64,000 bases of DNA from Marsupella aquatica (Eukaryota; Plantae; Marchantiophyta). The DNA is taken from positions 3,882,738 to 3,946,737 of the forward strand of contig OZ316896.1 of assembly GCA_973895155.1 (NCBI GenBank). Direction: 5' to 3'. Positions within the stretch are counted from its first letter, which is position 1. Each line of letters starts with the position of its first letter. Positions 1 through 64,000 of this stretch are shown here, piece by piece. A program made the position numbers and the translations under genes. The notes beneath the pieces are model-generated. The model had not been told where the DNA came from. It worked only from the letters and a program-made list of their open reading frames with translations, and did not search any database.

Positions 1-1317
1 TCTCCTTCAAATCTCATTAACCCAGAATTGCTTTTCATTTGTTAGTCACTAAACGGAAACACCAAACAACTGGGCACAAACGCAGCTCTCCCACTGATTC
101 TTCCTCTATCACGCTCCCAGACCGATCTTCCACCACGCCAATCCTCATCAACAACAACCTTCCTACTACTATTCAATCCGAATCGGCTGCAAAGCCAACA
201 ATCCAAGAAATCGATGACAAGAAGCTGCAGCGAGAGATTAAATTACCAACGACTCGATCGGCACGAATCCTCTTCGACGGATTGCTTCCTTCCTGAGTTT
301 CTCTGTTGCGCCAATCTCCGAAGCTCGCACGAATGTAGAGTGTAACGAGTTGGGGAATTAGAATCCGGAGCACTGGTAACGAGAGGCATCTAATTACAAA
401 AGCTGTGACAGAATACTACTGTTGAACAGAGACGCTGATTTCAAACACAGCCCGTCAGGAGTTAATTAATGGCCGCCGGATTTTGCCTTCTTGAAGGCCT
501 ACCAAGCGGATTCACCGCCGGGATATTAGGCAGTGGTCAGGTCTCATCTACGGTGCACGAGTACCCATATTGGAACGTGAAGTCTCGCTTCCAAGATATC
601 CTCGAGATTACCCCTTGAACGGCTGGACCTACTTCCACATCAATGGGCTGTGAACAAGTGTTGTTTTCTAATCCAAAGATTTACGAATTTGTGGGCTACA
701 AAGAAAACATTAATCTCGGCAAACAAGTTGTAGTGCACATGCCTACATTGTCTCAGTACACTGTTGACTGTTGGTGTAGCCCAAAATTTTAGCCGCTTTG
801 TTTCAATTAATTAGTGAGAGTTAGTGATTAACAGTAACTACTGTACCTTGACGACCCATTCTTTGAATCTAGGTGAGAACCAAAACATCTTCGCTACTAC
901 TCATCAATGAATTTGCCTCATCTTTGTTTTGGACCTCATTTTCAGTTATGTCCCAAAAACCCCCATCTTCATTAGGGCTTCTCAAAACTGAGAAATTACA
1001 AATTATGCCACTCACCCATAAAGTGATGGTCATAACTTTGTCACAAGGTTGTGTGATTTGTTTTTGGTTTTTCTCTACAGTGATTAATGATAATGGCATA
1101 TGACCAATCCTACTGGAAAAATTTATGGACTGTGAATTTTGTAGTTTGTAATTTTTTGTGTCCTTAACCTGTAACTAGGGAGTTAAGGTCCATCAAATTA
1201 TTAGATGCTCTATTGTAGACACCTCACTTTAATCATGTCCCAAAAGCCAGGCTCTAGAGACTTCATTGTAGACAGTAGGTTGTGCACATAACTTTGGATT
1301 ACGATTATATAGATAGA

Positions 1318-1968
1318 CTAGCTCAATCCCCGTGCGTTGCACAAGATATGTCAAGTCGCCCAAGATATCATTAAGAAAAAAGATATTGTGACATCCAAGA
1401 TGTTGCTAAGAGAAAGGATGTAGTGTCGCCCAAGATCGATGTTGTTAATAAGAGAAAAGATGTTGTGTTGCCCAAGCTTTCATTAAGAAAAAAAATGTTG
1501 TTGTGTCTCTTGCCCCTAAAGCCATCATGTTTGCTTACTTGGCTTTGGCCGCCTCAATGTCGAGATCCCTTGGTGCGACAGCATGGCTTGGCCGACTTTC
1601 CAACGACCCTTTTTCTTATCCCTTGCATCCCCAAACCCAATTGGAACCTCATCCAAGCTTACTCGGCTCCTTACTCACCCTTGGGGGTTTCACTTCCTCA
1701 AAAATGGCACATCACGTGCAACAAAAGATAGGGTCATTTTAGTGGTTTGAAGGAAAGACTTCAGAATTTTCTCATAAGAACAATAAGGTCTTTTAAATCC
1801 AATTTTGAGACTTACAAGAACATAAGGGTCTTTCTAACCAATTTTCTCAAATATTCCAAAAATATTTCAACTTTGTAGGGGTTGAAATTTTTTATTTTTT
1901 TACATTTTAGGGGATCTGAGGCCTAAAACCGTCTCAGGTGATGGGGAGCATCCATATATATAGTGAGA
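1318..1968 (-). mobile_element. Putative non-autonomous Helitron relic
   Basis: Minus strand ends ...TTGTGCAACGCACGGGGATTGAG-CTAG|T (imperfect GC hairpin then CTAG at 1318-1321). Candidate 5' end TCTCACTATATATA near 1968. Internal ~36-bp degenerate tandem (1345-1500). Segment 1780-1968 recurs at ~15195-15358. The 5' flank is not a perfect A|T target. Confidence 0.5.
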
Positions 1969-3721
1969 CCCCCGAGTAGTCACCAACGCCATGATTGCCC
2001 CCTTGGGATGATGGCGTGGTTTGTGTAATTTTTCAACATATGGATGTTTAGGCTCATTGGTAGCATAGCTTGGTTGGGGCCCAGGTTCGAAACCTGCTGT
2101 GCATCAAAAATGCTTTTTAACATTCACCGGACCCAAAAAATGGGGATCATTTATGCTAGTAACTTACATGCGCTTATCCAGATCATAAGGGCTATACAGG
2201 GTACAAGGAGGGTGTGGGACCTACCAGCAGATTCATGGTGACATTGCAATACTAGATTGCAATATACCAAACCCCAAACTTGGAGTGATTGAGACGGCAA
2301 GACATTGAGCATGGTGTTTGGGCCTAGGGTGGACCAAGGTGGTCAAGCCTAATTTCTTAGTTTGTGTGTGAACTGCATTTGTTGCAGTTATGTAGTTGTG
2401 AAAATACCCATAACTTTGTGCTCCCTGCTCTTTGCGCACAACACAAAAGTAATTAGCCAAAAAATAATGAATGAACATATGATATGTTAATGATAAACGA
2501 AGTAAAGCATAGTGACTGAGACTAACAGGGGAAGTGTAGCTGGACTAGCCTAAATACCCATGCTTTCCTCGTAAATATATGGTGAACTCATCCAATGGTC
2601 TCCGTTTCCAGTTTCACCAACAGTAGCTGTGCCTCCCAAAGTCACGGGCTAGAGACTTCACCCTAGATTATAGGCTCTTATACGAGCTTTTGATTGGGAT
2701 TTATTGGATGGATGTCTTGAAAATACTAAGAAATTAAAGTACTGTAAGCACTGTCCCAGCCTACATGTCCACATCCTCACGTCAGGAATTTTTTAGGTTC
2801 AAGAAATCCCATTTGAATAAAACTATCCTCTGATATCTCCACAGAAAAAACTTCTTTGTTTGGCTCAAACACGTTTCTGTTAGATCAACATATCTCAACT
2901 GGGATGAAATCAATCAGCAAAAATTGGTTAAATTGGTTTCTAGTCCATCTTCCAGTATGATCAAACAGTTTTGTTTGCTTTACACACCCTTGGTCTATAT
3001 CAATATTTGAGAGTTCAATTTCAAGTTACTTGGATGACATCAGCAAATTTTAATGTTGTTTGTGCACCATGAAATATGTTGCTCCAAATTGAAGTGAGAT
3101 CTATGGTGCAATGCAATCACCACCTACATTTGAAGCGGGAACCAACCATATAAAGTGGGACATGACATCAAGTGGGCGTAGTACTTCCAGTTTAGGACAG
3201 ACGTTGCACAATCAATCATCGAATTGAAATAAGCACATAGACAAATAGTTAGGGGCGAGAAGAACAGACTACAAAGTCAGTCACTCTCAAGAAATGTGTG
3301 ACTTAGGGAGCCTGGCAAGCTTGACAAGGAGGTCCTACGAGACATTTTGGAATTAGGGATTTCGCTCTACTCCAAGGTTAGAGAGATTTGGTTTGAAGAA
3401 TTTTTAGGGTTGAAGAGAATGTGAATGATAAATGACAGGTCACCATGCAATGTGGCTGAATAACTCTAAGCAAACGTACTTGCTGCTCGGATATGTGCCC
3501 AAGTTTTGATCCCAAAATAAAGTATAAGTTTCACTTAAGGGGATGGCTTTGCCCCCAACTCCCAACCAAGATCTCACTCAGGAAACTCAATGATTTCCTT
3601 GGATCCTTAAGTTTGGTCTGCATTTTATGTTTAGCTTGGATCACAAGAGGTTTCGAGAATATCCATTGTGTGTCCAGAACTAGACTGTCAGTGGCTATTT
3701 CTCTGATTCAAAGAGAACCAA

Positions 3722-6700
3722 ATGGAATCATCACCCAATACTGGAGATAAGAGTACCCTTGTTGATGAAGAAGGCCTAGTAAATGTGGGCATGGGAAGTG
3801 TCGCAAAGCGTCCCTGTACAGTTTTGCTCGAGGAGAAGATTGAGGACAACTTTCAACCTACGGAAGAAGGTAAACTGCAGATTGTTTTTCTCCTACCAAC
3901 ACATTGCCAAATTCCATTCAATGACTCACTCATAAATCCACATCTACATTTAAAGTTGTTCAGGTACACTACCCACTGTTTGTCATGATCTGATCTCTTT
4001 CTACCTTCGAAAAATTGTAAGCTGGAAGATGCATTTTACTTGATTATGAGTATTACTATTATTAAGAAAAACTTATTCTGGACCATATTAAAATTCTGGG
4101 TGAGCAAGACTAGCTCTACAACAATGAAGCAAAATATTCTAGGCACGCAGACTGTTGAATGGCACATAGAGTCATTTGATATAAGATAGAGTAAAATCAC
4201 CACAATCAAACCAGCTTGTTAGCTTGTTGATATAATGGTGTGCTTTGGATTCTTTTATAGTCTACTATTCATGAGAATCATGCAAACTATGGAAGTCATG
4301 ACTATTTGATCTCTGGCCCTTTGCAGAGCTTCTTGAGTATGCTTTATGGCTTGGAATGAATATCCCTCGAGATATGGACTTAATATGGATAGCAAGGGAT
4401 GGGCTAACACAGCCTTTGCCTGGCGAGTGGAAACCATGGTAAAGATTAAGGCAAAGCAGTTTTGCTTGCTAATTGAAAATTATAACAGGCAAAAAGCTCA
4501 CATAATTAGAACAGACATTTGGTTTTGATTTCAATAAATAAATCTATGTCATCAACCAGAATTAACAAGCAATTGTGCAACAGTATGATCCAGATCAAAG
4601 GATGTGTATGATTCATTGATGCATGCTGGGTGCGTGCTTTTTCTAAGGTCATAGTGGCAATTGATTGTATAATTACTCTGCAGCCAAACTGACGATGATG
4701 AAATCTACTACTTCAACTTTGAAACAGGGGAAAGTGTATGGGACCATCCATGTGATGGACTTTACAGGTAAGTGTTACCATAAATTGATGTTATGAACAA
4801 TATAGAAATTTGAAGATGTGGGATTTAATAAACTTGATAAACAATAAGACTAAGAGAACTATTTTCCCAGTATACATTTAATCTGTAATTTTACTACTAA
4901 TCAGCACCTCAGTGTGTTGAATCTTACAAAGTTAATAAACGAACAATATAAAGCGGGGGTTTGATCCACGTATATGCATAAATGAAGATCTATTCAAAAT
5001 CTCCTGGAGCAAGTGGATCGATATACTTTTGATGAAGATTAGCAATGGCTGTATGCGTATTTCAATAGTGTTTGTCCCTATTTCATTATTGCAGGAAGCT
5101 TTATCAGGAAGAGTGCAAGAAGCTGGGCAAAAGGCCATATCAAATACGTGAAAATTCAAGTTGTTGTTCAAACTTACAGCAGCAAATTGCAAGTTAAATA
5201 GCTCCCGTTGGGTTGGGTTGGGTTGGGTTGGGTTTGGGGGGGGGGGAGGGGGGGGGCGTTTTCAGTACAGGCAACATTCCTTGGTGCTTAGTTGCCAACA
5301 AGTTTATATACGTCTCGACTTGTTGGTAGTCATGGTTGGATTACCAAATGAATATTTCTTTTAAGTTGCATCGTAACAAAATCTGGTAGCACGTTATTTG
5401 CAACGCTAGCATAGACTGGAGGGTTTCAATCTACTATAGGTGATTGGTATATCAATGTTATAAAACTCAAAATAATTCAGCTGGCAACCCTCCTGTGCAG
5501 ATTGGGGTGAGGCTTCAACATATCTGCAGCCTTCCCATCAAGTGAATTACAATGAGATGCTGGTTTGTAATCATAAGCACCCTAACTTTTGTTTTAAATT
5601 AGAGTTTAATAGAACTCTTGACCATGCAAACGTCACCTATAATAGTACCTCAAAAATAAAACGCCTGAGCTTCACTGATACCCGAGCTTCACTGATACCC
5701 GAGCTTCACTGATACCCGACATTTTGGCACATCTGACCTGACATTTTCGCACGTCTGATTTAATTGGACTACTTACTCAGCATTGAGTATGCAATTAACA
5801 ATTAAAAAGTTCCCTATATTCTTGCAAGGGCAGGTATTTTGTTTCTTTTCTTTTCTTTTCTTTTCTTTTCTTTTAGTTGTTGTTGTTTGGGACTGGGGGG
5901 ATCGATCCTTAAGAAATGGCTACGGCTCAGGCATTGCCTAAATTTGCCACAATTTAAGAATACCATTTCAAATAGTACTCTTATTGACCATCAGTAGGCA
6001 TGATTGGAAGCTACACTTCTTCATCTTGGCAATTGAGCTCATTTTAAGATTAAGAATGATGTTGCAGAATGAGAAAGAAAAGCATCCACCAAGGGAACCT
6101 CCACTGCAAGGTGACATAGGTATTGAGAGACTTCCTTCTAATAAGGAAATCCAAATGAACATAGTTGAAAAGGAGATCGATTCTCTGAAAGGAATACGAG
6201 ATCAATTACTACAGAAAATGAATGAAGTATTATGGCAAGGAGAACAGTTTTCAACATTGGGCAATCAGCTCGTAGTAGAAAGAGTTGCAAACTTTCACAA
6301 ACTGGAACAAAATAATGGGTCCTTATTGAAAGGAGGGACAGATGAAATCCCATCAGCAGAATTGGAACATTTTAATCCACAATGTCCTGGGAACAGTCAG
6401 AATAATATACAACTTGATGAAGAAGAAGATCCAAGGAAAACAAAAGAAAGGACAGAAATGTTACGAAAACAACTGGAGATGGCAAAAATGATCCCACCTC
6501 AACTTGCAAATAGATCAGATGGTGAACAGATTAATGATTCTAAACAAATGTACGAGGATCATCAAAGATATGAAAATCAAATCAACAAAGGGCCCCCAAT
6601 GAAGTATGCTTCATTGGTCTCACAAGAAGCAAATGGAAACCATTCATTTGTAAGTGATGGACGAGATGCTCTCCATACTAGGGTAATGGAAGAGTTAAAG

Positions 6701-9700
6701 AAAGAGGAGTTACTCATTGTAGACGAAATGAAAGAGAGAATATTAATGCAAGTAAGGAAGGGTATGGGAGTATTGGAGAGAACTGCACTTGAAGAGTATG
6801 AACTTGTGCTCACCAGCAAGAAAAACAAATTGGAATTATTGCGCAAAGAATTGAGGAAGGACATGGAGTTTGAGCTCCTTCTTGAGGAAGAATTAATCTT
6901 GAAAAGAAAAAAAGAGGAATTGCTAACAAGATTACACAGCCAGGTGGGAAGAGAAAGTTGTGAAGTAGAGGAGGCTTGTAAGGATACCAAGCGGACACAA
7001 GTAGTCAACAGTATGAAGAATAGACTGTTCTTGCCAAAGGATCAGAAACTTTTGGAGACTTTGAGAGTTGAAACCTCCTTAGATTACACTCGCTCAAATA
7101 ATGACGCATTGGCAACAACAGTACCATTATCTCCGGACTATGATTTTACCACTAAAACTAGGGAGGCTCAACCAAAAGGCAAAGAAGCTTTGTACTGCAA
7201 AAGTGTTTGTGATGAAGACGCAATGTATGTAGATGCAGACTTGAAGGAGTTGCTCTTGCAATGTAGGAGAGAACTAAGAGATGACATTAATAGATTACAA
7301 AGCAAAATGAATGAGATTCTTGTTGGGCATGCAAAGGCAAATCAACTGAACCTTGAAACGTCATCAATTCTAAATACTGTCCCTATGGAAGATAATTGTA
7401 AGGCGTTGCATGATGCTGCGCCAGAGGATGCCAATGGAACTCAATTGCTGTACATATTGCAAAGAAGGATTGGTGAATTGCATGCAAACTTGAAGCACCT
7501 ACTCGAGAAAAGCAAAGCAGGATTGGATAGTAATAACAATGCACATGTGAGCGATCAACAGTATAAACCTCCAACCCAGAATGATCAAAAGGTAGATGGA
7601 CAACATCCTGGTGATGAATATGTTTCGCCTGACACCCTCCTTGTTTTGAAGGAATTCATGGTGGTTGTGGGTAAAGACTTGGAAAAGAATACCAATCATC
7701 ATGACAAAGAGGTGACTAAAACTAACAAATCTAAATACGTTTTATCCAATAAAGGAGATGAAGCGCTGGATATGAAGACAAATGATAGAATGTCAGCTGA
7801 GACATCATTCATTTTGAAAAGACTAGTAGAAAAGATAGAAAAACATCTGGAGCATCAGACTACCCAACAAGAAGGAAGATCCAGGGAAAGGGCACCTGGC
7901 TGTGGACCTAGTATGATAGAGATTCCTGCACCAAAATGTGGTCATGAATCTCAGTACACATCTCTCAGTGAAGATTTATGTAAGAAGATATTCAATGTAC
8001 ATGGCATTGTAACTCAATTTAATGCCATTTCTACTGATATGATATCCAGTTTGAAGGGTTTTACTGATCAACTAGAAGGTGAAATGAAGGAAAGAACTCA
8101 ACAATCTAGAGGGGAGATAAATTGTGAGGTTAATGGTTCAAGAAGGCACAATGAGTCAACGAGATGCGGGTATGGTATAGTCAAACACCAACAAACTCTT
8201 CCAAATTATGATGTTGATTATGCTATTAATGAGACATCAAAAGTGGCTAGTCAACAGACTATACATTTTGAAAAACTTCCAATTGGCGCATTGGGTATGC
8301 TGGAGCGATTTATCCATACATTACATTATGAACTAAACAATCACATATCCCATCTAGTTAGTAAAGAATGCAGAGACATTCATAGACTTCCAATGGATTC
8401 TAAGCAAAATTCAAATCTTCAGTTGGGTGAAGCAAGTTTGCAAGAAGTCAAACATATATTTCCAGGGGATATATGTGGAACATCAAAAATCCCTGGTGGA
8501 TCTTTTAGTAGAATCTCTACAGAAGCACTATCATGTAATTCAAAGGGATTTGTTGATGGATTGCATCAAGGAATAATTACATCTTCAATCCAACAGAAAA
8601 ACAATTCAATGGAAGATAACATCTCTACCTTCCCCATCAGATCAACAACAGAAGATGACAATTTTTTATTGTCACTTGAGAAAAACGACTTTCAATCTGT
8701 GCTTCCCAAAATGGACCGGGAAGAAATGCAACATGACCCTATTTTGGAGCTTGACAAACTATCCACCAAACCTCTCTATGGCTTGGAAAAGTTTCAAAAT
8801 GAATTAGATAAAGATTTGCACAAACAAGTCTTGCAAGGATCAAAAGAACCAGAGCTTGATGCAACTAAGTTCAAGCCTAGAAAAGTGGATGATCTTTGTG
8901 CTTCGTATCCAGAAGGCAAAAGTTTTCGTGCTGGTGGCATATCCACAAGTCAGGAAAAGATCAGGAAGCCTCTAGATGCACATTCTATAACTTATGATGA
9001 CATCATGCGCATGAGGTTGAAAGTATTCATTGCTGAAGTTGATGAAGAGTTGAAGGCCATAATTCAAAATTGTAAAAGGAAATTGGAAAATGAGAAAGGT
9101 ACAATTGGATCTGAAATGAATGATATAATTGAGCATCATCAGTTTTGCTACCAATCTGAAGAGACTGAGCTTGAATCTCAATCATTCATTCCACTTTTGA
9201 AAGCGTGGTCAACTGAGATTGAAAAGTCAACTCAACACCTGCTTCGACATTTCCAAAGTGAATTAGTGGAGGAGGTGCAACAAAAGAAAGCAAATGAACC
9301 CTCCACTTCAAGATCCATATATTGTGACAAACTTCAACCTCAAGAGCCTCAACATCTAACGCAAGTACAAACACTCGTGGCAGAGGAAAAGCGAATTTGG
9401 TATGATATCCTCAATGATGCCACAAAGCAATGGCTACAAAAGGAATGGGTTGAAAGGCTTGAACATCAGAGTGATTTGGCTACAACATGTGACAACTCTA
9501 TTAGCCCATCAAATTCTGAGTCCTTGACCCATGTTCAGAAGGTGTTGGGAGAAGAAGAAAAGATTATGTGTGATATTCTCAATCCATCCACACAAAATTG
9601 GCTTGTGCATCAAAGAAATCCTCCGGGATTGCATGGAACTTCTGAGGTTAAACAAAGTGCACCTGAGACAATAGAGTCTCTGAAAGGGGACAGCGTCAAA

Positions 9701-11185
9701 GATGAGTACTCTCCAACTGCAAAAAGCAGGCAAAAATATTGTACTTGCAACAGCCCTCGTGCAGGAAATGATTTTGCACAAAATACAATTAATGGAAGAA
9801 TTAGTCACAAAACTGATGTACTTCGGCTTGAAGAGGAAAGGCAATCCAACCTCTTCACCAATGACTTGGAATTTATGGGAAGCCGGAATTTTTGCATGAT
9901 TCAATCCAGCTGCTCAGGTAAAGAGGATGGAAATAATTGTGGATATGAAGTTGACCAAAAGGTTAAGCTACTTCACGGTAATCCTGTGACCCAAAGCAAC
10001 CTCTCATCTATCGATCGTTGGATTTCTAAAGCAGAACCATTTGGACGTCTAAACCATGTGAATGAAGTAGGAGAGTTACTAGAAGGTGCTCTATGTGAGG
10101 AGTGCAAAACACAAAACATCAGAATGGGTGGACATGATACTAGAAGGATACAGGTACCAAGAACTATCAGTCAACTCAAGCTAGTATCAAAACGACGTTG
10201 GCAGAATTTGCAATCAAAGTTGAGGGTTGCTCAAGCTCCAAGGTGGGCACATATGATTGGCACATGGGCAATTGAACAAATGTCTTGTGGCTTGCTATTG
10301 AAGAAGGATTGCTCGTATCCTACTTTTGCAATTAAAAAGTCCATAAAAGCTATAATGGAAAGGACAACATGTGGTAAGGCACATTTGGACGACCCTGAGG
10401 ACGAAATGAGTAGGGATATCAATAAAGGAAGTGCTTCAGATTACCCAAGGGATAAATCAGTCCAGAAGTATAACAATTGTTACCCCTCCATGAAGCCTTA
10501 TTTAACGAGAGCTACAAACTTCAAATATGAAAATGGGAACAACAGTATATCACCAGTTAACTTAAGTTTTCATAAACAAAACTCATCCATTGCATATGGA
10601 GAAGTCACACGTGACTTTCCTGGACGGAGAGGGTTTGATGCCCCCACAAACATGGATGGGAGACATGAAATTAAACTGAACGACCCTGAGAAGATTCATA
10701 GCGCTGAAAGCATAGAAAATTCTTTTATAAAATATCAGAGTGACGATGACTTAGCCTTGTCAATGGTTGAGAACACGCAATGTGATTGCCAAACGCCTCT
10801 GACCAGCAGTATCAATTTGAAGGAGATTGACATGCATGAACTTGAAGAAGCAATTAATAATTTGAGGAGGAGTAGGGAACTTGAGGCAAAAGGCAAATTA
10901 CTTTGGGCAAATCACTCTCGACAGAGAGATCAAAATGATCATGGAGACAAACAAAAAGATTTTGACATAACTGCACCTAGCACATATCAAAGAGAGTTTG
11001 ATAATATGAAGCCTTTCAATTTTGCAAATGAAGATCAAGATGTCAATCAGATATCATCAAGTTCTAGTACCAAAGACAAAGAAACTAAGAATGGACACAT
11101 GAAAGAAGTGCCAAAATTTATTACTTTTGAGATTCTTCAGCAAGGTGAAATTGGTTTGACCAAAAGTAATATTAACGGATCCTAA
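3722..11185 (+). CDS. CEP164: CEP164-like centriole distal-appendage protein (N-terminal WW module, long coiled-coil/low-complexity exon). Predicted exons 3722-3869, 4327-4438, 4684-4767, 5095-~5188, 6068-11185
   Basis: Splicing exons 1-4 at GT-AG sites with matching phases gives [87 protein letters not shown], closely matching the conserved CEP164 N-terminus. The 5984-11185 ORF supplies the large exon (acceptor TTGCAG|6068). The exon 4-5 junction is uncertain. Confidence 0.85.
5207..5257 (+). repeat. (GGGTT)n plus G-run in CEP164 intron
   Basis: TTGGGTTGGGTTGGGTTGGGTTGGGTTT followed by a long G-rich run. Confidence 0.8.
5664..5719 (+). repeat. 17-bp tandem repeat, ~3 copies
   Basis: Unit CCCGAGCTTCACTGATA. 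Confidence 0.85.
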
Positions 11186-13835
11186 GCAAGCAAGTCAAAC
11201 TTTAAGCCCACTTGTGGAAGCCATGGAGGACAACAATGTATAATATAGTCCTAATCCCAATATGTGATTGGATACATCAGAAGGGCTCTACAATGACCAT
11301 GACACTTCATATCATGAGATCACAACACTGATTTGAGGTAAGATATTGTTGCTCTCTAAAACAATTGCAAGTATGTTTTACAAAAAGTCCCATACCTAGT
11401 AAGGTCCATTGCAAGGAGCCCCAACTCAATTCTTACCCCAAATCATTGAACTAGTTTTAAAGCACCTTGTAGTACGTATAATTTGTTAATATATCTAAAA
11501 CTAAAAAGACAGTTCATACAGAACTAATTATTTAAACATTGTTTGCAAAAAGTTAACCAGTCTCAAATACAATAGAAATCACCTAGGCTAGAAGCCAAGC
11601 TAATGATACATGTATGATTTAAATTTAAATTCAGATACAAATAGCAGTGCTTTATGTTAGGAGTTATAAGCCTGGATGAGATCTCCATCCCATATTTTCT
11701 GTTCAAACAGGATTTAAACTATGATGACATGGATCATGACTTTGAGCATGCACACTAGCTGTATATGCACACTAGCACTCACAAATATATGCTAATTACC
11801 CAAAATTTCTCTGATCAGAAAAGGCTTTGTTTATGGGCTTCCGTCTAGATATAAATTAGTAAGCATCCAGTTTTCTTTAGCTTACGCAATTCTTTAATTT
11901 ATTGGTTGGTTATGTAAATAATTTTAAACTCAATCTCGTGGCAACAACGGATGCTCGCAGAGATTCCTGGCAATTAAGGTTCATTGGGTGATCTTGTGGC
12001 ATTAATTCCCAATGCACACATGCCGATACATGAATGCCAAATTTGCACGAGTGGAAGTACCATTTGGGCAAGCTATAAGGTATTCAGAGAACTATTATGT
12101 TTTTGTTATCTTGACCTTTGCACTAGTTTCTGTTGTTGATGTTCTAATATTTTCCTGACTGACTTGACATAGCAAGTCAAATTCGATTTGAACAAATGAC
12201 ACACTTGGGCACTCAGGAATGAGGGATCTTTTCGTAGGAAAGCCTTAAAGAAGGCTTTTGAGGCCTAGGTGTTTTGCTCATAACTAAGTTGTCTGTGAGG
12301 GAGTTGGGCTTCAATATTTGATGTCTGTGATCTTAGTGTCAAACATGTGTTATATGATGATGAGATGCACATATGCAAAAGAGCACAATAGTATGAGAGG
12401 TGGGTCAAAATACTCAAACGGACTTTGACAACTCAGATGAAATCTCAGCAAACATTTAAATGCTCTCTGATAGTACTGTTTACAACTTTTTTAGAGTATT
12501 TATCAGGTCCGGACATACATACATTGTTATGTGTGTGGTTCCATCTGGGTTGAGTTGGACCACCTACATACTATAAGAGTTTGCTTTCCTGCAGATATTG
12601 ATTCCAACATATCATAATTAAAAAATGTCAACAATCTATAACTTTGATTTTCAAGACATTTCCTATTAATTGGGTTTATGTAGGTATCGTACTTGCTTTT
12701 GAAGAATAGAAGAAGCCTTCATCATCCATTCCCCTTGTAATGTGAATCTGGCAGATGACGCGTCGTATATATGGAAGCCCACCTATGACGCTAATATTGC
12801 TGTCAACATTGTGCCCATCTCTAAAGTGATCGTTCGTAATTTACCTTAGTATCAGTTTGGTATCTTGCAGAGATCTTGCATTCATGTGAGTCATAAGAGA
12901 ACTTAGTCAAGGCTAGCGTTTCCTACGAAGTTAGCCAGGACGGCAAATGAGAGGTTTTCCAAGTATGGACTGCCACAAAATTTGTACAGTTCACTATAAC
13001 GATGGATTTTCTGCCTACTATAGTGAACATATATAGGCACAAATACCCTGAGTGCCAGTTTTTTGAGTACAAATAGAAGTGAGTACATTCAAACCCACTC
13101 TGCCGTTTGAGAGACTCACCCTGCCCCAATCCCCATTTTCCACCTGCATCCCAATTTTAAGTTACAACCCCGGGATCACTGTCTAGAGGCTTCACTCCAG
13201 ACGACAGGTACTAAAGAGCAAGTTCACATGGTTAGCATATAGTTGGATATGTTTTTGTCCGTCGTGGTGACAATACACTTTTGATAAGAACGACAAGGAT
13301 CTATCGATAGTAGATGGTGCTGGGTTGCCTTAACCTGATGAAGTTTTCCTGACCAAGAATATCACACCTCTGCCTCTGAAAGTACTCTGTTCTGTCAATT
13401 TGATGTTGATCAACGATATGGGACTGTTGATCGATGGGATGGATTTGAAGTCTGTAAATCGTGAGCTGACAATGAATACAAGCAATTAAACAAACAGAAG
13501 CTTCAGAGAATCTCACAATGACTCGATCGGAACAAAACTTCCATAACATTGTGTTGTCACTCGTAGACGGATGGATGGAAATATGGATTCATAAAGATTG
13601 AAACAGAAGCCAATGTTGTCCCGTTAGAGTCCTAGCTGAGCTCAGAGCTTACCTGTGTACCAGGATGGGAGAATTGAGTGTACTCGTAGATTAAAAATTA
13701 TCATCTCCTTGCGTTTGCACACTCTCAATCCCATACATAAGAGAACTTGAGTTGACCTGGAGGTGAGTGGTACACTTCTATCGTACCGACTCTTCACGGA
13801 CCATCACGTGAATATTTCACTGCAGTAAGGTTTCT

Positions 13836-14546
13836 TCACTGGGTCGAAGTAGCAAAGACAGTCAGCATTTCAAGCTTCTGAGGATAAGATGTGCTTCCTA
13901 CTCCGATTTTTAAAGCTTGGAAGTTCAAGTCGTGCTGCATTTGAGATTCTGGTTTCGGATTTGGTCCGCAGTTCCAATCCAACCCTTCGAACTGAATACT
14001 TTCGCATGGAACCATGAAGATTGACGGATCGTGTGCACCAATCAAAGTAATTCAATCACAGCGTTACTTTGATCTGATGCGAAAGTCTTGATCTACTTCT
14101 CTTCCATGGGTGGAACCAGCTCACTATAAAATTAATAGCGTACAGTAGAAGGTTGATTAGGAGTACCTGGAGTCCAAAGTAATCGAGGGCCAACTGTGTT
14201 TGGACCAAATCATGGCATGCTACATCACGCGGAAAGGTCCTCTACCTCTATGACGGATTTCATTACATTGAAATTTCTACGAACATTCAATTATAAAAGA
14301 ATCGAATAATTCAATCGTCTAGTTCAATTGTCAAAAATCTTCCAATGAGACGACTCAGTCTAAGGTTTGTTTAAGGTCAAGATGAGTCACCGTTACAACA
14401 TTCTTCGAATCTCCAGATCTTGTGATCATCCTCCCACAATTAATTGCATCCTGTCGTCACCCACCTACGTTTACGTTGACATACATCGTTGACATTGAGG
14501 CCATTGGGTCCCTTTGTGCAATTTCAAGGTGACTACCATTCTCCAT
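13836..14546 (-). pseudogene. Possible degenerate BTB/POZ (KCTD-like) gene
   Basis: Minus-strand fragments in shifting frames: MENGSHLEIAQRDPM...VNVGG / MQLIVGG, RNFNVMKSVIEV, TFPRDVACHDLVQTQLALDYFGLQ|GT. In-frame stops and frameshifts are present. Confidence 0.35.
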
Positions 14547-15194
14547 GATTGTGTATCTCTAATCTGACAGACCCAATCTCACCGACCCGGAAAAAGTGAA
14601 CGGCTTAAAGCAGCTTTGACTGACGAGCTCACTGAACACACACCACCACTGCAATCCGATTGTGCAAGTAGTCAATGGCTGACACCTCGAGAATCTTCGT
14701 GGGACTACCGCTAAAGTAAGAGTTACTCCTGTGCGTAGAAGAAGAAAGGCCCGTGCGTCAACACCACTATTGTGAACCGTATAACTGCAGCTTGGATAAG
14801 TGCATTTAATGGAGTAGAGTAACCTCTAATTTTCCACGAAGTCTCTTTGGAAGCACACCAAAAAATGCATTTATCAATTATTGCAATGCTTTCACAAGAA
14901 ACATATGTTAATAAGTGCAGCAAACAACTACACAAAGTAGTTTTATGCAAAAACAGTCCAAAGTGCAAGATGAGGGGCTTGGCGCACAATTTTATGGAAA
15001 CTTATTGATGAATGCATGACAATTTATGTAGAGCAAGTAGTTCCTTCAACAAATAACTAATGATTGAAAGTTTTCAGTCCATGTTACAAAATTTCAGGTA
15101 ATGTTTATGACTGAGGGGTTCATTTCCACCAAAATGATTTATCATGTGCAACAAAGGATATGGTAGTTTTATTAGTTCTAAATGAAGACCTAAC

Positions 15195-15360
15195 TAAGGG
15201 TCTTTCAAATCCAATTTTGAGACTTCTATGAGAATGTTGAAATTTTCCAAGAAGATTCCAATTTTATATGTGTTCAAACATTTTTTTTTAATTTACATTT
15301 TAAGGGGTCTGAGGCTTAAAAACATTGCAGGTGATGGGGATGACTCCATATAGTGAGACC
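15195..15360 (-). repeat. Dispersed repeat matching the putative Helitron 5' end at 1780-1968
   Basis: Shared GGTCTTTnAAATCCAATTTTGAGACTT ... TTTACATTTTA ... GGTGATGGGG ... CATATAGTGAGACC. Confidence 0.65.
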
Positions 15361-17799
15361 CCAGGGTTCTGAACCTTGGCTAATTTTGTATAGTGCATAA
15401 CGTAGTAATATTCTAAGCATTTTGATGGTGTTCACATTTATTCAAAGTGGAAAACAACATGTAGTAGACGAGGTCATGCTAATCATGCAATAGTTTGAAA
15501 ATTAAATTAAATATTAACTTAGCTCAAACCTGATTATCCCTATTGTAGTTTGTTCAGTCAGCATGGCAAGCAAGGGTTCCAGGGATGATTTTGGTGAATA
15601 TTAACCAAGAAAAGGATTGCTAGTTGGAATTCAATCATGAGAGCTGCAACTTGGGCATGCAAGGTGAGGTGGCTTTAATAGACCTGCTGCCCATAGCTTC
15701 TTTTGCCTTCCCTCTGAGATTAATCTGGATTGTATATTGAGTACCAACAGCTGTATTGACTTTGTACAGGAACACGGGCCCATTCAGGTATCGTGTCTAT
15801 CAGTCCTACATGGCAAGCGGGATTGCGAGCAGTACGTGGGCCCAAGGAAATACTCTTGTGAAGTGCTTCCTTTGTTCAAACCCTAAACATTTCCAATCTT
15901 TGGTTCCTTCATTCAAGTGATTTGAATTTATTTCTTTCCATTTCAAAAGCTTGTTGGTACCAAATCTATCTTTAGTATATAATAACTCCATCTTTCCAGA
16001 GTAACATTGGCCACAACAGCAACAACAAGGGCATTAGCTCTAGTTTTGAGATCTATTATCGCACAATACATTCTTGTAACAGGGCATAATACACTTACAA
16101 GCCTAAGACATTTTTAATTTTACTAGTTTTGATTAAAGTAAAGGAGAAGTTTCATAATTCCCATATGGAAAATCCAGAGTGTGCATTCTTCTCCAAAAAG
16201 CAGAGCAAATGACAAAGCCATAAATCACAAAGGGTTTTAAGTCAGAACAAGAAGTGGTCTCCCTTGTGTGCTTAGAGAAAATTCAGGAAGGGCACTCAAT
16301 AATGTAGCACAGTCCTGTTCACAGGGCATTGTGTGCCAGAATGCCTCTAGAAGAGACAATTTTAGCTCCAGTTTTGAGGGGCTATTATTATTCATAATGC
16401 TCTGGTATCAGGACCTTAATACACTGTCTTAAAGGCCTAAGGGGTTTTAACTTTACTAATGTAAAGGGTTTTAATTTTACTAATGTTAGTAAACATAGAG
16501 GAGAATTCATAAATACCTAACACAAATCTTGACTGGGCATTCATCTCAATGATTGCCCTGAAAATTACAATTAGACCTGGACAGTGTGCTAATTTCTTGT
16601 CACTAGAACATTGAGGGAAATAGTAGTCCCTCAAAAGCTTTCATTTTTCAGGGTAAACGCAACTAAAATAAATACTTAATGCCCTAACTTAGTGATTTTC
16701 TCGTTGCATTTTTTGATGGGTTATTGGAGAAGAATTCCACATTCAAGATTTATATGAGTGCATAGTAGTAGTTGACTAAACAGGCATTTGCACCAATCAA
16801 AATCTACCACATTGAAAATTTATATAATCTGCCAAATCATAAATTTATATCTCATAATGGTGACCATACTGACATGAATTTATAAATTCTATGGCCATAG
16901 ATTTGCGGGATGAGCCGCACCATAACATAAATTTATATCTTGTTAAGGTAGTTGGTCTTCAATTTAGTTTCTGGTTCACTCATACCCTAACACATTAGCA
17001 CATTTCTCAAGGAATCTATCTTGTTAGAAACTAACCTAATGAATATAAGGTCTGCTAGGCTAATATGATTGCCATCCACAACTACATTATCTGCCGGATT
17101 AACGTAATATAAGAAGATCGACATCCCGATCGATGTTAATTGCGATGTTCAGCCGACGTGTGGAAAAGTCCCACACAACGACGTTTAAGTAGCGACGTTA
17201 CTAACGATGTAAACCCGGACGTTCTTAACGTTGCATTATACCACGTACTCAACGGAGCCTCCGACGATGTTCTCCAATTAATGTTGTATTAGACGACGTT
17301 ACCATCAACGCAAAATTGAACATTGATAACATGGCCTATTGACGTAGCTAGAAACGACGTTAGATATTGTTTAACCAAGTTTGATACATTGTACATTGCC
17401 ATGTAAGACACCACATTTAACGGGTACAACGTAGTTTAGTTGGTTAAGTGTGACGCTTGTTACGACGTTTGGTACGGTCTACACAGTAAATAACATGGTT
17501 ATCTGCTTCTGTATGCAGACATACATTGGGGAACGTACGTAGTCCATCATGATGTTTGGAACAGTTAAAAGTGTAACACAACAGGACGTATACACGATTA
17601 GGCACGGTAGTATACGTGATTAGGCACGATAGTACATGACTGGTTTGGGTTGTTGTTCTGGTTCAATATAGAATACATGCATTCATTATACACATTGTAA
17701 CCTGGAATGATATGCCACCACAAATGGGTGTTTTGAATAAAAATCCGAGATGTGACATACAAAATTAAACCTCCTAGCTAATGTTGTTGAGATTGCCTA

Positions 17800-20700
17800 T
17801 CACGTCCTGATTGTTCACCTCGCCAGCGCAGCTCGTACCTCTGGTCATCCTACTTTGAGGTACTACTATCTGGCTCCGGCGCAGCCTTGCTTCTTGTTGT
17901 TCTAGTGCTACGAGGTACCCTAGTGGAATGCCTCTCACCATTGCTCCTCCTCCTCTCTCTATCTCTCCGTCTTTCTCTATCTCCCTCCCTGTGTCTCTCC
18001 CTCCCTCGTCCTCCTTTAGGGAAAAGATCACGAGAAGTCCCACCATGCTGTCCGCATGGTACTAGGGCCTCCTCCTGGATACCCTCCTCAAGCGGGACGG
18101 TGTCAGCATCCTCATCCTCTGCAATGGGTCGTGCTACTAAACCCTCTGGTGCAGTCCAACCCACCTGTATACAAGACACGGTTTCAGTCTAGGTTGGCAC
18201 AAGATACGCTTTCACTCTACGTCTATGGAATGGTATTAATACAATGTAGCCAAGACATCACTACTTATTGGGAAGTCTTCGGGAGTCGAATCAAGCTTTG
18301 CCCATAGGGCTGTTGGGCCATATCGCTTGGAGTACAAGCGCTCCTGCTCACTTGGGTCGGCATCTCGGCCATACTTTTGCTTCTACAACAAAAGTCACAT
18401 TACGTCGTTTAAGAGGAGGTACTTTACACACCTCACTACTACGTTAAACCAATTGCGTCGTCCCAAACGATGTTATAGATTACTCGATGGCATTAACGTC
18501 GCAACGACGACGTTAGGGGTAGTGTAACGTCGTCTCATGAGACGTAAAGGGTGAAATATGACAAGTTTAGCGACATTCTATTCAGCAATGGCAACGTTAA
18601 TCTAAAAGAACGACGTTAATTATTGTTTCACACCGAAGCAACACCACAAGGCATTGATTTGAACGATTGCGTTGCAATGTGAAATGGAAGAGGATTTACA
18701 TAGGTTGCAAGAAATCCTCCCCATCCTCCCTGCCCCCAAAAATTCGTCACCTTCTTGCCACTTGCTTTTTGAACAGCAGTGGCCTTGTCTCCCATACGCA
18801 CTCGCTTTCCGACTAGGGTGTCTGGGGTTGCTTTGAGTTCACTGACAATCAATTTGAAGTCAGCTTTGCTCATGCCATCAGGTTTCTTATACTCCCCCGT
18901 CCTTATGCACCTGAGTTTGTGTCACCTGCTTATCAAACGACTAACACAACAAACACCACATGGTTCCACTAAAAATCATTTGTATCGTATGACGGGGATG
19001 TGGAGGGATGCTATATGGATTAATTTCCTACTAAGGATGAGTAGATTTGTTTCCGCTCCCAAAAATGTATTTTTTGATCAAGTCTACCAACTATACGTAC
19101 TCTGCTTTTGATCAAGTCCCGTGGACTACCTTGTTTCTACTCCTCCTGGCCCCTGGGCCCTCACTCTTACTATATCAAGTGAACCCCCCTGAGAACAGAT
19201 ACCCCCCGTGTACCCCTTCTTAATATTTTTGTTCACAAAAAAAATCCCCTTGTTAATGTAAAAATATTAACTTTTCCTATTAAATTTTATCCTTTTGTAA
19301 ATTATAATAGAGTTTTTCAAGGAATTCAAAACACCCTTGAATTTTTAGAATTACAAATATCATACTGAAATAGTTAAAACTTTATCTTTCATAGGGGACT
19401 TGTATGTTATGCTCGATGTTCAAGGTACATATTTTATATAGATAAACAAAATTAGGCCGAGAGAAAATTATAGTTCTTCCTATAGTTTACACATAGACCT
19501 GCAGTTTTGTCTTAGTGTTCGCAAAAGTGCCTCTGAACTTCTAGTTTCATTAGTACTATATATGTATAATCCAGGAATAATACTTCAAAGTCTGAACCAA
19601 CTATAACAAACATTGATGAGCGCTCGAGACCCCTCCCTCAATACACAAACACATCTGGCCTCATACATGGCTGTTTGATTCAAGGGAATTCAAAAGTAAT
19701 CTTGTCCGTCCATGTGAGATTAATCCATGGATCCCCATCAATCCCAGTTTCCCAACCAAGTTGGGCCCAAAGATCCTGGCCCAAAATTTACTCAACTCCC
19801 CACTTAACTCCTAAACATGCGGGTAAACATGTCTACCTTAACCCATTTGTTCCACCATAAGGGGACCAACGAAACCAAACTTGCCTTAAGACGATAATAA
19901 TTAAATATCTGATTTACTATATGGACACATGTGCAAATGAAGTGATGACATGTGTGTCAACCATATAGTGACGCATGTACTTGGCATTTTGGGTACCCTT
20001 GCATAATATGTGATATGTATTTGATTCTTGCCTTATTACTAATATTGTGGTGAATGTATATAGAGGGATGTTGCCTACTTTAAAAACTGTTATAAAAATT
20101 AGTTTGCATTACATTAAAAATACCCTTGCGTTGTTCGCACGTCCTCCCTGTATTAGTAACACTAAGGGCCCAGGGCTCCTGGCCTTTGGCAAAGTGCTGT
20201 CACCACTCTCCCACTCACAGGGTCGACCGAGCCATGTAAGTTTCTCTAAATACTCATACTAGGGGAAGAACACAATCGTGCAACCAAGAGAGGGAACAAC
20301 ACACAAGAAGTCATGAAAATCCGACCGAATCCATATCTATTAGTGGCCAAGGTAACACATTGCATGGGCAACCTGGTCTCCTACCGTCTACCCAACTCCT
20401 GCCTCACGGGACAATGAGCCCTCTCCACCTCAATACTCCGGATCAATTCCCTACTCTTGTTGAAGGCTAATCCTCACAAAAACAACACTAGACTGAGTTC
20501 CCCCTGCTCCTACTGGGGGCTGCTGGTTAAATACTGAAAACAACAATGCGTGAACACACAAGCCCTAGGGTGTGGCGGCGGCCATTGCCCTGGCTGGCCG
20601 CCATCCACTAGCGGCACCGCTAACCTAAAAGTTTTCTACACATGCGGCACACACATGCACCCCTAATCCTATTGCTACCTAAGTGAGGCCAACGGTGCCT

Positions 20701-22370
20701 TCGTCGGCCATCACATCACCTAAACAAAACTAAACTAAGTCCTATATGAGTAGGCCATGGCCTACCTCCCTACTACGTGGCGGCCAACGCCTCCCACTAC
20801 TCTGGCCATGGAAATAGTCGAAAGTAGAAGTTGATCGAAATCTGGTCCTGAGAAATTTCATGAGTAGCCACGGCCATCCTGATCGTAACCCCGAAAACGG
20901 CTCCCAAAACGGATATCAGACGCCCGAGATATGGCCTACCGAGTCTCAAATCCTACCACGGCCAGCGTCACGTCCAAATCGTCCGTACGGTCCCGGCCCC
21001 CCCATCACGACATCAAATTGAGGTACCCTGGCGATGGCCACATGCCCTCCTGAAGTCCGTACGGACGTCCGTATGGCACCGAACCCTCATTCTTCACAAA
21101 AACGCTCCAGTCTGTATCTATCTCATTTTAACTCCGTTTGAGGTGTGTCTTACATCGTTAGATTCAGCTCGACGAGCTCCTTCCAATAAGCCCATGAGTT
21201 CTTGATTCTGAGAAGATTGAAAAATTCAACTTTTGTGTGACCAAGGTCCGTACGGCTGCTATACTAACCGTCATCTGACTGCTTGCTTGTAGTAAGATCC
21301 TCATCTATGGATTTGCCACTGGAACCCTCACTGTCCTCCTGGCCGGGGTCTCATTGGGCTTGCCCTCCGGTGGCCGGGGCCCCTCCCCTCAGGCCGCCTT
21401 ACTGTTGGCCAACACCCTCCTTGGCCGGCTTGCTGCCTTGCAGGCCACATGCCACCCAGGTCGGCTTCTTCCTCCCAGGCCAGTTCCTGCTGCCAGCTCA
21501 GGCCGGCTTGTTGTTTGGCCGGCACTCTATGGGTTGGCCGGCACCCAAAAGTGACGCTTGGCCACTCTCGCCTTTTGACCCGGCCCCCATTACGTTAATA
21601 TATACTAGGGTCGCTTAAAAATAAAAAGATAGGAATTCCCCAACGCCTACATGGAAGGGCATTAGGGTACATGCCTTGTCTTGCCCCGGCCAGTGGCCAA
21701 CCCCCCTTTATCCTGAGGCTTGGCCGACAACTAAAATTAAGAGGACATAAAAACCATCAACACTCACCTCATCTTATTGTACGTAAACTATCTTCGGCGA
21801 GGTTGTAAGACAACAAAAGCAAAAAAAAATTGACACAAATCTATTTATTTACATGTGCGCGTCACTACTACCCTTTAAAATCATTCCTTGGGACCATTGG
21901 CCCCGTCACAGTTTGCACACCTTTGCTCTCCACCTGAACCGTCGATCAGCGAGGTGATTCACAATCTTCTTCTTGATGTGGCGGTAGTCAATCTCTCGCA
22001 CATTTCTGAATCCAGCCTGCACATCATTCAGGAGCACCTGGAACTTCTTTTTGTTATGTACCAGCTCCTTCCAAGTCGTCCAACCGGGGCAGTGTTCAGT
22101 TACACAGGTTTGCACTCTGTTTGTGAGTGCTTTCGCATCCAGAACGTCCGGCCTTGCATCAAAAGCAACAAGGGTGATGGTGGGGAGGTGCTCCTTGCTA
22201 GTAGGAGCTTGTTGAGGATGTGATCGCCGCTCTGAATGTGAGTGCTCCTTTCTCCTCTCTGCTCCATGATGTCGATCTCCCCTGCGTCTCTTTGACCTTG
22301 ATGTCTCTACATTGTGCTCATTGGTTCCTTTCCCGTTTCTCCTTCTTCTTTCAGTGCCACTATTTGACAA
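17800..22370 (-). pseudogene. TnpA/Ptta-like CACTA accessory protein, spliced and degenerate (exons ~21921-22370, ~18700-18925, ~18270-18385, ~17800-18165)
   Basis: ...TTWKELVHNKKKFQVLLNDVQAGF...IKKKIVNHLADRRFRWRAK|GT followed by YKKPDGMSKADFKLIV...NFWGQGGWGGFL resembles the plant Ptta/En-Spm pattern. Frame joins are imperfect. Confidence 0.45.
20150..21600. mobile_element. GGCC-rich segment, probable LTR-retrotransposon LTR/UTR remnant inside the CACTA-like block
   Basis: Contains CTCATTTTAACTCCGTTTGAGG...CGTTAGATTCAGCTCGACGAGCTCCTTCCAA and AAACGGATATCAGACG motifs, which I recognise as typical of plant gypsy LTR/UTR regions. No TSD or coding domain found. Confidence 0.3.
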
Positions 22371-22498
22371 AGACCAAGATCACCTCCTCCTCCTATGTGC
22401 TTGACGGTATCGTGAGGATTCTTTTTTTAGTTAGATCCTCATAAGTATAGCTTATTAGTATAGGATAGTAGTTTGATTTCTTGCATAATATGCATGTG

Positions 22499-22756
22499 TA
22501 CAGTGTGCATGCTACAGTGTACGATATACAACGTACATGCTACAGTGTACGGTCTACAATGTGCATGCTACAGTATATGGTCTATATAGTGTGCATGCTA
22601 CAGTGCACAGCTTACAGTGTGCATACTACAGTGTACGATCTACAATATGCATACTATAGTGTACGATCTACAGTGTGCATGCTACAGTGTATGATCTACA
22701 GTATGCATATTACAGTATACGATCTACAATGTGCATGCTATAGTGTACTGCCTACA
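22499..22756 (+). repeat. 14-bp minisatellite with 28-bp higher-order dimer, ~18 units
   Basis: Alternating TACAGTGTGCATGC / TACAGTGTACGATC units. Confidence 0.9.
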
Positions 22757-22973
22757 GTTGCTCCACTCACATAACTACAGTACTAGCACACTTACTTGCC
22801 TTGGATGTGTGACACATGGCTTCCATCCGTGTGCCATGCTTGATCCGTGTGCTCGAGGTGTGAGCACCATAAAGAAAGAGGAGAGGGGCTCTCTCCCCTC
22901 ACTTCCCATTTTTTATCAACTAAGTTGTGAAGTCTTAAGAATCCATTGGACTTGATAACCTCTTCTATGAATA

Positions 22974-23252
22974 TAACCCTTATGAAGTTGACCCACTCAT
23001 GCACGCTTGCTTAGAGCTTCGGCTCGGCCAGGGATATTTTGTATGAGTTGGATCTTCAGAAAGTGTTATCATTTGATAAGAGATGGTTATTAAGTCCTAA
23101 AGAGTTGGAAAGTGCTCAACAATACCTTGACATTATATGCTCCTTTTGGGTGAAACCCTTATGAAGTAGACCCACGCATGCACGTTGGCTTGGAGCTTAA
23201 CTCAGTTAGTGGTAATTTGTATGCGTTGGACCTTCAGATAGTATTTTCATTC
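22974..23252 (+). repeat. Diverged tandem duplication with ~180-bp period
   Basis: AACCCTTATGAAGTnGACCCAC...GTTGGAnCTTCAGA occurs at ~22975 and ~23154. Confidence 0.75.
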
Positions 23253-23869
23253 AAAAGAAGATAAACCTATTATTTAAGATAAACACCTGCATGTATATAC
23301 TTAGAGTTAACTCAATGCATAGTATTTGTTTGAATGAATGATATTTTTCGTTGAATGATTCTATATCTTAGAATGAATATTAGTTGGATGGAATATTTGA
23401 TAGTACGATAATGCCCAGACTAGTATCTGTTCTTCCTCTCCCTAATCCTTTCCTTATTAGAATTCATGTACTCCAAAAAGAGATAATGCGTCAGCATATG
23501 ACTTTTCATTTTGGAGAAGCATTTGCAACTGCAATGTTAAATTCAATAGAGCCACTTGTATACCCTTATGTAGTTTACGGGTTGGATTGGGCTTGCACGA
23601 TTTTTATCTTGTATTGAGATGGATCTCAACAAACCTCCCTCCGATGAACCTCCTATTTCTTTCTCGTTGGGAGATATTCGTTTTGTAACTCGACCCAAGG
23701 TAGCTGCCAAGGAGGCAATAGTTCGTAAGTATGGAGAAAAAGGGTTATGCTGTTGTGCTTTCATCCATAGAACCATTCCTTGTGGTGTCTGCTACCCAGT
23801 CTAGGATAGTAATCATGATCTTAACTTAATTTCTCTCTTGACACTAGCAGCCATAGACCCAATGCTTCC

Positions 23870-24430
23870 TCAAGAACCACATTTTCCCCCCAGACAACGG
23901 TCCCCCCTCTCATCATCTGCCCTGTATCTCTCATGTGCGATCCTCACTTGACTCTTGATAGGGGTTCGAGCAGTTGCCTGAGAATCTAGCTGGATCTCAC
24001 AAAAGCTAGGATCATCCCAACCATCGTCTGCTAGTGTTGGGAATGTAGGCAGCAGATCAATCGATGCCCCATCAAGCTCTCCAACAAAATCTGGCGCTTC
24101 AACCTCGGCCATCTCCTCTTGGTCAGGAGCATTGGCCTCAATACTCTCCGGGTACTCTATAAACCTGGACTCCTTTGTTCCCTGTCCTCCCATGAATTGC
24201 CAGCTATGGTTGAAGGCCTGAACTAGTGAATGTGTCAAACGTAGTGCTGTATGCACCTTCTCCATCTCCTCTAGATCCTCCATGGCCACCTTCACTACAT
24301 CAAAGTTCACACTGCATGGAAGGTAGCCTGGATGAGAAATGGCGGATGATTCTGTGAGGTAGAGGAGACCAAGAGAGGTGAGGGTTAGAGGTGCATTGGG
24401 GAATGTCGAATGTGACTCGCATTCGAACAT
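23870..24430 (-). CDS. Hypothetical acidic 186-aa ORF inside the CACTA-like block
   Basis: ATG-started open frame with protein-like composition; no recognisable family. Confidence 0.3.
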   Translation of the reverse strand: MFECESHSTFPNAPLTLTSLGLLYLTESSAISHPGYLPCSVNFDVVKVAMEDLEEMEKVHTALRLTHSLVQAFNHSWQFMGGQGTKESRFIEYPESIEANAPDQEEMAEVEAPDFVGELDGASIDLLPTFPTLADDGWDDPSFCEIQLDSQATARTPIKSQVRIAHERYRADDERGDRCLGGKCGS

Positions 24431-24793
24431 GACCCCGATGTTTTTTGAAGGAAATGACCGGGGAAATGCTTAACCTCGCGGGCTCACCATTTCTTGCAAT
24501 TTACGTTGTTTTAACGTCTCTTTAACGTTGTTTTAACATCCCATTCACGTCGCTTCCAAACAACATTTCCTATGAACACCTTGTCCTAAACGACGTTAAG
24601 TTTAGGAACGTCATGCTGTAAGAGGTAACTGACATCGGACGGGGTTTAAGCGGGACGTTAAATGTTAGGGTTTCTACAAAAAATGATGTTAATACTAATA
24701 TTAGGTTGTAATTTGTAGGGTTTTGGGGATGGGTTTTTGTGAGGGGTTTTGTATAGGTTTTTCTCATATGATAGATGGTTTTATTGGTTGCAG

Positions 24794-25774
24794 GACATGG
24801 TGATCTATGACTCTCTGTCCAATGACACAGATGATGGGGATACAATTGTTGGTCATAGATACCGGCATCATGATAGGGGTAGGGATTATTCTCCTGATAG
24901 GAGGAGGGACTATTCCTCAGAAAGGAGGAGGGACTACTCTCCGGAGAGGAGGGACTACTTGCCTGAGAGGAGGTCGAGACAACGTAGATCCCGACGTCAT
25001 CGCCATCGACGGAGGGAGGAGGATAGGAGAGATAGGAGCCCCCATCGGCCATATGACGTTCATCGTCATCCAGAGCCCCATGGTCACAACTCACCTTCAT
25101 CTTTGGACGAGGGGTTTGGAGAGGCCATGGCTGCTCTTCATGGGATTGGACCAGTCCGGAAGATGCCTTGCCCTTGTAGACGATGCAAGGGTGTTGTATC
25201 GATCTCACGAGAGGACTACTGTCGTTAGCCATTTAGGGATGCATGGTCGTCATGTACCACCAATACCCGAGGTGAGTTTCCTTCTTATTGCAAAACCATT
25301 TTGCTTAACTTTAACTATCACAAGGTTGGAGTACTTTGCCTTCAATCATGAATGCTCAAGTTTGCTGGCATGCTGAGATTTTCTTGCTTACATGTGGAAC
25401 AGATTCTGGTTGTGCCGTCACCTCCTAAGGACAGCATGAGAGAGGTTGCATGTCAAGCTCTGACTGCACTGGTGCCCCCATCAGCTCTAGATGCCACTTT
25501 GAGGGCAATAGACCATGTTTTTGATAGGAGGAGGGTTTCACAGGTGCACCCTATTGAGAGGGGAGTCGTGGTCAATACCAGACCACGGTCTTTGGAGTCT
25601 CGTCCGCCTAGGGCGAGGCCACCACATTGTCCTTTTCTTGATGCATCTATTGCTCGGGCACCGAGAGAGTTGCATGGGAGAGCCTTGGACATTGTAAAGG
25701 AAATTGTTGTGAACGCACTAGCAGGATGTTTGGGATGTTGTCAATACACACGGCAAAATACATTTTGTCAATAG
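24794..25774 (+). pseudogene. CACTA transposase-associated-domain gene fragment (RS/RD-rich N-terminus, Zn-binding CPC motif)
   Basis: KMPCPCRRCKG followed, after a frameshift, by TTVVSHLGMHG, matching the CPC-xx-C...HL...G pattern of the Transpos_assoc domain. Splice-like sites TTGCAG (~24793), GAG|GTGAGT (~25272), GAACAG (~25402). Confidence 0.55.
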
Positions 25775-26682
25775 TTGACAACTTTAATGTAATGTAAGTT
25801 GGAATATAAGGTCTGCTAGGCTAATATGATTGCCAGCGCACTAGTTGGATGTTGTCTTAATGTAATGTTAAGGTTGGTCACTCTCAGTAGGGTCTCCCAT
25901 GTAGGGTCCACTATATATCCCATCAAGGCATACCTCCGGCCCTTAACAATATATATGATGTTGAGCATACGGACATAAATTTATAAATTTGTTTGGCCAT
26001 AAATTTATGGGATGAGCACATAATGTGTCTCACATGTGATATTCCTAGTGTGAGCATTGCTGGCCTGTTTAATATGACGGTCGGTAGTCTTGTTTCTGGT
26101 GTTATGCGAGTCAACGTTTGGTGGACCTTAATCCACACAAAATGGTCACCTTTACCACATACATAAAGGGCAGCACCTATGAGGCCGGGGTAGCACATGG
26201 CAGCTCGTGGGTTGTGTTTTGGGAATCACCAAGAGCCAGGCCCCGGATTGCACGTCGAGCAAACTGACTATTATAGTGCTACATTCCTGCAGTGGAGCCC
26301 CACCGCGGATAAGCTTTGCTTTCCGCTCTTCTCGAGCTTCTCACTCCACCATAACAAAGCAGTATCCATGCCTTGTGAGGCAAGCTCTTCCCGGGTTTTC
26401 TGAATACTCCTTGGATTGTATCCATCAGAGCCGCAGCTCAACATTCTGTTCGGGAAAGCACACCCAATTTGCTGCTGACTCTCGCTCAAGGCGAAGGACG
26501 GACAGGCGGACAGCATCTATATACAGCTAAAGCCTACATAATAATTATCTGGAGATTCCTTTTCTACCTTTGAAGGACAGAAACACACGGAAAGTACAGG
26601 TCCCGTAAAAGTGAGTACGGTTGTAGACTCAACTGGATCGTGGGTCAACGGATCTGAGTGCCGAAAAGAGTGATTTCGGAGC

Positions 26683-26690
26683 GAATATGC
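26683..26690. promoter_or_regulatory. P1BS (PHR1-binding site, GNATATNC)
   Basis: GAATATGC ~1.9 kb upstream of the PHT1 ATG. Confidence 0.5.
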
Positions 26691-27589
26691 AGTCATATGT
26701 GATCATAGATTCTGATTTGATGCCCACAGAATACCCGGCGTTATCCTGTCTTGATGTTGCGTTTTTAAAGGGTGGGGAGTGGGGACAGCTTTCGGTGGTA
26801 GCTTGGTGAAGGGTGTACCTATTTTATTTCCCAAGTGAAAAGCTGGGCATGGCCCAGGTCACCAAGAATTGGCTAACCGGTAGCTCGATCCGTGATTGAG
26901 AGCTTGATGTCTGAATATGATTGGTTTCCACTATTATACTGCCGCCTTTGGCCCACTGTGCAAATGTAAACCCGAACGCTCGTTTCAAGTTGATTGATCA
27001 CGAATAAAACTAAGATTGAAGCGAATGTCGGATAAGATTTAGGGGAACCGACATCTTATCAGGATGATGTGGAATGGCGAACTCCACTGAACATGACGTA
27101 GCTTCGTTGGGAACGTAAACTGAGATTTCGATTCCAATTTCGCAAGGATCTGTACTCAGAAAGACGAAATGTGACAGGTACAAGCAAGTACTCACTCAAT
27201 CCAAACTTTTAAACCGAATTCTTTGGAAAAGCCGAAGAAAGTTAGAAGGGCTTGTTGATTGCACTGTTCAGACGAATGATGGACTGTCATGTGATCCCAC
27301 CGAACACGCGAGTAATACACAGTGCATACTATGGGTAGAACTGAATAGTTACATAGTCGAGAAGCAAAAATTGCAGGCGACAAAATACGATTGACTAAAA
27401 ACGGCGGATATGAACGTTTAGTGTTAGCACACGCGCAGGGCGCATCATTCGTATAAACTAGAAAGGCACGCCACCTGAAGCTATCCAGGATCACTATTCA
27501 CTACAGACTGGAAACGGAAAGTGGCTCACAAGTGGCCGTTCAGAACATTGGAAACACACTTGGCGAACAGCGGACGAAACCACAAAACA

Positions 27590-27597
27590 GCATATTC
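27590..27597. promoter_or_regulatory. P1BS
   Basis: GCATATTC upstream of PHT1. Confidence 0.7.
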
Positions 27598-27714
27598 ACC
27601 GTCAAATCGCCGAAAAGGCAACCGAGAGAAACAAACTCGCTTTCCCTGCGCAAATCCGATCTAAAATAAGATGGGAAATTCCGTGTTGGGAGGAGACCGC
27701 TTAGTACATTCCTC

Positions 27715-27722
27715 GGATATCC
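27715..27722. promoter_or_regulatory. P1BS
   Basis: GGATATCC upstream of PHT1. Confidence 0.7.
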
Positions 27723-27966
27723 TTTCGATACCTGCGCTTGCCCTCTGGCTGGCTGCAACAGTCTACCATTCTGCCCCCACAAAACTCGGAGCAACGCCAT
27801 AGCTGTCGATCCCCCGAGTCAGCACAGAGCACACCTTGATAGACCCCGTGTACCGTTACACACACTGGCTTTACCATTACAGCTGCTCATTGACACCCCC
27901 TAAATTCCACGGTACAGGTGTACGAAGGGGAAGGATAGCGTCCCGAGGTTATGCGCCCGCTATCGC

Positions 27967-27973
27967 TATTTAA
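27967..27973 (+). promoter_or_regulatory. Putative TATA box of PHT1
   Basis: TATTTAA followed downstream by a CT-rich 5'UTR-like tract. Confidence 0.5.
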
Positions 27974-28150
27974 GCTCGTAGAACAGCAACTCAATCGCCC
28001 TTCCTCGAGAGAGATCCTCAGGAGTGCTGAGTGAGCTGGAGTCCGAACGTGAAGCTCGAGAGCTCTCGCCCTCTCTCTCTTCTGTTCCCGTCTCTCCTGT
28101 GCCTAGACAGTCGTACGTAGAAACGTAGACTGATCCATTTGACTATTTAA

Positions 28151-28158
28151 GAATATTC
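28151..28158. promoter_or_regulatory. P1BS in predicted 5'UTR exon
   Basis: GAATATTC. Confidence 0.6.
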
Positions 28159-28181
28159 AAAGCGAGACATCGATCCAGCAG

Positions 28182-28507
28182 GTGAGTTCGCTGCTGCTGA
28201 GATTTGGGTTTGAAGGTTTCTGTTGTGGAGATCGACGAATTTTAAAAGGTTTTGCGCTGCGGAGCTGTAGGTACGGGAAATCGTGGGCTATCAATCACGA
28301 ATATACCGCTTGACCGAATTTGAGGACCAGGATCAAGAGCTGGTCTTCTTCGGTTGTTGTATCTGGTGGAGAGTGACGCCAGTGTGACTCAGCGTCGAAC
28401 CAGCCCGCCCACGAGCTTTAAAGCTAGAGCTCAATAGGCCGTATTGGACTGGATCTCAGTTACATTGAAGTGGAATCCGTTCTTCGGAACCTCTTTTTTG
28501 AATTCAG
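28182..28507 (+). other. Predicted 5'UTR intron of PHT1, containing P1BS GAATATAC at 28299-28306
   Basis: Donor CAG|GTGAGT; acceptor CTCTTTTTTGAATTCAG. Confidence 0.65.
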
Positions 28508-28589
28508 TAGAGATTCAAAGTTCTTTGGGCGAGGCCACAGAGAGTGCTCCGAAGGTTAGAGTTTGAGCAAATTCTGAGAGGTCACAAAG

Positions 28590-30296
28590 ATGTCGCTCAC
28601 GGGGGGGAATCCGGTGCTTAAGGCACTGGATAAGGCGAAGACGCAGACGTATCATTTCAAGGCGATTGTGATCGCCGGTATGGGCTTTTTCACCGACGCT
28701 TACGATCTGTTCGTGATTTCCATCCTCACCAAGCTTCTCGGTCGTCTCTACTATTTCGACCCTTCCACTCCCGAGGTAGTAGGGGCTCTTCCCGTCAACG
28801 TCAATGCCGCAGTGGTTGGTGTGGCGCTGTGCGGGACTCTTGCCGGTCAGCTCTTCTTCGGGTGGGCTGGCGATAGATATGGACGGAAGAAGATGTATGG
28901 AATTACATTGGCGCTCATGGTGGTCGCTTCCCTCGGTCAAGGTCTGTCGATGGGGAGCTCCGCCACTGGCGTGCTAGCCACCCTCTGCTTCTTCCGATTC
29001 TGGCTCGGTTTCGGCATAGGCGGAGACTATCCTTTGTCAGCCACAATTATGAGTGAGTACTCCAACACGAAGACTCGAGGTGCCTTCGTTGCTTCTGTGT
29101 TCGCCATGCAGGGAGTTGGAATTCTCACAGGAGCTGCGGTGTCTATCATATTCGCTTCCATCTTCAAGTCCGCCTTCCCCAGTCCACCGTGGAATGCCCC
29201 TGGCCCCGTTTTGACAGCCACGGGAGGTCATATCCTGGGGAATGCCTCCACTGTACGGCAGGCCGACTGGGTGTGGAGGCTGACGCTCATGTTTGGATCT
29301 GTTCCGGCTGCCCTGACCTACTACTCGCGATCGAAAATGCCAGAAACAGCTCGCTACACCGCCTTGATCGAGAAGGACCAGCAGCGAGCTGCCAAGGATA
29401 TGGGGAGGGTTCTCCATACCCAATTCGACACTAATCCTGAGGTTGCGGAGGCCGTGACAGCAACCAAAGTCAAGGACTACAAATTGTTCAGCAGGAAGTT
29501 CGCTCGACGCCACGGGTGGGAGTTAGTCGGAACTTGTATGACATGGTTTCTGCTGGACATCTCCTTCTACAGCCAGAACTTGTTTCAGTCAAATCTGTTC
29601 ACTGCTGTGGGATGGCTTCCAGGTGCGACGTCCATGAGCGCTCTGCAGGAAGTCTACAGAATTGCCCGTGCTCAAGCTTTGATTGCTCTCCTTTCAACTG
29701 TTCCTGGGTATTGGTTCACCGTGGCCTTCGTTGACTGTATCGGACGGAAACCCATTCAGCTGATGGGGTTCGCCATGATGAGTATCTTCATGTACATCCT
29801 GGCATTCGACTTCTACAATCTGAGAGGAGGCACCATCAAGGGAGACAGTACCCATTTTACGCACGGAAATCATCTCGCTTTCATCTTCCTCTATGCTTTC
29901 ACGTTCTTCTTCGCCAATTTCGGACCCAATGCCACCACCTTCATCGTGCCCGCCGAACTCTTCCCCGCCAGATTGCGCTCAACTTGCCACGGAATTTCAT
30001 CTGCTGCAGGAAAGGCAGGCGCCATTGTGGGTTCTTTCGGTTTCCTTTATGCAAGCCAGGACTCGCACCAAGCTGCCGTGATGAAAGGTTACACGAAGGG
30101 TATTGGATACAAGTATTCTCTACTGCTTCTGGCCATCTGCTCCACTGCGGGATTTTTCTTCACCTTTTTAATTCCGGAGACGAAGGGACGGTCATTGGAA
30201 GACCTGTCAGGCGAGGACGAGGATCAGCGCGACGCAGACGATGCTGCAGCTGGCAAAATAGCGGATTCCAGCAAAGTCGATGGTCCTTACGTTTAG
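28590..30296 (+). CDS. PHT1: PHT1-family inorganic phosphate:H+ symporter (MFS), intronless CDS, 568 aa
   Basis: [30 protein letters not shown], the signature [44 protein letters not shown] and PETKGRSLE. Confidence 0.98.
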
Positions 30297-33200
30297 ACAA
30301 TCATCATTCTCCACGATGAATTCATATCTTCGTTCTGTCAACGACTCAGATTCAACAGGTTCTATCGAGAAATAGCTTGACTTGAGACGCCTTGATCATA
30401 TTCACAGCCACAATGATTATGGCACGTGTTCGTTAGCCATCTGTGATCTCAGACAACCATGTACGTCGTACGTTGTGCACGAGTCTTCTCAGACAGTCAC
30501 CTAAGAAGCTCCTCAATACTCTTGTCCAGTGGACCTTTGATTTGATGAGTTTCTGTTGATAAATTTTGAATCCTCTTATTAATGTCAGTACTCACAGTTT
30601 TGAACGAGGGTTCTTCCGCCTACAATAATACCTTCCACATATTTTGGATTTTGTGCGAGTTGGCAGCTGAGTGCTGGAGTACGGACTGTAGATGACTACA
30701 GGCACAGGAGCACTGAACAGAGTAGAATGGTTTCAAGTATGTTCGGAGCACTGTGAAAAGCAAGCAGCTAGCCCAGGGCGAGTAACATCATTTGGTTACA
30801 GACATTCAAAGAAAATTGGTCTATTACACGAGGAGCAAGAAATCACCAGAGCGGTGATGCCAATGACTTGGCTCCTGTTTTTAGGAATGATTGTGGTGTT
30901 TAAGGTGGGTAAAAATTAATTCAAAAGTTTTCACCTTGTCTCAAACCATATTTAACTGTTTTTGCTCGACTGTTTGGATGCTACGGCCTTTGAATTGCAA
31001 CATGATGCCCAAAACGTAATTGAACAAGTATCGTTTGGCCATGAAGTGTTGTCAACAGGGGGCATTGGTTCTGGATTTTATTCGACACAATTGCAGGCAC
31101 CAGTGAACAATTGAGTGCCAGAGTGTCTACTTGTTTTTCAGAACTGTACCGAAGGAGCTTGTGTGCCAATTATCTTGTAGAATCAATCTCATGCACCCCG
31201 TTCTGACGGAACTGTTTACAATCTGGCGCGTATTGAAGAGCTTAGCAGAGTTTTGTTTTTGGCCTTAGAAAATTATTCACGGATAGACACGCACCCAGAA
31301 GTAATAAATATTGTCGGTTGAAATTTGCAGTTTTGCTCACAGCAATAGGTTTCGAAACTATTGAGATTTGAAGACGTACCCGGGAACTTCGGTACGAAGA
31401 GGAGACGGAACGACTGGAATAAATGCTTGCACAACAGCATAAACTACGCTAATCCGTGGCTTGCGGATGGGAGATCGAGCAACTACTGTACATTCGTATG
31501 TACCGCAACATTCTTCGAGATTTGCAGTGGTTCTATTCCCATCGATTGGATGGTTTGCAGTCGGAATTGGTCACTGTCCTCTACGCAAGCTCCCACTCTG
31601 CTGCAAAAGCTAATGATCAGATGTTTGATCATTTGCAAAGTGATGAAAGTCCATCTGATCTCCTATATTAGTGGCTCGCCAGAGAAGTAGGATTTTCAGC
31701 CTGTACTTCCTTAGAGTGACGTTTCCGTGTTGACTGTTCCAAATATGAGGCGCTACTATAAATAATCTCCCAAATATCAGGAATGATCGTTCTTCACCGT
31801 ACAAATGAATAGGCTGTTGACACAGTGAATGGCCAGATACCGAAACGAAGTGTGTATATCTCTGGGAATAGATTACTACCGACGAAATAAAAGTAGGCTA
31901 ACAGTGAAAATCACCTGAAGTACTACAAGACCACATGATTTCCGTTTACTGTCGATTGCCCAAGTTATGAAGGTTGGGAAAAGCTAGTCTAGCTGTCACT
32001 TAACAATCACTGCATGGTTTTGCAGTCACCTACAGTACCTCCGAAATTATATGTGAGATGAGGAACAAGTCAAGATACTCAGTGAAAGCAAGATGTAAAA
32101 TCAGGATCATGTCGATCATATGTATAAAACTAGAAACTAAGGAGGAGCCTCCGGTCTGACACCAAAGAGGCCAATCAATAAATAGCTCTTAAACCCACGA
32201 GACTTATTGGAGGATTTGTCTCAGAAAGAAGGTGGACGAAACATCCAACAGAAGCAATAGACATATCCTGAGAGCTGGATTCATGCACTCCCCGTCCGAG
32301 TACCTCTACAAGCAGCATTCAGCATTTAAAAGCAGACTTGTAGTAGATTTTTTAGACTTTCTTTTTTAGAGAGAAATCTAGACTGTGGGAAGATGCTGGT
32401 AGCGAGATAATATTATCCATCGCTAAAATACCTATCCAGAAAATTTGAAATGTACATGTTCAAATTGGGATGGTAGAACTAACAAGTGGTTCTAAGCGAT
32501 CATTCTAAGCGAAGTGGTGTGTCAGAGTAAGGCTCACTTCTACAGTCTCGAGTCCCATAAATCCCTTTCATCTGGACTGTCAAGCTCTTTGTTAGGGTGA
32601 TCGAAGACCGCAGTAGAGCAGCTACTGCCTCCTAGGCAGTCGTTGTCATTGTGAAACTTTACAACATTCTTTGGTTCATCACAGAAGTCGACTTCAGCGA
32701 GCAAAACTTCGGTCTTATATGAGTCAGATTGGCCAATGGATGGTGAGAGAAGATGACTTGTACCTCTCACTGGACTGCTATTGAACATGCCACTTTCAAC
32801 AGAAGACTCGAGATTTGAAAAGTCTTTGAAGGAGAGAAATCCAATCAGGCTGCTTCGTGCTTGAGTAAGAGATGTAGTACCAGCAATGCCGGAATGGACA
32901 ACAGATAAGGGCTCATTTTTTTGCCATGGAAAGACAAATCCAACACATGGCGAGTGAATCCTGACATTTCTAGTACAAGCTAAGAGTGACAACGTTCGAA
33001 TACATCAAAGTTTAAAGGGGTTCTATGGGGCTGGACTGTCTCCTGGACCCCTGGAGTTAACTCCCAGACTGAAATGCAGCTACTTACAAACGTGCATTAC
33101 AAGAAAGTTTCTTGGGCATATATAAACAAAGGGTTATAATTGTCACTTTAAGTTCTCCAATGCCTGTTTTTGAATGATCCCAGAGACTACAGCAAGTTAA

Positions 33201-34085
33201 TTTCTGCTAAAGTGTCCTTAGACGAGTTCATGGAGGTCAAAAACCTACGAACAGAATAGTTCCGACGAAACCATTTACACGTTACGAGAAAAATTAGAAC
33301 CATCGAACACACCCGCAAATAAATTCAGATTACAACCTGATTCTGTAACCTTTGATAGTAAAAGGCTGACTGTCTGACTATCTCCGCCGAAAGAAGCCAG
33401 GGATAAAACTCCGTCGAACTTCTATCGAAGGCCATTCCGAGTTCTCAACTCATTCCGATTGCGAGTCTTGTTACAACTCGGAGAACTGCGAGGTTCTTAT
33501 TGAGGGAACTGAAACCACAACTCTACCAGAGCATATGCATTACAAATAACATGTACGAAAGCTACAAATACCATGTACGAAAGCCCGTTGACAGTTTTTC
33601 ACCAAGAAGTAGCAATGAAAGGTTTTGCCAATAAACTAAGATAGAACCGTACGTAGGAGACTACAGGCAGCATGAAACTGCCTGAGTGTAAGAGGCATGC
33701 TCAAATTAGCCCATGCTCAAATAAGCCATGTTAGTGCCCAGCACAACTTCCTAGGACGGCTAAACTTTACTAGCAGGTCCACGAAGCTCAACTGGACAGC
33801 TCGATGAAAGGCACACATTCAATCTGACATGGAAAAAAATTTCTGCAATACATATCCCCAATCCCGACGAAATGGGTGCCAACTCAATTTCTTCACTAGT
33901 CCCTTGTCCACAGTGAGCTCTAGTCGTCCATGCCCCTAGAAATCGGACTACAAATCCTGCACATGCAATTCCAGCAGCCGTACGAGAATAGATATATGGA
34001 ACGTTGGTACCCATCCATCTAGAAATCGTACATTATATAGATTGCCCTAGCCACTTCAATTACCGTTAGACTATGATTGAGGATA

Positions 34086-36280
34086 TGAGGGAGCTATGTA
34101 ACAGATAGGCTACGCTTCTACCATAGTGTCCCTGATGACATTAAATCATTCTAATTTGACTCGAGCAGCCAAGAAATTGAATCATTCTACTTTGACTTGA
34201 CCACGCCAAGGGACTGCTCCTCCATATACGATTTTTCATTATATCTCAAGCAAACGTACAGCATTCCTCACTCTTTGATTGAAATCTGTGACATGCCTGA
34301 CTGTGCAAATCAGTCACTGTATGGGGAGCCAGATACATATGACACCAGTAGGCTCCATTCTTGGCTCCACTCGGGTGTCACAGGCGAATTCCTCGGGTTC
34401 ACGTAGGAGCCAACATTTGGCTGCATCAAATCTTGTTAAGAGTCTAACCATCCATCATAACCAAACACTCCATCCTTGCACTTCAGGTGATCAGCAACCG
34501 AAACTATCACAGAACTGTTAGTTGATCATGCTCGAGGATTATCAAGACAAACTGCACTAGGGGCCAGACCACCAACGCTACCGACTTTGTCAAACTTTAC
34601 CTCAGAATGTTTTCCAAGTGATAAGTGAGGTCTTGATGTACAATATGTGATGATCTTAGTGCTCATCAGAAATTGAGCAAATGATTTTTAACAAGTCTCA
34701 AACTTTGTCAGGTAATAGATTGGACTCCCGATTGGACTCCAGTTCAGAACATGCTTATAAAAATAACATCCTGATAAAATTTGAGATGAAGGACAGGTAT
34801 TGGACTCCGGGGATTATCCCTTATTATAGAAGTAAGTTCACTTTGGAGGTTTGTTACTCTGGAGAATTTGTCATCTTGGCTTATATTGTTGTTATGTTGA
34901 GGAGAGATGGGGCACATAAGTATGGAGGCAAGACAGGCCATGGTGGTAGGGGCACTATATGGAAACCCCATCACCTACAATGTTTCCAAGGCTCAAACAC
35001 CATAAAACTTAAGATTTTTTTTTGTTTTGTTTTGAATTAATAGTACCTCTATTACCTTAATTGGAAATATTCTGGAGATACTCCAACCCAATCTTTTCCT
35101 GTAAGTCTTTCGTATGTACGAATATGTACTTTAAGATTAATATGGCTTTTAAATACAATCTTGAGACTTATAGCTAGGAAAAATAGGAATTTAAAAGAGT
35201 GACATATTCTATGGTAAGATACTATCTAGGGTAAGGTTATTTGAGACTCTTGGATTGACTCATATGGGTACCCAAGATTGCTTTTACAATAAAATACAAG
35301 GTATAGTACGTGAGCTAAATAGTATAGCCAGTGCATAAAGTGCTTTTAGGCATCGAGCATTAAAGCATGTCATTAACGCATACCATTTAGACCCCACAAC
35401 TGGGCAGAGGTTTGTAAACAATCATACTTTTTCCTCAACGCCCCATCATGTTCCATTCAAAAAATTTGTTTGGCAGATCGTTTCTACCTGGCTCGTTTCT
35501 GCAAAGCTTGCTGATTTACAGTCTCCGTTTACAACTGATGCAAATCCATGGTGTAAATGATGCTAGTATATCTCCCAAAATAGCGACGTTCAACCAAGAA
35601 GAAAACAAACAAAAAAAGACTTACCTAAGATCATTCTTTACATCTTTACATTCAATCTTTCATTGGCTCTTACACTAGGGTGTGTGGAATCTTGTTGGCA
35701 AAGAAAGTATGCATGGATACAGGAGCGTGCTTCCAAATTTGACCGTTTGAAACACTTACTAAAAAGGGCCAAACAAGGACAATAGAGTGTACTGAAAGCA
35801 AAAAAGGGTCTAGCGAGGACAAATTTCAACCTCATAAGAAGAGGGGAGATGATGTTAACCAAAAAACCTAGAAAAGGAAAAAATAAATTAAGATCAAGCA
35901 CAAAAATGGTACCATAAGCTAGTGGTCCACTCTAGTGTAATAGTGCCATGAACTAAAGGTCAACAGCTACAATAGTGTACTAACTAAGTAGTCAATTGTG
36001 ACATGGATGTCCTCTACTCTAGATTTGTCCCTGATTCACTTTCAACTCTCGCCAAGACCTAGAAATAAAATATTGTTCCATGACATTCAAAGGAAAAACC
36101 ATCATTGGACCATAACCCCATGGAGCAAGTTGACAATCAGGCTTACAAGACTTCTTGGGCACTTGTGACTTGTTTTGCATAAGCAAGCTGGAAGGCAGCT
36201 TCTTGCTCTGACGATGGACTCCAGTCCAAAATTGTCTCCATTATAAATTCATTAAATCCAAATCCCTTGAATAGAGAAGA
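34086..36280 (+). repeat. Left arm (template) of a large segmented inverted duplication
   Basis: 34086-34645 is the reverse complement of ~38587-39145, and ~34830-36280 is the reverse complement of ~39938-41905. Confidence 0.9.
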
Positions 36281-37679
36281 AAGTTGGAAATGTTCAATGA
36301 ATGCAAAATGGCTTGCATGAAGGGGTAAATTTACTTTGGAAATGATTGGACTCGGATTAGTGTATGTCGTGGAGGTGGTCTAAAGTTCTAGTGCATGCAA
36401 AGTAAGCATTTCGCATACATTTACCCTAAGTTCATCTTAAATTTCATGATAAAACAAGTACGCAACATACCATTTACGCAAACACTCACTATTGGTAAAG
36501 ATTTGTAAAGCACTCTACATAACATTTATTTATAGGTCCGCCCTTTGCCATGTAGGATTAGTCATAACATTTACATATAGGCCCCCTATTGGTCTTGTAG
36601 GTTTGGAAGAAACTTACTTCTCTCATTGGGCAAGCTCTGAATTGGATCAATCATTCTTGTATCCATTGTAAGGTAGGTGACAGAGACTGACCAGACTATT
36701 GCCCTGCCAACCGAATGGATTGTCAATCATATACCAATCATAAATAGAACAGGCATTTTCTGAGCGTGTTCTTGAGAGTTTTCTTGTCCAATGAAGACTT
36801 TATAATTTCATGTGACTGTCTGATTACCTAAATATAGTTACTCAGTTACAATGTCATTATGCAAGTCTTGAAAATAATCATTCAAGTATAGTCTAGCACC
36901 TGAATTCAGAATTTCATGCAAGGCCATAAGGCCACAACACAATGTGTATATCATGATTGGGCGGCTAGGTTACAAAACTTTGGGGGCCATTGCTTCTTTT
37001 TCACTCTACAGGCTCACTGTTTCTTGCTACCTGTTCTAAGGTTAAATCTGGACCTTATGACGAGAGAGCATATTGGGGCCATTCAAATCTGGACCACATT
37101 GTGAGACTGAATACTACTGTCATCCTATTATGTTTTCTACCAATTGTATATGGGAAGTAGTGGGCCTCTAAGGGGAAGTGTTATGGAGAGTAGGTGCTTT
37201 ACCAATCCTAAATGGCAAACAATGGGCTTTACAGTAAATACCATGTGTCCAGTGCTTATTTTAATCTAGAATTTTAGATGATCTGGAAAAGTGGATGTTA
37301 TGTGGAGTCCTTTTTCTATGTACAACTTAACTTTAGACCACCTAGAGAAAGTGTAATCCAAGTCCAATATCTCATTTCCATACTTTACTTCTGCATTCAA
37401 GGGATTTGGATTCATTGTCTTTGGTATAAAGAGATTTTTGGATAAGAGTCTATTCTAGAACAAGAAGTCGCCCTCCAAGCCCTCCCAGATTTGAATGGCC
37501 CTAGTTTTGTTTCCTTCTATGGTGTAGATTTAATCTGAGAGTGACTAAAAACAAGGAATGGGCAGCCATAGTATGAACTATGTTATATGGTGTCAATTGA
37601 ATCTCAAAGTGACTAGAAATAAGCAATGGGCCCAACTTTTTGTCTCCTATACACATTGTGTTATGATTATACAAATAAA

Positions 37680-38300
37680 TTATAATCTTCCTTGTTAAAA
37701 ATTATACCAAAATATAAAATTTTCAATTAAAATATAAAATTTCAAAAATATATTTATACAATATTAGTTTGATATATAATTAATATATATAATTATAATA
37801 TATTTAGCTGACTGAAAATAATTATATTATAATATAATTATATAATTAATTATTAATTTAATTATATTTATAATATTATATAATTAAAAATTGAATAAAT
37901 TAAAAATTATTTAATTTATTTATTATTAAAAAACTAATTTAATATATATTATATTATTTATTTTATTATAGATACAAGAATGACTTGTGAAACTAAAATT
38001 TTGTCAAATAATGTAAATAATTTATGTAGATAATATGACTTTTATCATATAATGAAAGTTTTTTTATGTTAATAATATTATTATTTTTATTTAATAATAA
38101 AAAATTTAAATAATGAAAATATTTTATCTAAATGATATATATTTTTATTTAAAAATAATATTTTATAAATACTAAAAATATTTTATCTATATAATATATA
38201 TTTTTAATTAATAATGAATACAAGAATGCTAAAAGATTGCCTAGTCAATAATAATATGAAAATCTTCTATCTAAAAATATAAATCTTCTATCTAAAAAAA
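37680..38300. repeat. Extremely AT-rich low-complexity tract
   Basis: Almost only A/T for ~600 bp, lying between the inverted arms. Confidence 0.9.
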
Positions 38301-39145
38301 CTGACCCCATAAAATGACATACATTGATTTGTACTTAATAATCAAAGTCTACAATCTCGAAAAGCCAGCCCATAAATCACTTACCTTAACTTCAGGCTTC
38401 TTTGCAACATTCGAGACCATTGAAGTCTTCTTTGTGATCTAGAAAAGCCGGCTTCATAAATCACGTACTTTGATTTCAAACTTCTTTGCAAAATTTGAGA
38501 CCTGGCCCCAGTAATTTCTCGAAGGTCAGACAGACGGATCGAGTCATTCGATCCTCATTCGATTTCCCGACGGACGGAACTGAGATACATTGTACATCAA
38601 GACCTCACTCAATAAAAAATTCTGAGGTAAAGTTTGACAAGTGGGTAGCGTTGGGTCTAGCCCCTAGTGCAGTTTGTCTTGATAATCCTCGAGCATGATC
38701 AACTGACAATTTTGTGATAGTTTCGGTTGCTGCTCACGTGAAGTGCTTGAGAGATGGAGTTTTTGGTTATGATGGATGGTGAGACTCTTAACAAGATTTG
38801 ATGCAGCCAAATGATGGCTCCTACGTGAACCTGAGGAATTCGCCTGTGACACCCGAGTGGAGCCAAGAATGGAGCCTAATCGTGTCATATATATCTGGCT
38901 CCCGGCGAGGCTCCCGGTCCATGTGATTGATTTACAGTCACAGATTTCAATCAAAGAGTGAGGAATGCTGTACCTTTGCTCGAGATCAAATGAGAAATCA
39001 TATACGGAGGAGCAGTCCTTGGCGTGGTCAAGTCAAAGTAGAATGATTCAATTTCTTGGAGCCCTGCCTGGTCAAGTCAAACTAGCATGATTTAATGTCA
39101 TCAGGGACACTATGATAGCTGCCAACCTGTTACATAGCTCCCCTC

Positions 39146-39697
39146 AGCTGAATGGGTTTCCGTCCGATACAGTCGACGAAGGCCACGGTGAACCAATACC
39201 CAGGAACAGTTGAAAGCAGAGCAATCAAAGCTAGCACAGGCAATTCTGTAGACTTCCTGCAGAGCGCTCAGACATGGACGTCGCAGCTGGAAGCCATCCC
39301 ACAGCAGTGAACAGATTTGACTGAAACAAGTTCTGGCTGTAGAAGGAGATGTCCAGCAGAAACCATGTCATACAAGTTCCGACCAACTGTCATCCGTGGC
39401 GTCGAGCGAATTTCCTGCTGAACAATTTGTAGTCCTTGACTTTGGTTGCTGTCACGGGCTCCGTAACCTCAGGACTAGTGTCGAATTGGGTGTGGAGAAC
39501 CCTCCCCATATCCTTGGCAGCTCGCTGCTGGTCCTTCTCCATCAAGGCAGTGTGGCGAGCAGTTTCTGGCATTTTCGATCGCGAGTAGTAGGTCAGGGCA
39601 GCCGGAACAGCTCCAAACATGAACATCAGCCTCCACACCCAGTCAGCTTGCCGAACAGTGGAGGCATTCCCCAGGATATGACCTCCCTTGGCTGACA
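39146..39697 (-). pseudogene. PHT1: Inverted internal PHT1 fragment, antisense to the intact gene
   Basis: Reverse complement matches 29212-29763 ([20 protein letters not shown]...KPIQL), with a TGA stop and small indels. Confidence 0.95.
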
Positions 39698-40451
39698 GAC
39701 CCTCCTTTTCACCAGGTTGTGAAGCTTGTGTCAAATTTGGCGAATCATCTGCAAGATTTATGGGATCTATCTAGTTTGTTCTAAGTAAGCAATGATGTCA
39801 AATCACGAAAGAAAGCTTGATGCATCTATCGATCAGTTCCAAGAGAATGTGCTTAATGTACAAGATCCAAAGAAAAGTAAGGACGAGTGGCCCAATTCTA
39901 TCAGTGCATTTGAAGTATTGTGACTAATTTGGAGGGTTCTTCTCCATTCAAGGGATTTGGATTTAATGAATTTATAATGGAGACAATTTTGGACTGGAGT
40001 CCATCGTCAGAGCAAAAAGCTGCCTTCCAGCTTGCTTATGTAAAACAAGTCACAAGTGCCCAAGAAATCTTGTAAGCCTGATTGTCAACTTGCTCCAAGG
40101 GGGTTATGGTCTAATGATGGTTTTTCCTTTGAATGTCATGGAACAATATTTTAATTCTAGGTCTTGGCGAGAGTTGAAAGTGAACCAGGGACAAATCTGG
40201 AGTAGAGTACATCCATGTCACACTTCACTACTTAGTTAGTACACTATTGTAGCTGTTGACCTTTAGTTCATGGCACTATTACACTAGAGTGGACACTAGC
40301 TTATGGTACCATTTTTGTGGTTGATCTTATTTATTTTATCCTTCTAGGTTTTTGGGTTGACATCATCTCCCCTCTTCATTTGAGGTCAAAATTTGTCCTC
40401 GCTAGACCCTCTTTTGCTTTTACTTTATTGTCCTTGTTTGGCCCTATTTAG

Positions 40452-40799
40452 TGTTAGATATTGTTCTTAGTCTTGTTGACTCATGAGCTAGTTACACTTA
40501 GTCTAACTCGGGTTAGAATTTAGCTAATGTTAGCGGTAGTGCTGTTGTGCATATAGCCAAGGCTGATGCCAAACCCTGGTAGAACTTAGGTTCATTGTTA
40601 CGGAGCTAGTTGAGAGATTTAAGGAGAGCTTGTGTTGTGGATGCTTGGTATGGCCTGTCGGCCTAGAGTACAGTAAAGCTCTTGTGTGTTCCCGTAGACG
40701 TAGTCTCATGTGGAGGTGAACCACATATCTCTCTGTGTCGACTATTGTACGTTGAATGGTTAATGGGCTTGTCGTTGCGAATGTCGTCTATGCTCAACA
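40452..40799. mobile_element. Solo LTR, 348 bp
   Basis: Begins TGTT and ends AACA. 5-bp TSD TTTAG at 40447-40451 and 40800-40804. The empty site is present in the paralogous arm at ~35760. Confidence 0.88.
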
Positions 40800-42105
40800 T
40801 TTAGTAAGTGTTTCAAATGGTCAAATTTGGAAGCATGCTCCTGTATTCATGCATACTTTCTTTGCCCAACAAGATTCCACACACCCTGGTGTAAGAGCCA
40901 ATGAGAGGAGATTGAATGTAAAGATGTAAAGAGTGATCTTAGGTAAGTCTTTTTTGGGGTTTTCTCCTTGGTTGAAGGGCGATCCTACACACCCTGGTGT
41001 AAGAGCCAATGAAAGGAGATTGAATGTAAAGATGTAAATAGTGATCTTAGGTAAGTCATTTTTGGGGGTTTTCTCCTTGGTTGAACGGCGCTATTTTGGG
41101 AGGTATGTTAGTATCATTTTATAACTATGGATTAATTTGCAGCAGTTGTAGAGTGAGACTGAGAATGTGAACTGAGTGAGACTGAAAATCAGCGTGGTTT
41201 GCAGAAACAAGCCAGGTAGAAACGACCTGCCAAACAGAAATTTTGAATGGAACATGGGGGCGTTGAGGAAACAGTATGATTGTTTACAAACCTCTGCCTA
41301 GTTGTGGGGTCTAAAATACATGCCTTAATGACATGCTTTAATGCTCCATGCCTAAAAGCACTTTATGCTCTGGCTATACTACGTAAGCTAGCTCGTGTAC
41401 TATACCTTGTATTTTATTGTAAAAGCAATGTTGGGTACCCATATGAGTCAATCCAAGAGTCTCAAATAACCCTACCCTAGATAGTATCTTACAGTAGAAC
41501 GTTTCACTCGTTTAAATCCCTATTTCTCCTAGCAGTCTCAATATTGTATTTAAAAGCCATTTTATTCTCGTACACAAAATTTAAAAGTATTCTACTCTTT
41601 ATTGGAAAGACTTCCAGGAAAAGGTTGTGTTTTAAAACACCAAATTTGGAGTATCTCCAGAATATGTCCAATTAAGGTAGTAAAGGTAATAATTCAAAAC
41701 CAAAAAACAAAAATTCTTAAGTTTTATGGTTTGAGCCTGCCGAACATTGTAGGTGATGGGGTTTCCATATAGTGCCCCTGCCACCATGGCCTGTCTTGCC
41801 TCCATACTTATGTGCCCCATCTCTTCTCAACACCACTTTCATAACAACAATATAAGCCAAGATGACAATTTCTCCAGAGTAACAAACCTCCAAAGTAAAC
41901 TTCCCCTGACTCCAATAACTGTTGCCTGTTCAAGTTCATTCACGTGGTGATTCACAATATAAGCTAAGATGACAATTTCTCCAGAGTAACAAACCTCCAA
42001 AGTGAACTTCCCTCGACTCCAATAACTGTTGCCTGTTCAAGTTCATTCACGTGGTGAGAATCAGTGACCACTACATTACCTTACTAGCAACAGCAAGGTG
42101 AGATC

Positions 42106-42874
42106 TGTGACCCAGCATCGCACCAGCTAGCCCACGAGCTTTGAAGCTAGAGCTCAATAGGCCGTGTTGGACTGGATCTCAGTTACATTGAAGTGGAATC
42201 CGTCCTTCGGAACTTCTCTTTTCTGAATTCAGTAGAGATTCAAAGTTCTTTGGGCGAGGACACAGAGTGCTACGAAGTTTAAAGTTTGAGCAAATTCTGA
42301 GAGGTCACAAAGATGTCGCTCACGGGGGGAAATCCGGTGCTCAAGGCACTGGATAAGCGAAGACGCAGACGTATCATTTCAAGGCGATTGTGATCGCCGG
42401 TATGGGCTTTTTCACCGACGCTTACGATCTGTTCGTGATTTCCATCCTCACCAAGCTTCTCGGTCGTCTCTACTCTTTCGACCCTTCCACTCCCGAGGTA
42501 ATAGGGACTCTTCCCGTCAACGCAATGCCGCAGTGGTTGGTGTGGCGCTGTGCGGGACTCTTGCCGGTCAGCTCTTCTTCGGGGCGGAAGAAGATGTATG
42601 GAATTACATTGGCGCTCATGGTAATCGCTTCCCTCGGTCAAGGTCTGTCGATGGGGAGCTCCGCCACTGGCGTGCTAGCCACCCTCTGCTTCTTCCGATT
42701 CTGGCTCGGGTTCGGCATAGGCGGAGGTAATCCGTTGTCAGCCACAAAATTGAGTGAGTACTCCAACACGAAGACTCGAGGTGCCTTCGTTGCTTCTGTG
42801 TTCGCCATGCAGGGAGTTGGAATTCTCACAGGAGTTGCGATGTCCATGAGCGCTCTGTAGAGAGTCTACAGAAT
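42106..42874 (+). pseudogene. PHT1: PHT1 pseudogene (part of 5'UTR intron plus 5' CDS, frameshifted, ~490-bp internal deletion)
   Basis: Matches 28384-29140, then jumps to ~29628-29661. [13 protein letters not shown] has become [13 protein letters not shown]. Retained intron sequence indicates DNA-level duplication. Confidence 0.95.
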
Positions 42875-45800
42875 CCATGATGTCAAATCAATGATGTCAA
42901 CAAGAATGTAGCTCGATCCATCTATCGATCTGTTCCAAGAGAATGTGCTCAATGTACAAGATCCAAAGAAAAGTAAGGACGAGTGACCCAGTTCTATCAG
43001 TGCATTTGAAGTATTGTGACTAATTCAGAGGTACTCGTCTTTACTTTTCTTCAGGTCATGTACGAATTGTGCAAGACAGTTGGTCGCCAGCCGTCGCGCG
43101 TGCAAAATGGAACAAAACCAACCTCATTCCGACAAAATGTTCAGACCCTGCAATCACCACACTACCAAGATGAGTATCTTCTGGATCTGGTCTCCAATGG
43201 AGTCCTGGAGAGAGTGTCCTTGGACACAGATCTCACCTTGCTGTTGCTAGTACGTCTATCCGCAAGGCAATGGAGTGGTCACTGATTCTCACCACGTGAA
43301 TGAACTTGAACAGGCAGCTCGTCTTTTCCCATCGACAGCGTGCAGAAGAGCTCCTCAAACTCACACAATCACATGTCACAAATACTTGTGGAGACGTACA
43401 CAACAGGAGACTTGCAGCGACTTGTGGTGGAATTCTTCGAAGGTGCGTCTCTTGAAATACTCGACCGCCCTCCCGGTCCCGGGAATGTCTCTTAATTCCT
43501 GGCAATGTCGCAAAGAACCACGTGCGAAGCAGTCAAGTGGCCGGGTCGGGGCTCAAGATTGAATAAGATTGTGAGACTATTCACATCTAGGCCAGCCCTG
43601 CGAATCATACTTTTCTTTAGATCATTAGAGTACTTTCTTCCCAGCCATGCCATGATCGTCGACCGGATCACAAAACGCACAGAACAAAGATCCCACAGGC
43701 TGGGCCACAACGTCGTTCAGAATTCCCACATCGTATTGTTCCCACAGCTCTTATGGGAAAGCGCCCACAGAAAGGTTCGTCGGGAATAAAATGTTCAGAA
43801 ATGTTTCTCTCGCGATCGCCCGGTTATCTTGGGATATCCCGATGGGCCCACAGTATATACAGTAGCCTATCGCCATCCTCTGATTAAGAAACCATAAGAT
43901 AACCCTTGTCGAAGGCAATGATTGACACAAGCCTACCTCCCAGGATAATTAATATTATGAAATCATTGCCAAGCCAGGAGAACCGATTCGGTCAAAACTA
44001 ACATGAGTGACCCTTTAGGAGGGAATTAACGCATTTGACTGTTCACTAGTTTCTCTCTACTTGGAGAGACCCAACTACCCCTCGTTCCCAATCGCCTCTC
44101 ATCACAACACTCTAACAGTCGAACTCCCCAGCCTTCTCCGTTTCTAAAACTTTTTGGCCTCGATTGAGATCACAACGGATTAGGACATGATCAACCAATG
44201 AACCCACTCGTAACTAACCTACATTGCCTGACAAGTGACGACTAGTCGAGCAGACAAGAAGTTGACAGAACCGACAATTCCAGAATGAATCCTGACTTGA
44301 GGGGAACACTACTTGCGTCTATAGCTCAACGTGGGATTATGTGTGCTCCACAGTCATAGCAGTTTCACAGGGTAACGCTCTGCATCCTAGTTACTTGACA
44401 ATAAATACCGGAGTACAAAGAGCAGCTAATCATCGAGTTATGAGCTGAGAATAGTTCCAATCAGGTATGAACTGAGAATACTTCCAATCCGGATGCTTGT
44501 ACAATTAGACATCTCGCATGTGGTGTCTTCACCCACTCCCCAGAGTACCTACAGATCGGGGTGTCTTGTTGCTGCTAAGTACAAAAGCTATGGCTGGAAC
44601 GGGCCAAAAGTCCTCCCAACGCTGAAAACGTGAAGTGGACCAGGTCGTGGCTCGACAAACCGACCTGCTCCCTGTCCTGCAGTGCCGACGTGCTCTCTCG
44701 TGACCTCCCGATTCCTTGTCCTTCACCCTGGCCAGAGCTTTCCAGAATTAAGAACTCTAATGAGATGTGTGTACCTAACAGTACTGCCTTTCTATCTCAC
44801 AATGCACATTAAATGAGTGACGTCTGAGATTCCATCGTAGCCATTAACTTTGAAATGAATGGTGAAGATCAAGCCAACAAACTGCATAACTGTAGGGCAT
44901 TAATACCTGAGTGAAAATGGAGATCATTCCAGGCACTAATGCACTTTATAGTTGCTCTGGCCGTGCCAGAAGTTGGTTCTGAAACCTTGAGTTGTTCTCC
45001 ACTTTACTCCGTCTTTAATGTTGAGACGAGTACTACACGCTGTGATTGCTTTGTGATTTTTAATGGACTGGTGACCGAGCTGGTGACGAAAAACCTTTCC
45101 AATGTGAAAAGGAGATCTTCATCTGCAATAAGATTTCTTGTTTTCTTTTTCAACCCAAAAAGTAGCATGGTCTAGCTATTGTGGATCTTCGACGGTGTGA
45201 ATCAATTCTAATCGGTGACGTGATTGTGAGCAGTCAAGACAATCAACTTTTTGCTGAAATGGGAAGCAAACCGATAAACGAACAACATTTTATCAACACT
45301 TTTCTATTCTTTGGGGCAAAATGAACGATCTGCTAGAGAGATCTGATCGATACTGTCAGGGAGATGAACATTGAGATGGCAGGCACATTTGATGAGACCG
45401 GAGCGGGGCTGGTCCTCTGCCCACTTCTCCGCAGAGGTGGGCCTCATCAAGAATGATATCGCTCAAATTCGCAAAAGAGCCTCAAAAGGCTACAACACGC
45501 GCACGACGAGGCCAGTGCAAAGGCCATGAAAGCTTAGGGCTGTCTTGCATGTGCAAGAGTCCTCAAAAAAGCGGCCCTAACCAGCCCAGGATAATACCTG
45601 CTATTTTGTTTTATTACGTTTTAAAGTTTCGGGACCTCAAGGGCCGGAAATTTTCCGGCCCTTGCCCTTGTATTTCCACAAACGACGCCATCAGGACTGC
45701 CGCCCTCTCGCTGCCTCAACTCATGACACGAGTTCATTTTAGGGACGATTGCAAAGGACCACCGACATGCAAGATGGCCCTTAGATTGAAACAGCGAATG

Positions 45801-48340
45801 AAAAACGAGATTGATTCAGACGTCAGTAAGGTGGCTCAAGGTATCCATTCCAGTAAAATTTGGGGCCCTTCACATTAATCGAAGCGAGTAAAGAGCTGAT
45901 ATCCGAACTCCAGATATTGCGGTAAGAATTCTCCCAAAGGTATCGGCAAGTTGTGGAAAGACGTGTTTCTATTATTGTGACGGGATAGAAGGCAGATGAG
46001 CCTATTATCAGTCAGTCAATTCATAGAAGCTGGAAACAGTGACCAAATCTTTCTGAATTAAAGCAATTCCTGAGCAAGGGCCAGGACAGAATGAGTCTGG
46101 ATACAATGTCTGAAAATTCAGGAGCGTCATGATGCTGTCAAGGCCATGATTGAGAAAAAAGCTCTGACTTGGACTTTCTGTCATAGCATGTTTGGACCAT
46201 AGCATCTTAGGTGCTTGATAAGAAGAAGGAAAGCAGGTAAACAAAGCACTGAAGCACTTGCAATGAACAAAAAATATCTCCCAAAGAACAAAATGAGCCA
46301 ATCCTGGGACTGATCCAATGGCAGGGACTCATCCAAAATGGCAAGAGACCCGGTAGGGCTTCTCTACCTCTCGTTTTTGGCTCAGGTAACAGTCACACAT
46401 GTTTTCCGTGAAGCCAAGTGGTACACTTGCAAATACATGGTTTACCACTTGTGAGCAAAGTCCCACACCCATAAGTTTGGGCTGGGCATTTTTTGGATTT
46501 TTTTCACAGCACTTCAGGTTTGAAATGCCCTAATGAAGAGAAAGACCCCAGGAAGACCAAAAAGCCCAAGACCCCATATAAGAGTCCCTCACAACAGCAA
46601 ATTACATCTTACTTATAAAGCGCAAACAAAAGCTAGAGATGGGGTCTAGATTTCTAGAGTGAATCTTCTAGATTGTAACTCCACATGAAGAGAAAACTTA
46701 GTGAATACCAAAAACCCAGATGGGGGCAAAGGTGATTGTGGAAAAACATAGATCATTTTGTAGCTTATTTAAAGTTTTTTTTAATCTCTATTAATATTCA
46801 AATAATAGGCATTCAGACTCATACTCCCAAAGCTTTCATTGCAGTAAATGGGTCACAAAGAGGAACCTATCTAGAGACCCTAAACTAATATTCTTGGCCC
46901 TACAAAAGAATAGTGAATGTACTCTGTACTAGACAGTGCTAAAGACACAAGAAGGTGGTGAGAACATAAACTAGGAGATAAGGCCTCTGCTACACAAAAA
47001 AAACCTGTAGGAAATAGTCAAATGTAGAGCCCAGTCCTCAAGAACTCCAAAGCAAGCAGGTAGGATAGGTCAACATTTTCCTTTTCCTAAAAACTAATTT
47101 GACTACCAGGTTTCCCTTAATTTGTATGTGAGATGGTGGTTTAACCAAACTATACTAATCAGAGATGGCCAGTCATTGTCCAGGACAAATGGACTCTCAA
47201 AAGTGGTGGTTGGTTGGACATGCCAAGTTTTTTGTTTTCTAGTTTTGCACAAGATGCCCCCATGGCATGTAAGACTGTCTGGATAGAATCAGAGAGGGTG
47301 CAGTCTATTGATGTAAATAGAAACTACTCTAGAAAACTAGCAAACAGTGTTACTTGCTCAGATTCCATCCGAGTTGCAAAAGTCCATCCAGGCATTTGGA
47401 CAAGGCTAGACGGATGCCACACGGGCTTCTTTTTCAACATTTCACCATTTAGAGAAACTGCATTTGAGAGGAACAGCATACATTGACTTTAGGTAGCTTG
47501 TGAAGGGAGGGCAAAACCTAGAGCACAGTTGGTCAGCATGCAAGAAAAAAGAGAAAAGAAATAATCCCTAGCCAAGAGGCCATTGCCAGTAGATACACTG
47601 TGTTTTACCATAGTAGATCTTGGTTTTAGTGTCTTTGGCTTTACTTGCCTTTGGCTTTTGCCCTGGTCTTTCTGGCTTTTTGGCCCTTTCTTTTTTCTCC
47701 CTTGATTGGGTGTTCGGCCTGAGAGATAATGTCTCCCGGTTGGGGGCCTTCTGTTTTTTTGGCAATTTCAAATATATTCTTGGTTAAGGATTGAAGATCG
47801 AAACTTTCATACAGGGGGGGACTTTGAGGGCTTCTCACATGTTGGACTGAATGAAGGAGGGCCCCTTTATCAATGAGTTTCAAATGCTAGTAAGGCAATC
47901 TCTCAAAGCAACTTACTACAACTAACAGAAGTATTCAGAACCGGAATTTAACAGTCCCACTGTGCTTAACAATCTGTTCCACTAGTTTATGCCATGGCCA
48001 CTGAGCACCCTTGTGATTGACTTGGTTCCTAGGAGTGTATTTGCATTCACTGAGTTGCTCAATCTTTACCTTGAAACATCCAGTCAAAGTCCATTAAATC
48101 AGGCAGCATACAACAGGGTGGCCCATGAAAAGGGGGACAAAATTGAAAGGAGACTAGAGGTCAAAGTGACAGAAGCAGAAGGGACCGCGCCAAGATACAG
48201 GCTAGGCCTCAACAGAGAGACAGCTAAACACAATGCTAAACTAAGTGCGTGCAGAGGGGGAGGGGGGGGGGGGCGGACAGGCAGCACACTCCTTAAGACC
48301 TGCCAGTGAAAGCAGCCTCGACAAGGGGCCACCCAGGGGG

Positions 48341-48540
48341 TCCGTGATGAAAAATAACCTTGTCAATCTATCTACAAGTCAAACACTACCAAGCAACCTA
48401 TAATTTGTCCGTGATGAAAAATGACCTTTTCAATCTATCTACAAGTCAAACACTACCAAGCAACCTATAATTTGTCCGTGATGAAAAATGACCTTTTCAA
48501 TCTATCTACAAGTCAAACACTACCAAGCAACCTATAATTC
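48341..48540 (+). repeat. ~67-bp tandem repeat x3
   Basis: TCCGTGATGAAAAATrACCTTkTCAATCTATCTACAAGTCAAACACTACCAAGCAACCTATAATTTG. Confidence 0.92.
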
Positions 48541-48927
48541 ACTGAGTTGCTCGATCTTGTATTGTTGGGTTCATTGTTTAATACATGGGCACTCCACCTT
48601 CTAGTCAACATAGATTTTTCTCTTTACATAGGCAAGGAGGTGGCTGCCTTAAATGCCAGAAGGGTAACCTTGCCAACTTGCTGGTTCAAAGTCCCTTTGA
48701 AAGCACACCCAAGTCACCTACATTGTTCACCGCTATTAGTTTAATGTAAGAATAAATGTTACCTCAAAACTAATGAAAACCACCCTAATTTTGGTGAATG
48801 CAATCTCAAGGTAAAATCTCATGGGGTCCAATCTCTCGTGTTAGATCCCAAAACTATCTTCACCAAAACTAGTGAGGATGACACTAATGGCATGACAGAA
48901 GAGTGTACTAGGACTCTAGGCTCGTAA

Positions 48928-49110
48928 ACACAGTAGTCGTTCAACTGTACTTCAAACAAGTTATGAGTAAATAACTTTGATTGGGGTTACACAGTGCTAG
49001 TTCAACTGCACTTCAAACAAGTTAAAACTAAGTAACTTTGATTGGGGATACATAGTGCTAGTTCAACTGTACTTCAAACAAGTTAAAACTAAGTAACTTT
49101 GATTGGGGTT
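48928..49110 (+). repeat. ~61-bp tandem repeat x3
   Basis: GTTCAACTGyACTTCAAACAAGTTA...TAACTTTGATTGGGG repeated three times. Confidence 0.9.
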
Positions 49111-49680
49111 TTGGCCTGAGGGCCTTCTGTTTTGTTCGGGTTTTTCTTGGCAGTGTGAAATACCCTTTCTCATTTTATAGACACAACTTTACCCATATTT
49201 TTATAGTATTAGCAAGCACTCAAATACTTTGGCAGTAGCTTCATGATAGTAACTAGTGAGGACAACTGCTATATTTTTCTATTTTTGTAAGACTTTTTAA
49301 ATAGTTTCCCTCAAAAACATTTATTTCAGTGAGGACAATTATTAGCTACTTTCTGGTGGCTGCATGTGAGTAACGGAACTGCGGAAACTATTTGAAACAG
49401 TTAATGTACGCCTGGAAAATGGATCTGGTCACATATCCTGCCATTTTTAGTTGCATACAAATTTCCTTATTTAGCAATCAAGTGTATGGCAGGAAATTTC
49501 TCCAATTGACTCGAATGAATTTCCCCTCGTGCGTCACATGGGTACTCTCGTTTGATTCTATTCTATGTGCTTCATAAATGTATTGTAGTAAGTTGCCCAT
49601 TTTAATTCTTTGTGTTTGTCTTTTCTGGCCTCAATTTGGGTGTATGTTTCTTGCCAGATATTTTGAATACTACTCCAACG

Positions 49681-50559
49681 CTAGCCCAATCTCCCTCTGT
49701 TGCACATATTTTTCATACACGGTGAGACCAAAAAAAAATGCATAAGAGGAATAAATGGTTGTCCTATTGGCATGAATCACGTCTCACTTCAATGTCTGTG
49801 CAAGCACAAAAGATGTTGATGTGGAAAGGCTGTTGATGCGGAACAGATGTGGAAAAGATGTCGATGCAACCGATATGGTGGTTGATCGGAGGGTCATGGT
49901 TAGGTGCCCCGTACACAAACACAATACTCTCTATTCTGGAATGAGCACTCCAGGTCACCCAGAGTATTTAGATACCGATTTGTGGTGTAAAGGATGTTGT
50001 TGTGTAAAAACTGTTCTCATACAAAAGATGTTGATTCAAAAATTGTAGTTGTGTAAAAGTTGTCAATGTGCAAAAATTGTCAATGCGGAAAAGATGTTGC
50101 TATGTAAAACAAATCATAGTGCAAAAGATGTTGTGAAGGAAATCATTGAGGAGACAAATGTAACCTGGTTAACTTTTGACCCCTATATCCATGTGTCGCA
50201 CACTTGTCGTTGTGTTTGTGGTCAGGTTGTCAGTTGTGTTGTGGTTCCAAAAGTTAGTTGTGATTTCAAACTGGATTAATTGTCATTGAGGCTGCCAATG
50301 TGATTGTTGCAGAAATGTTGTTGTTCCAGCCATGTCATCTATGTAATCATGTTATGATTGGAAATCGTGTTTTGGTGCATGGTTGCTGGTGCGGCAATGT
50401 TCTCATTTTAGTCGATGTTGTTGTTGTTGTTGTTGTTGTTTTGTGAAAGTGATGTTATTGGGAAAGGCGAGGGCCAAGAGGAAGGAGGGCCCGAGACTCA
50501 TAAGAACATGGGGCATCTTGGGGTCCAGGTGGGGTTGTGCAATGCTATATGGAGAGAGA
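49681..50559 (-). mobile_element. Second, more decayed Helitron-like relic
   Basis: CTAGCCCAATCTCCCTCTGTTGCACA resembles CTAGCTCAATCCCCGTGCGTTGCACA at 1318. Similar AAAGATGTTG-rich interior and CAGGTGGGG...CTATAT...GAGA end. Confidence 0.35.
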
Positions 50560-52188
50560 ACATATAATTACCTTTTTTTGCATCCCTATCAAGTATTACA
50601 AGAGCCTGTATTGCATACCACATTACACCTGACCAAGAAGATTTGGAGCAAAATCCATGGCCACACCCAAAGTGCAACCAGAGCACAACAGTATAGTTAG
50701 GGCTTGAACTTGAGACGTGTTCAGGTACTGTCCCAGTAATTGCACATCAAAAACTAACACCCAGATACATATTTAGAATAACACTCACTGATTCAAATAT
50801 AATTATTGAGTTTATCATGGTGTAGAGTGACAATCGTGGTACACAACATATTGTTACATTTTGATGTGAAATTACTTGGAGGCAGGGAAGAGGAAACGTT
50901 TCTCACAAATCACTCATGGCCACTTGACCTGACCACCAGGTCCCACTGAAGTGATTAGTGTTATGCATGCAACTACTGTAGCACCATCATAAGCAGGTGC
51001 CAAGTAGACACCAAAAAGTCAACATTGTTTTTCCCAAAGTCGAACCCCATAAGGCCGGGTCTAGTGTTGCATTAGCCCCACCACTTTAAGCAACTTCCCT
51101 TTTTATAATGCAAACATGTAATCTATGGTTTTATATTCAATTGACAATGTCAAAGCTTCATTTTAGTCTCGTAAACTTTTGTACCTATCAACTCATGGAA
51201 CCCAAATATATAGCTTAAAACTGAACCAAACTTGTTTTGATGTGGAACAACTTTATCAAAACCAAACAATATGGGTTACCATTCTAGTAATAAAACGGTC
51301 TACAACCAGCTATGGCCAGCCTTTCAGTATATTTATTAGAACGTTTTAAAATCATCTTTGAGTACAGGCCTACAGGGCTCCAACCGAGGCTGCAACCAAA
51401 CCAATCAGAATTTTATGATTTTATTAAAGTTAAGAAAAACCGTTTAACAAATATCCACGAGTTTTATGAAAAGGTTTTAAACTTGAGTGAAAAAAAGAGG
51501 AGAATCAAACTTTTTAGTGACTCAACACAGAAAAGTGGGAAGCAATTTTTAAAATTTTTTATCAGCCTATCTTATAGGTCATGTAAAACTGTAGACCCTT
51601 GGCTACTATACAAGAGTTGTGTACCCAAGAGCCCCACTCCAATGCTCCAAAGAGTATCAACAACCAACAATGAAGGCAGGCTGGAGTTATGGCCATTACA
51701 GTTATGGCCAGTACAAAATACGGGCACAAGCATTGGGAAGCCTGGACCGGAGTTGTGGGCAAGATAAGGAAAACCAAGTGAGGTAGGTATGGGTGGCAAG
51801 TCCCCAGAGGCACTTACAACGGAAGTACATAAGCGATTCAAAGCTAAGTTTTCTTACACCAAGTCACAAATGGAACAGTGTTAGGAGGTTGGTTGATTTC
51901 CATCTGATGCTAAGTGGTAGCAATTGCAAGGCTCTGTGTCTCACCTCTTAGGGAACCTGCCGCTCAGGTTGGATTGAAGTGCCACCAGCCACACTTGGAC
52001 CGATAGTTGGTTGTTGGGTGTAATACACGGGTTGAAACCAGTGACAATGGTAATTTTCTTATTCTTAACCTGTAGAGCTTCCTTATTACAGGCTCATCAT
52101 GGAACAAACTTTGTTATCTTGTCGTGTGGCAAACTAAAAGGGAGAAAAAAATTTAAAATTATTCCTAAAGGTGAGAATAGGAACTTAA

Positions 52189-52548
52189 AGGCAGGATAGA
52201 CACAAACGTTTGTAGGGACAACCCGGATGGACATAGCCTGTTGACACTATAACACCAATCCCTAATGACACCCAAAATGGATTACAGGTGTCTTATGAAC
52301 AGAAGCTAACCGAGATTTAGAAATTAAGTTAAGTACGTTTTACCTCCTCCGTTGCTCCTGTCTGGACAGACTACAGGAAGAAACAACCAAAAACCTCCTG
52401 CTCCCGTTCAGACAGCTTTTTACAGGTCACCATTAAAGCACAAGTGAAAAGTGTGTTATACAAGCCCAATCTTAGGTTTCTTCTGTGTCCATCCAGGTTG
52501 TGTTTGTCCATCGGGGCTTTTTCTCAAACGTTTGTGTCTATCCCGGAT
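52189..52548. mobile_element. MITE, Tourist/PIF-Harbinger-like
   Basis: Imperfect TIRs AGGCAGGATAGACACAAACGTTTG ... CAAACGTTTGTGTCTATCCCGGAT, each flanked by TTAA; non-coding. Confidence 0.75.
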
Positions 52549-53420
52549 TTAAGATCTGAGAATATAGTTTTTAATTAGAACTCTGATCAAGTGGCAAAGT
52601 GAATTCAGTGCAAAAGATAATATCATGGCTCATCAATGAGCCTTGTACACTCAGTGCTTGCAGCCCTCTTCATTTACTGCCCGCAAGAAGGGAGCACCCG
52701 TGAAATTTTCTAAGTGTCAAAATCAATGAGCTTGCTCCAAAGTGGGATTTCCGTCAAATAAAGTTTATAGCTTACCAATTTCAACTACCCCTACTTGGCC
52801 CCGATCTGCTACTCTACCAAGAGGTATTGTATTATGTGAGCAAACAGGAATTTTGATACCAAGGAGACTCTGAGTGTTGTTAACCTCGTTGTTAGCAAGT
52901 CACTAGTGGTTATTAATTTCTTTTGACTTTGGTTGCCTCTTTTAATATTAGTAGTAACTGTTTTTTTGGACTCCAGATGGCGAGTCTGCTAGCCAAAAGA
53001 GGAGTCCCAACTAAAGTGGATGTTACCAACCAGGTCGTTGTTAGCGAGGCAGTTGGATATAGAAAAATAAGGGTCATACGAGTTTAAAAATTGCTCATGC
53101 GAGGATATTTTTTACTGTTTCCTTGCGAGCTACAATGACCCTTCTACCAATAACCTAGTGTTTCGTTCACATGTAGTCACATTTGCACCTTCTATTAATG
53201 TCAACATTGGACAGTGGCCACGGGCAGCAGCCTCCCTAGCCCGATGGGACAATGCATTAATATTAATGTGCATCAAGAGTGTCAATAGTACTACATGATC
53301 AAATTTTGGGCAAGTTGTCATTGGAAGTAATGATTAATGCTCTGCCTGCAGAATAATAATTAACGTCAACAATTGATCATCATATGAGGGGGGCTTTGCA
53401 AGATTATCAAGGCCATTTAG

Positions 53421-53506
53421 TGTCTCTCAAGGTATATGCTTGATGGGACCCCTGCCAAAACAAAGTCTCTCAAGGTATATGCTTGATGGGACCCTGCCAA
53501 AACAAA
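53421..53506 (+). repeat. ~43-bp tandem duplication
   Basis: GTCTCTCAAGGTATATGCTTGATGGGACCC(C)TGCCAAAACAAA x2. Confidence 0.9.
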
Positions 53507-55693
53507 TTTACGTGATGGGCCCTCACAATTTTTTTGTTACAAACTAGGCCCCTTCAGACACCCTTTTGTCAGATGTTCTTATAATAATTCTTATAAGGAG
53601 TTTTAGCTTGGTATTATCACCAATAAGAGTTACCATAAATTTTTGAGTCAAACAGTCTGTGCGGAATGACAAACTACACCATGGGGGAACCGCAGAGTAA
53701 TGGCGGACGTCACGTATATTGCAAGTTCCTAAGTACGTGAAGCTTGTGGGGTTAACTTAGTGTATATTTTGGGGTACCATGTGCGATCCTAGCCTAATAT
53801 AAACACACCTGTTTTATAACATGAATATTCTAAATCTATTCTCTATTTTCAATATTAATGACCTATTTTACTTTAGAAAAGATGTATATTAGAGAATGTT
53901 TTACAAATATGGGTTTATAATACATTTTTTTGCTTCCTACGCTTTTTACAAATTTTGTTAATTTCTATGAAATATACATATTTTGGATCGCACGTGATTC
54001 CTAAGATTTTTGATAGTCAACCTCCCAAGACGTGAAGACAATATGATTCATGTCTTCAGGTTTGAATTCTACCTTACCATCCATCTTTAGGTTGCTTCAT
54101 GATGCAACCTATGCACTGGGTTTGCATATTAAATGTTGACATGTTCTTTTGTCTAAAATAGTATGGAATGAATACTCTATTTTTGGTCGTTGGCCCCTAC
54201 TGTAACATTCAGAATTGTCCAAGTGTGGAAGGAACCAAGGATCTTTTACTTTTGGCGTCTTGCCCTTGTTGCACAACTTTCAAAAATTGTCAAAGTGTGA
54301 AACAAAGACAACATGGAGTCAATTGTACCGGAAATTTTTGCTAGCCTACAAGAACTAGACTAAATGTTGTACAAACCCGCTATCATGTAATGACGAATTC
54401 TCAAAAACTCTATATTCATGTGAAGACATAATACATTGATTATGTCTTCAAGCATAGACATACATGCGATACACTATGACATGGCGCGCTGTGGAGTTGG
54501 GTGGGAAATGTACTGTTGACCATGCAATTAGGCACCATATTATAATAAGAATCATGTGTACGGAACCTACATATGGGGCCTATTTTATAACAGAGGTTTT
54601 GTAGGGCCCATCACATCTCTACATCCAAAGCATAGTTGACTGCAAGTTCCATACACTAAAAGTTAAAATCACTTAGCCAAAATATGTCAAGTTTGGTCAT
54701 AATAAATGCAATACCCTGAATAGAAGCAGCCACTTGCTCCATTCCTTAGACAAAAAGCATGTATACATCAGCAAGAAAACTGACCCACAAGGGGCCCATT
54801 GACACATGATCGACTAGGTTTGGTAATGGATTTAATTGCCTGATTGTTACTTCATGTAAACTGAGGTCTGGCCTGTTCCAAGCCACATTTGAATGGCTAG
54901 GATTGCATCTCACACATAGAAAAAAATCAACTTACTGCAGCCCCAGTTCTTGTAAAGCCCCCCTGAATAAAGACCTTATTATTACTACTTAGCAACAGAG
55001 GTTCCCAATTATCACATTGGAGTGCACAGTGATCCTTGATCACCTTTGATTACACAGTTATTGTGATCTCTTTTACTTAGAGGGTTTTGAATGCTTCTAT
55101 ATGTTATGTCCATTACAAACTTGGTAGGGAGACACTTCTAAAAATGATTTAAGGGGGTTACTAGAAACTTGGATAAAAATTAAAAATAAAAACGTAGAAT
55201 GGGGGGAACCACATCTATTTCACATGGATTAAACTACAAAGAAAATATATGCATAGGATGAATCAGAAAGTAAACAAGGACAAATGAATTGACAAATGCT
55301 CTGAGTGAGCAGGTTAGATGCCTTGTCTATAAGGGGACATCTAATTTTCTTTTTCTCGGGGAATTGTGATTGTAGAGCTTCTTTATTAAAGCCCCGAGCA
55401 CAATAATGGCGACAACACAAGGACACTTTCCACAAAAGAACTTTGGAAATTCCAAAAATCACTAAATATTATTATTTTAATAAAAAGGGGGCGACATGAC
55501 GCGTGGCTGCGCGTGAAACCCTGAAAATGACTGCAACGTCACATTTTAACCAATCCAACTTGACGGGACAAAGAGACATGTTCATGCGAATAATAATAAT
55601 AATAATAATAGAGAAATAAATCTTTGAGATCCTTTATATATGATAACCAGTATATAAGGAGTTTACAAATGGTTTCTAGAACGACAATACAAA

Positions 55694-56422
55694 TTAATCT
55701 GATCTCATGCCGACTATTATTTTGGAAGTGTCCAAAATTGGGCGTCTGTTAAATTGCTCTACTAGATATCTATCTCCATGCCTCTGAATCACAGGGTCTT
55801 CCCATAGAGTATGATTATAATCATAATCTCTAAAAATAGATTTAACTGACCAATCTGGATAATCTCTTCCATTGGCAATGACAAGCGGCTCACAAGAGTT
55901 TGCTAGCTTGCTAAGATACGGAATCAGCAAGTTAATCAGGAAACTGTCGTCGACCGACCCAAAATATTTGGGCGGAAATAATGATCCAACAACAGGATCT
56001 AAACAAGCATGAAATGCATCGGATTCGATAAGCATTATATTTTGCTGCAGATACGCCTTCGTATAAATTCCAACCTTCTCAAAACACTTCAAAAATATCC
56101 GCTTATTTGATGTCACCCCATCGCATAAGTAACAATGAGACTGATCCCAAATATACTTAAATGAGGCCATTTCCATCGCAGTAAAAATAGATGCTAAAAT
56201 CTGATCTAAAAGGTTCTTCCCAAGAGAGGACCAGATCCCTACATCAAAATTCTCAAAACAGAATCTCAAGAATTCGTGAAGATGAGGCCTTGGAAAAATG
56301 TATATATTCCCAATCCAAATTCCAGTTGAGACCGCCATCAGTCGGGAATGCGGTGCAGTGTAACAGAGTAGATGCTCCACGTCTAAAACTATGAGCCCAT
56401 TTTCTCTACTGCAATGAATCTC
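55694..56422 (-). CDS. FCP1/NIF HAD-phosphatase-like domain 3 (terminal exon; degenerate active site)
   Basis: LIVLDVEHLL...PRPHLHEFLRFCFENFDVGIWSS...YIWDQSHC...FLK...NIMLIESD. Acceptor TCTACAG|56422. Confidence 0.8.
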   Translation of the reverse strand, partial: EIHCSRENGLIVLDVEHLLCYTAPHSRLMAVSTGIWIGNIYIFPRPHLHEFLRFCFENFDVGIWSSLGKNLLDQILASIFTAMEMASFKYIWDQSHCYLCDGVTSNKRIFLKCFEKVGIYTKAYLQQNIMLIESDAFHACLDPVVGSLFPPKYFGSVDDSFLINLLIPYLSKLANSCEPLVIANGRDYPDWSVKSIFRDYDYNHTLWEDPVIQRHGDRYLVEQFNRRPILDTSKIIVGMRSD

Positions 56423-56514
56423 CTGTAGACAAACACAAGAAGATGCATGAGCCCGTATGGATGTAGTCACGCGAATGGTCGCGTCACATATTACAGAGAA
56501 AACATCCTCTACAC

Positions 56515-57216
56515 TCTGGCCATTGATAAGTGACGTCTGTTGAAGTGCTTGATAAGAACTTGATCCGCATGTCTCTGCACGTACAGATGCTCCCATATAT
56601 CCTCGTTCAGATCCCAATCTCGATGTAGATTTCTAATCGACCAGATGGGATAATCAAACTTGTTAGCGAACGCAAGACAAAGCCCTGAATTTGATAGCTT
56701 TCGTAAATATGGAATGAGGTCATCCCTCAAAAAGACATCATCCAACGATCCTTGAAACGACTTAGCGAACAATAATCCGCATACAACTGTCTGGCATGTA
56801 TGGGAAGGACAGACATCAATCTGGATTATATTCTCTGGTCGATAATCTTGAAACATATCACATAGTCTCTCGATAGATTTGAAGACAACAGTCTTATAAT
56901 TTTTCTTCACATAACCAAGATTCCAGCAATGATCCCGCGTGAACACATATATCAACTGCGACAGGTCGGTGCTCGACAACACTTCTGAAAGTATCTGATA
57001 AACCAGTTTATCGTCGAGAACAGACCAGACCATCACATCAAAATGATCATAACAGAATTTTATAAGATCATGAAGATGCGGCCTCGGAATGACACATAGA
57101 GATCTGATACGAATTCCGGGTGCCGACTTGAGCTGAGGAGTATATTTTGAAATAGAGCACAGGAAGTTTTCCAGTCCTAAAACTAGAAGTTGACGCGACT
57201 TGCTCCACTTAGACAC
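56515..57216 (-). CDS. FCP1/NIF HAD-phosphatase-like domain 2 (exon; nucleophile Asp lost)
   Basis: LLVLGLENFL...PRPHLHDLIKFCYDHFDVMVWS...VFKSIERL...PENIIQID. Acceptor TTTACAG|57216. Confidence 0.8.
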
Positions 57217-57341
57217 CTGTAAATGAACAATTTGATTATCATATTATGCAATTGCAAACAACCACGCGACCGGGCGCGTCACTCCCAAAAGTTCAATTTC
57301 AATCAATTTATAAATAATAATTGATAATAAACAATAAACGT

Positions 57342-58247
57342 TTACTTATTGGACTTATCCCGGGCTTCTATAGCACGGTCTTTTTTGGCAGATAAGTATT
57401 TCATAAATTCGTCAAACTTTTCTAAATGGTCTTTATTCCCCTGATTACAAATGATCACGTTTCTCCTCCAAAGATTCGTCTTATCAATATAATCTTTCTC
57501 AAGATTTTCTTGAGAGAACGTTGGAATCCCATATCCACTAAGGAGCTCGCGGAATGTCAACTTGTCAATTGACATGTCGCATAGATATGGATATAGTTTC
57601 TTTCTAAAAAATAGGTCATCATCGAGCCCAGAATATGCATCGGGATACAGCGATGAATAGAAGTCATTAAGGCTCATCTTATATGCAGCATCATCGATAA
57701 GAATGACATTCTCGATGTTGTAATCTTTAATATCGGCGGCAATGTCCGAGAGACATTTGACAAATAAAGGGATGTCATTATTATTCTTCCCAATAAGTTG
57801 AGTTGATTCTTGTCCCCATATAAATTTAATACGTTTCAAAACTTCGGGTCGAAGTATCAGCCTTACACAAGATAGAATATTCCGTTTGAACATGCACGAC
57901 CAGATCGCAATGTCGTATAGATCTGCCACCTTCTCAAGAAATTCCATTAAATCAGGCCTTGGATAGATAACCTTGTGCATCTGTCTCACACCCCTTGACC
58001 GAATGGGCATCCCAGGGCTAATCTTCTCTGACCAGATAAGTACCCGATTCAGATCGAAAATTACAAGTCTCTTCTGAACCGGTGACTTCTTTGCCGATGG
58101 ATTAGGCACCATCCGTACCTGTGATTTTTGTGCCGCAGGGTTTGGAGAACGTACTAGAATGGTCTGTTTGTTTCCCGCCTCTGGACGATCACCGGACTTC
58201 CGGACTGGTGCCTTCGATACTCGATCAGGGGGTTTCGGGATAGGCTT
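57342..58247 (-). CDS. FCP1/NIF HAD-phosphatase-like domain 1 (exon)
   Basis: KRLVIFDLNRVL...PRPDLMEFLEKV..LYDIAIWSC...FIWGQE...ENVILIDDAAYK, the DLNx-type FCP1-homology subfamily pattern. Acceptor TTTTACAG|58247 is in frame with the 57342-58112 ORF. Confidence 0.85.
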   Translation of the reverse strand, partial: KPIPKPPDRVSKAPVRKSGDRPEAGNKQTILVRSPNPAAQKSQVRMVPNPSAKKSPVQKRLVIFDLNRVLIWSEKISPGMPIRSRGVRQMHKVIYPRPDLMEFLEKVADLYDIAIWSCMFKRNILSCVRLILRPEVLKRIKFIWGQESTQLIGKNNNDIPLFVKCLSDIAADIKDYNIENVILIDDAAYKMSLNDFYSSLYPDAYSGLDDDLFFRKKLYPYLCDMSIDKLTFRELLSGYGIPTFSQENLEKDYIDKTNLWRRNVIICNQGNKDHLEKFDEFMKYLSAKKDRAIEARDKSNK

Positions 58248-58333
58248 CTGTAAAACATTAAGAAATGAAAATAAGTTTATAACGCGAACGGTCGCGTGAC
58301 TACAAAGAGAGATACTGAAATGAAGTGTATTAC

Positions 58334-59122
58334 CTATACAAGACGGTTGTTTAGTGCTGGAATTCCGCCGGAAATGTCAATCATAGCAGCACGGATCCCG
58401 GTAACTAGGTTACTTGCGGACGTCGGCTTGCGGAAGTCCATGTCAAATAACGACAAGACTATCTCCCTACGGAATTTCTCAATTTGATCCGCGGCAAAAT
58501 TAATTCCGTTTCCTTGACACAAGCACTTGGCGTATCTCAAGATAAACACACCACAACTGTGGCCGTCACTCTGGTGAGGAATATCATTCCGATATATCCA
58601 TTCCCAACCTGAGAGATCCAAGTTGACACCAGTTCTCCAGCCAATTTCGTCGGCGTAGTACTTCCCAACAATATCTAGCACCCCAGGATTTTGTCGATTA
58701 TGAACTAGAGAATCTAGGTACTCCAGCCGTTTCTCCTTTGGATACAAGACTACCAATGACCAATGTTCTTTCACAGCATTGTGTACTGGAAAGACCAGTT
58801 TCTCGTATTCACTGATTTTTAGCGGAAACTCCTTTGTCCAAGCTGCTCTCTCCTCGTCGAAAATGGTAGGATCCATGGAGAGAAGCTCAAAATGGTGTGT
58901 TTGGAAGAATTTGACAAGGTCTGACTTTCCAACTCTATCGAGAATCAGTTCGAGAAAACTCAAATAAGCGTTAATTATATCATCGGTGAGCAACTCGCGC
59001 GGTCTCAGACACATCATATGTTTTCTCTTGATCGAGTGTTGTAAGAACTTGGTCAATAGCTCTTCCATATCCTTAGAAGGATCAAGGCATTGATCTATTC
59101 GACTAGCCAAATTTTCAAAAAA
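58334..59122 (-). CDS. Ulp1/SENP-like SUMO protease domain (peptidase C48), exon
   Basis: CLRPRELLTDDIINAYL, FPVHNAVKEHWSLVV, YLDSL, PHQSDGHSCGVFIL. The His-Asp-Cys triad and oxyanion Gln are intact. Confidence 0.92.
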   Translation of the reverse strand, partial: FFENLASRIDQCLDPSKDMEELLTKFLQHSIKRKHMMCLRPRELLTDDIINAYLSFLELILDRVGKSDLVKFFQTHHFELLSMDPTIFDEERAAWTKEFPLKISEYEKLVFPVHNAVKEHWSLVVLYPKEKRLEYLDSLVHNRQNPGVLDIVGKYYADEIGWRTGVNLDLSGWEWIYRNDIPHQSDGHSCGVFILRYAKCLCQGNGINFAADQIEKFRREIVLSLFDMDFRKPTSASNLVTGIRAAMIDISGGIPALNNRLV

Positions 59123-59257
59123 CTGCAAAAAAACAGAAATTTCAGAACGCCTTCAAATAACGTACTGAGGTTGTAGCCTAAGGGTTGTAGCCTCAGAAAA
59201 CAGAAACAATAACAGATCAATAATAAAATAATGACGTCTATAATAGAAACTTTAAGC

Positions 59258-61119
59258 TTATAGCTTGCGAATGACCTTTGGATTGGGTGGATCCGGCCTT
59301 TTCGCAGCTGATCTCTTGGGTGCCTCAATCGCAACAACATCCTTCAGCCCTCCTCGAGACCGCAGTGATCGCTCCACCGGACCAGTTTGCGAAGGTTGGA
59401 GCGATGAGGCGGGAAGACCTTCAAATGGTTGTGGCATTTGATTCAAATATTCCACAATCTGGGAATCCGATTCCAAAATATCCGGTGCCACAATTTCTGT
59501 GCGAGTCACCTCTACAATATATTGGGGTCGAGACCACGAACCCGATCGCGTCAAGTCAGCTGTTAGTCTCTTAACAACTTGAGCCGAGTCTGGTGCCAAA
59601 AACATTCCCAGGTCTTGCACTCGATTCTTGGAAAAGCGCACATTATTGATGATTGTCTCCATTCTGGATGCAGTGGCAGTCTTCTCCTCGGTAATCAAAA
59701 GACCCTTCCAATATTGCAAAGCAAGGAGTGCCTGGACTCGGAGCTGCTCCGGTGAATATTTATTCCAATCATCCAACGAGACCGTACTTAAGGGTGGATC
59801 GTTAAATTCAAACTCCGGGCGAAGAAAATAGTCTAATATTTTCTTCTTAACTGCAACTGAGGGTGAAGAAGGCTTCTTAAAATTCAGCCTTATTTTCGGT
59901 AGACGTTGTGCCTCAGGAATAAGCGAAAGATCCTTGGCCCTCTCGGCCTCCTTCCTCGCTGCCTCCAGTCTTGCGGCTTCTTCTCTCTCCAGTCTTGCGG
60001 AATCCACCTTTTCTGCCTCCAACTTCTCCGCCTCCACCCTCTCCGGTCTTGCGGTCTTGTCCGCCATCCTCTCGGCCAGAAGCCTCTCAGCCGCCTCACT
60101 CTCCGCCTTGGCCCTATTTTTGTCTGTCACTAAAAGGACTCTCGCAGCCTCCGCTTTCTCAGCCTAGGCTTTCTCCGCCTGGGCTTTCTCAGCCTGGGCT
60201 TTCTCCGCCTGGGCTTTCTCAGCCTGGGCTTTCTTGGCATCCGCTTTCTCAGCCTGGGCTTTCTCGGCCTCCGCTTTCTCAGCCTGGGCTTTCTCGGCCT
60301 CCGCTTTCTCAGCCTGGGCTTTATCAGCCTGGGCTTTCTCAGCCTGGGCTTTCTCAGCCTGGGCTTTCTCAGCCTGGGCTTTCTCAGCCTGGGCTTTCTC
60401 GGCCTCCGCTTTCTCAGCCTGGGCTTTATCAGCCTGGGCTTTCTCAGCCTGGGCTTTATCAGCCTGGGCTTTCTCAGCCTGGGCTTTCTCGGCATCCGCT
60501 TTCTCCGCCTGGGCTTTCTCCTTCTTCTTCGCGGCAGTTGCTTTTCTAGCTGTTGCCTTTTTCTTCTTAACCTCCTTCTTTTGAAGCTGCTCTTGCCGGG
60601 CCGCCTCTTGTCGGGCCGCCTCCTCCTGCCGGGCCGCCTCCTTCTTTTGAAGCTCCTCTTGCCGGGCCGCCTCCTGCCGGGCCGCTTCCTTCTTTTGAAG
60701 CTCCTCTTGCCGGGCCTCCTCCAGCCTGGCCTCCTCCTGCCGGGCCGCCTCGTGCCGGGCCTCCTCTTGCCAGGCCTCCTCCTGCCGGGCCGCCTCCTCT
60801 CTGGCCTCCTCCTTCCGGGCCGCCTCCTCTTGGTCCACCTCATGTCGAGGCTCCTGTGTGGCCTCTTCATCAGAGTCCTCAGCGTCCTCGGAACCCTCCA
60901 TCTCCTCGTCCTCTTCATCAGCGTCCTCAGCGTCCTTCATCTCCTCTCCGTCACTCTCTTCATCTCCTCTATTGTCGGAATCTCCGACGTCGTTCTGCGT
61001 ATCTGTCATCCACTCTGGATCTTGGTCATTGACATCCCCATCCATGTCACCTTCCCCCTCACCATCCGCATCACCATTGCTCCCTGCATCCTCAACATTG
61101 AAACCGCAGTCGACTTGAT
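59258..61119 (-). CDS. Exon with acidic tract, EEAARQ and AEKAQ helical repeats and an unknown domain; one premature TAG at 60164-60166
   Basis: Acceptor TATTCAG|61119 is phase-compatible with donor at 61238. ORFs 60164-61045 and 59258-60130 share a frame and are separated only by GCC-TAG-GCT where the repeat has GCC-CAG-GCT. Confidence 0.75.
60150..60830 (-). repeat. Coding minisatellites: 15-bp AEKAQ array (~60150-60520) and 15/18-bp EEAARQ array (~60590-60830)
   Basis: Plus strand (GCTTTCTCAGCCTGG)n and (GCCGGGCCGCCTCCT)n-like units. Confidence 0.95.
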
Positions 61120-61237
61120 CTGAATAAAATCAGATCATTTGATAAGAATGACTCACGCGTGAAAAGAAATGTTATGAATATCCACGCACATGTTCGCGTG
61201 ACGCAATAAGAAGTAAGAGGTTTCAAAAGTAACTTAC

Positions 61238-61559
61238 CTTGGATTGGCCCACTAGGGTACTCTGTTGGTCGAATATACAATCGATCGAAATCTTCAGAGA
61301 GTGCATACTCTTGCAATAATTGATTACAAATATTATCAGGGATATGTTGTTCATGGAGGACATCCAAAACATCAGCCCTGAGAGCAGTTACGGATGGACG
61401 GTACTTCATTAATTTATCTATATATTTTTCTATACTAGCCCGTACTGGGTCAATCAATGACAGCGTTGTATCAATTGTCGTCGTGGTGTGTTGCAAGAAA
61501 CAAGACAACTCCCTATGCGTTGCCACAGGGCAGTAATATTTTACATTGGATCCAGCATC
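61238..61559 (-). CDS. Internal exon of the giant gene
   Basis: Acceptor TTTTACAG|61559, donor CAAG|GTAAGT at 61238. Translates DAGSNVKYYCPVATHRELSCF...GPIQ. Confidence 0.75.
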
Positions 61560-61659
61560 CTGTAAAAAAAGCCGAAATTAGTTCACAATATTAATTGAGA
61601 ATATAATAATCTAAATAATCTTAAAATCGAAACCCCAAAATATAAATCTCAAAACTTAC

Positions 61660-62962
61660 CATTAAGCACTGGATCAAGTTCGTTCCCTCACCGAAGCATA
61701 TAGCCCATTCCCCACATTAGACGAATTGACTAACAATACTTTCAAAGAATGGAAGTATCTTTTCTGGGGAAGGTGTCATGAACTCGTCGCTCTCTTCAAA
61801 ATTGGATATTTTTTCAATCTGATATTTGGAGACCAATTGGAACTCTAGGGCTTGTGGATCGCTCATTGTACTGAAGGCCAAGCTGTGAAAAGCGTAGGTT
61901 ACAATAAGCTTCTTCTCCTTCGGCCTCTTCTAAATATAATGGCTATCGACAGCAACGTAGTGTGTGTACTTCCCTAATTCCCGTTTGATTAAGTAAGACT
62001 CAACGGGAGAGGCTACAATAATAACCACATGGTGTGGTTTTGCCCCTATCTCGCTAGTAGCACGAAATAACCCCTCAGAATGAGCAATTTGGCGGACGCA
62101 AATCTCCCATTGATGAGGGATCAAAATAAATCAAGCTCGCAAGGTTCTTGTCTTCACGTATGATACAGTCTGCAAACCCAGCATTTTGTATATCCTGCAG
62201 GGATCGCAATTTCAGCCTCTCACCGACCGGCCGCACTAGTTGGTTTCCTTGACTATCAACTGATTTCTGTATTCCTTCCACCAACCTGTAGAATATAGGG
62301 TCGATCTCCTTCAACAAATTATCATTACTAATATTTACATTTAAGCACTTCTTCAGATAACCACTCAACGCATCTCTCAACTGCTTCAGCACCATCTTGT
62401 CGAGCTTAAAGCGATCAATCATTCCTTTGACCCGCAATTTCCGCGCTGAATCTGTCAGACTTTTCAGCTCCGTCCGGGTGGATGTTTCCCCATTGAGTTT
62501 ACTCAATAATAAAATCTCAAACTCAACTTTCATCTTCTTCTTTATACAGAATTGCTCCAAACTCATGCTGGTCGTTGACAACACTCGAGCCTCAGAGGAC
62601 TTCCTCGCCTTCCCAGATTTCACTTTGATGCTTTGGTTTTTGAGTATAGACAGTCTTCCGCTCAACATATATTCCGCTGCCTTTCGAAGAACCGAGTCTG
62701 AGCACCCTTGACAAGAACGGAACGTCTTCTTTAGAAGATGATAAGCACATGGATTATCCGCAATTTTGACGGTGTCCCTCTGTAAAATTCTGTTGTAAAT
62801 TACAAGCTCTCCTGTCCTTGATAGTTCATAGACCTCCATCCACTTCTTGAATGTTTCGTCCTCCATTGTAAAGAGAAACGGAGCCAATTCTCCAAATTTC
62901 ATCATTTCGTTCTTCCCCATTTGAGCCCATGGGCAGACAAAACTCGTAGCTCTCATAAATAC
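61660..62962 (-). pseudogene. Exon with a helical region plus a degenerate beta-class N4/N6 DNA-methyltransferase-like domain (1 frameshift, 2 stops)
   Basis: Acceptor TTTTTCAG|62962, donor ATG|GTAAGT at 61660. LASLIYFDP(frameshift)HQW...EKILPFFESIVSQFV*CGEWAICFGEGTNLIQCLM follows the motif IV ... X-I order of permuted amino-MTases. Confidence 0.5.
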
Positions 62963-63061
62963 CTGAAAAACAATGGAAACATGACAATTCTAAGCTTGAC
63001 GCGACCATTCGCGTGACAAAAGTTTATACGATAATGTGATCGAAGAGGGTTATTTATATAC

Positions 63062-64000
63062 CTTCCAATTTGGATGACGATAATGTGATCCAGGCCACCC
63101 AAATGAGTTCCAGATATTACGACACTGTCGTACAATGGTGAGAAACTGTCCTTCTTCCATTGATGTTTGATGACAGTGGTTCAAAGCTTTTGATAATCCC
63201 ATCAAATGAACATTATTGTCGTTGTTGAGCGTTGCCCAAAACATTATAGCTTCTACAGTACCGCAAGCGTCTCGTACAACTTGGCTGACTTTGTCGTCCT
63301 CTCTCAGCAATTTGTACGCCATTATTGTGTGCTGGCCTTCGAGTATCCAGAAATGACTGGTCATAATGTCCTCCTCCTTTGGCGATGAATCGTAGGGCAT
63401 CCCATTGTAGTCGGGATCTCTGTCGGCCTCCGACTGAACCCACTTCACAGGGACTAAAAAGCAGCATTGCTTCTCGAACTTTATAGCCGAATGAGAGAGG
63501 AGTGAATTCTTTAGCCTATCTGTGTAATCCTGATTCCACTCTCGGCACTTGATGTGGTCCGGTGCAAGATGACAACGTGATGTCTCAACAAAAAATGACT
63601 TGCTGTTAAATATATTCACAGCACTATATTCTTTGAGGAAAGAATCAAACAGAGCCCCGACATTCGCTGAGGTAATTACTTTCGGAAGATTCTCCGCCGA
63701 GTATATTTCAACCTTGCTCACTGGCGGGGCCTTTCCCAAGCAAAATCCCTGGTTGAAAGGAACTCTCTGGAACTCAAGTACGTCAATAATGTATTGACAA
63801 ATCAAATCTCCCGTTGATGCCTCTGGATCGGAAGGATATCCCACACTAGTAACCTTTTCCAAGGCGTGCCTTGCACCTAGAAGATCATCGATTATGGGTT
63901 GATTGAAGGTTACATATTGCGTTCGATCCAAACAAATGCTTATTTTGTCTTCCTGCTGGTCGTCGCTGACTAGCAGAACCAATCCCTCTGTACACTCTTT
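63062..64000 (-). CDS. Exon with ParB/Srx (DGQHR-like) domain; frame is open beyond the window end
   Basis: CREWNQDYTDRLKNSL...CCFLVPV...HFWILEGQHTIMAYKLL fits the ParB-N pattern R....L..S...hhV...hhDG.H.h.Ah..L. Donor TGGAAG|GTATAT at 63062 is in phase with the next exon. Confidence 0.6.

What the first reader, a model, noticed from the sequence alone, without database searches (positions are those of the whole stretch)
55499..63017. Same CpG-rich interrupted palindrome (ACGCG-N6-CGCGT) in nearly every intron of the ParB-like gene
Seen: 55499 ACGCG-TGGCTG-CGCGT; 56469 ACGCG-AATGGT-CGCGT; 57264 ACGCG-ACCGGG-CGCGT; 58282 ACGCG-AACGGT-CGCGT; 61184 ACGCA-CATGTT-CGCGT; 62999 ACGCG-ACCATT-CGCGT; plus TCACGCGTGA at 61153. 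Spacing is always 6 nt and copies occur in both orientations. The 56466-56486 and 62997-63017 copies are an identical 21-mer (TGACGCGACCATTCGCGTGAC) inverted. They sit in 5 of 7 otherwise unrelated AT-rich introns and ~180 bp past the stop; I saw none in the remaining 55 kb. Known: bacterial parS sites are 16-bp palindromes bound by ParB dimers, and VANDAL elements accumulate VANC-binding motifs in their own non-coding DNA to escape methylation. Inference: these are self-recognition sites for a dimeric element-encoded protein, spaced every ~1-3 kb along the element.
Basis: partly seen in the sequence, partly recalled or inferred. Interest (0 to 1): 0.88.

Follow-up and report, generated by a model that had tools for sequence, protein, structure and literature searches.

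The report
Plant transposon's private intronic palindrome tags
A repeated mobile element in a land plant (likely a liverwort or other bryophyte) keeps one short palindrome in most introns of its ParB-like gene, and distant relatives of that gene each keep a different palindrome in or upstream of it, so the palindromes are likely self-recognition sites read by the element's own protein, an idea already proposed but untested for algal transposons.

Summary
There are five exact ACGCG-N6-CGCGT sites and one with one mismatch, all at 55.5-63.0 kb and none elsewhere (shuffle mean 0.14). The 61153 palindrome is a 10-nt deletion remnant of a seventh full site that most sister copies keep. All seven are non-coding. 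They lie in a multicopy element with a defined end near 55438; its gene encodes a ParB/Srx-like domain, a possibly degenerate methylase-like part, a Ulp1 SUMO protease and three NIF pseudo-phosphatases.

The best evidence is comparative. Two distant families (21-25% identity) carry their own different palindromes, two or three copies in the homologous introns plus upstream arrays. A third, AT-rich family has yet another palindrome, upstream only.

Best reading: family-specific binding sites for the ParB-like protein (about 0.65), likely used to keep cognate copies active. Binding, fold, dimer and anti-silencing effect are not shown, and this copy itself was CG/CHG-methylated.

The design was proposed for red and brown algal transposons in 2025. 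This is a new variant: land plant, intronic sites, sites that differ by family, Ulp1/NIF cargo.

The parts
55438..64000 (-). Part of a multicopy mobile element; one end near 55438, the other beyond the window. This copy lacks about 21 terminal bases present in sister copies, whose end begins AACCCC.
   Evidence: Depth about 28 in the flank versus 749-852 inside (X1); loose ends share about 21 nt and then diverge
55499..55514 (.). Site 7, ACGCG-TGGCTG-CGCGT, 3' non-coding, about 60 nt inside this copy's end
56469..56484 (.). Site 6, in the gap before NIF3
57264..57279 (.). Site 5, in the gap before NIF2
58282..58297 (.). Site 4, in intron 5 before NIF1
61153..61162 (.). Site 3, collapsed in this copy by a 10-nt deletion; full in most sister copies
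   Evidence: table 4
61184..61199 (.). Site 2 (one mismatch), intron 3
62999..63014 (.). Site 1, intron 1; a joint spanning it suggests tandem duplication in some sister copies
   Evidence: table 5 (63020 back to 62986)
63062..64000 (-). Exon 1 (5' part outside the window): ParB/Srx-like domain with FWILEGQHT motif
   Evidence: fold not confirmed
61660..62962 (-). Exon 2: helical region (candidate DNA-binding part) then a possibly degenerate amino-methylase-like region; frameshift near 62076 and two in-frame stops in this copy
   Evidence: methylase likeness by eye only (no hit)
61238..61559 (-). Exon 3
   Evidence: homologous start in L026 and L027 by eye
59276..61119 (-). Exon 4: acidic stretch, 15-nt repeats coding an E/A/K/Q-rich linker; stop at 60164-60166 in this copy
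58340..59122 (-). Exon 5: Ulp1/SENP SUMO protease; catalytic His, Asp and Cys align with SENP2
   Evidence: PF02902 E=9.8e-19
57342..58247 (-). NIF/FCP1-like module 1, ends in its own stop
   Evidence: PF03031 E=3.1e-11
56509..57216 (-). NIF-like module 2
   Evidence: PF03031 E=2.9e-11
55694..56422 (-). NIF-like module 3, last stop at 55694
   Evidence: PF03031 E=3.1e-14; 36% identical to module 2

Best explanation
The seven palindromes sit in non-coding DNA of a multicopy element and are likely binding sites for the element's own ParB-like protein, which would bring its SUMO-protease and phosphatase-like domains onto cognate copies and likely keep them active against host silencing. Shown: the sites, their non-coding placement, their retention in sister copies, and a different private palindrome in each of three related families. 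Inferred: a dimer of the N-terminal ParB/Srx-like plus helical region reads the two 10-11-bp half-sites; binding acts in trans on all copies of the same family; the sites sit in introns because exons cannot carry them; and protein and site diverge together, so each family marks only itself. Most speculative: spreading from the sites as a ParB-like clamp, and deSUMOylation of silencing chromatin as the output.
For: Seven of seven sites are non-coding although non-coding DNA is 12% of the element part seen. L026 (25% identity in the ParB-like exon) has 13 exact copies of TTGGGTCG-N2-CGACCCAA, 13 of 13 non-coding: 9 upstream and 2 in each of introns 1 and 2. L027-L031 (20-22%) have 10, 11, 3, 2 and 3 copies of TACGAACG-N2-CGTTCGTA; in L027, 9 of 10 are clearly non-coding. 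These introns fall at the same codon positions as the window's introns 1 and 2. The six loci L026-L031 carry no site of another family. In intron 1 of L027, L029 and L030 the sites are kept (2, 3, 2 copies) while the rest of the intron is barely alike. A fourth, AT-rich family has CTAGC-N4-GCTAG upstream in 4 of 10 loci (5, 4, 1, 2 copies; shuffle means up to 0.1; motif picked after looking). Sister copies keep site 3, some appear to duplicate site 1, and old copies show the terminal site decayed at its CpGs. The same pairing is proposed for Bostrychia PAG3 and Ectocarpus Sola1-1. ParB dimers bind short palindromes.
Against: There are no binding data. The ParB assignment is weak: no Pfam, NCBIfam or PDB hit, PHROG ParB-like E=0.24, Atlas DUF3723 0.94 and ParB_N 0.91 with a low recognition score, and models at pLDDT 35. 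The motif is GQH[T/S], without the arginine of the ParB CTP site (recalled). In the AT-rich family, intron 1 of 3 loci inspected has no palindrome, and 6 of its 10 loci show no site at all, though these hold little upstream DNA. This copy has been methylated: 15 of its 19 listed C-to-T changes are at CG or CHG against 37.5% expected (P=3e-4; only the 40 best-supported of 897 rows were visible). Introns 2 and 4 of the window gene have no site.
Confidence: 0.62

Rival explanations
1. The sites are read by the element's transposase or a transposase-derived regulator encoded beyond the window, as for Spm TnpA or AtMu1, and the ParB-like gene is only a neighbour.
For: One site lies about 80 nt from the full element end. 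Transposases can be sequence-specific activators of cognate copies (abstract). The other end and any transposase are outside the window.
Against: Sites cluster upstream of and inside the ParB-like gene in four families, not at the one end seen here. The shared design follows this gene across 21-25% identity, and the literature places such genes in several transposon superfamilies.
Confidence: 0.2
2. The sites are REP-like hairpins or recombination sites, cut by an HUH nuclease or tyrosine recombinase, that copy themselves or shuffle the exon modules.
For: The core with the same spacing occurs in GTAG-preceded repeats in 7 of 25 viral loci (the REP label is recalled). Two of seven window sites are preceded by GTAG. 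Two sites are identical over 21 nt in opposite orientation. Sites flank the Ulp1 and NIF modules.
Against: None of the 15 joints shown (of 101) joins two sites. No tblastn link between the window exons and the 25 viral loci. Related families use other sequences with 2-nt spacers at the same introns. No such enzyme is seen.
Confidence: 0.07
3. The sites bind host transcription factors (CGCG-box or CACGCG readers such as CAMTA or FAR1; recalled) that the element uses for expression.
For: The arms contain CGCG and CACGCG.
Against: The fixed 6-nt spacer and absence from the other 55 kb, including a host transporter gene with high CpG. Each related family has an unrelated sequence at the same introns.
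Confidence: 0.06
4. The palindromes act as RNA hairpins that help splicing of short introns.
For: They lie 42-55 nt (one 72) from the acceptor and can form 5-6-bp stems.
Against: Five of six regions fold no better than shuffles (z from -0.9 to +1.1; one at -2.0). Stems are sequence-invariant. In relatives most copies lie upstream of the start codon in arrays. A site lies past the last stop.
Confidence: 0.05

Closest known systems
PAG3 accessory gene of red-algal Plavaka (EnSpm/CACTA) transposons (bioRxiv 10.1101/2025.02.11.637652, section 8 read)
   Same: Transposon accessory gene with an N-terminal ParB-like domain, inverted repeats next to it, proposed to bind and modify its own element; untested there too.
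   Different: PAG3 has a putative 2OG oxygenase and tandem arrays adjacent to the gene. Here single or paired sites are spread through introns, the cargo is Ulp1 plus three NIF modules, and the host is a land plant. Sequence homology to PAG3 was not tested, and the preprint's supplements could not be seen.
ParB-like plus N4/N6-methylase accessory gene of Sola1-1_Ec32 in Ectocarpus (PMC12477816; passages; supplement rows)
   Same: ParB-like domain followed by a methylase-type region (here by eye only). The element end starts AACC, as in Sola1-1_Ec32 (AACCG), whose best transposase match is a Physcomitrella Sola1.
   Different: The methylase-like part here lacks recognisable catalytic motifs and has no profile hit. 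The passage read mentions no palindromes. Sola1 membership here rests on four terminal letters.
VANDAL/VANC anti-silencing (PMC5735166; passages)
   Same: Family-specific motifs in introns and other non-coding parts, gain by tandem duplication, specificity that differs between families.
   Different: VANC motifs are 8-9-nt non-palindromic words in dense same-orientation arrays of Mutator-like elements. Here 16-22-nt palindromes occur one or two per intron, and no VANC likeness was found.
Bacterial ParB-parS (bioRxiv 10.1101/2021.05.05.442810; passages)
   Same: Short palindromes in several copies beside a gene for a ParB/Srx-like protein.
   Different: No ParA seen. The motif is of the DGQH type shared with DUF6551, GmrSD_N and DndB proteins rather than the classic ParB CTP patch (recalled). 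A segregation role is implausible for a chromosomal transposon.

Membership tests
ParB-like transposon accessory genes (PAG3 / Sola1-1_Ec32 type) | Carried by a DNA transposon | tested here: inconclusive
   Multicopy with one sharp end and varied flanks; transposase, second end and target duplication lie outside the window.
ParB-like transposon accessory genes (PAG3 / Sola1-1_Ec32 type) | N-terminal ParB-like domain | tested here: inconclusive
   Atlas 0.94 and 0.91, PHROG E=0.24, conserved GQH motif in 15 of 15 rows, motif-only match to a DUF6551 protein; no HMM or fold confirmation.
ParB-like transposon accessory genes (PAG3 / Sola1-1_Ec32 type) | Inverted repeats associated with the gene | tested here: met
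   Window; L026-L031; 4 of 10 AT-rich loci.
ParB-like transposon accessory genes (PAG3 / Sola1-1_Ec32 type) | Nucleic-acid-modifying domain (2OG oxygenase or N4/N6 methylase) | tested here: inconclusive
   No profile hit for either; a degenerate methylase-like layout by eye in exon 2 and its homologs.
ParB-like transposon accessory genes (PAG3 / Sola1-1_Ec32 type) | Sequence homology to the published algal proteins | not testable with these tools
   The FASTA supplements could not be read; bioRxiv supplements are closed.
Sola1 DNA transposons | Terminal motif like Sola1-1_Ec32 (AACCG) | tested here: inconclusive
   Sister copies end in AACCCC against AACCG in one published family; four letters, one comparison.
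Sola1 DNA transposons | Sola1 transposase, TIRs, 4-bp target duplication | not testable with these tools
   The other end is beyond 64000 and no genome is held.
VANDAL/VANC | Short non-palindromic motif in dense same-orientation tandem arrays | tested here: not met
   Palindromic, 1-2 per intron.
VANDAL/VANC | Motif confined to non-coding parts of the cognate family | tested here: met
   (window and loci only, not genome-wide)
VANDAL/VANC | Protein-induced hypomethylation of cognate copies | not testable with these tools
   No methylome; this dead copy shows CG/CHG mutation.
ParABS | ParB CTP-binding arginine patch, HTH and C-terminal dimerisation domain | tested here: not met
   GQH[T/S] in all 15 rows where ParB has GxxR (recalled); no HTH profile hit.
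ParABS | ParA ATPase partner | tested here: inconclusive
   None among the ORFs scanned; the element is incomplete.

The most novel reading that the evidence does not exclude
A eukaryote-wide class of transposon proteins uses a ParB-type load-and-spread clamp with a fast-evolving, family-private palindromic address to deliver interchangeable chromatin effectors to its own copies. Here the effectors are a SUMO protease and three pseudo-phosphatase modules that may serve as alternative last exons. It would be a second, independent sequence-specific anti-silencing system beside VANC, reaching land plants, with natural cognate and non-cognate protein-site pairs ready for testing.
Probability: 0.3. 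Interest if true: 0.85.

Novelty: new variant of a known kind. Interest (0 to 1): 0.62.

Why it matters
The Bostrychia preprint calls VANDAL the only transposon known to bind and modify its own sequence, and offers ParB-like accessory proteins as untested candidates. This locus and its relatives supply what a test needs: four families of one gene, each with its own 14-22-bp palindrome, three of them at homologous introns. A cognate versus non-cognate binding matrix is therefore direct. The finding also extends the design to a land plant and adds deSUMOylation as a candidate output. If binding is confirmed, it would show how a selfish element tells self from host and from sister families.

Tried and rejected
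No host genome was held, so no genome-wide motif count could be made. No RNA holder was listed, so the splice model rests on phase and homologs only.

Word-based homolog searches for longer proteins found nothing for exon 1 or NIF2. The near-length search found one relative. The viral scan with exon 1, the first metagenome scan and the exact 21-mer in viral contigs were empty. tblastn against phages gave only E=7 hits. The Atlas gave no usable hit for exon 2.

Both AlphaFold models had pLDDT about 35 and Foldseek found nothing at E up to 0.001. The homodimer job gave no answer. The methylase-like reading got no profile support. Rfam gave one chance-level hit. The terminal motif of sister copies does not recur in the window.

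A Starship link through DUF3723 (search listing only) was not pursued, because no recombinase is seen. A link to Marchantia 4mC methylases (passages) is unsupported. The single bacterial and giant-virus hits match only the motif used to find them, so they are weak.

Literature searches that found no land-plant description: 0 papers; algal papers only among the relevant ones; one review table. Bao et al. 2009 on Sola was not held; Iyer et al. 2011 was not read.
Full report
1. Observation. Only a 6-nt spacer occurs. The inverted 21-mer identity is real. Nothing with up to one mismatch lies in the first 55.4 kb. Contigs of public runs laid on the region show that most sister copies have 10 more bases at 61155, which make TCACGCGTGA a full seventh site (679 of 729, 434 of 434 and 15 of 15 of depth in X1, X2 and X5). 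All seven lie in non-coding DNA, which is 1039 of 8563 bases of the element part.

2. The element. From about 55438 to the window end the DNA is repeated. In X1 a unique flank contig has depth 28 against 749-852 for element contigs; in X2 19 against 434-476; in X3 29 against 1324-1955. The tool warns that depth is not copy number, so I say only tens of copies. Sister copies run about 21 nt further, begin AACCCC and then have unrelated flanks, which marks a true end that this copy has lost. The window copy is dead: a frameshift near 62076 and stops at 61930, 61717 and 60164. Of the 40 difference rows shown (897 exist), 37 lie in the element and 32 have the other letter in the majority. Of these, 19 are C-to-T in this copy and 15 of the 19 are at CG or CHG, against 37.5% expected (P=3e-4), so this copy was methylated in the plant manner. 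Older copies show the terminal site decayed at its CpGs (loose ends of 2 contigs in X1 and 1 in X3). One contig each in X1 and X2 has a joint from 63020 back to 62986, which spans site 1 and suggests its tandem duplication. The host is a land plant by inference, likely a bryophyte: 2 of 10 relatives looked up carry a name, and both are from the liverwort Calypogeia fissa.

3. The gene (minus strand). Six of seven gaps have phase-matched GT-AG pairs. The spliced Calypogeia protein P0029 runs across intron 1 and the frameshift (31% identity over 283 aa, E=1e-42). Exon 1 has 32 relatives at E up to 0.001, with a conserved FWIxxGQH[T/S] motif. The ParB/Srx label is plausible but weak (negative). 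Exon 2 ends in a region that by eye has the layout of a degenerate beta-class amino-methylase, clearer in L026; no profile confirms it. Then come an acidic and repetitive linker, a Ulp1 domain whose catalytic His, Asp and Cys align with SENP2, and three NIF modules, 21-36% identical, none with the DxDxT motif (motif recalled). Each NIF module ends in its own stop, all three acceptors are phase 0, and the NIF1-NIF2 gap does not splice in frame with its best sites, so they may be alternative last exons.

4. Relatives carry their own palindromes. A metagenome scan with a 10-sequence alignment gave 16 loci out of 167 candidate stretches, in three well separated groups. L026 (25% identity to exon 1) has 13 exact copies of TTGGGTCG-N2-CGACCCAA: nine upstream of the start codon, two in intron 1 and two in intron 2, none in exons that make up 59% of the contig. 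L027-L031 (20-22%; L027 and L028 overlap, L029 and L031 are 98% alike) have 10, 11, 3, 2 and 3 copies of TACGAACG-N2-CGTTCGTA. In L027 five are upstream, two in each intron, and one (4229) lies in an open frame just before a possible acceptor. Introns 1 and 2 fall at the same codons as in the window. These six loci hold no site of another family, and the window holds one 3-mismatch match to each foreign motif. Intron 1 of L027, L029 and L030 keeps 2, 3 and 2 sites while the remaining sequence scores only slightly above shuffles (7, 4 and 2 of 200). The ten AT-rich loci L032-L041 differ: intron 1 has no palindrome in the three inspected, but CTAGC-N4-GCTAG occurs upstream in 4 of 10 (5, 4, 1, 2 copies; motif chosen after inspection). 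L038 has three NIF-like modules downstream and its near-duplicate L040 shows two by tblastn, the same cargo as the window. Aligned on their centres, the window and L027 sites share ACG at the same offset, and all are 14-22-bp dyads with a free centre.

5. Mechanism. A dyad with invariant arms and a free spacer, kept only where coding allows, private to each family and tied to one gene across 75-80% protein divergence, is what a dimeric element-encoded DNA-binding protein would select. Host factors or RNA stems would not change sequence from family to family, and folding is unremarkable. The ParB-like protein is the natural reader, since ParB dimers bind palindromes and spread, but a transposase outside the window is not excluded. 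The cargo suggests the output: a SUMO protease brought to chromatin would oppose SUMO-dependent silencing (inference from general knowledge), and the pseudo-phosphatases may be binding modules. The CpG-rich arms could make binding sensitive to methylation. None of this is shown, and the methylation scars on this copy show that protection is at best conditional on an active protein. The same core occurs in GTAG-preceded repeats in 7 of 25 viral loci, which I treat as convergence because no gene links them.

6. What is known. Petroll et al. (bioRxiv 10.1101/2025.02.11.637652; passages and section 8) describe PAG3, ParB-like plus a 2OG oxygenase, with adjacent arrays of inverted repeats in red-algal Plavaka elements and propose self-binding. 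Dinatale et al. (PMC12477816; passages, searched rows of one supplement and part of another) describe a ParB-like plus methylase gene in Sola1-1_Ec32, with AACCG termini. A review table lists Sola1 in Physcomitrella (PMC9033089; passages). Hosaka et al. (PMC5735166; passages) define VANC motifs. Two 2026 preprints were seen as abstracts only; PMC4738411, PMC12344493 and the Marchantia 4mC preprint as passages. My searches found no land-plant or Ulp1/NIF version, but subscription papers, Repbase and the Bostrychia supplements were out of reach and may bear on novelty. Seven earlier notes of this scan report the same design in other genomes; they are unchecked leads and lower the novelty.

7. 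Verdict. The feature is real and selected. It works like the proposed ParB-accessory self-recognition of algal transposons and, in logic, like VANC; membership in either or in Sola1 is not established. New variant of a known (proposed) kind; interest 0.62, mainly because the family-private sites at homologous introns make the open hypothesis directly testable.

Noticed in passing
window:55694-58247: The three NIF modules each end in a stop and all have phase-0 acceptors; the Ulp1 and NIF2 donors (GTATAG, GTGTAG) are followed at once by an in-frame stop. Possible alternative last exons.
   Followed up: partly
L038:572-8227 and L040: An AT-rich (30% GC) relative also couples the ParB-like gene with NIF modules (three in L038), with tandem duplications of about 1.5 kb; host unknown.
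   Followed up: partly
L018:735-3733; also L004, L010, L012, L015, L017, L025: Viral contigs with up to 11 copies of a GTAG-preceded palindrome sharing the ACGCG-N6-CGCGT core, resembling bacterial REP repeats (label recalled).
   Followed up: partly
window:5942-11185 (+): A 1747-codon stop-free frame with no Pfam hit.
   Followed up: partly
window:28578-30296, 39321-39770, 42279-42860: An intronless MFS transporter gene (Sugar_tr, MFS_1; looks like a PHT1 phosphate transporter, recalled) and two degraded partial duplicates seen in ORF translations.
   Followed up: no
window:54000-54950: Other high-copy repeats with many divergent copies just outside the element end.
   Followed up: no
window:52181-52556 and 50731-50880: Inverted-repeat pairs of 29-32 nt (86-88% complementary), MITE-like.
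   Followed up: no
window:59536-59551 and 57191-57197: A 2-mismatch site inside exon 4 and a lone TGACGCG half-site at the start of the NIF2 exon; could be chance or weak sites.
   Followed up: no
window:59166-59197: Intron 4, which lacks the site, holds a short direct repeat flanked by a 6-nt inverted repeat (read).
   Followed up: no

Follow-up and report, generated by a model that had tools for sequence, protein, structure and literature searches.

What is a gene that appears to combine ParB-like, DNA methyltransferase-like, SUMO protease and phosphatase-like domains doing in the genome of a land plant, Marsupella aquatica? The window analysed is the whole 64,000-nucleotide stretch of contig OZ316896.1 on which these domains lie. 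We give about an even chance to the reading that a giant protein encoded by an accessory gene of a DNA transposon, present here as a decayed copy, binds the 20-bp palindromes of its own element and prevents silencing.

Gene structure

Splice signals and open reading frames (ORFs) define a minus-strand gene of eight exons and seven GT-AG introns. An earlier note had listed about nine minus-strand ORFs separated by splice-like gaps; the gaps were retained as introns and the exon count came to eight. All seven introns begin with GT, end in (C)AG behind a pyrimidine tract, and measure 86-153 nt with a mean GC content of 34%. Donor and acceptor phases match at six of the seven junctions, rather than the five counted previously. 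The exception, already suspected, is 57345/57217, where a phase 2 donor meets a phase 0 acceptor; the donor at 59275 (AAG/GTCATT), previously called ambiguous, is weak yet in phase. Removal of 777 nt of intron leaves 2,509 codons within the window, in agreement with the expected joined protein of more than 2,000 aa, and homologues begin approximately 95-115 aa upstream of exon 1 as seen here, that is, past base 64000. A single intron-split gene with a predicted product of about 2,500 aa is likely. Homologues back the first junction and, at the second, its donor; junctions 3-7 are placed by splice signals and phase alone.

Exon 1 (63062-64000), whose start lies beyond the window, ends at a donor conserved in homologues, and four homologues span the first junction without intron 1 (62963-63061, 99 nt, phase 0). 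Exon 2, with a 5' part (62230-62962) and a 3' part (61660-62230), is followed by intron 2 (61560-61659, 100 nt, phase 0), and homologue ORFs stop near the same donor, those of P0007, P0011 and P0023 ending just past it. Exon 3 (61238-61559) has 107 codons and gave no family match in the Pfam scan. Beyond intron 3 (61120-61237, 118 nt, phase 1), exon 4 (59276-61119) encodes an acidic stretch and 15-nt coding repeats at 60,145-60,520 (about 25 copies) and 60,590-60,828 (about 15 copies), followed by a region with no domain assigned to it. Intron 4 (59123-59275) is the longest, at 153 nt, and combines the weak donor with the lack of a palindrome found in most other introns. These features would also suit two accessory genes, one carrying the ParB-like, helical, methyltransferase-like and repeat regions and ending at TAA 59,260, the other a separate gene from the Ulp1 domain to the third NIF domain; in red-algal Plavaka elements, such domains lie in separate genes (10.1101/2025.02.11.637652). 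However, the acceptor here is strong and matches the donor in phase, and 153 nt would leave scant space for a terminator and a promoter. Two genes are considered unlikely, and the single gene is retained below.

This copy of the gene is dead: besides the clash of phases at intron 6, its reading frame is broken by a frameshift and by three stops. The frameshift lies near 62,078 (TGA at 62,077) and the stops are TAG 61,932, TAA 61,719 and TAG 60,166, so the full protein cannot be encoded by this copy. The frameshift and two of the stops fall in the 3' part of exon 2 and the third stop in exon 4. Neither the frameshift and stops nor the intronic palindrome family had been mentioned in the earlier note.

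The N-terminal half

Exon 1 encodes a beta-rich N-terminal region followed by a candidate ParB/DUF3723-like domain (approximately 63,062-63,620) with the motif HFWILEGQHT, a motif type found in 11 homologue records. Atlas feature matches for exon 1 included DUF3723 (0.94) and ParB_N (0.91), with recognition at 2077, below the benchmark of 2300, and 169 features common. DUF6551 was matched at the GQH motif in three homologues with sub-threshold E-values of 0.05-0.17. No ParB Pfam match was found in the 10 element ORFs scanned, and the PF12520 (DUF3723) HMM gave no match. The model of the ParB region (pLDDT 36) was too low in confidence for fold comparison, and hhalign comparison with ParB scored no higher than shuffles, the positive control itself being weak. 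ParB box II has the consensus GxxRxxA, which includes an arginine. In each of the 12 motif records the sequence is GQHT or GQHS, with Thr or Ser at the presumed position of this arginine (register assumed), a residue required for NTP binding in the ParB-CTPase fold (PMC12704722). The earlier ParB-like assignment of the 3' part of exon 1 is kept as a weak lead: it is drawn from the Atlas matches, the GQH motif and the sub-threshold DUF6551 matches, and the low Atlas recognition and the replaced arginine speak against it.

The 5' part of exon 2 is a conserved region that AlphaFold predicts to be all-helical in homologue P0011 (with pLDDT mostly 70-90 there) and that the fold searches of this model hardly covered. 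From its place between the ParB-like and methyltransferase-like domains, it is a candidate DNA-reading part.

A predicted methyltransferase fold with eroded motifs

For the 3' part of exon 2, structural modelling supports a beta-class amino-methyltransferase fold. Residues 245-452 of the P0011 model (pLDDT 69) align as a circularly permuted Rossmann fold with motif IV ahead of motif I. The best 16 VIA rows are all beta-class or MT-A70 amino-methyltransferases, among them M.MboIIA (Z 9.0, rmsd 5.0, 163 aligned), TTHA0409 (8.8) and M.RsrI (8.5), the top Z being only slightly higher than the noise range of 7-8. The best Foldseek match for the fold was CcrM (E 3e-3, probability 1.0), with no E-value reaching 0.001, and hhalign set a strand of the region on DPPY with scores of 19-23 against a maximum of 15.5 over 30 shuffles. 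No methyltransferase Pfam match was found in the 10 element ORFs scanned. The earlier description as DNA methyltransferase-like is supported for the fold. DPPY-type and FxGxG motifs are absent from all homologues seen: a (D/N/S)PP(Y/F/W) motif IV occurs in none of six sequences and FxGxG in none of four, while Marchantia 4mC enzymes retain TSPPY.

On these motifs an active methylase is doubtful. An enzyme working through non-canonical motifs and placing 4mC or 6mA on the CGCG-containing palindromes or close to them, self-marking the element like Marchantia DN4MT1 or rotifer N4CMT, would fit the presence of PvuII and rotifer N4CMT among the fold matches and the retention of the domain among homologues 28-45% identical, but the motif losses make it quite improbable. 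Inactive methyltransferase domains are carried by DIRS1 elements (PMC4738411).

Protease and NIF domains

The Ulp1 SUMO protease named in the earlier note was fully borne out. Exon 5 (58334-59122) matches Peptidase_C48 (PF02902; E 9.8e-19, 68.5 bits against a cut-off of 20.7) and SENP2 (E 3.6e-18), with HW, YLDS and PHQSDGHSCG aligned and the catalytic His-Asp-Gln-Cys set complete (Gln, oxyanion).

Three FCP1-like phosphatases had also been proposed, and three Pfam NIF domains (PF03031; E 3.1e-11, 2.9e-11 and 3.1e-14; 43.7-53.4 bits against a cut-off of 21.8) were indeed found, in exon 6 (57346-58247; domain at approximately 57,570-58,067), exon 7 (56515-57216) and exon 8 (55694-56422, with the stop codon). 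The NIF/FCP1 consensus comprises motif I, DxDx(T/V), and an acidic pair in motif IV. Full motif I is absent from all three domains, in which they differ from the FCP1, SCP and UBLCP1 phosphatases that share the NIF domain. NIF1 reads DLNRV with IDD at motif IV and matches UBLCP1 (E 0.002); NIF2 reads GLENF, without the nucleophile Asp, and IDV; NIF3 reads DVEHL and IES, without the Asp pair. Two NIF domains are clearly predicted to be catalytically dead and NIF1 is at most the sole one that could act. With these motif I and IV residues disrupted, the suggested dephosphorylation by three phosphatases is not supported.

A palindrome family in the introns

A 20-bp palindrome, TGACGCG-N6-CGCGTGA, occurs at seven sites, all inside the element, and is present in five of the seven introns. 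The intronic sites are at 62,997-63,016 (intron 1), 61,182-61,201 (intron 3, degenerate and accompanied by extra half-sites), 58,280-58,299 (intron 5; 58248-58333, 86 nt), 57,262-57,281 (intron 6; 57217-57345, 129 nt) and 56,467-56,486 (intron 7; 56423-56514, 92 nt), the last lying on the opposite strand and identical to the intron 1 site at 20 of 20 bases. Another site, with three mismatches, is in the coding sequence of exon 4 (59,534-59,553), and one (55,497-55,516) is in the 3' non-coding part of the repeat (55438-55693, strand unassigned), which was delimited by depth and a contig junction. The pattern gave 13 strand-matches over the seven sites (55,497-63,016) against 0.83 expected, an enrichment that is post hoc because the pattern was drawn from these same sites. 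Non-coding sequence makes up 12% of the element and holds six of the seven sites (binomial p 2e-5). When the palindrome was masked, the mutual similarity of the introns was weak. The intronic palindrome is likely a docking site for the predicted self-protection protein.

A hairpin of 6-8 bp could form from the palindrome in four of the five introns, as might be expected of an RNA hairpin, or the palindrome could be a transcription-factor site, in a host gene family grown by segmental duplication. However, intron folding is ordinary (z 1.07 to -1.96), the best three sites keep one arm mismatch, and a further site is found past the 3' end of the coding sequence. The repeat, moreover, has very high summed depth and a sharp edge to single-copy flank. 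A host family is very unlikely.

A high-copy repeat and its relatives

The 55.5-60 kb segment is a high-copy diverged repeat, bounded sharply against single-copy flank at 55,437/55,438. Flank contigs are 100% identical and end at 55,467, with depths of 28-32 (run X1) and 29-55 (X3). In all 17 bins of 55,471-60,000 the summed depth, which is not a copy number, was 1,314-2,887 (X1) and 3,805-14,550 (X3). Paralogous contigs are approximately 10-17% different (83-90% identical) and have loose ends at 55,438. This multi-copy evidence covers 55.5-60 kb, the 3' half, and upholds the repeat context anticipated for the gene. Three X3 contigs run on into another shared sequence past 55,438, which may therefore mark a truncation of this copy. 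The 64-kb window, in which one element edge (55,438) is visible, showed no transposase, TIR or TSD. The CpG observed/expected ratio is 0.85 in the element, 0.41 in the flank and 0.85 in the host PHT1 gene; since element and PHT1 are equal, the ratio does not indicate protection from methylation. The element is a degraded copy belonging to a high-copy repeat, and that repeat is likely a DNA transposon.

In protein databases the family is present solely as unnamed exon fragments: 37 of 38 matches are exon-sized, at 27-59% identity. Intron positions are conserved where compared (intron 1 and the intron 2 donor). PHROGs, phage records and GTDB genomes gave no sequence-level match, and no IMG/VR relative was confirmed using exon 1, alignment A6 or the Ulp1 exon. 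An endogenised relic of a large DNA virus, its genes having acquired introns, might account for phage and pandoravirus N4/N6 methyltransferases among the fold matches, and one Mimiviridae paper contains the terms ParB, methyltransferase, Ulp1, transposon and plant together. Against a viral origin stand the conservation of spliceosomal introns in distant homologues and the absence of a viral hallmark gene from the scanned ORFs, and such a relic is extremely unlikely.

Comparison with known systems

The comparisons below follow the available parts of the cited papers. Red-algal Plavaka elements (EnSpm/CACTA) carry PAG2, a PF01555 N6-methyltransferase with SET, and PAG3, a ParB-like protein with a 2OG oxygenase; both genes occur also with Zisupton and Mutator (10.1101/2025.02.11.637652). 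Common to these genes and the Marsupella element are ParB-like and beta-class methyltransferase domains as DNA-transposon accessories, in mostly degenerate copies, a likeness of domain content by description. Inverted repeats beside the Plavaka ParB gene, for which self-binding was proposed, resemble the Marsupella palindromes, although they form tandem arrays whereas the latter are single and intronic. Unlike the separate Plavaka genes, the land-plant gene joins ParB-like and methyltransferase-like domains in one polypeptide (junction 1 confirmed), lacks the catalytic methyltransferase motifs, and has Ulp1 and three NIF domains in place of SET and 2OG oxygenase. The earlier view that the architecture is undescribed holds for the full fusion, of which no description was found in the literature within reach (most subscription papers, Repbase entries and preprint supplements lay outside it), and gives way for ParB-like/PF01555 accessory genes with inverted repeats, which are known (10.1101/2025.02.11.637652).

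VANC/Kaonashi (KIU) proteins of VANDAL non-TIR MULEs are likewise transposon-encoded accessory proteins with Ulp1, linked to short family-specific motifs in non-coding element parts (PMC13317346, PMC10398659), and KIU Ulp1-VANC proteins recognise motifs in non-coding DNA (PMC13317346). Their motifs are short and in tandem repeats rather than spaced 20-bp palindromes, the ParB-like, methyltransferase-like and NIF domains are extras of the Marsupella element, and the element ORFs gave no match to any VANC-associated Pfam domain. Anti-silencing is demonstrated for VANC and inferred here. Phage and prophage ParB-CTPase-fold::N6_N4 methyltransferase fusions have the same order of ParB-like, helical and beta-class methyltransferase regions (PMC12704722); the Marsupella gene differs in being eukaryotic, with introns, eroded catalytic motifs and a long C-terminal extension of eukaryotic effectors. 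Fungal Starship DUF3723 (PF12520), the best Atlas look-alike of exon 1, is a conserved eukaryotic mobile-element cargo (10.1101/2021.12.13.472469), but the Marsupella element has a plant host, no tyrosine-recombinase captain was seen in it, and the PF12520 HMM did not match.

Proposed mechanism

The best reading is that the protein is a land-plant fusion variant of red-algal Plavaka PAG2/PAG3 that would act like VANC/Kaonashi. A dimer of the ParB-like and helical N-terminal half would read the two-armed palindrome, while the methyltransferase-fold domain, no longer enzymatic, would contact DNA or serve as a scaffold. Through the long, charged linker of repeats, the protein would tether an active Ulp1 that strips SUMO off chromatin or silencing proteins at element copies, and the NIF domains may capture phosphorylated partners (the Pol II CTD, for example) without dephosphorylating them. 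Element copies of the family would thereby be specifically relieved of silencing in trans, as with VANC/KIU for VANDAL elements. A more tentative extension, possible but less favoured, is that a phage-type ParB-HTH-methyltransferase became a parS-like clamp with sites in its own introns, its methylase disabled and a SUMO protease and triple pseudo-phosphatase added.

En/Spm TnpA provides the model for a different role, in which a palindrome-binding accessory protein serves transposition (synapsis, replication or targeting) and not anti-silencing. The same repeat and palindrome evidence fits, ParB folds work as DNA clamps and organisers (PMC12704722), and Starship DUF3723 cargo has been proposed as part of the mobilisation machinery (10.1101/2021.12.13.472469). 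The sites, however, are spread over the gene's introns, just one of them lying less than 260 nt from the edge at 55,438, and Ulp1 and NIF suggest chromatin or transcription targets; a transposition role is unlikely.

If the tentative extension to a phage-derived clamp is true, plants would have evolved sequence-specific anti-silencing a second time, independently, here by way of deSUMOylation and Pol II-CTD capture. VANDAL/VANC is described as the sole transposon system known to bind and modify its own sequence (10.1101/2025.02.11.637652), and what the Ulp1 domain does in transposable elements is stated to be unknown (PMC13317346). One gene here offers a candidate binding site together with its candidate reader and a SUMO protease whose catalytic set is intact, whereby the self-recognition idea from Plavaka and the Ulp1 question become directly testable and are extended to land plants. 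The analysis also supplies a gene model for a family of unnamed exon fragments.

Gene structure and homologues

The feature is real: eight exons lie on the minus strand between 64,000 and 55,694, interrupted by seven gaps (GT-AG, 86-153 nt, 34% GC). The earlier note had proposed one gapped gene with five phase-compatible junctions, and the exon pattern holds, with six of the seven junctions compatible. The exception is 57,345/57,217, where the clash said to need repair was seen and where phase is restored only via an unusual GAG acceptor at 57,203. The exons sum to 2,509 codons in the window, in agreement with the predicted joined protein of well over 2,000 aa. Since homologues start ~95-115 residues upstream of the window edge, the full protein would reach ~2,600 aa, presumably encoded by a single transcript across all exons.

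A search of exons 1-2 against 1.84 billion protein representatives returned 38 matches, 37 of which were fragments of 67-489 aa with 27-59% identity; P0032 was removed as a spurious match to a low-complexity bacterial-type repeat protein. Homologue support for splicing covers junction 1 and the intron-2 donor, and not junctions 3-7. Eleven of the 13 exon-1 homologues checked end 2-44 residues past a W-x-V at the intron-1 donor (regular-expression search), and in the other two the W-x-V is visible in the alignment. Junction 1 is read through by four homologous records (P0012, P0013, P0015 and P0026) in the frame that the splice predicts. Intron 1 is absent from these family members, which are either intron-loss lineages or transcript-derived contigs. 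Exon 2 is a single ORF in P0007, P0011 and P0023, with a stop right past the intron-2 donor. Word-index protein searches with exons 1 and 2 found no relatives of greater length, and a near-length search gave three matches. There were no confirmed relatives in JGI metagenomes, IMG/VR or GTDB genomes, none among phage records (best E 1), and no match in NCBIfam, PADLOC or PHROGs at E<0.001. PDB sequence searches with exon 1 and the queries A1 and A5 returned nothing useful; a single short cytochrome match to query A4 (E 5e-4) was judged spurious.

The window copy of the gene is broken. Its lesions are a frameshift close to 62,078, three in-frame stops (61,932, 61,719 and 60,166), a loss of 10-12 residues compared with homologues and the 57.3-kb phase clash, the last being the only one noted earlier.

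Domain content of the predicted protein

Exon 1 was likened to DUF3723 (0.94) and ParB_N (0.91) by Atlas, a feature-based look-alike search, with recognition below benchmark. Twelve records conserve the motif FWI[LIV][GED]GQH[TS], and DUF6551 falls on it at E 0.05-0.17 in three homologues; one study describes DUF6551 as a ParB-fold partner in phages (PMC12704722). A first fold model, built from three sequences (pLDDT 36), was too poor and its matches were disregarded. Comparison by hhalign with YbdM-like (70 sequences) and SopB (12) profiles stayed at shuffle level, with the positive control itself at just E 0.03. The proposed ParB-like domain is favored by the Atlas score and the GQH motif but weakened by the sub-benchmark recognition and by a box II Arg that appears to be replaced; judged from sequence, a ParB-like identity is probable. 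The 5' part of exon 2 gave no usable Atlas match.

The MTase region had no Pfam match. An AlphaFold model of the homologue P0011 (17 sequences, pLDDT 69) matched beta-class amino-MTases in three structure searches, none of which reached E 0.001. The best Foldseek PDB match was CcrM (E 3e-3, probability 1.0), and comparison with phage DNA MTases gave E 1.5e-3. VIA-align placed the model on M.MboIIA (Z 9.0, rmsd 5.0, 163 aligned), and over residues 245-452 its top 16 rows were without exception beta-class or MT-A70; it listed no fold match for the helical region, which it barely sampled. When the family profile was compared with that of 63 YhdJ-like MTases, the family strand fell on DPPY and the score exceeded 30 of 30 shuffles. 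The catalytic motif was found in none of six sequences (DCSV, DSTL, YASI, DGTI, DSTL and DPSS), and FxGxG in none of four, with FSEG or FGEG instead. The DNA-MTase-like assignment is supported for the fold but not for the catalytic motif, and the domain is read, from the model and these motifs, as a putative pseudo-MTase. Inactive MTase domains have been reported from DIRS1 elements (PMC4738411).

The Ulp1 SUMO protease domain in exon 5 was corroborated (Pfam E 9.8e-19; SENP2 match E 3.6e-18), with the His, Asp, Gln and Cys residues in place when aligned to SENP2, and would be predicted to be active. The three FCP1-like domains of exons 6, 7 and 8 (NIF1, NIF2 and NIF3) all exceed the Pfam cut-off, and NIF2 and NIF3 are 21-25% identical to NIF1. 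Motifs I and IV read DLNRV and IDD in NIF1, which lacks the second Asp, GLENF and IDV in NIF2, and DVEHL and IES in NIF3. Because motif I/IV residues are missing in this copy, NIF2 and NIF3 are read as pseudo-phosphatases, so that three domains were rightly recognized but not three phosphatases.

A palindrome in the introns

The pattern TGACGCG-N6-CGCGTGA, with up to three mismatches, has seven sites, all within 55,497-63,016, against 0.83 strand-matches expected in what was a post hoc test. Five are in introns (1, 3, 5, 6 and 7), one is in the 3' non-coding region and one, a weak match, falls in exon 4; those of introns 1 and 7 are the same 20-mer in opposite orientation. The half-site TCACGCG occurs eight times in 8.6 kb, versus once in the remaining 55.4 kb. 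A perfect-palindrome pattern had no sites, as one base differs between the arms. Once the palindrome is set aside, the introns resemble each other only slightly (shuffle p <=0.02 for 3 of 21 pairs), so they are neither recent duplicates nor a shared MITE. The palindrome can form a short hairpin, but intron folding is unremarkable; the retained mismatch between the arms is more consistent with a protein site than with an RNA stem. Intron 4 lacks the palindrome; within it, at 59,169-59,192, a 10-mer is directly repeated inside a small hairpin. A GGCTACAACC repeat in this intron shows no clear enrichment.

Repeat status and element edge

Logan contigs of four of the seven listed runs were aligned to 52,000-60,000. 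In two runs, X1 and X3, which may be of the same origin as the window, contigs that match the flank without differences have a depth of 28-55 and stop at 55,467; X3 has loose contig ends at 55,438. Summed depth in every bin from 55,438 to 60,000 was 1,314-2,887 (X1) and 3,805-14,550 (X3), sums which are not a copy number. Some of the contigs are paralogues at single depth, diverged by 10-17%, and others are collapsed, with a depth of 126-358. This fits a repeat present tens to hundreds of times, with some copies near-identical, and the multicopy, mobile context suggested earlier is supported over this interval. Related sequence was present at low depth in two further organisms (27 of 30 and 18 of 30 bins).

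Neither a transposase nor a TIR or TSD was found within the 64-kb window. A CACTA pentamer at 55,460 was rejected as the terminus because the shared repeat begins 22 nt earlier. Past 55,438, three X3 contigs run on with a common, different sequence, which on the minus strand contains a TTTAGGG-like word; other copies may therefore reach further than the window copy. In the flank, 53,600-54,135 is a separate, very high-copy short repeat (summed depth 20,000-42,000 in X1 and X3).

Possible function and known systems

The gene is probably transposon accessory cargo, and the chances that it serves in anti-silencing, the most likely mechanism, are about even. Under such a mechanism the N-terminal half would recognize the element's own DNA, and deSUMOylation, and likewise phospho-protein binding, would be brought to cognate element copies. 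We infer both DNA binding and activity of the protein.

The kind is already known from several systems. Red-algal Plavaka elements carry ParB-like (PAG3) and PF01555 (PAG2) accessory genes, which adjoin inverted repeats and for which own-DNA binding has been proposed (10.1101/2025.02.11.637652); there the ParB-like and MTase parts lie in separate genes, whereas here they form one polypeptide. KIU/VANC proteins contain a Ulp1 domain, and the motifs on which they act are non-coding (PMC13317346, PMC10398659), phages commonly encode ParB-MTase fusions (PMC12704722), and TET/JBP cargo passes between fungal transposon lineages (PMC12730594). The earlier suggestion of an undescribed architecture thus holds for the full fusion but not for its kind: a land-plant single polypeptide joining pseudo-MTase, Ulp1 and three NIF domains was not found in the papers searched, and the supplements of the Plavaka preprint may list related plant proteins.

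Other features of the window

An intact PHT1 phosphate transporter gene lies at 28,590-30,296 on the plus strand (E 3e-173 to a solved plant PHT1;11) and marks the window as eukaryotic DNA of land-plant origin. Together with two broken partial copies, at 39,273-39,770 (minus strand) and 42,106-43,031 (plus strand), it sits in a rearranged inverted duplication (~34.1-36.3 kb versus 38.6-41.8 kb). An uninterrupted, E/K/Q-rich ORF of 1,747 codons at 5,942-11,185 (plus strand) has no Pfam match at E<=1 and is strongly CpG-depleted (o/e 0.31). Another plus-strand ORF, at 24,743-25,228, contains Arg/Asp-rich repeats of 21-24 nt and a CPCxxC motif and has no Pfam match; we take it to resemble a CACTA transposase-associated region. 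Tandem arrays are present at 22,499-22,758 (14/28 nt), 48,340-48,539 (67 nt) and 48,928-49,110 (61 nt).
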